Shown here one piece after another: positions 1 through 64,000 of a DNA stretch of 64,000 nucleotides. The first letter of the stretch is position 1; every line of letters starts with the position of its first letter. Under the pieces are notes generated by a model. That model searched no databases. It was not told the DNA's origin and was given only the letters and a program-made list of their open reading frames with translations. The translations under genes were made by a program, and so were the position numbers. Source of the DNA: Dehalococcoidia bacterium (GTDB lineage: Bacteria > Chloroflexota > Dehalococcoidia > Plut-88900); assembly GCA_965197645.1 (NCBI GenBank), contig OZ240219.1, positions 1,280,001 to 1,344,000 of the forward strand, read 5' to 3'.

Positions 1-127
1 CCAAGTCACCGCAACCAGAACCGGAGGTACCGGGTCGTGGGTTGATTAACCGAGCCCAGGCATACCTATAAGGGAAAGAATGCCGCTGGACTTCCTCGTA
101 TTTGAACCGCGCGGGAGCCGCTGAGGC

Positions 128-883
128 TTACCGAAACAGGTCCCGCTCCGGCTCCATGATCAACCCCGCGGCTCCTATGTCGCTGCGGGCGTAGGTGTAC
201 CCCCGGATTACGGCCACGGGGGTCCTCTCCAGCTTGCCGGTCACCAGCTCGGCGGCGGAGGCCAGCTCATCGGCGATGGCCACGGTAGTAACCTTCAGCT
301 CGTGGCCGTAGTCGTCTGACTGGCCCACGTAGTCTCTGACCGGCTCCAGACCCGAAACTCCGATGGCCAAATCGATTATGCCCTGACGCCACGGGCGTCC
401 GATACTGTCCGATATTATGACTGCCAGGCTGACTCCGGAGCCCTTCTCCAGGGTGGCCCGGATCGCTGTTGCCGAGGCGTCCGAGTCCTCGGGCAGCAGG
501 CATACGGCTTCGTCCGCGCCCACGTTGGAGGCATCCACCCCGGCGTTGGCACACACCACGCCCTGCCGGTTTTCGGAGATGATTATCCCCTGGTCCATCT
601 TGACGATTCGGTTGCTCTCTCGAAGCACCGTCTCCACGTGTCGAGGGTCCTTGTCCCACGCTTCGGCGATACGGCACGCCAGGTCCGAGGGCTGTACGTC
701 GGCCAGGAACACGATTCTGCCCTCGGCCTTGGACACGATCTTTTGCTTGACCACAACCACGTCGTCCTGGGCAAGGGTGAGTCCCACCCGGGATGCGGCT
801 TGGAGAATCCTCTCGCCGACGTCATCTCCCTCGGCGATTTCGGGCAGGTTGGACAGCCCCGTTATCTCTATCCGGCTGGCCAT
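128..883 (-). CDS. cofE: Coenzyme F420-0:L-glutamate ligase
   Basis: KIVSKAEG, ANAGVDASN, SDSIGRPWR and ADELASAA motifs; directly downstream of npdG. Confidence 0.92.
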   Translation of the reverse strand: MASRIEITGLSNLPEIAEGDDVGERILQAASRVGLTLAQDDVVVVKQKIVSKAEGRIVFLADVQPSDLACRIAEAWDKDPRHVETVLRESNRIVKMDQGIIISENRQGVVCANAGVDASNVGADEAVCLLPEDSDASATAIRATLEKGSGVSLAVIISDSIGRPWRQGIIDLAIGVSGLEPVRDYVGQSDDYGHELKVTTVAIADELASAAELVTGKLERTPVAVIRGYTYARSDIGAAGLIMEPERDLFR

Positions 884-889
884 GTCCTT

Positions 890-1549
890 CTACACGCCCG
901 TTATCTTGACCGAAGAGTGGGCCTTGTAGATGCGGTTGATGTTCAGCAGCAGGGCGGTGATCTCCTCCACGTATGTTGTGTTGGTCAACCCTCCGCCATC
1001 GACGGCCCGGATGCCTTCAATCTTCTCCGCCAACTCCTTCGTCTTGGCCTTGGCGTCCGCATCGTTCCCGGTGACTATCACGTCGCAGTCCATCTTCTCT
1101 TCCGGGTCCATGAGGGACTCGGCGCTCAGATTCTGGAAAGCCCCGATCACGGTGGCGTTGGGCAGGATGGCCTGCGCCTGTTCAGCGGCGGATCCTTCTT
1201 CGACAGGAACGGCCTTGATTACGCCCTTCCCAAACTTCAACGGCACGACGGTGCTGACGACCATCTTGTCGCCGATCTCCTCCTTGAGGGATTCGAGGGT
1301 GGGGACCTGGGCATCGAAGGGGACGGTCACCAGGATGACGTCTCCTGCTCGCACCGCCTCCTCGTTGACCAGTCCCTGGGGCTTGCCGGCGCCTTTAACG
1401 TCGGGACCGAGCATCGATGCCAGCTTCTCCGCAGCCTCCAGCGCCCGCTCCTCGCGTCGGGAGCCGATGGTGACGTCTTCTCCGGCAAGCAAGAAGCGGA
1501 AGGCGAGTCCCAGTCCCTCCGGTCCGGTCCCACCGATAAATGACAGCAT
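890..1549 (-). CDS. npdG: F420-dependent NADP reductase
   Basis: GGTGPEGLGLA..IGSR Rossmann start, AFQNLSA, DGGGL..VEEIT..LLNIN; SD AGGAGG. Confidence 0.9.
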   Translation of the reverse strand: MLSFIGGTGPEGLGLAFRFLLAGEDVTIGSRREERALEAAEKLASMLGPDVKGAGKPQGLVNEEAVRAGDVILVTVPFDAQVPTLESLKEEIGDKMVVSTVVPLKFGKGVIKAVPVEEGSAAEQAQAILPNATVIGAFQNLSAESLMDPEEKMDCDVIVTGNDADAKAKTKELAEKIEGIRAVDGGGLTNTTYVEEITALLLNINRIYKAHSSVKITGV

Positions 1550-1586
1550 TAGATAGCCTCCTGGTTGAGTTATTGGGCCGGGGCCA

Positions 1587-1595
1587 ATTATAGCA
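1587..1595 (-). promoter_or_regulatory. Extended -10 promoter (TGcTATAAT) for npdG-cofE
   Basis: Consensus on minus strand 38 nt upstream of the start codon. Confidence 0.55.
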
Positions 1596-1794
1596 GAGCG
1601 AACGGCTCAGCCTGTAGTCAAAGCCTTGATAGATCAAGACCTTCTGGACTCGGAGGGCATAATGTAGGAAAGTAGCTCATGTGCCAGTTCTCCCTTCACG
1701 TATCACTCGGCGATGGAAGGGGAACGATTAGCCGGAGCGTCGCAGCTCTCGGTAGCTATGATCCGAAATCGGCCCTTGCTCGAAAGGAAATGAA

Positions 1795-2160
1795 TTGGCG
1801 AACGAAAGAGTAGTGGTAGCCCTGGAAGACAACCTGTTCTTCACCGGCAAGATCGATAACGCGGCCAGCGAGCTGGGATATCAGGTGCTCGTGGCGGGCG
1901 GGCCCTCCAAACTCGCCGAACTGATGAGCCGGCATCGTCCCTCCCTGGTTATCATGGACCTGAGCACGGAGGATATCGACTGGACGAAGACCCTGGGCAA
2001 CTTGAAGTCCGAACACCCGCAGGCGACTCTCCTCGCCTTTGGCCCTCATGTCGAAGAGGAGCTGCTCGAGACGGCATCAAACGCCGGCTGCGACCTGGTG
2101 CTGAGCCAGGGCGAGTTTTCCAGCCAGCTGCCCGATCTGCTCAAGACCTATGGCGGGTAG
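1795..2160 (+). CDS. Atypical single-domain response regulator receiver
   Basis: ALEDNL, LVIMDLS, AFGPHV; CheY-like length; SD AAGGA before TTG. Confidence 0.7.
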   Translation: MANERVVVALEDNLFFTGKIDNAASELGYQVLVAGGPSKLAELMSRHRPSLVIMDLSTEDIDWTKTLGNLKSEHPQATLLAFGPHVEEELLETASNAGCDLVLSQGEFSSQLPDLLKTYGG

Positions 2161-2390
2161 GACACGGGATACCGGCTCGACCACGCCATCTGTTTCTTGG
2201 TCCGCTCTGTTGCCCTGTCCGGCAGTCCGCCGCTGAGCCGGAAACTGGGCCTATTCCACCGAAGTTATGCGCCATTTTTCTCAACGAAGTCCGTATGAAA
2301 TGTGTTATAATCGGGTTCCACCACACTCCTCGTTAGCGGCTAACCGCAGCCGCCGACGCTTAGACCAACTTAGCTCAGAGGAGGGGCTCT

Positions 2391-3065
2391 ATGCCAGCAA
2401 TTACCATACGAGGACAGCTAGGCAGCGGCGTATACCTGATAGCCCCGGAAGTCGCTCGCATCATGGACGTGAGGTACGTTGACCGGCAGGTCCTCAGCGA
2501 GATAGCCAAGCACCTGGAAACGACCGTTGAGGAAGTGGCCGACATCGACCACGTGCCCTGGGGCCTTAGGGAGAGGATAGCCAAGGAGTTGGGCCGGGCC
2601 TTTGAGCAGATCTCGGCCGGTCCGGTAGCTCCCTTCGACCTGGGACCGCACTACGTTCCCACCGGCGAAGTGTTGACCGAAGAGAAGTACATAACCGCGC
2701 TCCAGGCAGTGATACACGACCTGGCGGAAGCCGAGGACGTTGTGCTTATGAGTCGAGGGGCGCAGCTTGTGCTGAAGGACCATCCGGGCTCCCTCCACAT
2801 CTACCTGCATGCTCCCGTCGTAGTCCGAGTTCCCAGGGTGATGGACTACTTCCACGTGGAGGAAGAAGAGGCCAGGAAGCGCATCGAGGAATCGGACAAG
2901 GCCCATATAGCCTTCCTCAAGAAGTACTTCAAGGCCGACGTTGAGGATATGAGCCACTACGACCTGGTGATCAACACCCGCAAGGTCAGCCCCAGGGAGG
3001 CGATCGATATGATCATCTCGCTGGTCAAGAAGACGGACGATGTGGCCGAGCCGGTGAGCACCTAG
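2391..3065 (+). CDS. Cytidylate kinase-like family protein
   Basis: ITIRGQLGSG, VVLMSRGAQ, YDLVINT; SD GAGGAGG. Confidence 0.85.
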   Translation: MPAITIRGQLGSGVYLIAPEVARIMDVRYVDRQVLSEIAKHLETTVEEVADIDHVPWGLRERIAKELGRAFEQISAGPVAPFDLGPHYVPTGEVLTEEKYITALQAVIHDLAEAEDVVLMSRGAQLVLKDHPGSLHIYLHAPVVVRVPRVMDYFHVEEEEARKRIEESDKAHIAFLKKYFKADVEDMSHYDLVINTRKVSPREAIDMIISLVKKTDDVAEPVST

Positions 3066-3089
3066 ACCCTCCCTCGGATCTTTCGCGTA

Positions 3090-3506
3090 TCAGATTGTCC
3101 CGTAGACGTGCTCCGGCACCACGATAATCGCCGAGCGTTGCTGCTCGATCATGGCCTGGTCGTACTCCTCCCAGTCCGGATGCTCTTCATCCGCCGCCAC
3201 CCGGTAAACGTCCCTCAAGGCGAGGCGCAGCTCCTTGGGATCGGTAACGCCCGGCGATAGCAGTTCGGCGTGGCCCTCCAGTACTAGGAAGCCCCACCAG
3301 TCCGATTCAGAGACCAGCAGGCTGCACCGGCGGTCTCGTTTCAGGTTTACCAACTTCGCCAGACCCTCCTGGGTGGTGAAGGCCGCCCCGTCTCGATACA
3401 AGCCGACGGTAACTATGCTCATCTGGGCGGCGCCGTTCTTCCGAAATGTCGTCAGGACGGCGTTGTGGTTTTCGGCCAGGAACTTCTTCATGCCGTCAGT
3501 AAGCAT
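3090..3506 (-). CDS. PPOX-class F420-dependent oxidoreductase
   Basis: AVLTTFRKNG..QMSIV, AKLVNLKRDRRCSL. Confidence 0.8.
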   Translation of the reverse strand: MLTDGMKKFLAENHNAVLTTFRKNGAAQMSIVTVGLYRDGAAFTTQEGLAKLVNLKRDRRCSLLVSESDWWGFLVLEGHAELLSPGVTDPKELRLALRDVYRVAADEEHPDWEEYDQAMIEQQRSAIIVVPEHVYGTI

Positions 3507-3512
3507 CTCTTG

Positions 3513-3902
3513 CTACCCCTGCTCGATATGAGCGATCCCCTCGATCTCGATGAGCCATTCGGGCTTTGCCAGACCGGCGACAACCACCGTCGAGTTACAG
3601 GGCGGGTTGTCTCCGTAGGCTTCCTCCCGGGCTTTGGCCACAGCGGGGTATTGGTTAATGTGGGTGATGAAAGTGACGGTCTTCACCATGTTGGCTATGC
3701 TGCCGCCGTGGGCCCGGCATAGCTTGTCGAGATTGCTGTAAATCTGCTTCAGTTGGGCGTCGGGATCGTTCCCGCCGATGGTGTTCATGTTCTCGTCCAG
3801 GGATACCTGGCCGGATATGTGGACCGTGTTCCCGACTCTGACCGTCGCGCTCAGCCCCGTCAGGTGATATACGGTGTCCGGGTTGACTCGCTGGATAGGC
3901 AT
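3513..3902 (-). CDS. RidA/YjgF family protein
   Basis: ISGQV, PPCNSTVVVAGL, LIEIEGIA. Confidence 0.88.
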   Translation of the reverse strand: MPIQRVNPDTVYHLTGLSATVRVGNTVHISGQVSLDENMNTIGGNDPDAQLKQIYSNLDKLCRAHGGSIANMVKTVTFITHINQYPAVAKAREEAYGDNPPCNSTVVVAGLAKPEWLIEIEGIAHIEQG

Positions 3903-3984
3903 AGCTCGCCTCCTCTACGAATGCATTGAGATTCAGGTACATTATACCTTCATGACCCGCTAGAGAAATCGGCTCCCCATTCAG

Positions 3985-4485
3985 GTGCCGGTCTACCTTG
4001 TGCGATACTCGGCAGGGGACTGGCAGTACCTGATGCTGCGCCGCGTACCCGAAAGGGGAGGCTTCTGGCAGGGCGTCACAGGAGGAGTCGAGGAAGGAGA
4101 GCGGCTCATCGACGCCGCCCGGCGTGAGGTTATGGAAGAGACTGGCCTACGTCCTAACACGATAATACCCATCGACTACTCTTGCACCTTTCCTCTCGAG
4201 GAGCGGTGGAAGCAGCTCTACGCGGAGGACGTGGACGAGATCGTCGAGCACGTCTTCGTCGCATGCACTGATGGAGCCACCCCCACCCCCTCCGATGAAC
4301 ACGACGCCTGGAGACGGTGCGGTGTGGACGAAGCTGTCAGCCTGCCCGACTGGGAACAAACTATCGAGGCCCTGACCAGGTGCCACCGTCTTCTACAAAC
4401 GCAGATGTTAGTCGAGTGGTGGACCTCTAGCGAAAGGCGCCGATCACTTCCTGGGCGGCCTGGTAATCTCGCCCGCCACCCTTGA
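3985..4485 (+). CDS. NUDIX hydrolase (NudB-like), possibly decaying
   Basis: WQGVTGGVEEGE..AARREVMEETG Nudix box; upstream ATG 3952 is interrupted by an in-frame TAG. Confidence 0.75.
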   Translation: MPVYLVRYSAGDWQYLMLRRVPERGGFWQGVTGGVEEGERLIDAARREVMEETGLRPNTIIPIDYSCTFPLEERWKQLYAEDVDEIVEHVFVACTDGATPTPSDEHDAWRRCGVDEAVSLPDWEQTIEALTRCHRLLQTQMLVEWWTSSERRRSLPGRPGNLARHP

Positions 4486-5275
4486 CTATCGGCGGCACTA
4501 GGTAGAAGGTGTCCAGCCCCGCTCCATGCAGGTCCTCGATCACTTCCACGGCGATCTTGACGCCCGTTTTGCCTTTTGCCAGATCGTTTCTTACTCTCCG
4601 GGGTACGTTGGCGAAGACCACGCCGTCCTTGACGAGCACCTGGACCCCGAAAAAGACCGGGACTTCGTCGGACCCCAGCGAGCTGGCGAACTTCAGGGCA
4701 GTATCCGGATCGAACACCGGCTGTGTAACGAGAAAGTCCACCCCCGCCTCCACCTTCTTCCTGGCGAGTCTCACCTCCCTATCGAGGCCCTTGCCCAGGT
4801 CTATCCCCGCCCCGACGCAAAGATCTACCGAGTTGTCCAGCGTCCGCCCCCTGAAGTCCAGGCCCTCGTTCATCGACTTTATCGAAGCGATCAGATCGGT
4901 GGGAGTAAACTTGGCCGATGGGCTCAGCTGCAGAGGCTCTGTTTCGGGGAAAGGGTCGCCTTCCAGCACGAGCACATTCTCCAGGCCGAGGGCGGCGGCT
5001 CCCAGCAGATGGGTCTGCATGGCGAGCTTGTTCATGTCCCTGCAGGCGACGTTGAAGACCACATCTTTGGACAGACGTTCCTTGATCAGGTGGGCCGTAA
5101 CCACGGAGTCCAGCCTGACGGACCGGCCCGGGCCGTACGCCACGCAGATAAATTCGGCGTCCAGGCCGCGCGCCGCATCCAGCTTTCCGATGTCCGAGCC
5201 GCGCGGAGGCGAGAAATCACAGAGAAACAGGGGCCCGTCTCCTCGGCTGGCCAGCTTTTCGGTTACTTTAGCCAT
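4427..5275 (-). CDS. metF: Methylenetetrahydrofolate reductase family protein
   Basis: DFSPPRG, ACRDMN, NVLVLEGD, KKVEAGVDFLVTQPVFD. Confidence 0.75.
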   Translation of the reverse strand: MAKVTEKLASRGDGPLFLCDFSPPRGSDIGKLDAARGLDAEFICVAYGPGRSVRLDSVVTAHLIKERLSKDVVFNVACRDMNKLAMQTHLLGAAALGLENVLVLEGDPFPETEPLQLSPSAKFTPTDLIASIKSMNEGLDFRGRTLDNSVDLCVGAGIDLGKGLDREVRLARKKVEAGVDFLVTQPVFDPDTALKFASSLGSDEVPVFFGVQVLVKDGVVFANVPRRVRNDLAKGKTGVKIAVEVIEDLHGAGLDTFYLVPPIVKGGGRDYQAAQEVIGAFR

Positions 5276-5354
5276 GAACGGAAACTCACTTCATTCCACG
5301 TCATCGCCACGAAGTCGGCCCGCAGAAGCTGGTCTCAAATCCCCGCATTCCAGA

Positions 5355-5493
5355 AGTTCAGGGGGTTTCCCTCTGGCAGGGGGTCCGGGGGACGTGCCCC
5401 CGGCCACAAAGCGTCCCAGGGCGGGTGGAAGACAAACCCGGGACAGGGGCGCCTCCGGAATGCAATACGGGTTGGGAGGGAGGGAAAACCACC
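5355..5493 (-). repeat. Dispersed palindromic (REP-like) element, copy of the 18238 family
   Basis: Reverse complement GGGGGCACGTCCCCC..CCCCCTGCCAGAGGGAA, plus GGGCGGGTGG/GGGAGGGAAAACC module. Confidence 0.75.
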
Positions 5494-5519
5494 TCGGTGG
5501 GCGGTGACAATCTCAGCCG

Positions 5520-6365
5520 CTACCGCAGATTCTTGAGCCGCTCGGCGGCCTCGGCCCGGTCACGTTCCTCTTCCTTGGCCGCCCACGTGAAGAAGATGAT
5601 GCCGGCGGCTGCGACCAGTATCATAAACCCGGGCAGCTTCATCATGACCCCGCCGATCTGCTGGTCCGCCGCAGCGGAGATTCCCCAAAGCCTGGGCGCC
5701 TGTTCATAGGTGGCGTACAGCACATCGTTCGAGAAGGTGATGAGACCGCCGATGATGGCCGGGGGCATGGAGAGAAGGAACAGATAGAGCACCTGTCCCC
5801 CGTAGGGCAATCGAGGCAACTCCGGCAGGGGGCTCAGCACCGGCCACCACATCAACACCCCGGCGGCCATGAACACCAGGTGCTGAATGATGTGGACGAT
5901 CAGGTGATTGAGGCCGGCTTCGTAGATAGCCGGCACATGCCAGATGGCGAAGACTCCGTTGAAGATCAGAAAGGCGGCAACGGGATGCGTGAGCACCTTG
6001 GCTACGGAGAAGACCGTGGTCGACCGGAGAATCGGTCGGATCAACCATCCCGGTGTGCCCATGAGCAGCAGGGGCGGCACTACCAGCGTAAGGATGAGGT
6101 GCTGCACCATGTGGGCGCTGAACAGAAACTCGTCGCTCAGCAAGTCCAACGGCGAGTGAAGGGCGAAGAATATGGCCCAGACCCCCAGGGTGAAGGAGAT
6201 GATCCTCTTCGAGTCCACCTCCTCGGCCCAGCCGTAACGCTGGCGGAGAGGTATTACAGCAAGTAGGTAAGCGGCTTCCAGCAGTACCACCCCGACGACT
6301 ACGCTGGGGTCTCCGCTCCAGTCAGTCCAGGAAAACTCCGGGGTGTGCCCTCCGTGGGCTAGCAC
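5520..6365 (-). CDS. ctaG: Cytochrome c oxidase assembly factor (Caa3_CtaG)
   Basis: SPLD..FSAHMVQH, WHVP..Y, DQQIGG..M. Confidence 0.9.
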   Translation of the reverse strand: MLAHGGHTPEFSWTDWSGDPSVVVGVVLLEAAYLLAVIPLRQRYGWAEEVDSKRIISFTLGVWAIFFALHSPLDLLSDEFLFSAHMVQHLILTLVVPPLLLMGTPGWLIRPILRSTTVFSVAKVLTHPVAAFLIFNGVFAIWHVPAIYEAGLNHLIVHIIQHLVFMAAGVLMWWPVLSPLPELPRLPYGGQVLYLFLLSMPPAIIGGLITFSNDVLYATYEQAPRLWGISAAADQQIGGVMMKLPGFMILVAAAGIIFFTWAAKEEERDRAEAAERLKNLR

Positions 6366-6416
6366 TATGGGCTACCAATCCAGCGACTGTACGATTTGAG
6401 CTGCTGAGCGCCGGGG

Positions 6417-6722
6417 CTAATCGGAGAACATTCGGAACAGGCCCAGCAGAGCGATCGCCACTATCACCGCCAACACGAAGCCGGCTACGAAGAACCGGGT
6501 GAAGATCTTGGCATCGAACTTCAGGTGCATGTAGAAGAGGACGACTATGGCGAACTTGACCGCGGAGAGTATCAGGAAGATGGCCAGAAACGCCGGTTCC
6601 AGGACGTCGATGTAGAAGACCGCCACTTCTACGGCCGTGATTACAGCCAGGATCACCGCTACCTTGATGTAAGTTAGCGGAGTGGGGTGGGCGGCTTCAG
6701 TTGGTGTGCTCTGCTGCTCCAT
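6417..6722 (-). CDS. ctaF: Cytochrome c oxidase subunit IV
   Basis: LAVITAVEV, KFAIVVLFYMHLKFD; position in operon. Confidence 0.85.
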   Translation of the reverse strand: MEQQSTPTEAAHPTPLTYIKVAVILAVITAVEVAVFYIDVLEPAFLAIFLILSAVKFAIVVLFYMHLKFDAKIFTRFFVAGFVLAVIVAIALLGLFRMFSD

Positions 6723-6758
6723 CTACAGTCCCTTTGGTCAGATGGCCCTTTCCTTTGG

Positions 6759-7433
6759 TCAGACGGTTGGTAGTGCTGCCGCTATGCCCTCGGAGAGCAT
6801 GGCGACCTCATGCCCTAACTCGGGGCCGTCCTCCCCTCCAACCAGGTATATCAGGGTGAAGATGACGATCCAAACGATGTCTACGAAGTGCCAGTAGAGG
6901 CCCGCAAGTTCCACTCGGAGGCTGTGCTCCTGCTTGAGATTGCCCTGCAGCGATTGCCCGAACAGCGAGACCAGCCATATCACCCCCACCGTCACGTGGG
7001 CTCCGTGAAAGCCGGTAAGCACGAAGAAGGTGGTCCCGAACAGGTTGGTCCTGGGGGTAAGCCCATGCAACCAAAACTCCCTGAACTCGAACACCTGGAA
7101 TCCGAGGAAGGTGCTACCCAGCAGGGCGGTGCCCAGGATCCACACCCGGAAGGAGCGTTCATCGCCTTTGGTGATGGCGTTCAGCGTCATTACCATCATG
7201 AAGCTGCTCATGAGCAACACGAAGGTGCTGACCGAGGTGACGGGAACGTCGATGATGTCTTCGGGATAGGGCCCGACGAGGCTCTTGTTCCTGTACACCA
7301 GATAAGTCGAGATCAGCGTGCCGAAGAAGAGGCACTCTGATCCCAGGAAGGCCCACATGACCAGCTTGCGATTGTCCAGGCCGGTGGTGGTCTCCAGCTC
7401 AGGAGAGTGTTCTACGGGGTGAGCCTCCGCCAA
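6759..7433 (-). CDS. ctaE: Cytochrome c oxidase subunit III
   Basis: FLGSECLFF, TGFHGAHV, LYWHFVDIVW. Confidence 0.93.
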   Translation of the reverse strand: MAEAHPVEHSPELETTTGLDNRKLVMWAFLGSECLFFGTLISTYLVYRNKSLVGPYPEDIIDVPVTSVSTFVLLMSSFMMVMTLNAITKGDERSFRVWILGTALLGSTFLGFQVFEFREFWLHGLTPRTNLFGTTFFVLTGFHGAHVTVGVIWLVSLFGQSLQGNLKQEHSLRVELAGLYWHFVDIVWIVIFTLIYLVGGEDGPELGHEVAMLSEGIAAALPTV

Positions 7434-7449
7434 TTGGTACTACTCCTTA

Positions 7450-9315
7450 CTACTCGTGGGATTCCGGTTCTGCGGCCCAGCCATAAAGCCCGATGGCCGT
7501 TATGCTGACGCCTATTGCACTGTACCAGGGATGAATGACGAACAACGCCCCGGCCAGGGCCAGTCCTACTGCCGTTATCAACGGATAGTAGGAGGGGCTG
7601 GGCATGTGAATGTCGTGATGCTCTTCCTCGCCGTAAGCCGCCTCTACGGGTCCGTTGGACGCTTCGATGGGTCCGTTGGAATGTCCCGCCTCCATCTTCG
7701 CGTCCCAGTGGGGCTCCCGGCTGTGCACCGTGGGAATCTCGACGAAGTTGTAGTGAGGCGGAGGCGAGGGTATCGACCACTCCAGGGTTCTTCCGTCCCA
7801 CGGGTCCGCGCCGGCCCTTTCTCCCTTGATCCAGGACCGCAGGAAGTTATGCACGAATATCATGATGGAAACGGCCAAGAGAAACGCCCCCACCGTCTGC
7901 AACAGGTTGTAGGGTTCCCAGCCGGCGTCGGCGGGATAGGTGCCGACTCTTCGAGGCATGCCAACCAGTCCCAGTATATGCATCGGGAAGAAGGTGAGGT
8001 TGGCGGCTATCATCGTCAACCAGAAGTGGGTCTTGCCCAAGGTCTCGCTCATCAGCTTGCCGGTCATCTTGGGGAACCAGTAGTAGATTCCGGCGAATAT
8101 GCCCATGATGCTGCCGCCGAAGAGCACGTAGTGCAGGTGAGCGACGATGTAGTAGGTGTCCTGCTGCTGCAGATCGGACGGCGGGGACGCGTGGGTTATG
8201 CCGCTAAGCCCTCCAAGGATGAACATGGCGATAAAGCCAATCGCGAAAAGCATAGAGCTACTAAGGCGTATGGAGCCTCCCCACATCGTCCCCATCCAAT
8301 TGAATATCTTCACCCCCGTGGGTATGGCGATGAGCATGGTCGTCATGGCGAACACCGAGTTCGCTATCGGGCCGAGTCCCACGGTGAACATGTGGTGACT
8401 CCACACGCCCCAGCCCATGAACCCTATGACGATTCCGGAAAAGATGACGAAGGAGTACCCGAACAGGGGCTTCCGGGAGAAGGTGGGTATCACTTCCGAT
8501 ACGATTCCCATGGCAGGCAGGATCAGGATGTACACCTCGGGGTGACCAAACAGCCAGAACACGTGCTGCCACAGAACAGGGTCTCCGCCGGCCGTCGTGT
8601 CGAAGAAGTTGGTGCCGAAGCTCCGGTCGAACAGTATCTGTATCAGCCCAACTGTGATCACCGGAAACGCCGTCACCAGCAACACCGAGGTTACCAACGT
8701 CATCCACACAAAGGGAGGCATCCTCATCAAACGCATTCCCGGCGCCCTCATGTTCACGATGGTTACCAGGAAGTTGAATGCACCCGCCAGGGAGGATATC
8801 CCCAACACCAGCAAGCCCAGGCTGTAGAAGGTCATGCCGTCGTTGACGGAGAAGGGCTTTTCGGTGAGGTTGGCGTAGGCGAACCATCCCGCGTCCGGAG
8901 AGCCCATCCCGGAGATGAACCCTCCGTTGAGTAGCAGGCCTCCAAACAGGAAGACCCAGTAGCTGAGGGCGTTCAGCCTGGGGAAGGCAACGTCTCGAGC
9001 GCCGATCATCAGGGGCACGACCAAGTTGAAGAAGGCGACGCTCAAGGGCATCACGCCCAGGAAGATCATGCTCAGGGCGTGCATGGTGAAGAGCTGGTTG
9101 AAGGTCTCGGCGTCTACCAGCGTGCTGTCGGCCCGGGCGAGCTGAAGACGAATGATTAGGGCTTCTATCCCCGCGGTGAGGAAGAAGACCAGGGCCGTAA
9201 CCAGGTACAGTATCCCGATCCGCTTGTGATCGACGGTGGTGACCCAGCTCCAAATGGCATCGATCGCCTTTGGTCTGCCTAGGGCACCCTCGACTGTTCT
9301 ATCTACCGTCGCCAC
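7450..9315 (-). CDS. ctaD: Cytochrome c oxidase subunit I (A1 type)
   Basis: DHKRIG, FGHPEVY, WSHHMF, AHLHYV, GMPRR. Confidence 0.97.
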   Translation of the reverse strand: MATVDRTVEGALGRPKAIDAIWSWVTTVDHKRIGILYLVTALVFFLTAGIEALIIRLQLARADSTLVDAETFNQLFTMHALSMIFLGVMPLSVAFFNLVVPLMIGARDVAFPRLNALSYWVFLFGGLLLNGGFISGMGSPDAGWFAYANLTEKPFSVNDGMTFYSLGLLVLGISSLAGAFNFLVTIVNMRAPGMRLMRMPPFVWMTLVTSVLLVTAFPVITVGLIQILFDRSFGTNFFDTTAGGDPVLWQHVFWLFGHPEVYILILPAMGIVSEVIPTFSRKPLFGYSFVIFSGIVIGFMGWGVWSHHMFTVGLGPIANSVFAMTTMLIAIPTGVKIFNWMGTMWGGSIRLSSSMLFAIGFIAMFILGGLSGITHASPPSDLQQQDTYYIVAHLHYVLFGGSIMGIFAGIYYWFPKMTGKLMSETLGKTHFWLTMIAANLTFFPMHILGLVGMPRRVGTYPADAGWEPYNLLQTVGAFLLAVSIMIFVHNFLRSWIKGERAGADPWDGRTLEWSIPSPPPHYNFVEIPTVHSREPHWDAKMEAGHSNGPIEASNGPVEAAYGEEEHHDIHMPSPSYYPLITAVGLALAGALFVIHPWYSAIGVSITAIGLYGWAAEPESHE

Positions 9316-9378
9316 CTGGCTCCTCCTGATTGCTGGTTACCGCGATTATAAGCTTTTTTCGAGTGCCTGCTCAACTGG

Positions 9379-10899
9379 CTACTCCAGGGTCAACAGATAG
9401 GCCACTACGTCGTTGATCTGCTGAGCCGTGAGCGTTGCATGGAAGTCCTGAGGCATCAGATTGGGGGTGAAGTCCTCCAACATGAATGCCATCGGGTCCA
9501 TGATGGACTGCCGGATGTACTCCTCCGCGTTCAGCCCCGACACCGTATCGCCGGCCCTGCTCGCTATACCCTGGAGACTGGGCCCTAGACCCACGGTCCC
9601 GTCCAGCGAGTGACAGACGTTGCAGGCGATGGGGCCGGCGGTCTCGTACACGGTTACCCCGGCCGCCGCGTTGCCGGCGCCGCCAACGCCGAGGTCAATA
9701 ACGGGCGGCTCTGTCGGTACCGGCGTGGGCGTGAATTCCGGTGCTTCCACGGTGGCTGCAGGAGGAAAGATAGTGGGTACGATATCCGGCGTGGCCTGGA
9801 CCGTCGCCATGGCTGGATACAGGGTCAATAGATAGGCCGTCAAGGCCGAGATTTCATCGGTTGTGAGGGCCTGGCCGGGGTCGTTGTAGACGGCCGCCCT
9901 CTCTGCCATCCTGTTGCCGGGCTTCAGGACCTCGGGATCGGTCAGCCAGCTCTTGATATTACTCTCGGTCAGGGGAACTATGCCCGACGCCATGGTGCTT
10001 CGCGTGGCGAAGTGGGTAAGGTTGGGGCCGGGCACCACCGGGTCTCCGGCGAAAAATGCACTCCTTTGGGACTCTCGCAAGGCCACGGTCTCTGCGCCGT
10101 CCTTGCTGTGGCACAGGATGCAACCCTTGGCCACGAACAGCGTCGCTCCCTGGGCGGCTTCTCCAGTGGGAGTGGTGGCAGCGCGGGTGTAGTCCTCCAC
10201 CCATTGATCAAACTCAGCCCGGGTCTCCACCACCACCCGGAACCTCATCAGGGCATGGGCTGTGCCGCAGAACTCGGCGCACTGGCCCTTGTACTCTCCG
10301 AGCTCGCGGGCGATGAACCAAGTCTCGTTGACGTTGCGGGGCACTATATCCAGCTTGCCCGCCAGGTTGGGGACCCAGAAGCTGTGGATCACGTCGTCGG
10401 AGTGGAGCCTCAGGTCCACACGGGCGTCGATGGGTACGTGAAGCTCATTCGCCGTGGCCACTCCCAACTCGGGGTATCGAAACTCGAACCACCATTGGTG
10501 GGCTATCACGTCCACTTCGATTTTCGGTATGTCGGTAGGTGCGGCTTCGATATCGGTCTCGAAAAGCACGATGAGGGTGGGAATGGCTATGCCGACAAGG
10601 ATTATCGCCGGAGCGATGGTCCAGGCTATCTCCAGCTTGGTGTGGCCGTGTACCTGCTTGGGTATGCCATCGCCGGGACGTCTTCGGAACCGGAAGGCGC
10701 TGTAGATCAGGACGCCTTCGACGATGACGAACACGAAGGTGCCCAATCCGAATATTATCCAGAATAGCTCCAGCTGTTTCTGGGCGATGTCACCCTTGGC
10801 GTCAAAGGTAGACTGATCGCCACAGCTTGCGATCAGGAGAATGGCTACAAAGGAAAGGAATACGAGTATGAGATGCCGCGAATAGCGGCGGTGCGACAC
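9379..10899 (-). CDS. ctaC: Cytochrome c oxidase subunit II with two fused cytochrome c domains
   Basis: Lipobox LLIASC, HQWWFEF, DVIHSFW, CAEFCGTAHALM; CxxCH at CILCH and CNVCH. Confidence 0.93.
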   Translation of the reverse strand: MSHRRYSRHLILVFLSFVAILLIASCGDQSTFDAKGDIAQKQLELFWIIFGLGTFVFVIVEGVLIYSAFRFRRRPGDGIPKQVHGHTKLEIAWTIAPAIILVGIAIPTLIVLFETDIEAAPTDIPKIEVDVIAHQWWFEFRYPELGVATANELHVPIDARVDLRLHSDDVIHSFWVPNLAGKLDIVPRNVNETWFIARELGEYKGQCAEFCGTAHALMRFRVVVETRAEFDQWVEDYTRAATTPTGEAAQGATLFVAKGCILCHSKDGAETVALRESQRSAFFAGDPVVPGPNLTHFATRSTMASGIVPLTESNIKSWLTDPEVLKPGNRMAERAAVYNDPGQALTTDEISALTAYLLTLYPAMATVQATPDIVPTIFPPAATVEAPEFTPTPVPTEPPVIDLGVGGAGNAAAGVTVYETAGPIACNVCHSLDGTVGLGPSLQGIASRAGDTVSGLNAEEYIRQSIMDPMAFMLEDFTPNLMPQDFHATLTAQQINDVVAYLLTLE

Positions 10900-10944
10900 T
10901 AGAGACTCCTCCGGCTGGCCTGGAAATGTCTTCTTGCGGCCTTT

Positions 10945-10962
10945 TTGTAAAATTTTTCACGC
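10945..10962. promoter_or_regulatory. Rex-like operator TTGTAAA-ATTT-TTCACGC upstream of ctaC
   Basis: 3 mismatches to TTGTGAA-N4-TTCACAA; AT-rich site in GC-rich DNA. Confidence 0.55.
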
Positions 10963-11055
10963 GGAGATTATCAGAGCTTCAGCAGCCAGTCAAGGGGTTT
11001 TGGCCGGTAACTTTAGACCATCCGGTCATGCTGACACCTCCGGCCCAAAGACGTG

Positions 11056-11087
11056 TGATATACTGCCCTATGTGCAGAAATGCACAA
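11056..11087 (+). promoter_or_regulatory. Extended -10 (TGaTATACT) followed by Rex-like palindrome ATGTGCA-GAAA-TGCACAA upstream of ctaA
   Basis: Perfect TGTGCA/TGCACA dyad with 4-nt spacer at the expected start site. Confidence 0.6.
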
Positions 11088-11146
11088 TTCCTAAGGCTGG
11101 CATTACGTCACACTTGGACGATGGAACGGACTGAGAGCAGAGGGTA

Positions 11147-12118
11147 ATGGATAGGGCGCTCAGCGTCTCCCAAACCCATCCAAGGGCCGAGGTTGCCCTC
11201 AGGTATCTAGCGTTGACCGCCATCGTGGCGGTTTTCTCCCTCATCACCTTCGGAGGGGTGGTCAGGGTGACCGAGTCCGGCCTGGGCTGCCCGGACTGGC
11301 CCCTCTGTCACGGGCAGATCATCCCACCGGCCGATGCCACCACCCTCATCGAGTACTCCCACCGGCTTCTGGCCAGCTTCACCGGGCTGCTCATTCTGTC
11401 TGTGGCGTTCCTCGTGTGGAAGATCCACCGGCAGGACCGCCTGTTGGTAAGTCTGATGGCAGCGGTTGTCGTGCTGCTGATAGTCCAAGTGGGCCTGGGT
11501 GGAGCGACGGTACTTACCGAGCTCTCCGAGGGTCTGGTGGTCGCTCACCTGGCCACGGCCGAGGTGTTCCTGGCCTGCCTGATATTAAGCACGGTCTTGC
11601 TGTGGAGGATCCCGACCGATGAGAACGCTCTCCCGTTTGATACCCCGGTGGAGAAGAACGACCATCGCAGGCCCACCTGGATACCGATAGCTCTAGTGGC
11701 TGTCTTCATCCTGATGATGACCGGGGCCTACGTGAGGGCCTCAGGCGCGACAGTGGCCTGCGGCGACACCTGGCCCCTGTGTGCCGGGGAGATTATTCGA
11801 GGAGGAACGCTGTCTCTGGTCCATATGTTCCACCGGATTCTCACCATTCCTGCAGCGGGTCTGGTCATAGCCGCCCTGGTGGAGGCGTGGCGTCTGCGAG
11901 AAAGCTACCCTTCCTTGCGGGTACCGGCGCTGGCCCTGGCCGGGGTGTTCATCGCCCAGGTTCTGATAGGCGGGTTCAACGTGTGGATGGCCTTTCCCGG
12001 ATGGGCCAACGTGCTCCATCTGTCAGGAGCGACGCTGACCTTTGCATTGCTGGTGTGGCTGACTGCCCTGGCGCGGCCACCAGTGAAGGACCTTTCTACG
12101 AGGGCGGGCGATGCTTAG
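11147..12118 (+). CDS. ctaA: Heme A synthase (COX15/CtaA)
   Basis: GLGCPDWPLC, EYSHR, second C..WPLC, HMFHR. Confidence 0.93.
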   Translation: MDRALSVSQTHPRAEVALRYLALTAIVAVFSLITFGGVVRVTESGLGCPDWPLCHGQIIPPADATTLIEYSHRLLASFTGLLILSVAFLVWKIHRQDRLLVSLMAAVVVLLIVQVGLGGATVLTELSEGLVVAHLATAEVFLACLILSTVLLWRIPTDENALPFDTPVEKNDHRRPTWIPIALVAVFILMMTGAYVRASGATVACGDTWPLCAGEIIRGGTLSLVHMFHRILTIPAAGLVIAALVEAWRLRESYPSLRVPALALAGVFIAQVLIGGFNVWMAFPGWANVLHLSGATLTFALLVWLTALARPPVKDLSTRAGDA

Positions 12119-13022
12119 GCAGCGATACCTGTTCCAGCTCCGTCACGCCCCGGCGATATCCGGTGTCATCGCCGACTACCTGGCCCTGACAAAGCCGGTC
12201 ATAATCTCGCTGTTGCTGGTGACGGCCCTGGGTGGGATGTTCGTTGCCGAGCAGGGTGTGCCCTCCCCCCAGCTTCTTGCGTGGGTCATGCTGGGCGGCG
12301 CCCTTGGCGCCGGGGGCGCCAACGCGCTGAACCATTACGTCGAGAGGGACACCGACAAGCTGATGACCCGTACCCGCCGGCGTCCGGTAGCTGCCCACAG
12401 GATCGGCCCGACCCAGGCGCTGCTGTTCGGTCTCGCTCTCAATCTGCTGGCGTTCCTAGTCTTGTTCCTCCAGGTGAACCTGATAAGCGCACTCCTCACG
12501 TTGGGCGCCTCCGTGTTCTACGTGTTGGTATACACAATCTGGCTGAAGCGGACCACCACGCAGAACATAGTTATAGGAGGGGCGGCCGGCTCCATACCCC
12601 CGGTGGTAGGCTGGACTGCGGTGACGGGCCAGCTGGACCTGCCCGCCTTCTACCTCTTCGCAATCGTATTCTTCTGGACGCCCTACCATTTCTGGGCGCT
12701 GGCCCTTCTCATACGACGAGACTACGCCGAGGCCAACATACCCATGCTGCCCGTGGTCAAAGGCGTTCCGGAGACCACCTGGAACATACTCCTCTATGGC
12801 CTGTTGCTGACAGCGCTGAGCCTGCTGTTCTTCACCACCCAGGCCGTGGACTGGATATACCTCTTCAGCGCCGCAGGACTGTGCGTCCCCTTGGTGTGGC
12901 TGGCCTGGAAGCTGTGGAGATCGAACACGATTTCCTCCGCTCGGACCACCTATTTGTACTCGCTGGTCTTCCTTGCAGGGCTGTTCGCAGCCATGATGGT
13001 GGATGGCGCAGTTTCGATCTAG
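12111..13022 (+). CDS. ctaB: Protoheme IX farnesyltransferase
   Basis: LTKP, ERDTDKLMTRTRRRP, QNIVIGGAAG, WTPYHFWAL. Confidence 0.95.
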   Translation: MLRQRYLFQLRHAPAISGVIADYLALTKPVIISLLLVTALGGMFVAEQGVPSPQLLAWVMLGGALGAGGANALNHYVERDTDKLMTRTRRRPVAAHRIGPTQALLFGLALNLLAFLVLFLQVNLISALLTLGASVFYVLVYTIWLKRTTTQNIVIGGAAGSIPPVVGWTAVTGQLDLPAFYLFAIVFFWTPYHFWALALLIRRDYAEANIPMLPVVKGVPETTWNILLYGLLLTALSLLFFTTQAVDWIYLFSAAGLCVPLVWLAWKLWRSNTISSARTTYLYSLVFLAGLFAAMMVDGAVSI

Positions 13023-13758
13023 CTTGACATCGAGCAGTTCAAAACCTTATGTCTCTTGGCGACTGCTGGCGCTGGTTGCCCTGGGTCTCTTGATGCTCGG
13101 CTGGGCATGCTCGGGAGGCGGCCCCTCCACCGAGCTGTCCAATATCGGTACGGCCCCGACCTGGGAGCTGGACTCCCAATCGGGGGACAAAGTGGCCTCT
13201 AAGGACCTGTTGGGTAAGGCCTATGTGGCAAACTTCATATGGACCAACTGCCGCGATACCTGCCCGACCATGTCGCTCCAGATGGCGATACTCCAGGAGA
13301 GGCTGAAGGCAGACCGGTTGCTGGGAAACGACGCCGTGCTCGTTTCCTTCTCCATCGATCCCGATCGGGACACACCCGAGCGGCTGCAAAAATACGCCCG
13401 CCTGTTCAAAGCCGATCCCGACGGCTGGTTCTTCCTCACCGGCGCCCCCGGTTCGATCATCGAGGTGGTGACCAACGGCTTTGGTGTGTCCTTCCGGCCA
13501 ATCACAGGGGGGACCGACCAGCTTCACGTCGACGACGTGGCTACACAGGAAGGCGGCGGCCAGGTAGAGCTAGAGTTAGAGGACGTGGTGGGGGCCGATG
13601 ATCTGGGCGAACTACTGGATATCGATCACTCGGTCCAGTTCCAGCACCAGGATGTGTTCGTCCTGGTGGATGGAGAGGGTCGCATTCGCCAGTACTACAT
13701 CAATTCTTTCCTGGATATCGACCAGGTCATGCGTGACATCAAGAAGGTGTTGGGTTGA
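13003..13758 (+). CDS. SCO family copper chaperone (lipoprotein)
   Basis: FIWTNCRDTCP (CxxxC), SIDPDRDTPE, LGWAC lipobox; start uncertain. Confidence 0.88.
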   Translation: MAQFRSSLTSSSSKPYVSWRLLALVALGLLMLGWACSGGGPSTELSNIGTAPTWELDSQSGDKVASKDLLGKAYVANFIWTNCRDTCPTMSLQMAILQERLKADRLLGNDAVLVSFSIDPDRDTPERLQKYARLFKADPDGWFFLTGAPGSIIEVVTNGFGVSFRPITGGTDQLHVDDVATQEGGGQVELELEDVVGADDLGELLDIDHSVQFQHQDVFVLVDGEGRIRQYYINSFLDIDQVMRDIKKVLG

Positions 13759-13813
13759 CGCCAGAGCAGATAAAGGATGTCTTGGCCTGTCCGATGACCC
13801 GGTAGGCCGGCGA

Positions 13814-14560
13814 TCAGCCGGTCTTGAGTTGGTTGATCTCGTCTTCCAGCTCTGCCACTGCCAGGTAGTCTTCCTCGCACAGCTTGTAGCAGCGCTCGGT
13901 GTAGAGTTGGGAGAGCCTGCTGGCCACGGGTCCTGGGGTTTGGGCCGCTTCGATAAGCTCGTCGACCCTGTACTTGACGCCGAGATGTTTGGACAGGCCC
14001 TCCATCTCCTTGAGGACCTCCTCGGCTTGAGAGCTATCGTTGCCCTCTATGGCGTAGCGAAGGGAGCCGGTGAACTTGGCCAGTTCGCTCAGCTTGTCCT
14101 TGTCGCTCATCACGGAGTAGAAGACCTCGCTGGCGTTCTCCTCGGACTCTCCGGCCAATTCCTGGACCGGCTCGGGTAAAGAGGGCCGGCTATTGTACAG
14201 CCTCAGATAGTCCTGGGCCGCCTCGCTAGTGCGGTAGAGCATCCTTTCGACCTCCGCCTCGTCGACGCTTCCGCCGTGGACCAGATCATCGCCCCGGGAC
14301 TCGGCGAGGGCTTGCAGATAGGCCACACTGTCCACCTTCTCCGGCACCGGAGGCAGGGGTATAGAGGAAACGTTCTCCACGTCGGTCATAGAGACTTTGG
14401 AGGCGAACATGGGCGGCATGTACTTGGCCAGCTCGATGTTGATGGGCGGGACGATGAGGTAGGTGGCATAGACCTGGGACTGGTCCGTCTCAGAGGTGAA
14501 GTAAAGAAGGGCGTGGCCTCTGGGGTTGCTTGGGTCCCCTCTTTCGAAGTCTATCGCCAT
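13814..14560 (-). CDS. Hypothetical protein with UVR-like coiled-coil C-terminus
   Basis: 248-aa ORF with host-like codon usage; ends EEDYLAVAELEDEINQL. Confidence 0.7.
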   Translation of the reverse strand: MAIDFERGDPSNPRGHALLYFTSETDQSQVYATYLIVPPINIELAKYMPPMFASKVSMTDVENVSSIPLPPVPEKVDSVAYLQALAESRGDDLVHGGSVDEAEVERMLYRTSEAAQDYLRLYNSRPSLPEPVQELAGESEENASEVFYSVMSDKDKLSELAKFTGSLRYAIEGNDSSQAEEVLKEMEGLSKHLGVKYRVDELIEAAQTPGPVASRLSQLYTERCYKLCEEDYLAVAELEDEINQLKTG

Positions 14561-14676
14561 AGCTGGGGCTCTCTAGACCGACTGTCACACAATCAAGGCG
14601 GTTGGGAAACGGCGCGCAGTGAACTACAGAACATGATAGCACAGGTATTAACGGGACAGTGAGAACGCCGGTCGGT

Positions 14677-15639
14677 CTATTCGGTATCCAACCTGCGGCG
14701 GCTCTCCCATCTATCGGCCACCGGTTCCACGGCCGCGGGCGCCAGGAAGAAGGCGAAGATCAGAATGGCCGTCAGCACCATCGAGAAGAAGCCGATGCCG
14801 ACGTCCTCGCTTTGGAAGATGCCTACGAACATGGAGAAGGTAACCACCATAAGTGCCCCGATCTTGAGGGCGCCTGCCCGCAGGCGGATGAAAACGGCAG
14901 TAGTGAGACCAAGGCCTATGTATGCCAGGGCCATAGTCCCGTCAGCATCGTGGACCGCTACTTCCGTACTGAGCAGGCCGCCCGCCCGCCCCAGCAGGAT
15001 GAGCCAGGCCACCACCACCGGAAGAGGCAACAGCATGAGAGATGCCAGCATCCAGTTTCTTCGAGCCACTTTGACGGTTGTGGAGACGATGAGCCACAAG
15101 GCGATGGGTAGATAGATGCCCCATATCGCTAGGGTCAGCATGTCTGGGGCAGGTCCACTGGATAGGAAAACCCCGGCCAGCTGGCCCAGGACGGGAAGGA
15201 ACAGATAGCCGGTGATGATCAGCGGCACCAGTGAGTATCCCACCCAGGGATACAGCCAGCCCGGTTTGCCCTGCCACCAGCCGTAGAGGGTGACGGCCAC
15301 TATGGGGACCAGGAGAGAAGGGGCCAACAGCCAGCGGTCCCAGCCGCCAACGGCAAATAGGAAGGCAATCATGAAGTGGGGAAGGGCCGCCAGCCCCACC
15401 TCCGGCCAAGTCACCCGGTGGTGGGCCTCGTAGAGGAGGCGGGCAACCGAGCGGGGACGCCCGAAGGACTCTATGGCTTGTTGAAGGGCCTGACGTTGGG
15501 GAACGCCGACCTCATGCAGCTCGGTGAGCTTGTCGTCGAAGTAAGAACGGAGCTCCAGGACGATGTGCTTTTCCGTCTCGGAATCCAGATGGAGGTGGCT
15601 CCGTACCTGCTCCAGGTATGCATCGAGCTCTGTAAGCAT
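14677..15639 (-). CDS. Membrane protein with N-terminal HAAS/permease-prefix domain
   Basis: YLEQVRSHL..ELRSYFDD..AIESFGRPRSVA followed by several TM segments; downstream of PadR. Confidence 0.75.
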   Translation of the reverse strand: MLTELDAYLEQVRSHLHLDSETEKHIVLELRSYFDDKLTELHEVGVPQRQALQQAIESFGRPRSVARLLYEAHHRVTWPEVGLAALPHFMIAFLFAVGGWDRWLLAPSLLVPIVAVTLYGWWQGKPGWLYPWVGYSLVPLIITGYLFLPVLGQLAGVFLSSGPAPDMLTLAIWGIYLPIALWLIVSTTVKVARRNWMLASLMLLPLPVVVAWLILLGRAGGLLSTEVAVHDADGTMALAYIGLGLTTAVFIRLRAGALKIGALMVVTFSMFVGIFQSEDVGIGFFSMVLTAILIFAFFLAPAAVEPVADRWESRRRLDTE

Positions 15640-15664
15640 CTGTTCGGCCTCTGCTGAGACGATG

Positions 15665-16030
15665 CTATGGATTGCCGGTGTCTATGATGCGATTGACGGC
15701 GGTGGAGAACTGGCGCCACTGCTCCCTCCGGCTTTGAAGCACCCGATGGCCTTCTGCGGTCAGGGAGTAGTAGCGGCGTTCCATCCCATTCACAGACACC
15801 CATTCGCCCTGTATCAGACCGGCCTGTTCCAGGCGGTGTAGAGCTGGGTATATGGTGCCTTCTTTAAACTGAAGGTGTCCATCGCTCCTCCTCCGGACCT
15901 CCTTGATCAGGCTGTAGCCGTACATGGGAGAATTTCCGATGAGGGCCAGTAACAACGATTCTGTGCTTCCTCGAAGCAGGTCTCCCAGGTAGTCTTTCGC
16001 CTCGGTGGACTTTCGCTTTCGGAGCACCAT
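15665..16030 (-). CDS. PadR family transcriptional regulator
   Basis: MYGYSLI, EGTIYPALHRLE, RRYYSLTAEG; ATG 16030 is 6 nt below a TTGACA-17-TACTTT promoter. Confidence 0.9.
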   Translation of the reverse strand: MVLRKRKSTEAKDYLGDLLRGSTESLLLALIGNSPMYGYSLIKEVRRRSDGHLQFKEGTIYPALHRLEQAGLIQGEWVSVNGMERRYYSLTAEGHRVLQSRREQWRQFSTAVNRIIDTGNP

Positions 16031-16176
16031 GAGACAAAAGTAAAGGAAACGCCGGGGGATGTCAACGGCGCCCTCTTGCTGCTCACGCATCCAGGTTGTC
16101 GATACCTGTGGGCCGTGCTAGAATACGCCCCGATTTCCCCCCTTCATGCCCATTTGTAAGCACTGAGGTAATAAGC

Positions 16177-18231
16177 GTGGTACCACCAGGCGAAATATTC
16201 GGGTTCATACCAACCTGGGTCGGCGTCTTCGTGTTCGCCGGAGTTTGTTTCGGACTGACCGGCCTCATTCTCCACATGCGGGTCTTCCGCCTGGTCCTGA
16301 TGGGCCAGAAGGTGAACCGGTTCGACCAGATCCTGAAGAGGTCCTTGAGCGCCTTTCTGGTGGTGCTGGGCCAGCGGAAAGTGCTTCAGAGGGTCTCACT
16401 GACGGACAGGGCGGGGCTGGGCCACGTCTTCATCTTTTGGGGCTTCCTCTCCTTCGTTACCAGCTACATCCTGTTCATCTTCCTCGATTCAATTCACCAC
16501 GATATCTCCGCCACCATCTTCACGGAAACAGGGGTCAAGGTATTCGTCTTCATCCTGGATTCGTTGGGACTGGCGATACTGTCCGCCCTGATCTGGGCCC
16601 TGTTCCGAAGGTGGGTAATGACACCCCATCGCCTCAGCTACGACCTGACTCAGAGCAAAGACGCCATCGTTATAGTTTCGGTGATCGGCAGCCTGATGGT
16701 CCTTACCTTCCTGATAGAGGGATTTTACGGAGGGCTGGTGAGCAACGGCTATGTGGCCGATGGCCCACACGCTGCATCGCCCGTAGGCACGTTGCTGGGT
16801 AAGGCCTTCGACGGCCTGGGCGAAGACACCCTGTTGACCCTGCAGGGCGCCTTCTGGTGGGCACACCTGGCCCTGATACTCGGTTTCGGGATGTACATCC
16901 CCTTCTCCAAGCATATGCACATGATCGGAGCGCCTCTCGGCGCCTTTCTCCACGACGTAAATGCCCGGGGCACTCTCCATCCCATCGAAGATATCGAGAC
17001 TGCAGAGACCTATGGCGCCAACCAGATTCAGGACTTCACCTGGAAGGAGCTCTTGGACGGATACGCCTGCGCCGTCTGCGGACGCTGCACCGCTTCCTGT
17101 CCTGCCAGCCTGACAGGCAAAGTGCTCTCGCCGATGCACATCGTCGAGGGGATCAAGGACCATCTGCTCGAAGTGGGACCTACGGTCATCAAGAATAAGG
17201 GCTCTGCAAACGGGGGCGTAGAGGTCCCTCCGGTCATAGGACACGCGGTCAGCGAGGAGGCGATATGGGACTGCGTTACCTGTGGCGCCTGCGAGCAGGA
17301 GTGCCCCGTAGCCATCGAGCACATAGACAGCATAGTCGACATGCGGCGGAACCTGGTGCTTGAACAGGGCTCCATGCCGGAAACTGCCCAGACGGCGCTG
17401 CGGAGCATGGAGACCAGGGGGCACCCGTGGACGGGGACCAAGTTCAGCCGTACCGACTGGGCCGAAGGGCTGGACGTCAAGCAGATATCGGAGAACGACC
17501 ATCCCGACTATCTTCTATGGGTCGGGTGCACACCGGCGCTGGAGGAGCGGAGCCAGGGGATAGTTAGATCACTGGTCCAGGTGTTGAATGCCGCCGGGAT
17601 CAACTTCGCCATCCTGGGTGAGGAGGAAACCTGCAACGGCGACCCGGCCAGGCGCATGGGCAACGAGTATCTCTTCCAGCTTATGGCCCAGCAGAACATC
17701 GAGACCTTCAAGCGGCACGACGTGACCCGGATCATCGCCTCCTGCCCCCACTGCTTCAACACCTTCAAGAACGAATACTCCCAGTTCGGGGCCAAGCTGG
17801 AGGTCATACACCACAATCAGCTCATCGCCGACTTGATAAAACAGGGCAGGCTGAAGCTGAACAAGCCGCTGGACAAGCTGCTCACCTATCACGACTCCTG
17901 CTACCTGGGCCGGCACAACGGCATCTACGAGGAACCCAGGCAGATCCTCGACATCATTCCGAAGCTGCAGGTCAAGGAGATGGAGCGCAACCGGAGCCGA
18001 GGGTTCTGCTGCGGCGCCGGCGGGGGACACATGTGGATGGATGAGTCCAAGGGCGAACGAATCAATCACGTCAGGACCCAGCACGCCCTGGACACCGGTG
18101 CCGAGATGGTCGGTACCTCATGCCCCTTCTGCCTGCAGATGTTCGAGGATGGCATCCGGGTCAAGGAGATGGAGGGGAAGGTGGAAGCCCGCGACCTGGT
18201 TGAGCTGGTGGCCGACTCCCTGGAGAGCTAG
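16177..18231 (+). CDS. FadF-like membrane (Fe-S) oxidoreductase (TM + 2x[4Fe-4S] + 2xCCG)
   Basis: CAVCGRCTASCP, CVTCGACEQECP, YHDSCYLGRHN, CCGAGGG; GTG 16177 follows GAGG. Confidence 0.88.
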   Translation: MVPPGEIFGFIPTWVGVFVFAGVCFGLTGLILHMRVFRLVLMGQKVNRFDQILKRSLSAFLVVLGQRKVLQRVSLTDRAGLGHVFIFWGFLSFVTSYILFIFLDSIHHDISATIFTETGVKVFVFILDSLGLAILSALIWALFRRWVMTPHRLSYDLTQSKDAIVIVSVIGSLMVLTFLIEGFYGGLVSNGYVADGPHAASPVGTLLGKAFDGLGEDTLLTLQGAFWWAHLALILGFGMYIPFSKHMHMIGAPLGAFLHDVNARGTLHPIEDIETAETYGANQIQDFTWKELLDGYACAVCGRCTASCPASLTGKVLSPMHIVEGIKDHLLEVGPTVIKNKGSANGGVEVPPVIGHAVSEEAIWDCVTCGACEQECPVAIEHIDSIVDMRRNLVLEQGSMPETAQTALRSMETRGHPWTGTKFSRTDWAEGLDVKQISENDHPDYLLWVGCTPALEERSQGIVRSLVQVLNAAGINFAILGEEETCNGDPARRMGNEYLFQLMAQQNIETFKRHDVTRIIASCPHCFNTFKNEYSQFGAKLEVIHHNQLIADLIKQGRLKLNKPLDKLLTYHDSCYLGRHNGIYEEPRQILDIIPKLQVKEMERNRSRGFCCGAGGGHMWMDESKGERINHVRTQHALDTGAEMVGTSCPFCLQMFEDGIRVKEMEGKVEARDLVELVADSLES

Positions 18232-18237
18232 AAGGGT

Positions 18238-18630
18238 TGGGGGCACATCCCCCATGCCCCCTGCCAGAGGGAAGTGTCCCTCTGGACTCCCTCAATGGCG
18301 GGTGGGAGAGAAAACCAACCTGGGGTGGTGCCAGTGCTGAGCCTGTCTCAAGTTAGCTGACGCCTGCTTCCCAACCGCCCACCCTCGAACGGTTTAGGAA
18401 CTGGGGGCACATCCCCCATGCCCCCTGCCAGAGGGAGGTGTCCCTCTGGACTACCTCAATGGCGGGTGGGAGGGAAAACCAACCTGGGGTGGTGCCAGTG
18501 TTGAGCCTGTCTCAAATTAGCTGACTCCTGCTTCCCAACCGCCTGCCCTCGAACGGTTTAGGAACTGGGGGCACGTCCCCCATGCCCCCGCCAGAGGGGG
18601 GTGTCCTTCTGGACTCCCTCAAGGGCGGGT
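18238..18630 (+). repeat. Tandem array of 164-bp structured repeat (about 2.4 copies)
   Basis: Units begin 18238, 18402, 18566; near-identical; several internal hairpins. Confidence 0.92.
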
Positions 18631-18671
18631 TCTAGGACAAGCTAGGGAGGATATTCCCTCCGGCACTGCTC

Positions 18672-20225
18672 TTACGCTTCGCCGTACTCCTCGCGAAGCT
18701 CCCGCTTGAGCACCTTGCCCAAGGGGTTGCGAGGCAGCGAGTCCACGAATATCACCGACTCCGGCTTCTTGAAGCTGGCCAGGCGGCTTCTCGAGTACTC
18801 GATGATCTCCTCAGCCGAGACTTCGAAGCCATCTTTGCGCACGACTATGGCCCGAACGGCCTCCCCCCACTGACTATCGGCAACCCCGATCACCGCTGCT
18901 TCGTCCACCGAGGGGTGGGAGTGCAGGACGGCCTCGATCTCTTCGGGGGCGATGTTTTCCCCTGCGCGAATGATGATGTCCTTGGCTCTGCCCGCCAGGA
19001 ATATGTACCCGTCTTCGTCCATGTAGCCGAGGTCGCCGGTGTAGAGCCATCCATCCCTCACCGTTTCAGAGGTGGCCTCTTCGGCCTTCCAGTAGCCCTT
19101 CATCACCCGGGGCCCCTGGGCCACAATCTCTCCGACCTCGCCGGGAGGCAGTGGCTCACCGTTGTCGTCGAAGATCATCACCACCGTATCGTCCAGCGCC
19201 CGGCCTATGGACCCCAGCCTCTTCAGCTTGACCTCTCTCTCCTCGGGAGTTCCCTCAATGACGTGGTCCTCGGGGGTCAGCATCGTGATGGTGGAGGCGG
19301 ACTCGGTCTGCCCGAAGGCGTTGATGAAGCGGGTGCCCGGCAGCTCCTCTATCGCCCTGGAGATGACCTCTACGGGCATGGGGGCCGCGCCGTAGGTGAT
19401 TACCTGGAGGCTGCTGAGGTCTCGTTGCTTGAACTCCGGGTGCTCCATTAGGTTCTTGAGCATGGTGGGCACCATCATAGCCCGGTTGACCTTTTCCGTT
19501 TCCACGAGGCTCATCCAGTCCGAGGGTTCGAACTGGCGTTGGATCACCAGGGTCCTGCCGCCGTAGACCGCGGCCAGCACAGCCTGCATGCCGGCTATGT
19601 GGTACAGGGGGACGGTAAGGATGTTCTTCTCTTCCACGTCTGGGTCGGCGGGGGTGACGTTGTTGAGCACGTAGGTGCAGACGTTATCGTGGGTGAGCAT
19701 TACGCCCTTGGGCTGACCCGTTGTGCCGGCGGTGAACATCAATATGGTGGTATCTTCATCGGCGATGTCCGTGAACACCTCTTCCGGGTCGGCACCCGCA
19801 AGGACCGACTGGTATTCGTGCATGCCCTCGGCGGGGCCTTCCAGCGAGATGTAGTTCTTGATGCCTCCCATCTCGCTCTTGACAGAGTTCACAAGATCTA
19901 TGTAGCGCCGGCCCAGCAGCAGTACGCTGGACTCAGAGAAGTTGGCCATGTAGCTGAGCTCGTTGGCCTTGGCCCGGAAATTGAGGGGTACGTAGGTGGC
20001 CCCAAGCTTGGCGGCGGCGAAGTAGGCCTCGATGCACTCGTTGCAGTTGACCTCCAGCATGGCGACCTTGTCGCCTCTGCCCACTCCCATGCCCGCCAGG
20101 GCATTGGCCAGGCGATTGGCCCGATCGGCAACCTCTCCGAAAGTGATCCGTTGCCCCTCGAAGACGATGGCGTCTCTATCGGGACAGATGGCGCTGGAGA
20201 TGGTCAGAAGCTCGGTTGTGTTCAT
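18672..20225 (-). CDS. Long-chain acyl-CoA ligase (AMP-binding)
   Basis: FTAGTTGQPKG, FGQTES, TGDLG, LPRNPLGKVLK. Confidence 0.93.
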   Translation of the reverse strand: MNTTELLTISSAICPDRDAIVFEGQRITFGEVADRANRLANALAGMGVGRGDKVAMLEVNCNECIEAYFAAAKLGATYVPLNFRAKANELSYMANFSESSVLLLGRRYIDLVNSVKSEMGGIKNYISLEGPAEGMHEYQSVLAGADPEEVFTDIADEDTTILMFTAGTTGQPKGVMLTHDNVCTYVLNNVTPADPDVEEKNILTVPLYHIAGMQAVLAAVYGGRTLVIQRQFEPSDWMSLVETEKVNRAMMVPTMLKNLMEHPEFKQRDLSSLQVITYGAAPMPVEVISRAIEELPGTRFINAFGQTESASTITMLTPEDHVIEGTPEEREVKLKRLGSIGRALDDTVVMIFDDNGEPLPPGEVGEIVAQGPRVMKGYWKAEEATSETVRDGWLYTGDLGYMDEDGYIFLAGRAKDIIIRAGENIAPEEIEAVLHSHPSVDEAAVIGVADSQWGEAVRAIVVRKDGFEVSAEEIIEYSRSRLASFKKPESVIFVDSLPRNPLGKVLKRELREEYGEA

Positions 20226-20271
20226 GGTTTATCCCCCTGTCGAGTGCCTGAGATACGATACTTGATGGTAG

Positions 20272-21006
20272 CTATCTGCCTAGTTGAGCGACAACTAGCT
20301 GGCCGATTAATCGCCGCTCCAGAGAAAGTCCGTCCGCTAGTGTCAAGTCCTCTCCGCTGATAACGGCCTCCTTAGCATAACCCAACGCACGGCGGTCCAT
20401 TGCGGCCAGCTCCCGGGCCAGCTCTTCGCTTCGGTCGAGCAGGTCCTCCGGGGCCACGACCTCATGGACGAGACCGATGTCCAAGGCCCTTCGGGCGTTC
20501 ACCCTTTCGGCGGTGAGCAGCATGGCCGAGGCGGCGGACCGGCCCACCACCCTGGGGAGGGTCTGGCTGCCCCCGGCGGCGGGTATGAATCCCAGCGATG
20601 CCTCGGGCAGCCCGAGCTGAGCGTCTTCGGCGGCTATTCTGAAATCACAGCACAGTGCCAGCTCCAGGCCTGAGCCGAGAGCGAATCCGTGGAGAGCGGC
20701 CATCGTCGGGATGCGTAGGGCCATCAGCTTGCCCCATACGTCGCGCTCCCACCGGACATATCGAGCGATTACCCTGGATGGGGCCGTGCCGAACTCGGTC
20801 AAGTCCGCGCCGGCGCAGAAGGCCCGGTCCCCGGCGCCGCTGATGATCAGGGCCCCTATCGAGGGGTCTTCGGATATGGCGGTTATAGCCTCGTACAGAT
20901 CGTCCCGCATCTGAATATTGTAGGCGTTCAGCACCCGGGGCCGGTTGAGGGTGATGCGAGCTACCGAGTCATCGACTTCGAAGAGTATGGTCTCAAAGCT
21001 CGACAA
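20272..21006 (-). CDS. Enoyl-CoA hydratase/isomerase family
   Basis: FCAGADL, GSGLELALCCD, LPEASLG. Confidence 0.9.
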   Translation of the reverse strand: MSSFETILFEVDDSVARITLNRPRVLNAYNIQMRDDLYEAITAISEDPSIGALIISGAGDRAFCAGADLTEFGTAPSRVIARYVRWERDVWGKLMALRIPTMAALHGFALGSGLELALCCDFRIAAEDAQLGLPEASLGFIPAAGGSQTLPRVVGRSAASAMLLTAERVNARRALDIGLVHEVVAPEDLLDRSEELARELAAMDRRALGYAKEAVISGEDLTLADGLSLERRLIGQLVVAQLGR

Positions 21007-21009
21007 CGG

Positions 21010-21798
21010 CTACTCTCCCTTGAACCGGGGCGCCCTCTTGTTCAAGAAGGCCTGAATTCCCTCGTCCCGGTCGGCGGTGGTCTGGAGGAGCAGCGTGAGG
21101 TCCTGCTCCAGACGGAGTCCCTGGTCCAGGGTCATCTCCATGCCTTTGTTGATCGCCTCGCCGGCGTACCTGAGAGCGATGGGAGCATAGCTCGCGATCC
21201 GTTCCGCCAGCTGCAGAGCCTCCGAGTGAAGCGTGTCTCCAGGAAAAACGTGGTGCACCAGGCCGGTCCTGGCGGCTTCCCGTGCGTCGATTACCTCGCC
21301 TGTCAGTATCATCGAAAGGGCGTGTGCTCGCCCCACCTGTCTGAGCAGACGCTGGGAGCCGCCGTCCCAGGGGATCGATCCGGCTTTGATCTGGTCCAGA
21401 CCCAATCCGGCCGATTCGGCTGCCAGTCGCAAGTCGCAGGCCAGGGCCAGCTCCAACCCCTGACCGATGGCATCGCCGTTGATGACGGCGATGGTCGGAC
21501 ATTCTATAGCGGCGATGTCGTTGGCTACTCTGTGCCTGCCGAGGGTCTCCTGGACCTCGCCGAGAAAGGCGACATCGTTGACCAGGTTCGACAGGTCCAG
21601 GGCAGAGCCGGCACAGAAGGCGGGACCCGAGCCGGTCAGGACCACGACCCTCACCTCTTCGTCGTCCTTGATGGCCTGCACCGCGTCCTTCAGCTCGGTG
21701 ACGGCCCGGGCGTCCAGCCTGTTGCCACAGTCGGGCCGGGCCAGCTTGATCGACGCCACGGGCCCAGTCTTTTCGAAATCGATGGTCTCGTAGTGCAT
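21010..21798 (-). CDS. Enoyl-CoA hydratase/isomerase family
   Basis: FCAGS, GQGLELALACD, EGIQAFLNKRAPRFKG; start taken at MHYETIDF. Confidence 0.88.
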   Translation of the reverse strand: MHYETIDFEKTGPVASIKLARPDCGNRLDARAVTELKDAVQAIKDDEEVRVVVLTGSGPAFCAGSALDLSNLVNDVAFLGEVQETLGRHRVANDIAAIECPTIAVINGDAIGQGLELALACDLRLAAESAGLGLDQIKAGSIPWDGGSQRLLRQVGRAHALSMILTGEVIDAREAARTGLVHHVFPGDTLHSEALQLAERIASYAPIALRYAGEAINKGMEMTLDQGLRLEQDLTLLLQTTADRDEGIQAFLNKRAPRFKGE

Positions 21799-21958
21799 AA
21801 CGGGACTACGCAAGAGCTTTGAGGGGACGACCTCCGAGGGTGCGGGTAATGCAGACACCAACCTGTATGCCCAGGCTTTATGCGGAGGCAATCATATTCA
21901 AGGCCCTGGAGGCTGTCAAGAAACCGGCCTCGTGCCGTATCGAGATGGAACGGGAGTG

Positions 21959-23200
21959 TCAGGAGGTTACAGCCGGAGCCCTCTCTCGCTTTCGTTGGGC
22001 CACCGCCGCATCGGCTTTCCCGAAGTCCTTCTCGGTGAACTGGTAGAGGCGAGCGCCGCCGAACAGGATGTCCGCGGCCACCTCCCTGGAGGCGTTGCTC
22101 AGCACGTTGCTGGACACGTTGGGGAAGTTGGAATCGAAGTGCGGATAGTCGGTGGAGACGCACATCCGGTCCGCGCCGATGAGCTGGGCTGTTGGCATGA
22201 TCTCAGGCTCGCTGCCTTCCACTGCAGCCCAGCAGTTGCGTCGGAAGTACTCCTTGGGCGTCATGGACAGGTAGGGAGCGTGGGAGTCTCGATAGTTGGC
22301 GTAGTCCCACTCGATGCGGGTCAATAGGCCGGGCACCCAGGAGTTCTGGGCTTCCAGGTAGCCTACCCGAAGGCGGGGATGAAACTCGAAGACGCCGCCG
22401 ATGATCTGGGCCACCATCGCCTGCTGCATCTCGATCCAATGGCTGGTGACGTGACGGTAGAACCGGTTTTCGCCGTACAGCACGTTCATGTGGGAGTACC
22501 AGGCGCCGGTCCCCTCGTGGAAGCCCCAGGCTACGTCCAGCTCCTCGTGGAGACTGTACAGGGCGTCCCAGTAGTTGGAGTGCCAGTAGTGGCCGTTGAC
22601 CAGGTTGGGCCGGATGAAGGATGCCACCGCGCCCAGCTCGTTTACGCACCGCAGCAGCTCTTTGCAGGCCAGGTTGACGTCGTGCATCGGGAGCATGGCG
22701 GCGAACTTCATCTGGTCGGGGCTGTACTGGCAGAAGTCGTAAATCCAGTTGTTATAGGCCTCGCAGAGGGCCAACGAGATCTGGGAGTCCATGCCGTTGC
22801 GAGCCAGGAGGGCCAAACCGCCGGTGGGGAACAGGACGGCGATGTCGATCCCCTCCATCTCCATGGCCATGACCTGGGCCTCTTCGTTGTAGTCCCGATC
22901 GATGGCGAAGTCCATGCGACCGGTCGCCGCCAGCCGGGATGCTGACAGGGTGTTGGTGGGCGAGCCCATTGTCGGCTCTGACTGGTCTCTGAAGACGGCC
23001 CGCTTGCGGTACTGTTGGAGCTCGACGTCCTGGGTAGTGGGGAGCCCGTCTATGACCCACCCGCCGCGCCGGGGTTTGCCGTCGGAGCCTAGAGCAGTGG
23101 TGATCCTGTCCTTGAATCTCGGGTCCAGGTACCTTTCGAAGAGATCGTGGGGCTCCTGGATGTGCATGTCGCAGTCCACGAATCGGAGTCCGTCCTTCAT
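21959..23200 (-). CDS. Amidohydrolase family 2 protein
   Basis: DCDMHIQEP, AYNNW, FHEG, STDYPHFD. Confidence 0.9.
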   Translation of the reverse strand: MKDGLRFVDCDMHIQEPHDLFERYLDPRFKDRITTALGSDGKPRRGGWVIDGLPTTQDVELQQYRKRAVFRDQSEPTMGSPTNTLSASRLAATGRMDFAIDRDYNEEAQVMAMEMEGIDIAVLFPTGGLALLARNGMDSQISLALCEAYNNWIYDFCQYSPDQMKFAAMLPMHDVNLACKELLRCVNELGAVASFIRPNLVNGHYWHSNYWDALYSLHEELDVAWGFHEGTGAWYSHMNVLYGENRFYRHVTSHWIEMQQAMVAQIIGGVFEFHPRLRVGYLEAQNSWVPGLLTRIEWDYANYRDSHAPYLSMTPKEYFRRNCWAAVEGSEPEIMPTAQLIGADRMCVSTDYPHFDSNFPNVSSNVLSNASREVAADILFGGARLYQFTEKDFGKADAAVAQRKRERAPAVTS

Positions 23201-23234
23201 AACCTTCCCCTTTCAGCTAGCTCCGCCGAAGCGG

Positions 23235-23933
23235 CTACTCTCCCAGGCTATCGAGGGTCTCTCTCGGGCTCATTGCAATACAGGTGAAAATCGGGGTGTC
23301 TCTCAGCGTGTAGCTGCTGGCATCCGACCCGCGAAGCTCCATGACCAGGTCCAAGAAGTCCGAGGGGCTATCGGTCTCGAAGGCCACCACGAACTCCTGG
23401 TCGTCCAGCCCAAAGGAGTAGGCGGTGTTGATCTTGACCGATGGGTACTTGTGCCCCGTCTGGATGTGGGCGTTCATCATGCCCTGGCGGGAGGCCTGAT
23501 CCAGCTGGTACCAGTTGCGGGTCTTGACGAAGGGATAGACGAAGAAATACTTGGAATCGATTGGCTTGACCTTCTTGCGCTTCCCATCCTGGTCAGCGTG
23601 CTTGTGGTTGTCCAGGTAGACGGAGGACCTAGTCATCGCCAGGTAGGAGTGGGGAGTGTCCAAGTGTTTGCCGAAGCTAGTGGACCGGAGGCGGGTGCTG
23701 AACTGCTGTACCTTCTCTAGGCTCTCCGTAGCTTGCCAGATGAGAAAGTCGGTGTCGGCACGCATGCCGACGGTGCTGTAGGTGCGGATCATCATCAGCT
23801 CTGAGAAACTGTCGAGAAACTCCAGGAACTCCTTCTTGCCTCTGGTTTTCTCGCCTGCCCCCCGATTTCGCCAGAGCTTGTCCAGCTTGTAGAAGCTGTA
23901 CTTGACGAACTGCCGCTTGCCGTTTTCGGTCAT
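23235..23933 (-). CDS. chdC: Chlorite dismutase family, probably coproheme decarboxylase
   Basis: YPFVKTRNWY, MMNAHIQTGH, SFGLDDQEFVVAFE. Confidence 0.75.
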   Translation of the reverse strand: MTENGKRQFVKYSFYKLDKLWRNRGAGEKTRGKKEFLEFLDSFSELMMIRTYSTVGMRADTDFLIWQATESLEKVQQFSTRLRSTSFGKHLDTPHSYLAMTRSSVYLDNHKHADQDGKRKKVKPIDSKYFFVYPFVKTRNWYQLDQASRQGMMNAHIQTGHKYPSVKINTAYSFGLDDQEFVVAFETDSPSDFLDLVMELRGSDASSYTLRDTPIFTCIAMSPRETLDSLGE

Positions 23934-24625
23934 CGCCTCTCCTGGGCCGGCTCGGCCTGCTTGCTCGTCGCCACGGACTGGTAGGCCCTGATGGTGGCAA
24001 GCAGCACCTGGTCCATGAAGTTGTTCAGCTGTTTCCAGATGTCCAGGGCCTGCTCCGGGTTGAGGTCACGACCACGGGTGACGTCCGTCGAGATGGAGTC
24101 CAACGAGTTTCGAAAGAACAGGAAGGCCTCGAGGGCGTCGTCCAGGGACATGCCGAAGTTGGCGGCCTGGATCCCGTACTCCTCGCCGATGGACCGGGCC
24201 TCATCGAGGACGTTGGAGCGACGGCGTCTCCGGGCCAGGTAATCGCTTACGAGGACCAGCATCTGGCGTCCCAGGTTCCGCAGCCGGGACTTCTGCTCTT
24301 CGGGCAGCCGCTCTAGCCAGCGCTCAGGCAGGGGATGGCGGCGATGAAGCCGGCGGCGAATGCGGGTCAGGGCGATGTCACTCAGGTTGGAAAGGCCGTT
24401 GGACTCCGAGAGGCTGCCGCTCCGGCTGGTCAACAGGTACAGGTCCTCTTGGGCGAAACGCCGGTGGCCGCCCGATGTGCGGAAGGAGCGGATGGCGGCC
24501 TTATCGGCCCAGTGGCGAAGGGTGCTCTCGTTCACGCCGAGGAGCTTGCTGGCCTTGCCGATGGAGACCCACGTCGTGGGCTGGACCTCTACGGCGCCGT
24601 TGTCATCGGAATCGGGCATTGGCAT
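23930..24625 (-). CDS. MerR/Xis-type HTH regulator with helical (RsbRD_N-like) C-terminal domain
   Basis: SIGKASKLLGVNESTLRHWAD..RTSGGHRRF; ATGA overlap with chdC. Confidence 0.8.
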   Translation of the reverse strand: MPMPDSDDNGAVEVQPTTWVSIGKASKLLGVNESTLRHWADKAAIRSFRTSGGHRRFAQEDLYLLTSRSGSLSESNGLSNLSDIALTRIRRRLHRRHPLPERWLERLPEEQKSRLRNLGRQMLVLVSDYLARRRRRSNVLDEARSIGEEYGIQAANFGMSLDDALEAFLFFRNSLDSISTDVTRGRDLNPEQALDIWKQLNNFMDQVLLATIRAYQSVATSKQAEPAQERR

Positions 24626-24636
24626 CCAAGAAACTG

Positions 24637-24689
24637 TAGATTTACCTAGATTTCACGGCCATTGTAGCGGCTTGGGTATGGGGAGTCAA
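24637..24689 (-). promoter_or_regulatory. Sigma70 promoter TTGACT-17-TACAAT with downstream AAATCTA direct repeats
   Basis: -35 at 24689-24684, -10 at 24666-24661; repeats at 24637-24653 with 10-bp period. Confidence 0.7.
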
Positions 24690-24803
24690 ACGGGGGGTGC
24701 GATGCTACGTTTCGGTTGAGTTTTGCCATAGGCTGGGGTATTGTCAAACTTAGGTGAAAGGTAGCATAGACGGCTGACTTTACCATACAGCAAAGGAGAG
24801 CGC

Positions 24804-25172
24804 ATGAGAATCAGATGGGCCATCGTACTGGCTGTAGTACTGATCCCGCTTGGCTCGACCCTCGCTTGTGAGGAGCCTAAAGCAGCGACTCCGCCGCTGA
24901 GAACATCAGTGGTGGCAATCTACCAGGCGTATCAAGAAAACGAGGCCCGGGCCAACGCCACCTATAAGAACCAGGACCTGCGCCTCAGCTTCCGGGTGGA
25001 CGAGATCGAGGATAAGTACGTGGTCCAAGAGTTGGATGGGTTTCTTACACAGGCGGAGCTGGAGTTCGATCAGGAGGACCTAGTCGAGTTCAACGTCGGC
25101 GATGTGAGCAGCGCCACCTGCAGGCTCAGAGGACTGGACCTGGACATCTGGCTCCGCTTTGACTGCCGATAG
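24804..25172 (+). CDS. OB-fold (tRNA_anti-like) lipoprotein
   Basis: Lipobox TLAC; YQAYQENEARANATYK motif; SD AAGGAG. Confidence 0.7.
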   Translation: MRIRWAIVLAVVLIPLGSTLACEEPKAATPPLRTSVVAIYQAYQENEARANATYKNQDLRLSFRVDEIEDKYVVQELDGFLTQAELEFDQEDLVEFNVGDVSSATCRLRGLDLDIWLRFDCR

Positions 25173-25182
25173 GAGACACCCT

Positions 25183-25374
25183 TTGAGATTAACACCCGAG
25201 CAGATCGACGATTTGAACAAAGACGGACCAGGGGAAACCAAGGTCAAGATTACCGGCATCGACGTGTCGGTCGGTGATCTCACGATGCTTTTGGTCAAAT
25301 TCGTACCGGCGCTGATTCTGGCCAGCATCGTTCTAGCGATTCCAATTGCGGTCATCGTTGCCTTGCTGGCCTAG
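25183..25374 (+). CDS. Small membrane protein
   Basis: AGGAG then TTG; VKITGIDV..LLVKFVPALIL hydrophobic tail. Confidence 0.55.
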   Translation: MRLTPEQIDDLNKDGPGETKVKITGIDVSVGDLTMLLVKFVPALILASIVLAIPIAVIVALLA

Positions 25375-25389
25375 TAAAGGAGGCCCCCT

Positions 25390-25617
25390 GTGGCGGATAT
25401 TTCGGAGCCCATGTACTACGTCAACTTGTACAGTGCCCGTTACGGCACCATCCATGAGGAGGGCTGCCCGCATGAGCACTTCGACCCGACTAACCCGAGT
25501 AACTGGCTAGGCAAGTACGCCACTCGCGGGGCGGCTATCGACGCCGTGTTAGCCCTAGGCCGCCGGCCGTGGGAGAGCAGGTGCTGTATCAAGAACCGCA
25601 CGAATGACGAGGACTAA
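25390..25617 (+). CDS. Small hypothetical protein, possible metal-binding (H-x3-C ... CC)
   Basis: SD AAGGAGG; IHEEGC and SRCC. Confidence 0.6.
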   Translation: MADISEPMYYVNLYSARYGTIHEEGCPHEHFDPTNPSNWLGKYATRGAAIDAVLALGRRPWESRCCIKNRTNDED

Positions 25618-25638
25618 CCCAAACCAGCAAGGAGGGAA

Positions 25639-26007
25639 GTGATGGAATTAGCCAGCAACATCGCCACCATAGTCGCCCCAACGATTGCCCTTATCGCGGT
25701 GATTGTGGGCGGTTTGTTGTGGAGAGGGGAAAGGTCCAAACGCAAAAAGCAGATTCTAGAAACTTTGGAGATGTTGGGCAAGATGCGTGAAGAGAACGAA
25801 TCCATCATTCTCAAGCTCAATAATCCAAAGGTACCACCGGCTCTGATGCCGCAACTTGCTATGTCCATACGGTTGCAATATCTCATCAACCTCTTATTGA
25901 TCCATTTCGTCCACTCACATATGCCGCCCAGCCCGTTGCCTAGATGGCTCAGTACACTAGACCCCCTACCTAACATCATCGTGGAACAGAGTGAACAGGT
26001 GTCATAA
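25639..26007 (+). CDS. Hypothetical membrane-anchored protein
   Basis: SD AAGGAGG; N-terminal TM; more AT-rich than neighbours. Confidence 0.55.
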   Translation: MMELASNIATIVAPTIALIAVIVGGLLWRGERSKRKKQILETLEMLGKMREENESIILKLNNPKVPPALMPQLAMSIRLQYLINLLLIHFVHSHMPPSPLPRWLSTLDPLPNIIVEQSEQVS

Positions 26008-26056
26008 CAGTCTCGCTGAAACACCGTAGCGCCAGCCTTAGCTAAGGCACACCACC

Positions 26057-26161
26057 TCACCCCACTGCCCTCTCCATCACCGCCTTTATGAAGTCGGACT
26101 TGGCCATGGCGTACCCCTCCGGTACGTAGCGATACTTCCTCGTCAGTCCCTTCACCGTCAA
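26057..26161 (-). pseudogene. 3' remnant of a GrpB (UPF0157) family gene
   Basis: KGLTRKYRYVPEGYAMAKSDFIKAVMERA* resembles the GrpB C-terminal helix; rest of gene absent. Confidence 0.5.
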
Positions 26162-26230
26162 GTGTCCGCGTTGCGTATTCCTGCCGCCGTGCCTTACAAT
26201 CCGACCAACATCTCGGAAAGGCCCGCCTCC

Positions 26231-27010
26231 ATGGAGCTGATCGACTACTCGCTCCTCGATATCCAACCCGTTCTGGACATCATGTTCCACCCCAGGCCCG
26301 ACTGGCGGCCCCCTCCACGCGGCGCTTCCGACCATCGATTCCCAGCACCCGACGGCACCAATCTCGCCGGACGCCTCTACGCCTACGACCCTGCTTCGCC
26401 CTCCATCCTCTTCTTTCACGGCAACGGCGAGGTTGCCAGCGACTATGACACCGCCGCCCACCTCTACAACGAGATCGGCACCAACCTCTTCGTCGCCGAC
26501 TTCCGGGGCTACGGCCAAAGCGAAGGCACCCCCACCGTAGCCAGCATGGTCTCGGACAGCCACGCCGTTCTGGACGGTTTCACCAACCTGCTCCAGGAGA
26601 ACGGCTCCACCGGCCCTCTCTTCGTTATGGGACGGTCGTTGGGCGCATACTCCGCCGTCGAGTTGGCGGCGCGGCACCCGACGCGCATCAAAGGGCTCAT
26701 CGCCGAGAGCGGCACGGCCAGCATCGGCCGGGCCCTGAGCTGGTTCGGGCTGGAGGGCGATCCGGCCGTCCAGGAGCTAGCGGCGAAGCACGAGGAGAAG
26801 GTCGGCAACATCACCATACCTCTGCTTATCCTTCACGGCGCCACCGACAATCTGGTCCCCATCTCTCTGGCGGAGGAGCTGTACGAATCGGTAAGCAGCG
26901 CCGATAAGCGATTCGTGAAAATCCCTGGAGCGGGCCACAACGACATCATGATCGTCGGGCTTCGACAGTACTTCACTGCTATTCGAGACTTCATCGCCGA
27001 TAACGGATAG
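26231..27010 (+). CDS. Alpha/beta hydrolase
   Basis: FHGNGE, DFRGYGQS, GRSLG, HGATD, GAGHND. Confidence 0.9.
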   Translation: MELIDYSLLDIQPVLDIMFHPRPDWRPPPRGASDHRFPAPDGTNLAGRLYAYDPASPSILFFHGNGEVASDYDTAAHLYNEIGTNLFVADFRGYGQSEGTPTVASMVSDSHAVLDGFTNLLQENGSTGPLFVMGRSLGAYSAVELAARHPTRIKGLIAESGTASIGRALSWFGLEGDPAVQELAAKHEEKVGNITIPLLILHGATDNLVPISLAEELYESVSSADKRFVKIPGAGHNDIMIVGLRQYFTAIRDFIADNG

Positions 27011-27029
27011 ACCTTCATAGGAGGAGCGC

Positions 27030-27500
27030 ATGGGCATCGAGAACATGGCCATCCTGGACCGCCGCCGCATAGAAGCAGAGGTGCTCGGCCCCATGATCAG
27101 GGCCTTTCAGCAGGAGTTCGGCGAGGCCAAGACCAACGAGATCGCTCGAAAAGTGATCGTGGGGATAGCGCGCGAGCAGGGCAGGCAGATGGCCGAGGAG
27201 CTGGATGCCGACGACCTGCGGGCCTTCGAAGAAGCTTCCGAGCCCTGGGCCCGAGGCGATGCCTTCGATACGGAAGAGCTGGAGAAGTCCCCCAACAGCT
27301 ACGCCTACAACGTGACCCGCTGCCGCTACGCAGAGATGTACAAGGAGATGGGCATCGCCGACCTGGGATTCATCCTGTCCTGCAACCGGGACTTTTCTCA
27401 CTCGGAGGGCTTCAGCAAGAAGATCAAGCTGACCCGCACCCAGACCATCATGCAGGGCGCATCCCACTGCGACTTCCGCTACGCCCGGGCGGAGGAATAG
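27030..27500 (+). CDS. L-2-amino-thiazoline-4-carboxylic acid hydrolase family protein
   Basis: RCRYAEMY, CNRD, RTQTIMQGASHCDFRY. Confidence 0.88.
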   Translation: MGIENMAILDRRRIEAEVLGPMIRAFQQEFGEAKTNEIARKVIVGIAREQGRQMAEELDADDLRAFEEASEPWARGDAFDTEELEKSPNSYAYNVTRCRYAEMYKEMGIADLGFILSCNRDFSHSEGFSKKIKLTRTQTIMQGASHCDFRYARAEE

Positions 27501-27515
27501 TCCGCCGTTACCTCC

Positions 27516-28676
27516 CTACCGTAGCTCTCCCAGCTCCTGCAGCACCCACTGGTTGAAGACCCACACCCCCTCCTCCTGGGGCATGTAGACGTTGTGCTCG
27601 TGTCGCCGGGACCGTATCCCCTGCTGCTGCCACTCGCAGTTGTCCTTGTCCTGCAGGAAGGTGATGTCCCACAGCTCGTAGGCCTGCTTCACGTCGAAGT
27701 CCTCCCGCTCCATCGTCGAGGGTTGGAACAGCCAATCGTAGGTCATCTCTACGCGGGTGGGACTAATCGGCAGCATCTTCATCGAGTTCACGTAGTCCGG
27801 GTGAATGTTCAACGTGAAGTTGGGCCTTATGCCGCCCGACTGGTACGGGTTGTTACGCTCATCCTCGTTGAGGCCCGGAAAGGGAGGCCGGTTGGTAGTG
27901 CCGTCCAGCGTAAAGGTGACCATCCCCGGCGCCAGATCCAACCTGTACTCCGCTCCCGGTCTGCCATCGGGCTCCCAGGCCGGCTCCTCACTGGGCCACA
28001 GCAGCCCCCGACCGTGCAGCGGGACAACTTTGCAGAGTTCAGGGTGGACGTTGGGGCAGTGCATGCACTCGGCGAAGTTCTCGATGATGATCTTCCAGTT
28101 GGCCTCGATCTCCCGCACGACCCGGTGCCCGATCTTCAGGTCCTCCATGCGGTAGTTCGCGAACTGGGCCGGCATGTCGTCCAGGGTGTGAAGCAGGGGC
28201 GGGGCCTCGTTCCCCTGCAGGTTGACGAACACGAACCCTGCCCACTCGTCCACCGCCACGTCGTAGAGACGGTAGTCCCGCATATCGAAGTCGCCAACCT
28301 CCAGCCGGTTGGGCGTGGCGATGAGCCCACCCTCCAGCGAGTAGGTCCAACCGTGATAGGGACACACGATGGCGCCGCCAGCGAAGTTGCCCTGGGCCTC
28401 GGTGCACAGGATGGAACCGCGGTGCCGGCACGTGTTGTGGAAGGCTCGAAGGTTTCCGTCCCTGTTCCTGGTTACGAAGACGGACTGGTCGCCGATCTTG
28501 ACCACCACGTAGTCCCCGACCGTCGCCACCTCTTCGGTGCGGCAGGCGTATATCCACGACCGGTGCCAGAAGGTGTCCAGCTCACGCTGATAGTGGTCCG
28601 GATCGTAGTAGTAGCTGACGGGGATGCTCTTCTCCGTCTTCTCCAGGTACCGGGGTCCCTCTTTAGACGCCTGCAT
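27516..28676 (-). CDS. Rieske ring-hydroxylating oxygenase alpha subunit
   Basis: CRHRG..CPYHGW, NWKIIIENFAECMHCPNVHPEL, QD..CE..QQG. Confidence 0.92.
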   Translation of the reverse strand: MQASKEGPRYLEKTEKSIPVSYYYDPDHYQRELDTFWHRSWIYACRTEEVATVGDYVVVKIGDQSVFVTRNRDGNLRAFHNTCRHRGSILCTEAQGNFAGGAIVCPYHGWTYSLEGGLIATPNRLEVGDFDMRDYRLYDVAVDEWAGFVFVNLQGNEAPPLLHTLDDMPAQFANYRMEDLKIGHRVVREIEANWKIIIENFAECMHCPNVHPELCKVVPLHGRGLLWPSEEPAWEPDGRPGAEYRLDLAPGMVTFTLDGTTNRPPFPGLNEDERNNPYQSGGIRPNFTLNIHPDYVNSMKMLPISPTRVEMTYDWLFQPSTMEREDFDVKQAYELWDITFLQDKDNCEWQQQGIRSRRHEHNVYMPQEEGVWVFNQWVLQELGELR

Positions 28677-28691
28677 CTCTCTCCTCCGGGC

Positions 28692-28818
28692 CTAGGCCCT
28701 CTCGACTGCCGGGACCGCCTCTTCAGCGAAGAGCCGGGCCAGCTCCCTCATATCTTCGAAGGTGACGGCAGCCGTATGCGTCATAATGAAGTACTTGATG
28801 TCCTAGTCGTTCGGCCAG
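28692..28818 (-). pseudogene. 3' remnant of an LLM-class oxidoreductase
   Basis: LAERLG / IKYFIM..RELARLFAEEAVPAV* with one frameshift. Confidence 0.45.
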
Positions 28819-28836
28819 ACTAGGCACTCCTAACCT

Positions 28837-29289
28837 CTATGTCAACTCGGCCAGCCCGGCCAGTACGTCCCGAACGTGCTTCCCGATCATGATTTCGTTG
28901 TGGTACACGCCCTGGATAGTCCCCGCCTTGTCGATGAGGTAGGTGATCCGGGAGACGCCGAGCCCCCACCGACGCCGCACATCGTACATCCTCATTACCC
29001 CGCCATCGGGGTCCGATGCCAGGTGGAAGGGCAGAGAGTACGACTCCCTGAACCTGGCATGGCTCTCTGTGGAGTCGTTGCTCACGCCTACGACAAGCCC
29101 ATCCCTCTTTTCTATGGCCTCATGGGAATCACGGAGGCCGCACACCTCTCTCGTTCAGCCATAGGTAAAGTCCTTGGAGTAGAAGAACAGGACCACCTTC
29201 TTGGAGCCCCGCCAGTCGGACAGGCGGAAGGTCGTGCCATCATCCTGTACAGCCTCGAAGTCGGGCGCTTCAACGCCTACCTTGAGCAT
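28837..29289 (-). CDS. bcp: BCP/PrxQ peroxiredoxin, probable selenoprotein (in-frame TGA at codon 45)
   Basis: MLKVGVEAPDF..VLFFYSKDFTYG-U-TREVC..SRITYLID; SECIS-like hairpin after the TGA. Confidence 0.85.
29116..29139 (-). promoter_or_regulatory. Putative bacterial SECIS hairpin
   Basis: GGCCUC-CGUGAUUCCCAU-GAGGCC beginning at nt 16 after the UGA. Confidence 0.6.
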
Positions 29290-29390
29290 ATCGCTATGAT
29301 ACCACTCGTCCTTGGTTCCGTTGCCCTCCCGCACAGCGACTGCTTATACTCTGGCCTGCACTGGACCAGCCAGTCAGGGAGGAGCCGGGA

Positions 29391-30551
29391 ATGTCATCCG
29401 GAACCGTTGTAGACGCCGACAGCCACATCCTGGAACCCGCGACTCTGTGGCAAGAATACATGGACCCGGACTTCAAAGACCGGGCCATGCGCATCAGCGT
29501 GGATGACGAGGGCCTGGAGTACCTGGACATCGATGGACGGGTAAGCTCCGGATACAATGGCGGAGTGCTGGGCCGCATAGCCGCCATCGAGAAGGGCCGA
29601 GAATGGATGATGGAGCACACCTTGCTCCCCTACGCCGAGGCCGCTAACCTCGCTCCCGGCGCCGCCGACGCCCACGAAAGGATCAAGCACCTCCAGCGGG
29701 AAGGCGTAGACCGGACCTTCCTCTTCCCTTCGCTCGGCCTCGGCTGGGAGTTCGATATGAAGACCCCGCCCTGTCTGCGGCCTACTGCAGGGCCTACAAC
29801 AGGTGGCTAGTGGACTTCTGCAAACCCTACCCGGACCGGCTCGTGCCCATCGCCCACGTTTCCGTGAGAGATGTCGATGAGGGGGTAAAGGAGCTTGAAA
29901 GGGTTGCCGGTGACGGAATGAGGGGCGGCTTCATCAGCCCAGCCCCTGTCAACGGCATCCGCTACGGCCACGATTACTACGATCCCTTCTGGGCCGCCGC
30001 CCAGGACCTGAACATGCCCATAACCCTCCACGTGGCACTCAATCCCCAATACGTAGGCAGTAATTACTACTCCGACGACCCGGGCCTCGCGCCGGAGCTT
30101 TTCGTCGAGAGTATGCCCTTCGGCGACCCATTCATTGGCTTCACCAACCTGATGGCCGAAGGAGTTTTTGAAAAGTTCTCCAACCTGCGGATCGTCATGG
30201 TCGAGATCGGCGCAACGTGGATAGCCCATTGGCTGGACATCCTGGACTTCCGTTCCGGCCGTTTCGACTTCGAGAGCAACCTCAGAATGAAGCCCAGCGA
30301 GTACTTCACACGTCAGTGCTGGATCAGCGCCGAGCCCATCGAGAAGGGCATAGGCGTAGTTGCACAGATCGTCGGCGTGGACAGGTTCACCTGGGGGCTC
30401 CGATTGGCCTCACCCCGAGGGCCACACCGCCCCTGTGCGAAAGGTCAAGGAGAATATCGCCAATCTTCCCGAGGCCGACCAGCGACGGATCCTCGGCGAA
30501 AACGCCCTGGCCCTCTACCGGATGGACATCCCAGCCCCGACCGCCGGATAG
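29391..30551 (+). pseudogene. Amidohydrolase family 2 gene with two frameshifts
   Basis: DADSHILEP..; one base missing near 29761; extra G in GGGGG near 30393 before (W)GSDWPH. Confidence 0.8.
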
Positions 30552-30598
30552 CCAGCCGGCTTGTTATTCCGCCCATTGAAGAAGGGACGGACCGGAAG

Positions 30599-31381
30599 CT
30601 AGGCCCCGCCTGATACTTCGATCGTCGCCCCGGACACGTAGCTGGCCTCGTCGGAGCAGAGGAAGGCCGCCACGGCGGCTACCTCTTCGGCCTTGCCCGG
30701 CCGTCCCAGCGGGATCCCCGCGACTTGCTGCTCCTGCTCCTCGTTCGAAAGGTCGTTGTAACGCTGCGCGACCCTGGCGTTCGACTCAGTGAGAATGAAG
30801 CCGGGCATGATGGCGTTGACGGTGATTCCAAAGGGGCCCAGGTCCTTGGCCAGCTGGTTGGTAAGCCCGACGACTCCGGCCTTGGCCCCGGCATAGGGCA
30901 GCCGTGCCGCCGATGGTCCCCTAGGCCCGAAAGTTCCCTTGGCCGACACCGACGAGAAGTTCACGATGCGGCCGCTGCCCTGGGCCTTCATGTGAGGCGC
31001 CACCGCTCGACAGCACAGGAAGGCGCTCTTGAAGTTTCGGTCGGTCACCTGGTCAAGGAGCTCGTCGGTGACGTCCTCGATGTGGTCAATTCCCACGGTG
31101 CCGCTGCCGCCTGCGTTGTTCACCAGAATGTCCACCCGGCCGAACCGTTTCAGCGCCAGGTCCACCATCTTCGCAACCTGGGCCGAGTCGGTAACGTCGG
31201 TCGCAACGCTGGCCAGGTTCTCTGCGGGAGCGTCGAAATCCAAGACGGCCTTCGCCACCTTGTCACCCTGAACGTCGGAGGCCACGACCATCGCTCCACG
31301 CTCCGCAAGCAGGCTGGCAATCGCCTTCCCGATGCCCTGAGCGGCCCCGGTGACTATGGCGACCTTGCCGTCCAAGCTCAT
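30599..31381 (-). CDS. SDR family oxidoreductase
   Basis: TGAAQGIG, NNAG, YAGAK. Confidence 0.92.
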   Translation of the reverse strand: MSLDGKVAIVTGAAQGIGKAIASLLAERGAMVVASDVQGDKVAKAVLDFDAPAENLASVATDVTDSAQVAKMVDLALKRFGRVDILVNNAGGSGTVGIDHIEDVTDELLDQVTDRNFKSAFLCCRAVAPHMKAQGSGRIVNFSSVSAKGTFGPRGPSAARLPYAGAKAGVVGLTNQLAKDLGPFGITVNAIMPGFILTESNARVAQRYNDLSNEEQEQQVAGIPLGRPGKAEEVAAVAAFLCSDEASYVSGATIEVSGGA

Positions 31382-31390
31382 CTAATGCGC

Positions 31391-32512
31391 TCAGTTGAAG
31401 TTGTAGACCGCCGCCGCATTGCCCCCGACGATCTTCGCCTTCTCGTCCTCGGGTACGCCCTCGAGAATCTCGTCCAGGATCTGCTTGGACCGGGGGAAGG
31501 TGGACTCGGTGTGGGGATAGTCCGAGCCCCACATCAGATTATCGATGCCTATGGCCTCCCGGTCTCTGATCCCCCGTCCGTCTTCCTGAAAGCTCAGGTA
31601 AACGTTACGATGGAAGAAGTCGCTGGGCAGTGCATCCCCTTTGAACCGCTGCCACGAGTCCCCCCTGGGTGCCCGCTGGGTATAGGTGTAGTCCAACATG
31701 TCGATGAAGTAGGGCGCCCACGCCAACTCGTGCTCCACGGACACTACCTTCAGGTCCGGATAGCGCTCGAACACACCGCCGAAGATGATCTGGGCCAGCG
31801 ACATCCGCACCCAGTAATCGATGTTGGCCAGTGCACCGGGGTGCACGTCGGTCGGGTCGGCGAAGTTCTGCCCGGGCCCGGGCCTGCCCGTGGCGATGTG
31901 TAGGCTAAGGGGCATACCCATCTCCTGTGCCGCGGCCCAGAAGGGTTCGTACTCCGGCCTGGAATAGGGCATATCTTCACTGGGGTAGACGGTGATCATC
32001 GCCCCTACCAACCCCGCCTTGCGGTTGCTCTCCAGCTCCCCTACCGCCTCCTCGATGTTGTCCACGTTTATCATGGCAACACCTTTCATCCGGCCGGGAT
32101 AGGCGCCGCAGAACTCTGCCAGCCACTGGTTGTAGGTCTGGCACAGGACCGTCAGGAGCCGGCTATCGGGCACACCGTATATCAGCAGCCCCTCGGTGGG
32201 GTAGATCACCTCCCCGTCGACGCCGTCCATGTCCAGGTCCGGTATCCGGTCATCGGGCAGGTAGCCACCGGCCCTTACGTCGTCCCATCGACCGTACATC
32301 CTCAGGTCCTCGGGGCGGTCAAACCGGACGCCCGCCTGGGTGCCGCTCTGAAAGGAGTTGGTGCGGATGTCGCCGATGTACCACCAGTCGCCCTCCTCCT
32401 CGGATACCACGCGGGGGGCCTGGTCCCTGTACTTAGCCTCTATCCGTTCGGTCCACAGGTCCGGTGGTTCAATGGCATGGGAATCCGATGAAATAATCTT
32501 GTAGCCGGCCAT
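31391..32512 (-). CDS. Amidohydrolase family 2 protein
   Basis: SSDSHAIEP, SLH, WGSDYPHTES. Confidence 0.9.
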   Translation of the reverse strand: MAGYKIISSDSHAIEPPDLWTERIEAKYRDQAPRVVSEEEGDWWYIGDIRTNSFQSGTQAGVRFDRPEDLRMYGRWDDVRAGGYLPDDRIPDLDMDGVDGEVIYPTEGLLIYGVPDSRLLTVLCQTYNQWLAEFCGAYPGRMKGVAMINVDNIEEAVGELESNRKAGLVGAMITVYPSEDMPYSRPEYEPFWAAAQEMGMPLSLHIATGRPGPGQNFADPTDVHPGALANIDYWVRMSLAQIIFGGVFERYPDLKVVSVEHELAWAPYFIDMLDYTYTQRAPRGDSWQRFKGDALPSDFFHRNVYLSFQEDGRGIRDREAIGIDNLMWGSDYPHTESTFPRSKQILDEILEGVPEDEKAKIVGGNAAAVYNFN

Positions 32513-32538
32513 AGCTCTGTCCTCCACACTGGGCGTAG

Positions 32539-33420
32539 TTACAGCCCTAGAATTCTCTCTGCATTGGTCCCCAGCATCCCTTCCTTCTCTTCTTGGGCCA
32601 GTCCGGGGAGCCCCATGACTATATCGACGCTCCGGTCCATATCATACCAGGGAAAATCGGAGCCCAACATCACCCTCTCGGGTCCTATCCCCTTGATGAG
32701 GGCGCCTAGCTGCTCGTAGGTGGGTGCGTTGGTGCCGCCGGTCCACTCCATGATCTCGCAGCAGTCGAAGTAGGCGTGAGGATAGGCCTGGGCCAGCTCC
32801 AGCGTCTCCGTCCACGCTCCACCTCCCAGGTGGGCCAGCACCATGGTCAGGTCCGGGTAGTTCTCCAGCACCGGTGCATAGGCCTTGGGCGTTCCGAAGG
32901 CGTTCCCCGTCCGTTCGGGCCCCGAGTGGGAGATTATCGGAATCCCCAGGTCCTGGCAGGTCTCGTAGGTGGGTGCCATTTTCGGGTCTCCCATCTCGAA
33001 CCCCTGCAACACGGGATGAAGCTTGACCCCTCGGGCCCCGTGGTTCTCGACCATGTCTCGAATGTGGGCCGCCATCTCATCGCCGGGCAGGATGAACGGG
33101 TCTGCGCTTATGTAAGCGATCAAGCCATCGTGGGGTGCCGCCAGATCGCAAGCCCACCTGTTGTAGGCCAATAGCTCCGCCGCCAGGTCCGCCCCCTTCG
33201 TCCGAGACTCGGACCCGAACAGATTGACCACCACGGCCTTGGAGATCCCCGCCTTGTCCATGGCGTCCAGGGCATCTTCCACGTCGCCATCGTACTTGCT
33301 GAACTTCATATCCGATTTCTGGCCGTATTCCCAGATCTCGTAGTTCTCTTTGCCGGAACGGCCCTCCTCCTTGGTAGCGCTGACGTGGATATGGGCATCG
33401 ATCAGGATGGGACTGGCCAC
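32539..33420 (-). CDS. Amidohydrolase family 2 protein
   Basis: IDAHIH, GVKLHP, AHLGG, GSDFP. Confidence 0.9.
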   Translation of the reverse strand: MASPILIDAHIHVSATKEEGRSGKENYEIWEYGQKSDMKFSKYDGDVEDALDAMDKAGISKAVVVNLFGSESRTKGADLAAELLAYNRWACDLAAPHDGLIAYISADPFILPGDEMAAHIRDMVENHGARGVKLHPVLQGFEMGDPKMAPTYETCQDLGIPIISHSGPERTGNAFGTPKAYAPVLENYPDLTMVLAHLGGGAWTETLELAQAYPHAYFDCCEIMEWTGGTNAPTYEQLGALIKGIGPERVMLGSDFPWYDMDRSVDIVMGLPGLAQEEKEGMLGTNAERILGL

Positions 33421-33579
33421 GTTCTCCTCCTTCCGCCCGTAATCGCCGAACCGGTGATCGGTGCATGGGGTGAAACCATACTATCTTGAAGTCGATAATG
33501 TAGCAAGGCGATTGCCACCTTGAACCGGGTCTTTTATACTCGCAAACACTTGGCGACCCAGTCGATGCAGGTGAACGGA

Positions 33580-34356
33580 ATGACTCCGAAGCAGATAGAT
33601 CTCAGCGGCAAGATAGCGGCGGTAACCGGCTCGAGCCGGGGAATCGGTGCAGCCCTAGCCAAGGGACTGGCCGCCTACGGGGCCGTGGTATCGGTGCTCG
33701 ACCTACCCGAGGCGCAGAGCGACGCCCATTCGGTGGTTGCCGAGATCGGCGAGGCCGGAGGCGAGGCCCAGGCCCTGGAGTGCGACGTCCGCTACCCGGA
33801 CTCCATATACAGAGCCATAGCCGCCATCGTAGAAAAGTACGGCCGAATTGACATCATGTGCAACAACGCTGGAGTCGCCATGCGAGAGGAGGCCCTGCAG
33901 CTCACCAGGGAGCAGTGGGACTCGGTACACGACGTCAACCTGCGGGGGGTTTTCTTCGGCTGCCAGGCCGCCGCAAGGGAGATGATCAAGACGGGCGGCG
34001 GCGCGATAGTCAACACCGCCTCGGAGCTGGCCTTCGTCGTCTCTAGGATGGGCGGATCGACCGTCTACAACTCCAGCAAGGGCGGGGTGGTCAACCTCAC
34101 CCGTTCCCTGGCCGTCGAGTGGGCGCCCCACAATATCCGGGTCAACGGCCTTGCTCCCGGTCCCACCCGCACCGATATGATGAAGGGCACCTTGGAAAAG
34201 CCGGGCGGATACGAGGCCGCCATAGATAACGTGCCCATGGGCGATGTCATGGAGCCGGAGGACATGGTCGGCGCGGTGGCCTACCTGGCCAGCGATATGG
34301 CCCGCATGGTCACCGGCCATGTCATTCTCGTTGACGGCGGGCGCTCTCTGATCTGA
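33580..34356 (+). CDS. SDR family oxidoreductase (tandem copy 1)
   Basis: TGSSRGIG, NNAG, YNSSK. Confidence 0.92.
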   Translation: MTPKQIDLSGKIAAVTGSSRGIGAALAKGLAAYGAVVSVLDLPEAQSDAHSVVAEIGEAGGEAQALECDVRYPDSIYRAIAAIVEKYGRIDIMCNNAGVAMREEALQLTREQWDSVHDVNLRGVFFGCQAAAREMIKTGGGAIVNTASELAFVVSRMGGSTVYNSSKGGVVNLTRSLAVEWAPHNIRVNGLAPGPTRTDMMKGTLEKPGGYEAAIDNVPMGDVMEPEDMVGAVAYLASDMARMVTGHVILVDGGRSLI

Positions 34357-34375
34357 TTGAACGGAAGGCGGACTC

Positions 34376-35152
34376 ATGCCTGGCAATCCGATTGACCTCA
34401 GCGGCAAGATAGCGGCGGTAACCGGGTCCAGCCGCGGGATCGGCGCTGCTCTTGCCCGGGGACTCGCTTCCTACGGTGCGGTAGTCAACATCCTCGATCT
34501 TCCCCAGACCCAGGAAGCCGCCCGGGCCGTAGTATCCGAAATCGGAGAGACCGGCGGCGTCGCCCAGGCCCTGGAATGCGATGTCCGGGATCCCGACTCC
34601 ATCTACAGGGCCATCGCCGCCGTGGTGGAGAAGTACGGCCGTATCGACATAATGTGCAACAACGCCGGCATCGGCGAGGGAGACTCCGCCCTGGAGATGA
34701 CTCCCGAGCAATGGGACTCGGTCCAGCACGTCAACCTGCGAGGGGTCTTCTTCGGCTGCCAGGCCGCCGCAAGGGAGATGATCAAGACGGGTGGGGGCGC
34801 GATAGTCAACACCGCCTCGGAGCTGGCCTTTGTGGTGCCCAAGACGGGTATTTCGGCGGTCTACAATGCAAGCAAGGGCGGGGTCGTCCGCTTGACCAAG
34901 TCCCTAGCGGTCGAGTGGGCGCCCCACAACATCCGGGTCAACGGGATTGCTCCGGGCCCCACCCGGACCGATATGCTCATGCCCTCGCTGGAAGACCCGG
35001 AGATATACGACGCTGAGGTCGGCATGGTACCCATGGGCGTCATCATGGAGCCCGGGGACATGGCCGATGCCGTGGCTTATCTCGTCAGCGACCTGGCCCG
35101 GATGGTGACCGGCCACATCGTGGTCATTGATGGCGGTAAATCGCTAATCTAG
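34376..35152 (+). CDS. SDR family oxidoreductase (tandem copy 2)
   Basis: TGSSRGIG, NNAG, YNASK. Confidence 0.92.
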   Translation: MPGNPIDLSGKIAAVTGSSRGIGAALARGLASYGAVVNILDLPQTQEAARAVVSEIGETGGVAQALECDVRDPDSIYRAIAAVVEKYGRIDIMCNNAGIGEGDSALEMTPEQWDSVQHVNLRGVFFGCQAAAREMIKTGGGAIVNTASELAFVVPKTGISAVYNASKGGVVRLTKSLAVEWAPHNIRVNGIAPGPTRTDMLMPSLEDPEIYDAEVGMVPMGVIMEPGDMADAVAYLVSDLARMVTGHIVVIDGGKSLI

Positions 35153-35241
35153 GCCTCGAGGGGTTGTCCTCTTACTGCGGGTGACGGATCCAGAGAATCC
35201 CCCAGATTCCTGGACAGAATCCGAATGACAGAGGCGTATCC

Positions 35242-35336
35242 GGGGAGTCCAGAGGGCTTCCCTCAGGCAGGGGGTATGGGGGATGTGCCCCCAACATACA
35301 AACTAATCATCCTAGGGCGGGTGGGAGGGAAAAGCC
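35242..35336 (-). repeat. Dispersed palindromic element, copy of the 18238 family
   Basis: GGGAGTCCAGAGGG..GGCAGGGGGTATGGGGGATGTGCCCCCAAC is close to the reverse complement of 18236-18291; followed by GGGCGGGTGGGAGGGAAAA. Confidence 0.85.
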
Positions 35337-35428
35337 ACGCGGGGGGGTGGGCAGGCCGGCGAAGAGGATTCCTCGGCGGACTCGGAATGACGGGGGGACG
35401 CCCCTTATTACGGGTGCGGGCGCCCTCT

Positions 35429-36322
35429 TTACTTGTCCACGAAGAACTCGATGCGGAATCCGTCGGGGTCTTCCAGGAAGATGCTGCGTTTCCCCTCGTC
35501 GTCTTCACGCAATGCCGGACTAATGCCGGCCTTTTCCATCTCCGCTTCCGCCCTGTCCAAGTCCTCTTGGCCGGCCATCTCAAAGCTGAACTGGCGCAGC
35601 CCCTCTCCTTGTCCATCATCGACCTGAACGAGGGTCAGGTCCGGCAGCCCCAACGTGCCTCCCAGGACCACCGAGCCATCATCCCCGTTGCTTCCCACTA
35701 TGCTCAGCCCACCAACATCCTCGAAGAAACGGGTCATCATCTCCAGGTCCCGTACCCCGAAGGTTGCCCGCGCTACCCGTTCCGGCTGGAAGATGGCGCC
35801 GTCCACCCGCCGGATCTCAGGACTGACGGGATACATACCCTGGGGATGGGGAGCCGGGTCTCCGGGGTGCCACTCGGAGGTCATGTTGTCGAACCGCTGG
35901 GGGTCCATGACCACACGCCAGTCCGTCATGGCGTCGGCGTAGAACTCGTGGCCGTTGCCCTCGGGGTCGGAGAGGTAAATCCCGTAGGAGATCTGGTGGT
36001 AGGCCATGAAATCTATCTTCACTCCGGCCTCCCGCGCCCTTTCGTAGGCCTCCACCTGTTCCACCTGGTTCTCCAGCTCCCAGCCCAGGTGATTCAGGAC
36101 CGGCTCCTTCTCCATCACCCTGGCCTCGATGAGGGCCACGTCATGGTGAGTGTTGCCGTTGGATAGAAACCCCGCTTTGATATCCGGCTCCCAGCGCACA
36201 TGTTCGATCCCCAGGACCTGGTTGTAGAACTCCACCGAGCTCTGCAGGTTGCTGACGGTCAGGTTCACGTGACCCAGCCGCCGCGGCTTGAACTCGACGT
36301 TTGGGGACTGCTTACTGGTCAT
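35429..36322 (-). CDS. VOC family protein (extradiol dioxygenase-like, two domains)
   Basis: LGHVNL, HHDVAL, LNHLGW, YLSDPEGNGHE. Confidence 0.85.
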   Translation of the reverse strand: MTSKQSPNVEFKPRRLGHVNLTVSNLQSSVEFYNQVLGIEHVRWEPDIKAGFLSNGNTHHDVALIEARVMEKEPVLNHLGWELENQVEQVEAYERAREAGVKIDFMAYHQISYGIYLSDPEGNGHEFYADAMTDWRVVMDPQRFDNMTSEWHPGDPAPHPQGMYPVSPEIRRVDGAIFQPERVARATFGVRDLEMMTRFFEDVGGLSIVGSNGDDGSVVLGGTLGLPDLTLVQVDDGQGEGLRQFSFEMAGQEDLDRAEAEMEKAGISPALREDDEGKRSIFLEDPDGFRIEFFVDK

Positions 36323-36432
36323 GACTTCTCTCCCTCTAGGCTAGTGCTTCTACACGGTGCTGATGACTCTTCCTATCATCCCCTGGCGTTCTTCCTGACC
36401 AGGAAGGGAATCGAAATCGTATTCGACGGACA

Positions 36433-36500
36433 CCCCTTCGGCGGGCTCAGGGCAGGCTCTTGGACTCCCGGCAAAGGGGCGAAGCCCCTCTGTACACCCC
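36433..36500. repeat. REP-like hairpin element
   Basis: CCCTTCG..GCTCAGGGCAGGC then TGGACTCCC..AGGGGCGAAGCCCCT hairpin. Confidence 0.5.
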
Positions 36501-36516
36501 ATCCCGGATATCGCGT

Positions 36517-37656
36517 TTAGCTGTTCTTGAACACCTCGAGGGCGTTCTCCCCCACAACCATGTTCTGGTCATCCTCGGGCAGGAACCCGACCATGTCCTG
36601 CAGCGCTGATCGGGCCTCCAGTCCTATTGATCTAATGTGTGGGAAATCGGAGCCCCACATTACCTGGCTGGCGCCTATCTGGGGGATGGCGTGTTCGGCC
36701 ACGGTATCATCGATGAATCCGTGGAACACTTTGGTCCGCATGTAGTCGCTGGCCTTCATCTCGGTCTGGCCGAGGAAGAGCCGAGGGCCTATGTCTTCGA
36801 TCTGGTCCAGCCGGGCCATGAACCCCGGCACCCACGAAAGCTCGAACTCGCTGGAGACTACTTTCAGACCGGGGAAGCGGTCCAGTATCCCGCCGAAGAT
36901 GAAATCGTCGGCTAGGGTGAGCTGGATCTCGTTGAACATCTCTATCCACAGGCTGGGGTTTTCCGTCCGCTCCTCCTGAGTCTGGATGTTGGCGATGACC
37001 AGGGGATCGAGCTTCCGGCCGGTGAGGAGATGCAGGGTGACGGGGGCTTTCGCCTCGTTGGCGGCGGCCCAGAACGGATCGTAGATCGAGTTGCGATAGT
37101 GGGGCCGGTCGTCGGGCGCCTGGCAGTTGATCATCGGGCCGACGAGTCCCTTCTTGAGAGTCCTCTCCAACTCCTTTACCGCCCAATCGACGTCGTACAT
37201 CGGTATAACGCTGATGGGGATTAGCCTGTCCGGAGCGTGGGAGGCGAACTCGGCAACCCAGTCGTTGTAGACCTCGGAGCACCGCTGCACCACCTCGGTG
37301 TCCGGGTTCTTGAGGACCCCCAGCATGGTGGTGGGATTCATGACCTCGGCCTGGAGGCCGGCCTCCATCTGAAACTGCACCCTGACCGCCGGGTCCCAAC
37401 CGCCGTCCCCAAACCCTTTCTCCACCGCTTCCATGGCGGCGGCCTCGGTATCGGGGCTGTCCTCGTAGGACTCCCATACCGGCCAGTCCTTGTATCCCGA
37501 GTAGTAGAAGTTGCCCTTCTTACCCTGGTACTCGTCCAGCGATCGAGGCGTCCGGTCGCCCAGCTCATCTCCCAGGGCGTTCCACCACAGGTCCGGGGGC
37601 TCCATCACGTGGGAGTCCGCCGAAACTACCTGCTTGAACTGCTGCGAGTTTGCCAT
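36517..37656 (-). CDS. Amidohydrolase family 2 protein
   Basis: SADSHVMEP, YDPFW, WGSDFPH. Confidence 0.9.
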   Translation of the reverse strand: MANSQQFKQVVSADSHVMEPPDLWWNALGDELGDRTPRSLDEYQGKKGNFYYSGYKDWPVWESYEDSPDTEAAAMEAVEKGFGDGGWDPAVRVQFQMEAGLQAEVMNPTTMLGVLKNPDTEVVQRCSEVYNDWVAEFASHAPDRLIPISVIPMYDVDWAVKELERTLKKGLVGPMINCQAPDDRPHYRNSIYDPFWAAANEAKAPVTLHLLTGRKLDPLVIANIQTQEERTENPSLWIEMFNEIQLTLADDFIFGGILDRFPGLKVVSSEFELSWVPGFMARLDQIEDIGPRLFLGQTEMKASDYMRTKVFHGFIDDTVAEHAIPQIGASQVMWGSDFPHIRSIGLEARSALQDMVGFLPEDDQNMVVGENALEVFKNS

Positions 37657-37715
37657 CTCACCCCTCCCTTTCTATTCAATCCATGCCGCACGTATGCATC
37701 AAGCCGTTACTACAG

Positions 37716-39005
37716 TCAGTCTTGCCGGAGTACGGGTTTCCCGGTCTGGGCCACCCGGCAGATCAGGTCCGCCGCCTTGCTGGTGCCCGGGTTGGCCCGG
37801 AGCTTTCGAGAGTACTCCTCCATCTCCTGACGAAGCTGTTTATTTGCCAGCAGGTCATCGATGGTGTCATGCAGCTCCGATTCGGTGAACTGGTAGGGAA
37901 ACATCCGTATTCCGTACCCCCGCTCGTGCACCCGCTGGGCGTTATCGTGCTGGTCCCAGAACAGCGACATCAGGATCATCGGCTTTCCGAAGTGGACCGT
38001 TTCGGTAACCGTATTGTTTCCTCCGTGGGTAATGACGAGGTCCACGTGGGGAATGACCGAAGGCTGGGGCAGAAACGGCTCGCCGTAGAAGTTGTCCGGC
38101 AGCTCCGTCCCCTGCGTACCGATGCCCAGACTTATTATAAACCTATGCTTGGAGTTTTTCAGCGCACCGATGAGCCGCTCCCTCAGCTCGGCCTCCAGCG
38201 AGCCCATGCTCCCCATGCTGACGTAGATCAGCGCGCCCCGATCTCCCAGCTCTCCGGGGACCCGAAACGAAGGACCTCCCTCGCGAACGCACGAGTCCAG
38301 CCGGTGGAAGGTGCGCGGCAGAGGCGTGGCCCTCCGGTAGTCCAGGATTTCGGGATAGAGGTACAGGTTCAGGTACTCGGACTGGAACATGAAGTCCAGG
38401 TCTCCGAGTGGGGAGCACCCGTGCTCCTGCAGGAAGGCGTTGAACCGATCGTGTATCGGTCCGATGACCCGGCGGTACTCGTCCATGAACGGCCCCCAGG
38501 TCTCGGGTTGGTTGGTAGGCAACCCGGAATAGGTTGGGGGCACGTTGACGTCTCGCATCTCCGTCGGGGTGCAGGAAACTATCCTGATGAAGGGGACTCC
38601 GGCGGTGTGGACTGCAGGATAAGCCACTACGTAGTCCTGGACTATAACGTCGGGCTCTAAACGAGGGAATATCTCTTCCAGCTGGTCCTGTATCGACGGC
38701 GGTTCGGCGGTCATTCCCGCCCAGAACGGTCCGGTAATGGTGGGGATTTGCTGGTGGCTGGTGTGGCTATAGAATGCACCCTGTTGTTCGGAAGCACCGT
38801 CGGCGGATTCTTCCTTCCCCTGTTCGAGGGGTCCCCTTATCGGCGCCACCTCGAAGCCCCGCCCCTCCAGATCCTCCCTGTAGTGCTCGTTTACCACGAA
38901 GATGACCCGCTGGCCCCGCTCCTTCACCCTGTTGGCTATGCCCACGCAGTTGAGGACCGGGCCGTAGATGGGTCCGGGAAAGAAGACTATGTTCTTCATG
39001 GCCAT
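37716..39005 (-). CDS. GT1 (MGT/UDPGT-type) glycosyltransferase
   Basis: YVSMGS, FLPQ, ITHGGNNT..E, DQHDNAQR. Confidence 0.9.
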   Translation of the reverse strand: MAMKNIVFFPGPIYGPVLNCVGIANRVKERGQRVIFVVNEHYREDLEGRGFEVAPIRGPLEQGKEESADGASEQQGAFYSHTSHQQIPTITGPFWAGMTAEPPSIQDQLEEIFPRLEPDVIVQDYVVAYPAVHTAGVPFIRIVSCTPTEMRDVNVPPTYSGLPTNQPETWGPFMDEYRRVIGPIHDRFNAFLQEHGCSPLGDLDFMFQSEYLNLYLYPEILDYRRATPLPRTFHRLDSCVREGGPSFRVPGELGDRGALIYVSMGSMGSLEAELRERLIGALKNSKHRFIISLGIGTQGTELPDNFYGEPFLPQPSVIPHVDLVITHGGNNTVTETVHFGKPMILMSLFWDQHDNAQRVHERGYGIRMFPYQFTESELHDTIDDLLANKQLRQEMEEYSRKLRANPGTSKAADLICRVAQTGKPVLRQD

Positions 39006-39017
39006 TGGCCGGGACTG

Positions 39018-39878
39018 TTACCAGCCCATCAGCTCGAAGGGGCGATTGTAGAGTATGTCGTTGATGATCTCGTCGGGGATGGGAGGCATCTTCACACCGT
39101 CGCCCCAGTCGTTGAAGTTGACGAACGCGTCCCGCGCTTCCTCCGTGGTAATCACCGGAAAATCGGAGCCGAACAGGATGCGGTCTTGCACCTTGTACTC
39201 TATCGCCACCTGGAGGCCGTTGTAGAGCTGCCACTTTCGATGGAGCCTGGCGGACAGGTCTGTCCAGATGTTCTTGTTCTTGCGCATCAGCATCACCGTC
39301 TCCTCCATCATCGGCTGGCCGAAGTGGGCAACGATGATCCTGAGATCGGGATAGGTCCGCCCCACCTTGTCCAGCGTTAGCGGATTTCCCCACTCCAGCG
39401 TGGCGCTGGGCGGGTAAGCGCCGCCCATGTGGAACATCACCACGCCGTTCAGCTCGTTGACCTTCTCGTAGAGGGCCCAGGCCTTGGGGTCCCACGGATC
39501 GAAGCCCTGGTAAACCGGCGACAGCTTCAAGCCGTGCAGACCCAGGTCCGTCATGCTCCTCTCCACCTCCTCGACGGCCCCTTCGTCGTTGGGGTGTACA
39601 CAACAGAGGCCCCTGGCCCGTCCAGGGTACTGGGAGATGTACTCCGATACGAAATCGTTGTTCCGTACGCGCTGTTCTCTCGTGCCGACGCCTGACGGCG
39701 GGGCGATGAGTAGGAACTTCTGGGCCACGCCGGCCACCTTCTCGCGATAGCCCTCGGGGCCGCCGCCCTCCGTGTTTCGTACGCCGTGTTTCTTCATCTC
39801 CTCCTTGGCGGCCTCCGAGACGGTCTCGGGAGCGAAGCAGTGGGTGTGCCAGTCTATCAGTGTGTTATCCGTCGTCAT
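39018..39878 (-). CDS. Amidohydrolase family 2 protein
   Basis: IDWHTH, GLKLSPVYQ, AHFGQP, FGSDFP. Confidence 0.9.
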   Translation of the reverse strand: MTTDNTLIDWHTHCFAPETVSEAAKEEMKKHGVRNTEGGGPEGYREKVAGVAQKFLLIAPPSGVGTREQRVRNNDFVSEYISQYPGRARGLCCVHPNDEGAVEEVERSMTDLGLHGLKLSPVYQGFDPWDPKAWALYEKVNELNGVVMFHMGGAYPPSATLEWGNPLTLDKVGRTYPDLRIIVAHFGQPMMEETVMLMRKNKNIWTDLSARLHRKWQLYNGLQVAIEYKVQDRILFGSDFPVITTEEARDAFVNFNDWGDGVKMPPIPDEIINDILYNRPFELMGW

Positions 39879-40032
39879 GGTATGTCCTCCCCGGTGTGGT
39901 AGATGGATAGCGGTCTGCAATGCGTGGTGGGAACTGTAGTTATTTAACTACTCCATTTCAGATTCAATGTCAACAAGGGCTTCACCTATAATGGGCCTGC
40001 ATCATCTATCCTTCCTCTGGCCGGGGGGGTCA

Positions 40033-40788
40033 ATGGAAGCCGGCAGCAAATGGGGCCGTCTCATGCGCCGCGACTGGGACGCCCGTGCTCGCAGCGACGC
40101 TTTTCACTACAGTACCTGGCGCCTCAAAGACGGCAGGTGGGACGAAAAATCCTACTTCGAGTCGGGAGAGCGGGACTACCGGCTGTGGGTCGAACCCGTC
40201 CTGGGACCCACCGACCTGCAGCCGAAAGACAGCGATATGCTGGAGCTGGGGTGCGGGATAGGCAGGATGACCAGGACCTTTGCCCGGCAGTTCAAATCCG
40301 TCTGCGCCATCGACGTATCACCCGAAATGCTGGCACGGGCCACGGACTATAATCGCCACTTAACCAACGTCACCTGGCAGGAGGGCAACGGTTTCGATCT
40401 TGCTCATCTGGACAGCGACCGGTTCGACTTCGCTTTCAGCTTCCTGGTGTTCCAGCACGTTCCTGAAGCTGAGATAATACTGGGCAATATCGGGGAGATG
40501 GTCCGGGTGCTTAAATCCAAGGGCCTGTTCCTGTTTCAGTACAACGGAGAGACTGAACCGCCTTATAGCCTGGCACAGAGGGTGGCGTGGGGCTTTCTGG
40601 ACCGGTGGCGAATCCCTATGGTCTCCCGGCTCATGGGCGCCGATATCCACGAGGCGGGAAAGACCTGGGCAGGGGCATCGCTCACCGTGGAGGAGGTCAC
40701 CCAGCGGGTACAAGCCCACGGCGGGACGGTACAGGGGAGCAAGGGAGCGGGGACTCCGGCCGCTTGGTGCTGGGGAGTGAAGGACTAG
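40033..40788 (+). CDS. Class I SAM-dependent methyltransferase
   Basis: LELGCGIGR, DVSPEML, VFQHVP; start uncertain. Confidence 0.88.
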   Translation: MEAGSKWGRLMRRDWDARARSDAFHYSTWRLKDGRWDEKSYFESGERDYRLWVEPVLGPTDLQPKDSDMLELGCGIGRMTRTFARQFKSVCAIDVSPEMLARATDYNRHLTNVTWQEGNGFDLAHLDSDRFDFAFSFLVFQHVPEAEIILGNIGEMVRVLKSKGLFLFQYNGETEPPYSLAQRVAWGFLDRWRIPMVSRLMGADIHEAGKTWAGASLTVEEVTQRVQAHGGTVQGSKGAGTPAAWCWGVKD

Positions 40789-40873
40789 CCGAAAAGTCCC
40801 CCTGCCCCTTGAACTCTCCACCATCCTCTAATACTATTCGAGTGCGAGGCTATCCAAAGTAAGGAGGGGTTGT

Positions 40874-41728
40874 ATGGTTGGTAACGGAAGACCGCACGGG
40901 GACGACCTGGGCAACATAGTGATCCTGGAGCACGTAAACGTCACAGTCCCGGACCAAAGCTTGGCCACGACCTTTTACATCTCGGGGCTTGGCGGCACTA
41001 GGGACCCCTACCTGATGGTGGGGCTGGACAACATGTGGGTGAACCTGGGGGAGCAGCAGTTTCATCTCCCCACCAGCAACGCCCAGGTTATCCCGGGACA
41101 CGTCGGGCTCATAGTCCCGGACTTGGAGAATCTCAAGGCTCGTCTGGAGGAAGTAGAGGAGCCGCTGGCCGGCACCCGCTATAGCTGGTCGGAGAGCGAT
41201 GGGTGTATGGAGGTAACCGGGCCTTGGGGCAACAACTTCCGATGCTACGAACCCGCCCCCGAGTACGGAGACAATCACCTGGGAGTGCCTTACGTGGAGT
41301 TTTTAGCCCGGCCGGGGACCGCCGAGGGAATAGCCGCCTTCTATGAGCAGGTGCTTGGTGCGCCTTCGTCGGTCAGCGGCGAGAACGGCGGCAAAACGGC
41401 CGAGATACAGGTCGGCAAGTCCCAGCGTCTGGTCTTCAGAGAGACGGACGACGGCGCCGGGGAGTACGACGGCCACCACATCGCCATCTACGTGGCCAAC
41501 ATATCCAACTCCTACAGCTCGTTGGAGGAGAAGGGCCTGATTACCGAAGAGTTCGACGCCCACCAGTACCGGTTCCAGGAGATTGTGGACCCGGAAAGCG
41601 GCGAAAAGCTGCATACGTTGGAACACGAGGTACGGAGCATGTTCCACCCCATGTATGGCCGCAACCTGGTGAACCGGGACTCAGGTCAGAACCTCATGGC
41701 CTACCGGAAGGGGCGGGACGCCCTTTAA
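40874..41728 (+). CDS. VOC/glyoxalase-like protein
   Basis: LEHVNVTVPD, QQFHLP, YDGHHIAIY, EHEVRS. Confidence 0.75.
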   Translation: MVGNGRPHGDDLGNIVILEHVNVTVPDQSLATTFYISGLGGTRDPYLMVGLDNMWVNLGEQQFHLPTSNAQVIPGHVGLIVPDLENLKARLEEVEEPLAGTRYSWSESDGCMEVTGPWGNNFRCYEPAPEYGDNHLGVPYVEFLARPGTAEGIAAFYEQVLGAPSSVSGENGGKTAEIQVGKSQRLVFRETDDGAGEYDGHHIAIYVANISNSYSSLEEKGLITEEFDAHQYRFQEIVDPESGEKLHTLEHEVRSMFHPMYGRNLVNRDSGQNLMAYRKGRDAL

Positions 41729-41773
41729 TAGGGCCGGAAGTCCTTCTTCCGGCATCAGCGGAGGTCAACCTTC

Positions 41774-43159
41774 ATGGACGATATCATCTACACGTCCGCT
41801 ACGAGGCTTGTCCAGGCCATCGCCGATAAAGAGGTCTCGTCGGCCGAGGTCATCGATGCTCACCTGGAGAGGATCGAAGTGGTAAACCCCAAGCTGAACG
41901 CCGTCGTCCAGCTGGCGGAGGAGAGGGCCCGGTCCGAAGCTCAAGAGGCCGACGCTGCCCTTGCTAAGGGTGAGAGCAAGGGCGCTCTCCATGGCCTGCC
42001 CATAACTATCAAGGACTCTCTGGATACCGAGGGGATAGTAACCACAGGCGGCACCATGGGCCGCAAAGGTTCGGTGCCGGACAGCGACTCAACGGTGGTG
42101 GCCCGGTTGCGGGCAGCCGGCGCCATAGTGTTAGGCAAGACCAACACCCCCGAGCTGACCATGGCCTACGAGACCGATAATCTAGTCTACGGCGTAACCC
42201 GCAATCCCTACGATCTTACACGGACCCCGGGCGGAAGCAGTGGTGGCGCCGGGGCCATCATCGCATCCGGGGGCTCGCCCCTGGACATGGGCAGCGATAC
42301 CGGCGGCAGCATCAGGCAGCCTTCCCATTTCAGCGGCATAGCCGGCATCAAGCCGACATCGGGCCGGGTTCCTCGAACCGGTCATGCCGTGCCCTACGCC
42401 TTGGGTGCCCAGGACTCTCTGACCCAGATCGGCCCTATGGCCCGTTACGTCGACGACCTGGTACTTGCCCTACCGATAATCTCCGGCGTGGACTGGCGAG
42501 ACCCGGCCATCGTCCCCATGCCCCTCGGCGATCCCAACGACGTCGATCTAGGCGCCCTGCGAATCGCCATGCATACCGACAACGGCATCTGTACCCCCGA
42601 TGAGGACGTGATGCAGGTGGTGAGAGACGCCGTGGCTGCTCTGAACGGGGTCGTTTCGGTGATCGACGAGAGGAGACCGGAGGCGCTGGCGAAATACTCG
42701 GAGATGACCGATCTGGACAAGGACGGCAACGCCTGGCTGACCCGGCTGCTGGCCAGGTCCGGCACCACGGAAATCCACCCCTGGATCAGCCACTGGATCG
42801 AATCAACCGAGACCTGGACGGCTGATAGATACTCGGCCGCCCTCGAGGAACGAGACGAGTTTCGCAGCGAAATGCTCACCTTCATGGAGGACTACGACGC
42901 CATCCTGTGTCCGCCGGCGGCAAAGCCGGCCATTCCCCTCGGCACCTGGATCGACGACGAGAACGAGCACCTTTTCACCTACACGGCCGTGTACAACGTC
43001 ACCGGTTGGCCTGGGACCGTAGTCAGGGGAGGCACCTCGGCGGAAGGTCTGCCCATCGGGGTGCAGGTGGTGACGAGGCCGTGGCGGGAGGACGTGTCGC
43101 TAGCCCTGGCCCAACGCCTGGAGGCCGAGCTAGGCGGGTTCCAGCCGCCCTCCATCTAG
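41774..43159 (+). CDS. Amidase (amidase signature family)
   Basis: ITIKD, GGSSGG, SDTGGSIRQP. Confidence 0.93.
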   Translation: MDDIIYTSATRLVQAIADKEVSSAEVIDAHLERIEVVNPKLNAVVQLAEERARSEAQEADAALAKGESKGALHGLPITIKDSLDTEGIVTTGGTMGRKGSVPDSDSTVVARLRAAGAIVLGKTNTPELTMAYETDNLVYGVTRNPYDLTRTPGGSSGGAGAIIASGGSPLDMGSDTGGSIRQPSHFSGIAGIKPTSGRVPRTGHAVPYALGAQDSLTQIGPMARYVDDLVLALPIISGVDWRDPAIVPMPLGDPNDVDLGALRIAMHTDNGICTPDEDVMQVVRDAVAALNGVVSVIDERRPEALAKYSEMTDLDKDGNAWLTRLLARSGTTEIHPWISHWIESTETWTADRYSAALEERDEFRSEMLTFMEDYDAILCPPAAKPAIPLGTWIDDENEHLFTYTAVYNVTGWPGTVVRGGTSAEGLPIGVQVVTRPWREDVSLALAQRLEAELGGFQPPSI

Positions 43160-43171
43160 CTGCACGAACAT

Positions 43172-43405
43172 CCCCAGATTGCTTCGCTTCCACCGCCCTC
43201 CTTCAGGCCTTCCATCGCTCGCGACGACGGCAACAGTAAGCTTGAGTCCGTGCCCTCGTCATTGCGAGACCCGATGAAGTCGGGGCGTGGCAATCTAGCT
43301 AGGCTTGGCCGTTGGCTGGCAAGGACGTGTACCCCGCTGCCCCAGATTGCTTCGCTCCCTTCGACCTCCTTCAGGACCAGCTCCCCCGTCGCTCGCAACG
43401 ACGGC
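43172..43405. repeat. Cluster of three GTCATTGCGAG..GCAATC-type REP-like elements
   Basis: CCCCAGATTGCTTCGCT..TCGCTCGC(G/A)ACGACGGC twice, flanking an inverted GTCATTGCGAG..GTGGCAATCT. Confidence 0.75.
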
Positions 43406-43461
43406 TCTCGATCCGCAGGAAAGGGCTAGGGGGATGTTCGGAAGGCTATTCCAGCACCCCG

Positions 43462-44316
43462 TCAGTCCAGCTCGGCCAGGGCAATTCCGTGCTCACCCGC
43501 GACTGAGTACAGCAAGTAGGTGGACTCGCCCTCCCGGTAGATGGCTGGATCGCGTAGCTGGCGCACCCGCTTCATAATGGCCCCCCGTACGGACGGCGCC
43601 GGCGGCAGGTCCGCTCCCTCGTATTCCGTCTCCGGCTCCAGTACCACCTCGGGATCCGACTCCCTCCATTCGCTCCAGTCGGGGGTCAGGTCGATGGTCG
43701 CGTAGAGGATCCGCTCGGGGCTTTCGCCAACGTTGGTGTAGAAGACCTCCAGCTTGCCGTTCCTTACCCTTACCGCAGAGTGGCGCATATCGGGGCTGAA
43801 TAGGGTCGTTCCCTCCTCGAACCCGGTCAACCCGTTCTTGGACCGGTAGAAGATGCCCGGCATAGCCAGCGCGTAGTGATATCCGTTCCACTGGAAGACG
43901 CGAAAGTACGCCTCGCCGAGGCTGTCGGGCAGCGCATCGAACTTGATGCCGTCCTGGGATACGGCTACCTTCGACCGCTGTACCTCTTCACCTACCCAAC
44001 CATGGTAGTACATACGCACCTCCCGGTTGGTCTCGTCCACGTGCACGTCCGGCGATGCGATGTGGTTGTAGCAGTGGGAGTGCTCCAGGCCGAGTGTTCC
44101 GGGTTCGTACACCTTCCAGGGGCCTTCCAACCGGTCGGAGTAGGCCAAGCGTATGTAGCTACCCACGTGATGGGCGAAATATAGGTAGTACTTGCCCAAC
44201 GGCCTCTCCAGCCAGGACGGCGCCTGGACCAATGAGGGGCCGTTTACATTGTCGCCCTGGTCTCTTCCGGCATAGGGCCCGATGATCGGGTTGCCTGCAA
44301 ATCTATGGATTCTCAT
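43462..44316 (-). CDS. Beta-propeller glycoside hydrolase-like protein
   Basis: YYLYFAHH, HIASPDV, LRDPAIY. Confidence 0.7.
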   Translation of the reverse strand: MRIHRFAGNPIIGPYAGRDQGDNVNGPSLVQAPSWLERPLGKYYLYFAHHVGSYIRLAYSDRLEGPWKVYEPGTLGLEHSHCYNHIASPDVHVDETNREVRMYYHGWVGEEVQRSKVAVSQDGIKFDALPDSLGEAYFRVFQWNGYHYALAMPGIFYRSKNGLTGFEEGTTLFSPDMRHSAVRVRNGKLEVFYTNVGESPERILYATIDLTPDWSEWRESDPEVVLEPETEYEGADLPPAPSVRGAIMKRVRQLRDPAIYREGESTYLLYSVAGEHGIALAELD

Positions 44317-44337
44317 CGTGGGTGAACTTCCTGGCTT

Positions 44338-45573
44338 CTAAGCGGGCGCCCGCCTGGCAACGGTTCTTCTCGGAAGGAGAATGCCCGCTACGGTAATCAG
44401 CATGGCGGACAAGCTGGTGACGATCAAGGCCAGCCTCTGATCGTCGGTTGTCTGATGTATTGCGCCGGCCAGCAGCGGCCCGACGAAGGAGCCGGCCCAT
44501 ATCATAGTGGTCATGAAGGTTAAGGTTACAGCAATCTCCCTGGGTTTTATGCCGGGCAACTCGAAAGGAATGGTGAACACTATGGGGATGAAGGCTGAGC
44601 CCAGGCCATTCAGAAGGGAGAGGAGTACCAGGGTCGAGAAGGAGGCGGTGAATAGCATCGCCACACCGCTCACCGTAGCGGCCACTCCGGCCACCATCAG
44701 CACCTCCTTCTTCCGGCCCGTCTTCGATGCAACAACTCCGATGCCGATCCCTCCCATCGACGAGACGAATCCGCTGATGGCCAGCATAATCGACGTCGTG
44801 CCGACGGAGACGTCATGAAAGTCCAGCATGAAGCTGGGCCAGAATACGGCGAATGCCGAGAAACCGATCCCTGCTCCCATCATGCCCAGACCGCCGATGG
44901 CGAGGTCCTTGTACTTGAAGAGGGTGGCCATGGGATTGGCCACCTGGGAGCGAACGTCGGCTTCGTACTCTGGGGTTATGCGCTCCCGACCCAGCAGCTG
45001 CCACAGGACGGCAAAAACCAGGCACGTAATGGAGAAAACCACGTAGGTACCGCGCCAGCTGCCGTCCATCAGATTCAGGATGACCGGCGTGATGAGGAAC
45101 CCAACCGCCGTTAGTCCCCAGACGGCGCTCCCCAAGCCGTTGACTATCACTATCTCGTGTACGGGCACCCACTGCCGGATGAGAAGAGCACGGGCCGGCT
45201 CCCGCGCCACCGATACCAGGCTGTAGAGGAATCGGCCCAACAGCAGAAGGGCGAAGGTCGGGGACCAACCCTGGAACAGCGCAAATCCCGCCACAGCGAA
45301 AAGACTGAAGGAGGTGACCAGCTTCGGGCGGAAACCGGATAGCAGCCAGCTCAGAGGCATGGCTATCACGAAGTTGGCTATGCGAGGTATGGAACCCAAC
45401 AGTCCCTCTTCGAAGGGGGAAAGCCCCAGGTCATCCCGGATGCTGGGGAGGAGCAGCCCGATGCTCTCCAGGACGGAGTAGCCCCAAACGTGCCCCACCA
45501 TCCAGAGAGGAAGGATCACCCATCGATACGAGGAAGGGCCCGCTGCTTCGATGTTAGCTTGGGTGGTGGACAT
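44338..45573 (-). CDS. MFS transporter
   Basis: About 12 hydrophobic segments, LLLGR motif; start taken at MSTTQ. Confidence 0.88.
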   Translation of the reverse strand: MSTTQANIEAAGPSSYRWVILPLWMVGHVWGYSVLESIGLLLPSIRDDLGLSPFEEGLLGSIPRIANFVIAMPLSWLLSGFRPKLVTSFSLFAVAGFALFQGWSPTFALLLLGRFLYSLVSVAREPARALLIRQWVPVHEIVIVNGLGSAVWGLTAVGFLITPVILNLMDGSWRGTYVVFSITCLVFAVLWQLLGRERITPEYEADVRSQVANPMATLFKYKDLAIGGLGMMGAGIGFSAFAVFWPSFMLDFHDVSVGTTSIMLAISGFVSSMGGIGIGVVASKTGRKKEVLMVAGVAATVSGVAMLFTASFSTLVLLSLLNGLGSAFIPIVFTIPFELPGIKPREIAVTLTFMTTMIWAGSFVGPLLAGAIHQTTDDQRLALIVTSLSAMLITVAGILLPRRTVARRAPA

Positions 45574-45799
45574 GCACAGGCCATCATACTTGACCGTGCC
45601 CAGTAAACAAGGCTGCCCGCCGGTGAATCGCCGAAGGAGGAGCGCTTCATAGCAGCAACCCTCTGTTAAGGGCCAAGCAGGCACGGCTTCGTTGCCAGTG
45701 GCTTGATATCTACGAAATCAGGCTGTACCGGATAACGTGCTATGATGCCCCCCGTTCGAGGCAGGACGCTCGATCTGATTACTACTTACGGAGGCACAC

Positions 45800-46579
45800 T
45801 TGAGACTGAAAGACAAAGTGGCGGTGATTACGGGCGCGACTGCAGGTATGGGAAGGGCTTCGGCTGTGCTCTTCGCTCGCGAGGGCGCCAAGGTGGTGAT
45901 GACGGGTCGAAGGAAGAGCCTGGGTGAGGAGATAGCCGGAGGCATCAGGGAAGAGGGGGGTGATGTGCTCTTCGTCCAGGCTGACGCCTCCCGTGCCGAG
46001 GAAGTTCAGAAGGTGGTCGAGGCAACTGTACAGACCTATGGCAGGCTCGATGTACTGTTCAACAATGCGGGTATCAATGGCGATACCGTAGGCGGCCCGG
46101 ACCAGGAGTCCGAGGATGTATGGGAATCGGTTATAAACGTTAACCTGAAGGGGGTCTACCTGGGCATCAAGTACGCGGTGCCTGAGATGCGAAAGGTGGG
46201 AGGAGGCTCGATCATCAACAACTCGTCGGTGAACGACATCCAGGGGGATTTCTCGTCAAGCTCTTCGTATCACGCCTCCAAGGGCGGAGTCACGGCCCTC
46301 ACCAAGAAGGCCGCGGTCGTGTACGCCTCCGACAACATCAGGGTGAATGCGGTGAATCCCGGCCCCATCGCCACTGAGATGTCCGATGTGCCCTGGGACA
46401 AGCTGGAGGACCCTGCGGTGATCGAGATGCGAAAGAAGAAACAACCTTTGCCCCGCATGGGCCACCCGATGGACGTGGCTTACGCCGCTCTATACTTCGC
46501 CTCGGACGAATCGGCCTTCGTTACCGGGGCGACCCTTCTGATTGATGGTGGGCAGAGCGCAGCATATCGCGATGCGTGA
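45800..46579 (+). CDS. SDR family oxidoreductase
   Basis: TGATAGMG, NNAG, YHASK. Confidence 0.92.
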   Translation: MRLKDKVAVITGATAGMGRASAVLFAREGAKVVMTGRRKSLGEEIAGGIREEGGDVLFVQADASRAEEVQKVVEATVQTYGRLDVLFNNAGINGDTVGGPDQESEDVWESVINVNLKGVYLGIKYAVPEMRKVGGGSIINNSSVNDIQGDFSSSSSYHASKGGVTALTKKAAVVYASDNIRVNAVNPGPIATEMSDVPWDKLEDPAVIEMRKKKQPLPRMGHPMDVAYAALYFASDESAFVTGATLLIDGGQSAAYRDA

Positions 46580-46650
46580 TGCGGGGTTTCGACATCTTAG
46601 ACCGAGGACAGCGCCCGTCAGCTGGCCAACGCCCGGCCGTACGATCGTCA

Positions 46651-46659
46651 TGTTATAAT
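46651..46659 (+). promoter_or_regulatory. Extended -10 promoter TGtTATAAT for tRNA-Asn
   Basis: Consensus ending 8 nt upstream of the tRNA. Confidence 0.7.
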
Positions 46660-46667
46660 TTCAACGG

Positions 46668-46742
46668 TCCCCGATAGCTCAATGGTAGAGCGAGCGGCTG
46701 TTAACCGCTAGGTTTCAGGTTCGAGTCCTGATCGGGGAGCCA
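46668..46742 (+). tRNA. tRNA-Asn (GTT)
   Basis: TCCCCGA/TCGGGGA acceptor stem, AGCGG-CTGTTAA-CCGCT anticodon arm, GGTTCGAG T-loop, CCA end. Confidence 0.98.
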
Positions 46743-46974
46743 ACCCCCCTGACAGACAGTACTTCGGTCGTCTTGGTTGATCCGCTGCCGACGTCTGGCT
46801 GGTCTCTCACCACCCGACCGGTTTTCTGATGATTCCGACTTCGTCGGTCAGAATAGCGGGAAACAGGCTCCGCCTCAAGTGGCTCTTCCAGAGGTGCTTG
46901 ACGTATGTCGGGGCGTCAGCCAGCGAGACCCACACATATCCGTCCAATTGCGAGTGTTCTTGTAGTGGGAAGGT

Positions 46975-47319
46975 CTACAGGCGGTCTAGCAAGTACGTGA
47001 TGGGGTCTTTGCCTTCTATGCGAGTTGGCCTCTTGAATCCATCCTCAATTTCAACTACCACAAACGAGCCTGTGGGTTCCTTACTGAATTCCCCGATGAG
47101 ATCACCCGCCAGCCACAACGCTCCGGAATATGCGCTACCAAACCTGAGTACCGCCACAGGCTCTGGGCTGGATTCAAGGTAAATGTTGATCCGGCCAGAC
47201 ATGGCCAATAGATCGGCGATACGGTCTTTGCCTATCTTGACTGCAAATTTCTTACCCACTTCTTCGCCAGCAGCCCTGGACAAGACCTCTATTGTAGGCG
47301 GTGCAGTTAGCGGTGCCAC
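46975..47319 (-). CDS. Hypothetical protein
   Basis: SD AAGGAGG; directly downstream of the HAD gene. Confidence 0.65.
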   Translation of the reverse strand: MAPLTAPPTIEVLSRAAGEEVGKKFAVKIGKDRIADLLAMSGRINIYLESSPEPVAVLRFGSAYSGALWLAGDLIGEFSKEPTGSFVVVEIEDGFKRPTRIEGKDPITYLLDRL

Positions 47320-47358
47320 GTCCTTGCCTCCTTAAGTTGGCTAAACGGTGTTCGGTCG

Positions 47359-48225
47359 CTAGTGGCTGGGCATTGGCCCTGACGAACTCATCTGGTTTCG
47401 GATTATCTTTGCCCTGTTAAGGATGACTTGTTTCAAGTGGACATACCCATATCCGCCCTCTGAGAAATCTGGTGGAACCGTTGCGTTGACCCTGCGCCCA
47501 TATCCTAGCGCCCACGCTTTGTAAGGCTTGTCCTTTCCAAGGATGCCCATGACGTACCCTCCCATTGCGGTGACGAGCGACATGCATGGAATGTCAGTTG
47601 GGCCGTCACCGATGTAGACCATGTTCTCAAAGGGGACAGGGCGATCCTCACGATCAATGGGTTCGTTAACGACATACTGTCGATTGAGGTACTCTTCACC
47701 GACCTTCCCCTTGTTTACCATATAGAGGAACCGGGTCTTGTCAGTGAACGAGATAACGTTCTTCACGTGGGTGAGTATGCCTTCGGAGTCGTATGCAAAG
47801 TCGCAAGCCCAAATCCGATGAGCGACTTTGGCCAAGGCAGTAGCTCGCAACATGTCACCGATCCCAGCGGAGATAACATAAAACTCGATTCGGAGGCCTA
47901 CATCTCTGAATTCAGAGGTTCCTTGAATTTCGTCACGAAGGGCAATCAGTCCTTCCGGTACTCCTGGGTAGAACTTCAATACAGCGGCGATTTCACGGAA
48001 TTTTTCAGTGGTCAGTCCTTCCAGCGGTCCACCTTCCCTCGAAAACTCAATTACCTTCTGCATGTAGGCCAAGTGCTCGTCCCACCCCTTCTTCACGAGG
48101 GGTTCGATCTCAAGCGGCCAGAATTCTTCAGGCTTTACATCGAAGTAAGTTAGGAGTTGGTCAGTAGTGTCTGGAGCGAGGGTGCCGTCACAATCAGCGA
48201 TAACAGCAATGGTGTTGTGTGCCAC
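47359..48225 (-). CDS. HAD family hydrolase
   Basis: DCDGTL, VISAG, DKTRFL, YIGDGPTDIPCM. Confidence 0.88.
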   Translation of the reverse strand: MAHNTIAVIADCDGTLAPDTTDQLLTYFDVKPEEFWPLEIEPLVKKGWDEHLAYMQKVIEFSREGGPLEGLTTEKFREIAAVLKFYPGVPEGLIALRDEIQGTSEFRDVGLRIEFYVISAGIGDMLRATALAKVAHRIWACDFAYDSEGILTHVKNVISFTDKTRFLYMVNKGKVGEEYLNRQYVVNEPIDREDRPVPFENMVYIGDGPTDIPCMSLVTAMGGYVMGILGKDKPYKAWALGYGRRVNATVPPDFSEGGYGYVHLKQVILNRAKIIRNQMSSSGPMPSH

Positions 48226-48515
48226 GTTGCACCAGATACCCTGACTAGCGGAATTGCACGAAAGTATGCATCATGAGATGTGTATCATGCAAGGGGCTGA
48301 ACTCGCCCGGCACATCTGGGCGATGAAGGAAAGACCAAGTCTAGGTGACACCATTGAAGATATTCTTCTGGGGTACGGCCGTCCAGAGAGTAGTAGAGTT
48401 GGAAAGAGTCGCATGTACACTGCCAATTCAGTAAGGCTTGATCGAGATTTCCGCTCTCTACGTCAGGGACTTCGAAATGAAAGCATTCCTCGGCGCGGCC
48501 CAGCGGACCCTGCCC

Positions 48516-49691
48516 TTACCATCTTTTCGATTCTTCGGCGTACACGTGGTCGGGCAGGGTGTAGCGGATTCCTTCCTCGTCGAACAACGAAGTATCGAGC
48601 AGGGACGTGAACCTGGTGAAGTTGCTGTTCTGGCGACGGCCCGGAAGCAGCTTGCCCAGGATGTGGCCATAACGCTGCTGCAACCTGAACCACCCGACAA
48701 CTCCAAAGGAGGAGAGCGGCGGATACATCAGCGATTCGGCAGCTTCTTTTCCGATAAGCTTGCGGGATATGCGGTATACATACTTAGCTAAGCGGCGGCG
48801 GTCGGCTGGCTCAGCCATCCCGGCAATCAAGGGCGCTGAGTTGACCAGGGAATGGGCCATCACTACCGATTCCATTGGGGACTCAGGCTCACACATGTGG
48901 CCGATATCATACAGTTTCAGGGCTTCTTCAGCATCGTGGAACAGGATGGTCTCAGGAATGCCCATCAGGTGACCGCTGTAGCGCCAAACAGCCATGAAGC
49001 TAGCGTACTCTTCATCGTTGTAACTCGCCCCCAGGGTTTTCATGTGTTTCAGCAGTCTTGCCGAAAAAGCGGAAATGGCATAGCCCAAATGTGCCGCGCT
49101 AATCGGCACACCCCAAGCTTCGGTATCCCAGTCCTCCGAGCTGTTCAGGAGGTGCCTCAGCCGTGCGTGAACTAACCTGATACGTACCGAAAGCTTCCAG
49201 CCGTCTCCCTGCCTGTACAGGCCGCCGGGAATGAATATCTCCATCATGTGGCGGTTGTTCTGCCCCAAGCGCCTGACGCCCTGGTCACGCACCCGCCCGG
49301 TGATGAAGAATGACTTCGCTATATTCGTCGTAAAGCCTTCTATCAGCACGCCGGTGACGAATGCCGCTAGGATAACCTGGGAGTTTCTGTGAAACATGCG
49401 GACAGCCGGGGCAAATGCTGAATAGTCGAGCCATTCCGGTGGAGTTTCCGCCTCTTCGAAGAGTTTTCGCAGCGAGGCCGGCGCATCACGTAGGGCCTCC
49501 TCACCTTCGTCATTCATAGCTGCTTGGATGAGTCGCCTTGACTCTTCCGAGCTAAACTCCGCCATGTCCGTCGCCATCTCTTCGGCGAGCGGGTCTCCGA
49601 TGTGGGCGTGCGCGATGTATTTGTCGGCGATGTCGGGCGCAACGGCATGTGCCTTTTCATGGCCGGTGGTGTAGTCAGTCGGTATATTCAT
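48516..49691 (-). CDS. Oxygenase MpaB/Lcp (rubber oxygenase-like) family protein
   Basis: GDPLAE, PPEWLD, RIRLVHARLR, WGVPIS, WRYSGHLMGI. Confidence 0.8.
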   Translation of the reverse strand: MNIPTDYTTGHEKAHAVAPDIADKYIAHAHIGDPLAEEMATDMAEFSSEESRRLIQAAMNDEGEEALRDAPASLRKLFEEAETPPEWLDYSAFAPAVRMFHRNSQVILAAFVTGVLIEGFTTNIAKSFFITGRVRDQGVRRLGQNNRHMMEIFIPGGLYRQGDGWKLSVRIRLVHARLRHLLNSSEDWDTEAWGVPISAAHLGYAISAFSARLLKHMKTLGASYNDEEYASFMAVWRYSGHLMGIPETILFHDAEEALKLYDIGHMCEPESPMESVVMAHSLVNSAPLIAGMAEPADRRRLAKYVYRISRKLIGKEAAESLMYPPLSSFGVVGWFRLQQRYGHILGKLLPGRRQNSNFTRFTSLLDTSLFDEEGIRYTLPDHVYAEESKRW

Positions 49692-49741
49692 CGGATCTCA
49701 TACCCCCCGTATCAGCTTTGATCTCGGACGACATGACTTCT

Positions 49742-51985
49742 TTATTCTTTTGCTTCTACTCGCAGGTCCGGCAGCCAGTTCAGCCAGGAGGGCAGGTACC
49801 AGTTCCGTCTCCCCAGCACCTCCATGCTGGCCGGCACGAGGACCGACCGCACCAAGGTAGCGTCCAGGAAGACTGCCACGGCCAACCCAAACCCGACCTG
49901 CTGATTGATAATGGTCTTGCCTGATGCGAATGCGCCGAATACGGCGACCATTATAAGGGCGGCGCCAGTGATCAACCCCGCTGTGGAGCGGAGACCGTAG
50001 GCTACCGCCTCGGCGTTGTCCCCGGTCTGGTCATAGCGCTCGCGGATGCGGCTCAGGAGGAATACGTGGTAGTCCATGGATAGTCCGAAGAGGATGGAGA
50101 AGAGGAACAAGGGAATCCAGACGTCGATGACCTCTGCGTGCTGGAACCCAAGAAGATCGGCTCCTCCCTTCTGGAAGACCAGGACCATGAGACCGTAGGC
50201 GGTGCCTACGGAGAGAAGGTTCATGATGACGGCCTTGATCGGGATGACTATCGAGCGGAAGACGAGCATGAGAAGGAGGAAGCTGAAGCCTAGGACGAAG
50301 GCGAAGACGATGGGGGTATACCCCTGCACGATGGAGTATACATCCGTGGCTTCGGCGCTCACGCCGCCGACGAAGACCTCGGCGTCGACCCCGTCGAAAG
50401 CGGCGGGAACGTACTGGTTGCGGATGGTCTCGACGACGTTTACGGCGGCCTCGGTACGGGGTTCGCCTGAGATTAACACCTCAATCAAGGCGAGGTTGCC
50501 GGAAGTGTTTTCTTGTACGAGGGTATGTTCACCTGCAGAGTTCATGGCAGGCTTGAACTGCAGGCCCTCGTGCGCTGCCAGGGATTCCTGAAGCTTGCCT
50601 ATGGCTTGCTGGACCTGGGGACTATCGATATCCCCATCGATGACGATCTCGGTGGGATTAACTAGGCCAAAGGAGAAGTGCTCTTCCATCACGAAGAAGG
50701 CCGTGCGGGTCTGGGTGCCTTCAGGGAAGGCGTCGACGCCGTTGAGGCCGGTATTGATCTGGAAGTAGAAGACGGTGGCAGCGACCATAGGCACGGCGAC
50801 GACGACGAAGCTGATGACCGGAGACCGGGTGACGATGCGGGTTACAAGCTCCCAGAACCCCCGACCGGAGGACTCCGAGGAACCGGTCCGCGCCTTGCCG
50901 AAGAAGGGGATAGGAAAGTGGTTGATTCTCGGGCCGAGGATCGCCAGGTTGGCGGGCAGCAGGGTGAGGGTTGCCGCCAGCGCGACCAGTACGACGAGGA
51001 TAGCTCCGAGAGCGAGGGACTGGAAGAAGGAGAAGGGGACGATGAGTATCCCACAGAGAGCGATGACGACCGTGAGGCCGCTGAACAGCACCGTGCGGCC
51101 CGCTGTGGCGCCGGCGCGCTCTATGGCCGCGTTGGTGTCCAGTCCGCGGGTCAGCTCGTCCCGGTAACGGGAGATGATGACCAGGGAGTAATCGATACCC
51201 ACGGCCAAGCCGATCATGATGATCATGAGGCTGACGAAGAAGATCAGCTGAAAGGCCTGACCAATGAGCGCCGCAATGCCCAATGCAACTATGATGGCGG
51301 TAATGGACAGCCCTACGGGCATAAAGGCAGCCGAGATGGTGCCGAACAGGACTACGAGGATGACGAGAGCTACGGGGAGGCCGATGCGTTCTCCCCGCCT
51401 CAGGTCGTTTTCCGCCAGCTCGTTGTTGTCGTGGGCGGTGCTGGCGTCCCCAACCATGAGTACGCTGAAGCCTTCCTTCCCGTTCGCTTCCTCGATCACG
51501 TGAAGGACATCCGGGACGTTGTCCACGGCGTCTTCGAAGGAGCCGGCCATGATCACCGGCATAATCGTGGTCATGCGGCCCTTGGGGGATACGAGGGATG
51601 GGTCGCCGGTCTGGTAGTAATTGGGGAGGAGGGTTACGATATCGGGGCCGAGGGAGGCGATTTCGGCCTGGACTGCTTCCGCTTTTGCCCGGAACGCGGG
51701 ATCGTCCACAGTGAGAGAGTCGGATTGTATGATGACTATCTCGGTGACGGGCTTAGGGCCGCGGAGCCGTTCTTCGAGGAGACGTTCAGCGCGTTCGGAA
51801 CCGGCGTTGCTGCTTAGTTGAAACTCTGTGGTGGTGGCCCTGCCTAGGAAGTCCGTAAGGGGCGGCGGCCAAGGAGCGATTTCGGCGTCCACAGAGAATC
51901 CGCCCGCAACCAGTGCGATCACGCCCCAGATGGCGATGATAAAAAATGGCCTTCGTGCGCTGATACGGGCCAAGAATTGAGTCAA
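49742..51985 (-). CDS. MMPL (RND) family transporter
   Basis: GLAVGIDYS, AGRTVLFSG, FGLSMDYHVF, LDATLVR. Confidence 0.93.
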   Translation of the reverse strand: MTQFLARISARRPFFIIAIWGVIALVAGGFSVDAEIAPWPPPLTDFLGRATTTEFQLSSNAGSERAERLLEERLRGPKPVTEIVIIQSDSLTVDDPAFRAKAEAVQAEIASLGPDIVTLLPNYYQTGDPSLVSPKGRMTTIMPVIMAGSFEDAVDNVPDVLHVIEEANGKEGFSVLMVGDASTAHDNNELAENDLRRGERIGLPVALVILVVLFGTISAAFMPVGLSITAIIVALGIAALIGQAFQLIFFVSLMIIMIGLAVGIDYSLVIISRYRDELTRGLDTNAAIERAGATAGRTVLFSGLTVVIALCGILIVPFSFFQSLALGAILVVLVALAATLTLLPANLAILGPRINHFPIPFFGKARTGSSESSGRGFWELVTRIVTRSPVISFVVVAVPMVAATVFYFQINTGLNGVDAFPEGTQTRTAFFVMEEHFSFGLVNPTEIVIDGDIDSPQVQQAIGKLQESLAAHEGLQFKPAMNSAGEHTLVQENTSGNLALIEVLISGEPRTEAAVNVVETIRNQYVPAAFDGVDAEVFVGGVSAEATDVYSIVQGYTPIVFAFVLGFSFLLLMLVFRSIVIPIKAVIMNLLSVGTAYGLMVLVFQKGGADLLGFQHAEVIDVWIPLFLFSILFGLSMDYHVFLLSRIRERYDQTGDNAEAVAYGLRSTAGLITGAALIMVAVFGAFASGKTIINQQVGFGLAVAVFLDATLVRSVLVPASMEVLGRRNWYLPSWLNWLPDLRVEAKE

Positions 51986-52298
51986 AATCCTACTCTCTAA
52001 GCTCTTTATGAATCATGGGCAAGTATTGTGCGTTCACGAGCGGTAGCGGGGTTTAGACACCCTGGATGAATTGTTCCGGCGAGAACAGGCCAGCCGTCGA
52101 GATGATATCTCCAGAGTCGTCGTCGATAGCGGTTGTCGATTCTCACAACCTATGTTCAATCCGTGACGTTTGCCTCTCCCCGCGCCGCCAGGCCGCCTTT
52201 CTACGGCAGGTCATCGGTTTCCGGTAGCGTGACCGCGACCTCTCGGGAGCTTTGCTGACAGCCGGAACCTGGGTGATAAGGTTCTCGATTTGTCCGGC

Positions 52299-52316
52299 TG
52301 GTGGGCCTGAGTGGAC
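52299..52316 (-). mobile_element. Orphan tRNA-Ile 3' end, probable att site
   Basis: Reads GTCCACTCAGGCCCACCA, the usual T-stem/acceptor/CCA end of tRNA-Ile(GAU), without the rest of the tRNA. Confidence 0.6.
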
Positions 52317-52487
52317 GGTAGATGGCACCATCTTCGAGATGTGGTTGGGAAGGTTGTAAGACTACCAAGGCCCTCGGCCCAAGTAGTATGGCTCAATAGG
52401 GGGGAGGACGGCAAGCCGAGGAGTCAGTCCAGCCGATGTGTTAACGGGAAGCCCCGGCCCGCGGCCCTCTAGTGCTCCTCCTGTTCG

Positions 52488-52507
52488 AGGCCCCGCGTGC
52501 GGGGCCT
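52488..52507. terminator. GC hairpin, possible terminator
   Basis: AGGCCCCGC-GT-GCGGGGCCT; weak U-tract. Confidence 0.45.
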
Positions 52508-52584
52508 TCGTCATTGCCCTCAAACTACCGATTGTCGTAGAATGTCACGTGTGAAGGAGTGCCCTCAGAGGTAGGTAATAAGAG

Positions 52585-52857
52585 ATGACGACACCTGTTC
52601 GGCGTTCCCGCGAGGAAACGGCCCGTATCGGAAAAGAGATCTACGAGCGGGATATACGGTCTCTCGTTGAGTCGGATCACTTTGGAGAAGTCGTGGCCAT
52701 TGACGTTGGTAGCGGAAGCTATGCCCTCGGCAAGAATGCCATTGACGCATCTGAGAGCCTACGGAACCAACGTCCAGACGCCCAAGTCTGGCTGATGCGG
52801 GTGGGACACCGAGCTCTGTACCACTTTGGAGGCAGTTCCCTGCGGAGGACCGGGTGA
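52585..52857 (+). CDS. DUF5678-like small protein
   Basis: GKEIYERDIR..GEVVAIDVGSG..RPDAQVWLMRVG. Confidence 0.7.
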   Translation: MTTPVRRSREETARIGKEIYERDIRSLVESDHFGEVVAIDVGSGSYALGKNAIDASESLRNQRPDAQVWLMRVGHRALYHFGGSSLRRTG

Positions 52858-53225
52858 TAGAGGGAGTCGTGAACGCCAATCTCGAAGCCGTCGTAATCCT
52901 TCCTCTACAGGACCCGTCTGGGCAGATGCGGGAGGTCGAAGCCGTGGTCGATACCGGCTTCAACGGCTACCTGACCTTGCCCCCGATGCTGATGGAGGAC
53001 TTGGAACTGCCTGTAGTGGGTGATGGCGAGGCGGTTCTGGCGGATGGCAGCGAGGCAGCCTTCGACGTGTACGGCGTTACGGTGCTCTGGGACGGCCAGC
53101 CGATGTACGTGGAGACCGGGGCGGTTGGCGTGGACCCACTGGTCGGCATGGCCCTGCTGGATGGGCACAACCTGAACATCGACGTCGAGAACGGCGGGCT
53201 TGTTCTCATCCAGATGAAAGCGTAG
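52854..53225 (+). CDS. Clan AA aspartic protease
   Basis: AVVDTGF, LADGS, PLVGMALL; GTGA overlap with upstream gene. Confidence 0.88.
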   Translation: MIEGVVNANLEAVVILPLQDPSGQMREVEAVVDTGFNGYLTLPPMLMEDLELPVVGDGEAVLADGSEAAFDVYGVTVLWDGQPMYVETGAVGVDPLVGMALLDGHNLNIDVENGGLVLIQMKA

Positions 53226-53313
53226 GGAGTTCCGGGACTTTCCGGTTCTACTTCAACGCCAAGAGGCCATCTGTTCCCTTATAGATGAGTGATTGGTGTA
53301 GAGGTACATCTCA

Positions 53314-54147
53314 ATGGAACAGATTACGTGGCAAAACTATGAACGATTGGTGAAAGATGTTTACAAAACATTAGGTCAAGCCTCGGACGTTGAAATAGAA
53401 TGTTGGGGCGCGAATTGCAGAATCAAGGATAGGGATGGTATTTCCCGCCAAATTGATGTGGTGACAAAACACAGTGATGGAGTTAATCAGTATCGCACTC
53501 TGATTTCGTGTAAGAACTGGGATCGTAAGGTAGGAAGCCCGCACGTAACAGAGATGGCGAAATTGGTAGACGATACGGATGCCAACAAGGGTGTTATTGT
53601 ATCTGCCAAAGGTTTTTCCGAACCGGCAAAGAAAAAAGCTGAGGCGAACGGAATAGGTTTGGTAGAGTTGCGTCGCCCGATGGACAAGGATTGGGAGGGA
53701 CTAATCAGGCGAATCCACATTCGGATCGTCATGACCATACCTCGTATCACCGACCTTCGGTTGAACCTAAGAGCAGAGGGTAAGGTTGCCGAAGGGACGT
53801 ATGGTGGCTTTGCAGATGCGCGAAAGATGATCATAAAGGAGTCAGACCAACGTACACGGTCATTGGCGGAGATACTCGACCCCGTCATGAATACTGCGGC
53901 AGAAGGCGAGCAGCAAATCGAGTTCCCCCCAGGTACTGTTATCGAAAACGAAGACGACCAGGAGTGGATGGGGAATGGCTGCCCCATTAGATCTCTCGAA
54001 TTCAAACTAGAACACAGCGTGTCCGAGAATCAGGTTGCAGTCGATGCGGCGGATAATGTGTACATGGTTATGGAAGCTATATTTGAAGGAAGAAAATTCA
54101 CCATCACAAATGATGGTGAATTAGTCGAGCGGGGAAGCTACCAGTGA
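53314..54147 (+). CDS. Restriction endonuclease-like (Mrr_cat) protein
   Basis: WQNYE, RQIDV, ISCK, KGVIVSAKGFSEPA. Confidence 0.8.
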   Translation: MEQITWQNYERLVKDVYKTLGQASDVEIECWGANCRIKDRDGISRQIDVVTKHSDGVNQYRTLISCKNWDRKVGSPHVTEMAKLVDDTDANKGVIVSAKGFSEPAKKKAEANGIGLVELRRPMDKDWEGLIRRIHIRIVMTIPRITDLRLNLRAEGKVAEGTYGGFADARKMIIKESDQRTRSLAEILDPVMNTAAEGEQQIEFPPGTVIENEDDQEWMGNGCPIRSLEFKLEHSVSENQVAVDAADNVYMVMEAIFEGRKFTITNDGELVERGSYQ

Positions 54148-54528
54148 CCGTCTGTTGGCCGAACTGCGCGCGCATGTGGGCGAAATTGACCGCCAGGGCG
54201 ATGAGTATGCCCACGGCCGCTTCAATCCCCGTCGAGAAACGGCCCGCCATGGAACCGCCGGTACACGTCTAGGAACGCTGCTTCACGGACCGGCCGCGTG
54301 TGCTTGAGGAAAATGCGATATATCTCCTTCTCGCTGGGCCAGGACAGAAAGCGCAGGTAGCGTTCGTACAACTCCACCAACGTATACGGTAGACGGTTCC
54401 GTCTTCGAGTTGTGGCTAGGCGGCCTGTAGTGCACGGGGCCGGATGCCCACCAAGGTGGGGTCAGAGACGATTCTCCATGAGCCACCAGGCTTGATGAGC
54501 GAGTCATTCACAGTGGACGTCAGGTCTG

Positions 54529-57500
54529 CTACGCGAATATCTCCTCCACCACGTGATTGGTAGCGGCAGGTAGGTTGCGAGACACGACTATCTCATCGCA
54601 AAGGACCACAGGGAGTGCCTGGGCAGCCTGCTTGAGATCCCTGAGCACAGCATCAGCTGGTGTCTCACGCGTAAGCGGCTCACTGAGGCCCACGAAGAGT
54701 TCCGTTCCATCTGCCCGTTTCACATATATCGGAATCGTCACCTGCCCAAAGCTAGGGAGTGTCACGGGATGATTCAGTTCTAGGGTTGAACCTGGGAGTT
54801 CTTGTCTCTTGAGATCTTCGAAGAGCAACCTGGTTGAACCTTGGTGGCGTCCGGCGTTCATGGTCGGATAGCTCCCGTGGATCAAAAATCTCAAGAGACT
54901 TGCCCCGAGATGCCGGTCCAGGAGGTCGTGTTCGAATTTGTTCTTGTAGCTTCTCAAGCAGCGATAGCATGACCGGTCACAGTTCTCAGGACATGCTTCC
55001 AAGATGTGGAGGGCTTCCTCAAAGACATCTAGGCCCAGTTCTCCGACACGTCTGGCAAAGCCAGCACCACCGGGCAATGTGTCATATAGATAGACCTCAG
55101 ATTCGAGACCCTTGCGTCCGTCTTCTGTGAGCGCTGGTCGATATTCGGCCTGCAACTCGTTGGGGTCCAATTCCAACAGCCTGCAGGCGGCAACTGTGAG
55201 CGCCTCGCTAATAGTGCGGAGCGCGACGTTTGTGGGCAGCAGGCCGGGAAGCAGGCTAAGCGGTGGCGTAACACCTATTGAAATGAGCAGCACATCACTG
55301 ATGAAATCAGTTCCTAGTACCAATCCGGTAGTCGTGCCGGCTCCCGTGCAATTCGGATCGCCAGGGTCGGGATATGGCTTACGGTGGTCTGCTCCCAGCT
55401 GCCCATCCCGCGTCGCGGTCGGCTCAATGAGGCCGCATCTCGTACAGTATGAGTAACCTTCGTCACGCGGCCCGCGGTTTGTGACGAGCAGATAATCCCT
55501 AGCGTAGTGTTTGCGAATACGCTCATTGAGGTCCGTCCAGTTTCCTGGGTCTGATGGCGTAGCCATCGTCAACTTGGCGCGAGTTGCGTAGCTCCTGCTG
55601 GGCTGGTCATCTGGGGACGTCCCCTCTTCTCGGCTGACGGGGTGTGCAAACCCAGGGGGCCTCAGCCAATAGGTCGCTGGACCCATGGTCCCGGTCCCAC
55701 CACACCCCTCACAGTGTCTGTTCTCTCCCCTTTCTCCTTCCCCCAATTCCCTAGTGAGGGCATAGTGACAAACCTTGCATTCGTAGTAGAGTCGTCGGCT
55801 AGTCCAAGCTTCGTATCGATCGCTTGACATCGGGGAGTACAGCGCTCCTGAAGTCCAGAGTTTGCCATCAATCCAGACTTCTCTCCCTGGCGCGTACTGA
55901 GAGAGCGCGGTAGCAAGTCCTTGGGACGGGGTATAGCGATAGGCCGCGCGAAATCGAGTCGAGCGCTCTTGATCGAACACGTGAAATGCGGCGACATCTG
56001 TGGGAAAGGCATAACGAGGAAGCACTGCCTTGTAGAGTAGGCGATCAAGGAGCTTCTCCGATGGGTCTCGGGTAGGTCCTTCTTCACCTGGCTCTTCTGG
56101 TGCCTCTAAGCTTGTGGCATCTTCCTCCTCGCTTGACTCCCCGCCCGCGTTCGTACTGGGAGGTTCGGATTGAATCGCAGTATCAATTGAATCTAGCGTT
56201 GCTTCGACTACTTGATCCAGGAGTTCCTTGCGTTCGTTCCCCGAAATCTCTCTTGGAAGCAGAGCATCGACATCCTCCTTCAACTCGACCTCGTTCGAGC
56301 GCAGCCATTGTTCGAGATCAGCGCGGTTTAGCACTCTACCGGGGTTCTTGAAGTCTGCGACCGTCCCGAGCACCGCGAACAGGTGGGGCTGATCATCTGG
56401 ACTAATCTGAGGTAGTTTCGCTTGGTGATATTGCTGCAGCAGGTGCGCAGTAACGTGACGTCGGGCAATTACCGGGTTGCCTAGCGTCAGTGTTGGGTCG
56501 TCAACCTCTCCACGGATCATCTGGTCTGGATGTTCAAAGTAATGCTCATCGTGGCTATCAGCACTACCGAACGCAGTTACGGTTGCGATGGTCGTTCCTC
56601 GGCGGCCTGCGCGGCCTGCACGCTGTTGGTAATTCGCTCTGGCCGGCGGCATGTTCCTCAGTGAAACACCAGAAAGAGCGCCAATGTCGATGCCAACCTC
56701 CATAGTGGTCGTACAGGAAAGGACATCTATCGCCGGTCTCTCTCGGCCCGTGTCCCCGGGACCCAAGTCCACATCCTGGAAGAGAATCTCGTGCTCTTCG
56801 GCCTTGGAGAATATCTCGTCTGCCTGTGCGGTGTTGACCTGCGCAGTGTGCTCTGCAGCAATAAGGGCCAGCGGAGGTCTAGGCGGTGACTCCAGCGCCG
56901 CCAACGTACTCGTTCGGTAGTACCCCTTTCTGGCGACGAACACAGGGTCTGTGTCCGGGTTTATGGGCTCAGCAGAATCATGTCCGCAGTTGGCACAAGT
57001 GATTCTTCCAGGAATGGGCCTTTGAGCGGTCCGGCAGGACTGGCAGTACGACCAGTCACCACCAATCGCCAATGACAGCTCTTTCCCTGCTAGTCGGAAC
57101 ATCCCTTGGGTAGTAGGCTCGGCAAACGTCTCCAATAGCTGCGGAAGCCATTTCCTTTCAAACAGTGACCGCCCCGACGATTCCGTTAGGAGGCGATTCA
57201 TGGCCATGAATCGCCCTGAATGCGAGCGCACAACCGTAGACGACCACGCTCCTGGCATTCGGCTCAACCATATTCCTCGTCGCATCCAGCAGCGTAACCA
57301 GGCACGGGCGAGTGCGAGCTTCTCGTCTTCAGATTCCGCAAACTGGGGAATGTCAGGCAAGGCAATGACCTTGGAGGCGTGGGTAGAGCGCTCAACGAGC
57401 GACGCTAGAGCGAGCGATTCCAGACCGTAGTACCTATCCGTGATCGAATTCATGATCGAGCGCAGCAGAGACTCAGGCGGTGATGAGTTCTTGAGCTCCA

Positions 57501-60057
57501 TAAGGAGTTCCAAGAGATCACCATCGTCCTCCAGAGCTCCGGTTCTGACTGCCTGCTCAACAGTATTCTCCACCTCGAAACTTTCACCGAGCTTCAATTC
57601 GGGCCTCAGCCGTACCCCCATCTCCTTTGCTGCGACTAACACTGCTAGGTAAAGGTCTTCCAAGGAAAGAAATCTGGTGATTGTCGGATTCGCATTCAAG
57701 CGGGCGAATCCAGACACGATCAGAGGGCGCAAGGCATCTTGCGTCGAATAGGTCTGGATATTTGGTGCTAGGCGCGCGGCCATCTGCCTTGAATCGGAGA
57801 AGATGAGGACTTTCCTCCCTCGGAGGGGAGCCAGTTTAGTCGCCCGCTTAGGACTTGGGGGTTGAACCTGAATCTGCTTCGAAATCAGAGCCTGAAACGG
57901 TTGATCCCCTTTAGTCTGATGGTCCTGAACGGAGGTTCGGCCAAATCCGGCGGTCTCACCACACCTTGCGCACGGCTTGAACTCGCCCAAGGGTGAATCG
58001 GTAGTGCCCTCATCTGTCGTAGGAGGATCCGCACGATTAGGACGCAAGTAGACCTGCCGGTTCCGCGCCCCCAAATGGAGCGGGTTCAACCGTCCTGTGA
58101 CCAGATCGTAGTCTGCGGGCTCGACCCTATCTGGGAAGGCTGGACCCTCCAAGAGTAGATCAATAGCATCCAATTCACCGTATAGCCCAGACAGTGTCCT
58201 AAACGCTCCGCCCGGCTCTGACCAGAGGAAGTCGGGGTCTTCTATTTCGTTCGTATACGCCCGGGCGTAGGCCGTGCCACAATTTCGGCACGTGTAGAGT
58301 TCAAGGACTCTGGCACCGCAATCGCATACATTGCGAGGTTGACTGAACAGCTTCCCCGAAGGTCCTCCTCGTTGATCTTCAGGGAGTTCACTGCACTGAG
58401 AGTCCATGCAAACCCACAGCCCGGCGAGGCCCCGGAAGAACGAGTGCACTCGGCAGGGCATTAAACCCGGCTGGTTTGAGTCAGGCTTCGCCATGCTGGC
58501 GAGAGCGATTAGGTTGGTGACGGCGCGTGCCGTATCCTCAGGCGGGACTCCATCGAACAGCGCCTCCCCTATTTCCTCGACTGGCTGAGCCTGGCTCATA
58601 GTCAGGTTGATAAGTGTCGCCAACGGCGGGAACGACTCTAGTGCTTGGTATAGCGCTTGGTGCAATTCGCCTGACGGCTCGACACCTCGGTAACGGAGGA
58701 ACTCTGCCACGTGCGACATTCGGTCAGACTCGGCCTCTGATTCGTAGAAGGCCATGAGGTCGATTGCTCCTAATGTGCGGGCATCTTCGGCCGAGGCCTT
58801 AGCTGCATTAGGACGTAGAAGAAGGTCCCCTTGAACTTTGCTAAAGTCTCCCGATTGCTTTCCAGTGAGTTGGGCAGCAAACTCCAGCGCGTAGTCCGGG
58901 TTCTGCATGCTCGCGCTGGTGCATATGACCTGTAGCCGCTCTGCCGGAATCCCGAGTCGTGCGCAGAGCCGCCGTATGAGCAGTGCTACTTCTGTGCCCG
59001 CAGCTCCGCGGTATAGGTGAGCTTCGTCGATGACCAACAGGAACGACTCATCAGGGTTCGCACGTAGCCATTCGCGCGTTTGATCAAAGATCGGCCTCTC
59101 CAGAGGGCGCATCATCATGTATTCCAGCATCGAGTAGTTCGTCACCAAGATGTCGGGAGGAGCAGCTTGTACTTCGTGTCGCGTTAACAGCTCAGGGTCT
59201 TGGGGTAGCGTAATCGCTCTCTTGAATTCTCCGGACTTCGAGTCCAGCCATCGCTGTCCCCTTTGGCCGTACCAACCTATCAAGTCGGGTTTAGCCGGCC
59301 ATTTGCCCCTCTCCTGCAATTCCCGGACCAGCGCCTCGGCCGCTGCTTGTTGAGGAGAAGAGGAGTCCCGCGAGGTTTCCAGATTGCTTATGTAGTAGTC
59401 CCTTATCGGCGCAAGCCTGACTTGGTCCTTCTTCGAGTCGCGTACTCCCGGGTACAGGGTCCGGCTTGTATATCGCGCGAATCGCGCAGGCCTTCCGGAC
59501 CACCGGATGAATCTGTCGCTAATGCGTGGGTCCGCGAACAAGAGCCTGAGCCGGCCAAGTTGGTCATTGACCAAGGCGTTCATTGGGTATAACACCATCG
59601 CCCGCACTGCTGGCGTTGCTCCAAACGCCTGCCCGTTCCTTTGGGCTTCAGAGGCCAGTTTGCCCAGGATGGGCAACAGGAAACACTCCGTTTTGCCAGA
59701 TCCAGTCCCCGTCATGACCACGAGGCTTCGGCCATCCACAAGCGTGAGCTTCGTGGAATCTGCTTGGTGTTGATATGGGGGATCATAGATCAGGCGGTTT
59801 AAGTCACCGTCGGTCTCAGAGACAGCGCCGAATACTTCAAGGGCAGCCGAATCAAGCCCGAGATCTTTGAACGCCGTGCCGGTCTTGTAGCGAGGTGTGC
59901 TCTCCAAGTAGGGTTGCTGGTGAATCACACCAGTTGTTCGGAGAATCTCCTGACGCTGAGCGACCAGGCTCGGATGGCTTATGTGATACGTCGCCTCGAT
60001 GTAATCCCTTAGAGCTTCTTGCATCTGCTGGATGGTCTCTACGATGGTTAGCGACAT
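54529..60057 (-). CDS. druE: Large DEAD/DEAH helicase with DUF1998/MZB domain, DruE-like
   Basis: TGTGSGKT, YPMNALVNDQ, DEAH, TTTMEVGIDIG, QRAGRAGRR, CPENCDRSCYRC; about 1840 aa; alternative start 60099. Confidence 0.75.
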   Translation of the reverse strand: MSLTIVETIQQMQEALRDYIEATYHISHPSLVAQRQEILRTTGVIHQQPYLESTPRYKTGTAFKDLGLDSAALEVFGAVSETDGDLNRLIYDPPYQHQADSTKLTLVDGRSLVVMTGTGSGKTECFLLPILGKLASEAQRNGQAFGATPAVRAMVLYPMNALVNDQLGRLRLLFADPRISDRFIRWSGRPARFARYTSRTLYPGVRDSKKDQVRLAPIRDYYISNLETSRDSSSPQQAAAEALVRELQERGKWPAKPDLIGWYGQRGQRWLDSKSGEFKRAITLPQDPELLTRHEVQAAPPDILVTNYSMLEYMMMRPLERPIFDQTREWLRANPDESFLLVIDEAHLYRGAAGTEVALLIRRLCARLGIPAERLQVICTSASMQNPDYALEFAAQLTGKQSGDFSKVQGDLLLRPNAAKASAEDARTLGAIDLMAFYESEAESDRMSHVAEFLRYRGVEPSGELHQALYQALESFPPLATLINLTMSQAQPVEEIGEALFDGVPPEDTARAVTNLIALASMAKPDSNQPGLMPCRVHSFFRGLAGLWVCMDSQCSELPEDQRGGPSGKLFSQPRNVCDCGARVLELYTCRNCGTAYARAYTNEIEDPDFLWSEPGGAFRTLSGLYGELDAIDLLLEGPAFPDRVEPADYDLVTGRLNPLHLGARNRQVYLRPNRADPPTTDEGTTDSPLGEFKPCARCGETAGFGRTSVQDHQTKGDQPFQALISKQIQVQPPSPKRATKLAPLRGRKVLIFSDSRQMAARLAPNIQTYSTQDALRPLIVSGFARLNANPTITRFLSLEDLYLAVLVAAKEMGVRLRPELKLGESFEVENTVEQAVRTGALEDDGDLLELLMELKNSSPPESLLRSIMNSITDRYYGLESLALASLVERSTHASKVIALPDIPQFAESEDEKLALARAWLRCWMRRGIWLSRMPGAWSSTVVRSHSGRFMAMNRLLTESSGRSLFERKWLPQLLETFAEPTTQGMFRLAGKELSLAIGGDWSYCQSCRTAQRPIPGRITCANCGHDSAEPINPDTDPVFVARKGYYRTSTLAALESPPRPPLALIAAEHTAQVNTAQADEIFSKAEEHEILFQDVDLGPGDTGRERPAIDVLSCTTTMEVGIDIGALSGVSLRNMPPARANYQQRAGRAGRRGTTIATVTAFGSADSHDEHYFEHPDQMIRGEVDDPTLTLGNPVIARRHVTAHLLQQYHQAKLPQISPDDQPHLFAVLGTVADFKNPGRVLNRADLEQWLRSNEVELKEDVDALLPREISGNERKELLDQVVEATLDSIDTAIQSEPPSTNAGGESSEEEDATSLEAPEEPGEEGPTRDPSEKLLDRLLYKAVLPRYAFPTDVAAFHVFDQERSTRFRAAYRYTPSQGLATALSQYAPGREVWIDGKLWTSGALYSPMSSDRYEAWTSRRLYYECKVCHYALTRELGEGERGENRHCEGCGGTGTMGPATYWLRPPGFAHPVSREEGTSPDDQPSRSYATRAKLTMATPSDPGNWTDLNERIRKHYARDYLLVTNRGPRDEGYSYCTRCGLIEPTATRDGQLGADHRKPYPDPGDPNCTGAGTTTGLVLGTDFISDVLLISIGVTPPLSLLPGLLPTNVALRTISEALTVAACRLLELDPNELQAEYRPALTEDGRKGLESEVYLYDTLPGGAGFARRVGELGLDVFEEALHILEACPENCDRSCYRCLRSYKNKFEHDLLDRHLGASLLRFLIHGSYPTMNAGRHQGSTRLLFEDLKRQELPGSTLELNHPVTLPSFGQVTIPIYVKRADGTELFVGLSEPLTRETPADAVLRDLKQAAQALPVVLCDEIVVSRNLPAATNHVVEEIFA

Positions 60058-60076
60058 ATATTCCCCACTCTTCCGG

Positions 60077-61156
60077 TCATGAGGGTTCTGGACTGCCATT
60101 CATTTCATCTAGCCACAGCACTTCCGTGGCGAAGCGTACTTCTTCCGCTACCTCATCCTCGGCTATTCGATAGGCGAAGAGACTTCCTGGCCTCGACACC
60201 AGATGTCCGATCGAGTCCAGTCTGCGTTGAGCCCACATCGGCAAGGGAGAGAAGAACTGCATGACATAGGAGTTCCCTGGGCCCAGGCTTATGCTGAATG
60301 TCTGGGCACTTCCCCTAGACGCGTCAATCGCCATCTGCAGACGCCATGCCTCATCGCAGCCGCGCCATCGACTGTCCGCCAGAGGTAGGTCCACGAGTCG
60401 CTCAGGTCTCCCGTTGCTCATTTCTATGTAGCACCACAGGTCTCCACCGTAGGCCTGGCTTCGACGGGCCACAAAACGTCCTGATAGCCGTCCTGCTGAA
60501 GTCCATCGCCCACGGTAGAATCGGACCGGGCGGCTACTGTCGAGCACCGACAATCCAGCCACCTCCCCCGAGGGCTGAGCTGCGTCAAGTAAACGGTCCA
60601 TATAGGCCAAGTGCTGCGTTGGGGCTTCTCGACGGGGTGCCCACAACCACTGATCACCAGGCGCTTCACTGAAACCTAACTGCTCGAGTTCGGCGCCAAG
60701 GTCTTCGCCGGGTCTGGGACTGAGGCGCCGCAGGTGACCCTCGTATTCGATGCGGTCCGCGAGACTATCGAGTACCGGAGTAGAGATGCCTAGGAGAATC
60801 GCGGCACCACTTTCTCTAGATACGAAGCTGGGGGAAGCCGCGTAAAGGAGGACTGCCGCGCGAGAGGTCACATCTGATTCTATGTCGCGGTGCTCAAGAA
60901 AGTCCCCAAGAGCTACCATAGCCTCCAGTGTTTCTCGGATCGTCTCTCTCGTCTCCTCCAAGTCTTCAACCAGTCCGCGCAATGGCTCGGAAACGGCGCG
61001 AACGAGCGTGGTAGAGGCGCAAGGGCACAGGAAGTTCGCAGCCCTCCTCAGAGCTGCGGCCATTGACTCGACTGAAGTGAGGTCAAATGCCGTCTTATCT
61101 AACCCTAGCTCGGCTACCTTGTTGGCGTGAACTTCGCTGGAGGTCAGGCGTCTCAT
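60077..61156 (-). CDS. Hypothetical protein, Druantia accessory (DruG-like by position)
   Basis: ATGA overlap with upstream gene; directly before the helicase. Confidence 0.6.
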   Translation of the reverse strand: MRRLTSSEVHANKVAELGLDKTAFDLTSVESMAAALRRAANFLCPCASTTLVRAVSEPLRGLVEDLEETRETIRETLEAMVALGDFLEHRDIESDVTSRAAVLLYAASPSFVSRESGAAILLGISTPVLDSLADRIEYEGHLRRLSPRPGEDLGAELEQLGFSEAPGDQWLWAPRREAPTQHLAYMDRLLDAAQPSGEVAGLSVLDSSRPVRFYRGRWTSAGRLSGRFVARRSQAYGGDLWCYIEMSNGRPERLVDLPLADSRWRGCDEAWRLQMAIDASRGSAQTFSISLGPGNSYVMQFFSPLPMWAQRRLDSIGHLVSRPGSLFAYRIAEDEVAEEVRFATEVLWLDEMNGSPEPS

Positions 61157-63999
61157 GCCCACCTCCAGCCCGAGTAGAGGGTCCCAGATGGAGAACCGGG
61201 GGGCATGTACGAATCTGCGGCAATGACAGCTAGCCTCGCAGATCGCGCGAGAGACGGCGAGTCCATAAGGTGACCTAGCCCGGTGCGTAGTTCTTGGCCC
61301 GCCCAAGATTCGGCGCCAGCGGGGTCGCTCGCTAGCCTCAACGCAAGCTCTGCCAGCCACTTAGGGGTAATGACGCCAGCAGCACTCGCGTCGATTGTCG
61401 TGGTTCGCCGAATGCTCTCAGGCAGAAGCCGATACTCCAGGGCTACTGAGGCTAGGCGGTCAACTCGATGGCCACAGCCTTCATGAGCCACAGTTTGCGC
61501 TTCGCGTAGTAGAACATCCCCCGCCCTTGACTCGGTAGGATCCCTGGAGATCGCACTGGATAAGGCTTGCAGGCCTCCGGAGTTCCTCGCTCCGGAAGTT
61601 GCCTCCTCTTCAGCTCTCGCCCAGTTATTTCCACCCAGGAGGCGAAAGAGCTCGAAGACTAGAGTGGCCAAGACCTTTTCACGTCGGAATGCAGCCAATA
61701 CATTGCCGGGCAGTCTCGCGCGACTCCACAGACCTGCAAACCCAACCACTCTGAGAGCAGAGTCTGGAGACCTGATTAATGGCTCAATATGCGGAGAAAG
61801 GGCCAGGTCCGCGAGGCCGTAACTCTGGCGGGGCACTGGAGGAACAATGATCGCAGCGCCGTGCTTCGAATTTTGCGCGACATACATTCCGCCCCGATCG
61901 GATGCTTGAATATCAGTCGCGTATGGTATCCGTTCTTCAGTACACGGCGTCTCGAATGCCACGCGGCTCAAGAGGGGTCGATCCGATTCGCCGCTGTCGT
62001 CGAATAGCCGGGCCAGATAGGCACTACCATCTCGCTTCAATGCCCATCGAAGGGGAGTGAATGGCCGTTCACATCGGAGTGTGAATCCGCCGAGGTCACC
62101 GGCTTTGAATTCCAGAGCGCATACGTTGGCCGAATCGTAGGCTTCCTGTACTTCCTCCTTGCTTCGAACGTATCTGTCGAAGTGCTTCTGCCAGTCTTCC
62201 GTGTCTACTGGCAGAGCTATCGGCGGAAGCTGCTTCACGAGAATTGGGGCGCCCCCATTTCTCTCAAACAACGACAAGCGACTCTCGACATCGCGGTGCT
62301 GTGGTCCCCGAAGTAAGACTTCGACCTCACCATCCCAAAGTTCTTCCATAGTCGGATGAGCAGGATCGATCTGTACCAACAGCGGGCCCCGATGATCAGC
62401 TACATGCGTCTGTGGCAAGTCCTCCCTAATTCGGACGACTGCTTCCTGGTCATCGAGAAGCTCAGGCTGACCTGCCAAACCACTCTGTGCGGAGAACTTA
62501 AGCCTATGGATGCCGACCGGAAGCCGGGGAAGCTCCAGAAACAGTGGCTCCCCTGGATTCAGGGATGCCACCTCGAAGGAATGAGGTGGGCTTGCGTCCA
62601 TTGAGACACGGACGGATGCCAGAGGGTGATCCGCAAGAATGGCGAGGCACGGTTGCTCCGAGGCGAACCACTCTCCGTGCCCATCGCCGTCCCATGCCGC
62701 TGCGGCCAGGCCGGCAGGCCAGACCTCTATCGTCCTTGCCTGCCCAAGCCCCAAGTCTAGAATAGCTTCTTGCCAATCTGTCTCAAGGGCCTCCGGCACG
62801 TCCAATATCGCCGCATGTATTCCCTTGCACGCTAGCTCTATCTGAGTAACATATTCGTCTGTCTCGATTGGCCCCACCGTACTGAGGAGTATGTAGCGTT
62901 CACCGGGTCTAACTCTCAGGCTCTTGCGCTCATAGGCCAATCCATCGGCCGCGACCCTCAACAGCCAGATGGGACCAGGGCGAAGTAGGCACTCCATACG
63001 AAGAAGGAAATCAAGCTGGGTATCTGCGCCTTCGAACTGCAGGAGGACCTCATCCGGCTTCGGCCAGTGGCCAAGCCTTACCTGCTGAGCGCCATGCAAG
63101 AGCCGACCTCTCGCCAAAGGCCGTCCCGCTGAACCTGCAACCATGCATCGAGACCCCGTCAGGATGTCCCGCGTCTGAGGAAAACGCAGCAAAAGATGCG
63201 AAAGTGCAGGGATTTCAAGGAGGATATCCCACGAAGCGCCAGTAGCATCTGTTGGTCGAGCCATCACGCGTGGTTCAATCCCTAGAACAGCGACCGCCGA
63301 CCTGGCTTCGTCCACTTGATTAATGCTGGAGGGATCTGTGCGACTACTAGGCGAAGAACCGAGACCACGGATTCGGACTCGTTCGTTTACCGAGCTACGC
63401 GCCTTTCGAAGCCACTCCCTGGCCTGCCGCTCACGGTCTAGATCCTCACTGATCCTCTCAAGGGTCGCCGGGTATATGAGTTCGCTCGTCCCGGCCTGCC
63501 CTTGAATGAGAAGGGCGGCAGCTATCTGTCCCAATAGTCGCGTCCCCTGTGCCAAGTTTTGGAATCGCGATGATGCATTCCAGCTACGCGCAGCAATGAC
63601 TTCACCCAGTAGCTCCGGGGACCTGAGAATATCTTCATTAAGGAGGAATCTGGAATCAAAGAGAGTCCGTGCCAGTTGTATTTGAAGGTCCTTTGGGAGG
63701 ATGGCGTGTGTAATTGGCCAACATATGATGGAAAAGTGTTCTGCCCAAGGACCCGATGGCACCGCACCACTGAACTCTCGCGCAAACCGTTGGTAGAAGT
63801 CTCGAATCCTGTAGCGGTCTCCATTGCGCAGCCATCCGGGTGTCTCCTGTTCGAAGGTCTGCCAATATTCGTCACCAGAGTACCGATAGCCCAGTTCAGC
63901 GGAATACACTATCCACGCCAGCCAGTGATTCTGTGATGGCCGGCGATGAGCGATGTGGGCTCGCACTGCGCTTTCTAGCTCTTCGACTTCCGCTTGGGT
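61153..63999 (-). CDS. Large hypothetical protein, Druantia accessory (DruF-like by position), 5' end outside window
   Basis: Frame open to window edge; GYRYSGDEYW, IICWPITHAILP. Confidence 0.6.
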   Translation of the reverse strand, partial: TQAEVEELESAVRAHIAHRRPSQNHWLAWIVYSAELGYRYSGDEYWQTFEQETPGWLRNGDRYRIRDFYQRFAREFSGAVPSGPWAEHFSIICWPITHAILPKDLQIQLARTLFDSRFLLNEDILRSPELLGEVIAARSWNASSRFQNLAQGTRLLGQIAAALLIQGQAGTSELIYPATLERISEDLDRERQAREWLRKARSSVNERVRIRGLGSSPSSRTDPSSINQVDEARSAVAVLGIEPRVMARPTDATGASWDILLEIPALSHLLLRFPQTRDILTGSRCMVAGSAGRPLARGRLLHGAQQVRLGHWPKPDEVLLQFEGADTQLDFLLRMECLLRPGPIWLLRVAADGLAYERKSLRVRPGERYILLSTVGPIETDEYVTQIELACKGIHAAILDVPEALETDWQEAILDLGLGQARTIEVWPAGLAAAAWDGDGHGEWFASEQPCLAILADHPLASVRVSMDASPPHSFEVASLNPGEPLFLELPRLPVGIHRLKFSAQSGLAGQPELLDDQEAVVRIREDLPQTHVADHRGPLLVQIDPAHPTMEELWDGEVEVLLRGPQHRDVESRLSLFERNGGAPILVKQLPPIALPVDTEDWQKHFDRYVRSKEEVQEAYDSANVCALEFKAGDLGGFTLRCERPFTPLRWALKRDGSAYLARLFDDSGESDRPLLSRVAFETPCTEERIPYATDIQASDRGGMYVAQNSKHGAAIIVPPVPRQSYGLADLALSPHIEPLIRSPDSALRVVGFAGLWSRARLPGNVLAAFRREKVLATLVFELFRLLGGNNWARAEEEATSGARNSGGLQALSSAISRDPTESRAGDVLLREAQTVAHEGCGHRVDRLASVALEYRLLPESIRRTTTIDASAAGVITPKWLAELALRLASDPAGAESWAGQELRTGLGHLMDSPSLARSARLAVIAADSYMPPGSPSGTLYSGWRWA

Positions 64000-64000
64000 C

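Follow-up and report, generated by a model that had tools for sequence, protein, structure and literature searches.

When a stop codon stands in frame at the catalytic position of an otherwise complete enzyme gene, is the gene broken, or is the codon read as an amino acid? The question is raised by a locus in a 64-kb stretch of contig OZ240219.1 (hereafter the window), which is part of the ~3.2-Mb genome of a Dehalococcoidia bacterium. On the minus strand, positions 28837..29289 hold a coding sequence for a BCP/PrxQ-type peroxiredoxin of 150 aa if one TGA is read through, an assignment that draws on translation, Pfam, the structure 3drn_A and GC3. Read directly from the sequence, the frame opens with ATG (29289-29287) and closes with TAG (28839-28837). 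The TGA (29157-29155) is codon 45, at the peroxidatic position, and is proposed here, from the homologue alignment and the ends of orthologue fragments, to be a selenocysteine (Sec) codon. The read-through product runs ...VVLFFYSKDFTYG-U-TREVCGLRD...SRITYLIDKAG... over 150 residues with this one TGA. Under translation table 11, the list of open reading frames (ORFs) contains the gene solely as two pieces, a 59-aa head terminating ...FTYG and a 102-aa tail (28837..29145) with a GTG start four codons past the TGA. The preliminary description of this locus had read 150 aa from ATG 29289 and had remarked that the ORF track gives the last 102 aa alone; both statements are borne out, respectively by translation and by the table-11 listing, and every sequence feature that it named lies where it had been placed. 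The observation itself, a TGA at the peroxidatic codon inside an intact BCP frame, is confirmed.

The family to which the read-through protein belongs is well defined. Its residues 4-126 match the Pfam AhpC-TSA domain (PF00578; E=5e-36, 123.8 bits vs a cutoff of 26) over profile positions 1-122 of 124, in a match that runs across the TGA, and the closest solved structure, 3drn_A (E=3.8e-33), aligns with residues 1-148. The best NCBIfam models are PrxQ and BCP-type thiol peroxidase, with scores below the equivalog cutoffs (NF053650, 90.5 vs 260; NF006960, 88 vs 140), which makes the protein a relative within the PrxQ/BCP subfamily but no equivalog of the enzymes behind these models. A first protein search gave 304 matches in 378 candidates, 120 of them listed; leaving out the window's own entry and three truncated forms, these 120 supplied an alignment of 116 full-length homologues, to which the following column counts refer. 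The TGA column holds Cys in 115 of 116 and Ala in one, which agrees with the earlier placement of the TGA exactly at the Cys of PxxxTxxC. Thr42 of the TxxU motif (ACC, 29166-29164) falls in a column that is T in 110 homologues and S in the other 6. The resolving Cys, which had been located five residues on, is Cys50 (TGC, 29142-29140), a position occupied by Cys in 110/116, and the catalytic Arg of SRITY, described as intact, is Arg114 (CGG, 28950-28948), a conserved active-site residue that shows no variation among the 116 homologues or among the 4/4 members of the window protein's clade that span it. The one caveat that had been raised, Ser in place of the motif Pro, is real and ordinary: the column reads P 89, S 26 and T 1, and Ser is a common, tolerated natural variant, occurring in 26/116 homologues.

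The stop is not peculiar to this assembly: the window protein is accompanied by close relatives with the same interruption. These orthologues are known here solely as predicted proteins, and the interruption is read from the ends of the fragments. Among the 120 matches listed, four are short forms, all on contigs that differ in length (P0002, P0007, P0013, P0017). The first of these, P0002, is the window's own 102-aa tail and represents a cluster with 3 members. P0007 and P0013, both 102 aa and respectively 80% and 69% identical to the window protein, share an identical Val-to-Met start at the TGA position plus four codons, while P0017 (82 aa, 80% identical) begins 20 residues further on than these two. 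A comparison of residues 1-44 with shorter proteins yielded a sole candidate, P0122, on yet another contig; this protein of 71 aa is 89% identical and its C-terminal end, ...VVLFFYLKDFTLG (...DFTLG), lies one residue ahead of the TGA position. The interruption therefore recurs at one and the same position in orthologues that have diverged, on at least four other contigs (P0122, P0007, P0013, P0017). Among the matches listed, no full-length form more than 58% identical was found, and the closest full-length forms, at 55-58% identity, read ...FT[RPA]GCT... with Cys. Homologues accordingly alternate between stop and Cys at this codon, a pattern that the preliminary description had proposed to look for: in the predicted proteins, the stop is confined to close homologues, and Cys is found in those at or below 58% identity. 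The best 150 of 12,545 representative matches (E<=0.001) contained no form starting near residue 46-50 and added no further stop-bearing lineage, and a search of genome contigs with the clade alignment matched 54 stretches, one of which encodes a relative, a BCP from Biostraticola tofi with 28% identity.

In a maximum-likelihood tree of 58 rows, from which P0122 was left out because it has no overlap with the tails, the four rows with the stop group together in a single clade (SH-aLRT 96), which adjoins a group of Cys forms (SH-aLRT 95) and is nested among Cys forms. A single change is enough to explain the distribution of the stop and Cys states on this tree, and 0/500 label shuffles required as few. 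Within the stop-bearing clade, P0007 has Gly at the Cys50 position, where 110/116 homologues have the resolving Cys; this member would have to act as a 1-Cys (here 1-Sec) peroxiredoxin.

A stop inherited from a common ancestor also invites the reading of a pseudogene, i.e. a nonsense mutation from Cys to stop in the ancestor of this small clade, of which the remains have not yet decayed. It draws on three circumstances: Sec machinery was not seen in the 64-kb window, the hairpin downstream of the TGA is not separable from chance, and the adjoining amidohydrolase gene carries two frameshifts, which means that decayed genes may exist nearby. Yet protein sequences within the clade are up to 31% different, and the four other fragments have no extra stop or frameshift. 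Their substitutions are informative as well. We called a column conserved if a residue is shared by >=80% of the 116 Cys forms and variable if agreement is <50%, and dropped one start-codon artefact per sequence before counting. Relative to the window protein, the three tails P0007, P0013 and P0017 differ at 2/21, 1/21 and 0/16 conserved columns and at 14/55, 23/55 and 10/46 variable columns, respectively; pooled, 3/58 conserved and 47/156 variable columns are changed (Fisher p=4.6e-5; per tail, p=0.0019 for P0013 and p=0.21 for P0007), the pooled and single p-values both being rough, as the rows share ancestry and are not independent. On the other side of the TGA, P0122 differs at 0/15 conserved and 2/19 variable columns. 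GC3 is 0.80 ahead of the TGA and 0.79 after it, like that of other genes in the window, and 0.55 upstream of the ATG. The comparison shows a protein that is, to judge from these alignments, under purifying selection on both sides of the TGA, because changes fall mostly at family-variable positions (47/156 vs 3/58). A pseudogene inherited over such divergence would not be expected to retain conserved positions in this way together with a coding-level GC3 on both sides of the TGA. Moreover, the stop sits at the one residue for which Sec substitution is known in the family, according to the tables of PMC1088965. We consider an inherited pseudogene improbable.

Selection of this kind would suit any productive read-through, and the amino acid inserted might then be another one, such as Cys or Trp, delivered by near-cognate or suppressor decoding and giving a sulfur enzyme or an inactive one. 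That neither a canonical SECIS nor, in the 64-kb window, Sec machinery was demonstrated speaks for decoding of this type. We collected the pairs of ORFs in the window that are joined by a TGA, with at least 25 codons on each side and at least 110 in total, and obtained 81 pairs, 9 of which gave read-through products with a Pfam match at E<=1e-5. A domain crosses the TGA in 1/81 candidates, the peroxiredoxin alone, and the 80 remaining pairs of the window include no other selenoprotein gene, as judged by a Pfam domain across the TGA. Among 46 long ORFs, chosen greedily, TGA is the terminal codon of 16. A changed genetic code is therefore excluded, TGA being an ordinary stop (16/46) with a single domain-spanning case (1/81), and general reassignment of TGA was rejected on these counts. 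The same numbers weigh against read-through without Sec, for TGA is a normal stop and no other candidate shows read-through; in addition, a plain TGC would give Cys at no cost, Sec at the TxxU of peroxiredoxins is documented many times in the tables of PMC1088965 and PMC2398784, and Sec users occur among Chloroflexi (PMC1794560 Table 2). Read-through that inserts an amino acid other than Sec is in our judgement very improbable.

In bacteria the insertion of Sec would call for an mRNA structure just downstream of the UGA, and a candidate SECIS hairpin can be drawn at 29116..29139 (minus strand), beginning 16 nt after the UGA, with the arms GGCCUC (29139-29134) and GAGGCC (29121-29116). As a plain 6-bp stem it has a folding energy of -10.1 kcal/mol and a 12-nt loop, CGUGAUUCCCAU, with G in second place. 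The minimum-energy form adds three pairs and a bulged C, closes on a 5-nt loop (AUUCC) and reaches -12.9 kcal/mol with a spacing of 25 nt. When the sequence right after the UGA is included, an alternative hairpin that uses the same GGCCUC is preferred, and the 71-nt stretch is not unusually stable (z=+0.61; 140/200 shuffles equally stable). When the first 12-18 nt past the UGA, which would lie inside the ribosome, are omitted, the GGCCUC/GAGGCC stem reappears in its extended form. The outer pair of the stem draws on a Gly codon of the window gene, and P0013 has Ser in place of this Gly. The bSECIS model given in Fig. 2 of PMC13188914 has a loop of 3-9 nt, an upper stem of 4-16 bp, a G within the first two positions of the loop, a spacing of 16-37 nt and a minimum free energy of at most -7.5, and the same 2026 review mentions that some genuine bacterial SECIS elements deviate from it. 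Each reading of the hairpin satisfies 3/4 bSECIS constraints, the 6-bp reading missing the loop size (12 nt vs 3-9) and the extended reading missing the loop G; no contiguous-stem hairpin with 4/4 was found downstream of the UGA. The preliminary description had seen a stem at 16 nt with a G-led loop, in a geometry consistent with bacterial SECIS elements. The stem and its distance stand, as do three of the four constraints; the G-led loop holds only approximately, G being second in one reading and absent from the other (AUUCC), and the geometry fails in loop size or loop G according to the reading.

How often would such a structure arise by chance? In controls drawn from the 44 presumed genes of the window, an equally good contiguous-stem hairpin (with a relaxed loop limit) follows 452/12,948 in-frame codons (3.5%) and 4/120 Cys codons, and a 36-nt window at -12.9 or better follows 959/12,948 codons (7.4%). 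The 51-nt downstream window lies at the median, with 2,172/4,329 coding controls folding equally well, and 4/4 bSECIS constraints are met by chance in 1,483/4,329 controls (34%). The tight 36-nt fold stands out against shuffles (z=-2.77), in a window that was picked after the stem had been seen. A SECIS could have such a hairpin, which is mildly above average and weakly better than chance; it is no evidence on its own and is indistinguishable from ordinary coding-sequence structure. A scan of positions 28600-29500 against Rfam at E<=10 gave a sole match, Pyrobac-1, at chance level (15.3 bits vs a cutoff of 40). It is conceivable, and to us unlikely, that Sec is inserted through a non-consensus element, either the bulged 9-bp stem with its AUUCC loop or the 6-bp stem with the 12-nt loop; if true, both the class of SECIS and the specificity of SelB would be distinct, and the peroxiredoxin might be among very few selenoproteins in oxygen-respiring, marine-type Chloroflexota.

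From the reading of the TGA as Sec we infer that the host organism decodes Sec. Within the 64-kb window, ARAGORN and Rfam found no tRNA-Sec, the sole RNA match (ARAGORN; Rfam at the gathering threshold) being a tRNA-Asn, and 0/64 ORFs have SelA, SelB or SelD domains. This absence says little and carries little weight, because the window is 64 kb of a contig of 3,211,320 bases in a genome of ~3.2 Mb. Table 2 of Zhang et al. 2006 (PMC1794560) gives 3 selenoproteins in 3 families for Chloroflexi, PMC5029168 describes Sec users as aerobic about as often as anaerobic, and in the literature searched SAR202 and selenocysteine occur together in three papers, in no case in the title or abstract.

The organism itself respires oxygen, because the window holds a caa3-type oxidase operon with its assembly genes in addition to a catabolic and Rieske oxygenase gene set. 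The caa3-type cytochrome c oxidase cluster (5520-13758) is complete, with CtaG, subunits IV, III and I, a fusion of subunit II with cytochrome c, CtaA, heme O synthase (UbiA family) and SCO1/SenC, and it marks the organism as an oxygen-respiring representative of a class whose better-known members are anaerobes. COX1 of the window has 99%-identical copies on two further large contigs, and its named relatives (3 of 120 matches listed) are from Dehalococcoidia bacterium at 82%, 65% and 66% identity. The peroxiredoxin gene lies in a dense catabolic neighbourhood (21959-39920), where six Amidohydro_2 paralogues (one frameshifted) alternate with genes for four short-chain dehydrogenases, two enoyl-CoA hydratases, one acyl-CoA ligase and one Rieske ring-hydroxylating oxygenase. 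Further along, beyond a tRNA-Asn gene (46668-46742) and up to 64000, the GC content drops from ~0.60 to 0.55-0.58. Gene content is different here: this part encodes a restriction endonuclease of the Mrr type (53314-54147) and a DEAD-box helicase of 1,856 aa that carries an MrfA Zn-binding domain (54529-60099), besides two large ORFs (60077-61360 and 61153-63966) for which Pfam gave no match, and the whole of 46668-64000 looks like a defence-type gene island that may have been inserted at the tRNA-Asn.

The frameshifted paralogue is the divergent Amidohydro_2 gene that adjoins the peroxiredoxin (29379-30521, plus strand). Compared with three paralogues in the window, it is split into three frame segments (about 29379-29741, 29762-30397 and 30396-30521), the first frameshift lying at a CCCC run (about 29755) and the second at a GGGGG run (about 30393), and it is either a decaying gene or the product of homopolymer indel errors in a long-read assembly; two frameshifts next door mean that either the region or the assembly is not flawless. 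These possible long-read errors at C4 and G5 runs are what speaks for a TGC or TGT miscalled as TGA in the peroxiredoxin, a hardly credible alternative which we regard as effectively refuted because independent contigs show the same interruption, with at least four other contigs carrying it in their predicted proteins and the window's 102-aa form representing a cluster of 3 sequences, and the neighbour's defects are homopolymer indels, not substitutions. Two other features were noted in the flanks. An inverted repeat (CCTAGTC / GACTAGG, 9-nt loop; 28802-28824, minus strand) lies 13 nt past the peroxiredoxin stop and precedes the Rieske oxygenase gene (27516-28676); it has no T-run, and the terminator scan was negative. 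On the plus strand, opposite the peroxiredoxin gene, runs a 178-aa ORF (28876-29412) with a GC3 of 0.60 vs ~0.8 in real genes, which we took for a shadow ORF.

At the 5' end of the peroxiredoxin gene, ATG 29289 is favoured over an upstream GTG (29334) because alignment column 1 is Met in 88% and column 2 is Leu in 90% of the homologues among the matches listed. An extended -10-like motif, TGGTATCAT, can be read at 29296..29304 (minus strand). It ends 7 nt ahead of ATG 29289, and nothing like a Shine-Dalgarno run lies between the two. P0122 has W-Y-H right ahead of its Met, which implies the same TGGTAYCAY, and similarity is lost further upstream; the retention of W-Y-H next to unrelated upstream sequence fits a conserved promoter element better than coding sequence. 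A two-hexamer sigma-70 scan gave no minus-strand promoter. It is plausible, on these grounds, that the peroxiredoxin transcript is leaderless.

The stop most likely encodes Sec because it stands at the position of the catalytic Cys and recurs in related organisms. We put the probability at roughly 80% that this is an intact gene for a Sec-containing BCP/PrxQ peroxiredoxin that is missed by ordinary gene calling. This had been the central proposal for the locus, a real peroxiredoxin whose peroxidatic codon is a recoded UGA, and it is supported by the recurrent stop, its confinement to one clade, GC3 and the conserved residues. In the mechanism that we propose, UGA45 would be decoded by Sec-tRNA(Sec), delivered by SelB on an mRNA structure just downstream, for which the best binding candidate would be the hairpin at 29139-29116, just outside the ribosome when the UGA is in the A site. 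The selenolate of Sec45, positioned by Thr42 and Arg114, would reduce peroxide, and the resulting selenenic acid would be resolved by Cys50 to an intramolecular selenenylsulfide, which may then be reduced by thioredoxin. The change from Cys to Sec would have had a single origin, within a small group of aerobic bacteria that resemble Dehalococcoidia.

Read in this manner, the locus bears on how such genomes are annotated. The lineage seems to lack a peroxide-detoxifying enzyme, or to have a broken copy, because standard gene callers split the gene; the correct reading gives back a complete gene for an antioxidant enzyme. On this reading the lineage is also a probable user of selenium, which matters for the trace elements that it needs as well as for genome annotation. 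The clade would represent a clean, recent switch from Cys to Sec with one member minus the resolving Cys, and could for this reason be used to compare catalysis by Sec with that by Cys on a BCP scaffold.

Peroxiredoxins with Sec are an established group, and no new principle is involved here, because catalogues of Sec-containing TxxU peroxiredoxins go back to 2001-2008. COG1225, under which some of them are filed, we take to be the Bcp group. Tables 1 and 3 of PMC1088965 list 43 Sec-Prx (TxxU) genes from the Sargasso Sea set under COG1225, Table 2 of PMC2398784 has 253 from the GOS set under pfam00578, a table in PMC5029168 has 91 genes across 78 sequenced bacteria, and five independent conversions from Cys to Sec are inferred in Table 1 of PMC1794560. 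The window gene shares with this family of Zhang and Gladyshev the AhpC/TSA (PF00578) domain, the (here proposed) Sec at the peroxidatic position of TxxU and the widespread Cys homologues; it differs in that it is placed by motif and domain alone and in that its hairpin departs in part from the consensus bSECIS. PrxU of Eubacterium acidaminophilum, cited by PMC13188914 as an experimentally supported Sec-Prx, likewise has Sec as the peroxidatic residue and is thioredoxin-dependent, whereas the window protein is shorter and belongs to another peroxiredoxin subfamily, scoring 63.8 bits vs a cutoff of 270 with the PrxU model NF040737 (profile positions 35-186 of 233). Cys-type BCP/PrxQ proteins, e.g. 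3drn_A (a bacterioferritin comigratory protein homologue), are of the same sequence family and length and have the same layout of Thr-x-x-peroxidatic residue, resolving Cys five on and conserved Arg, but their peroxidatic codon is TGC/TGT where the window gene has TGA, and the nearest of them are 55-58% identical. The window clade is without selenoprotein annotation in the collections searched, as no full-length form more than 58% identical occurs among the matches listed. What distinguishes the window gene is its small aerobic Dehalococcoidia-like clade, the distance to its Cys relatives (55-58%), the Gly of P0007 and the off-consensus downstream structure; with these traits, it is best explained, from the comparison of sequences, as an unannotated further member of the established family of Sec-containing TxxU peroxiredoxins.
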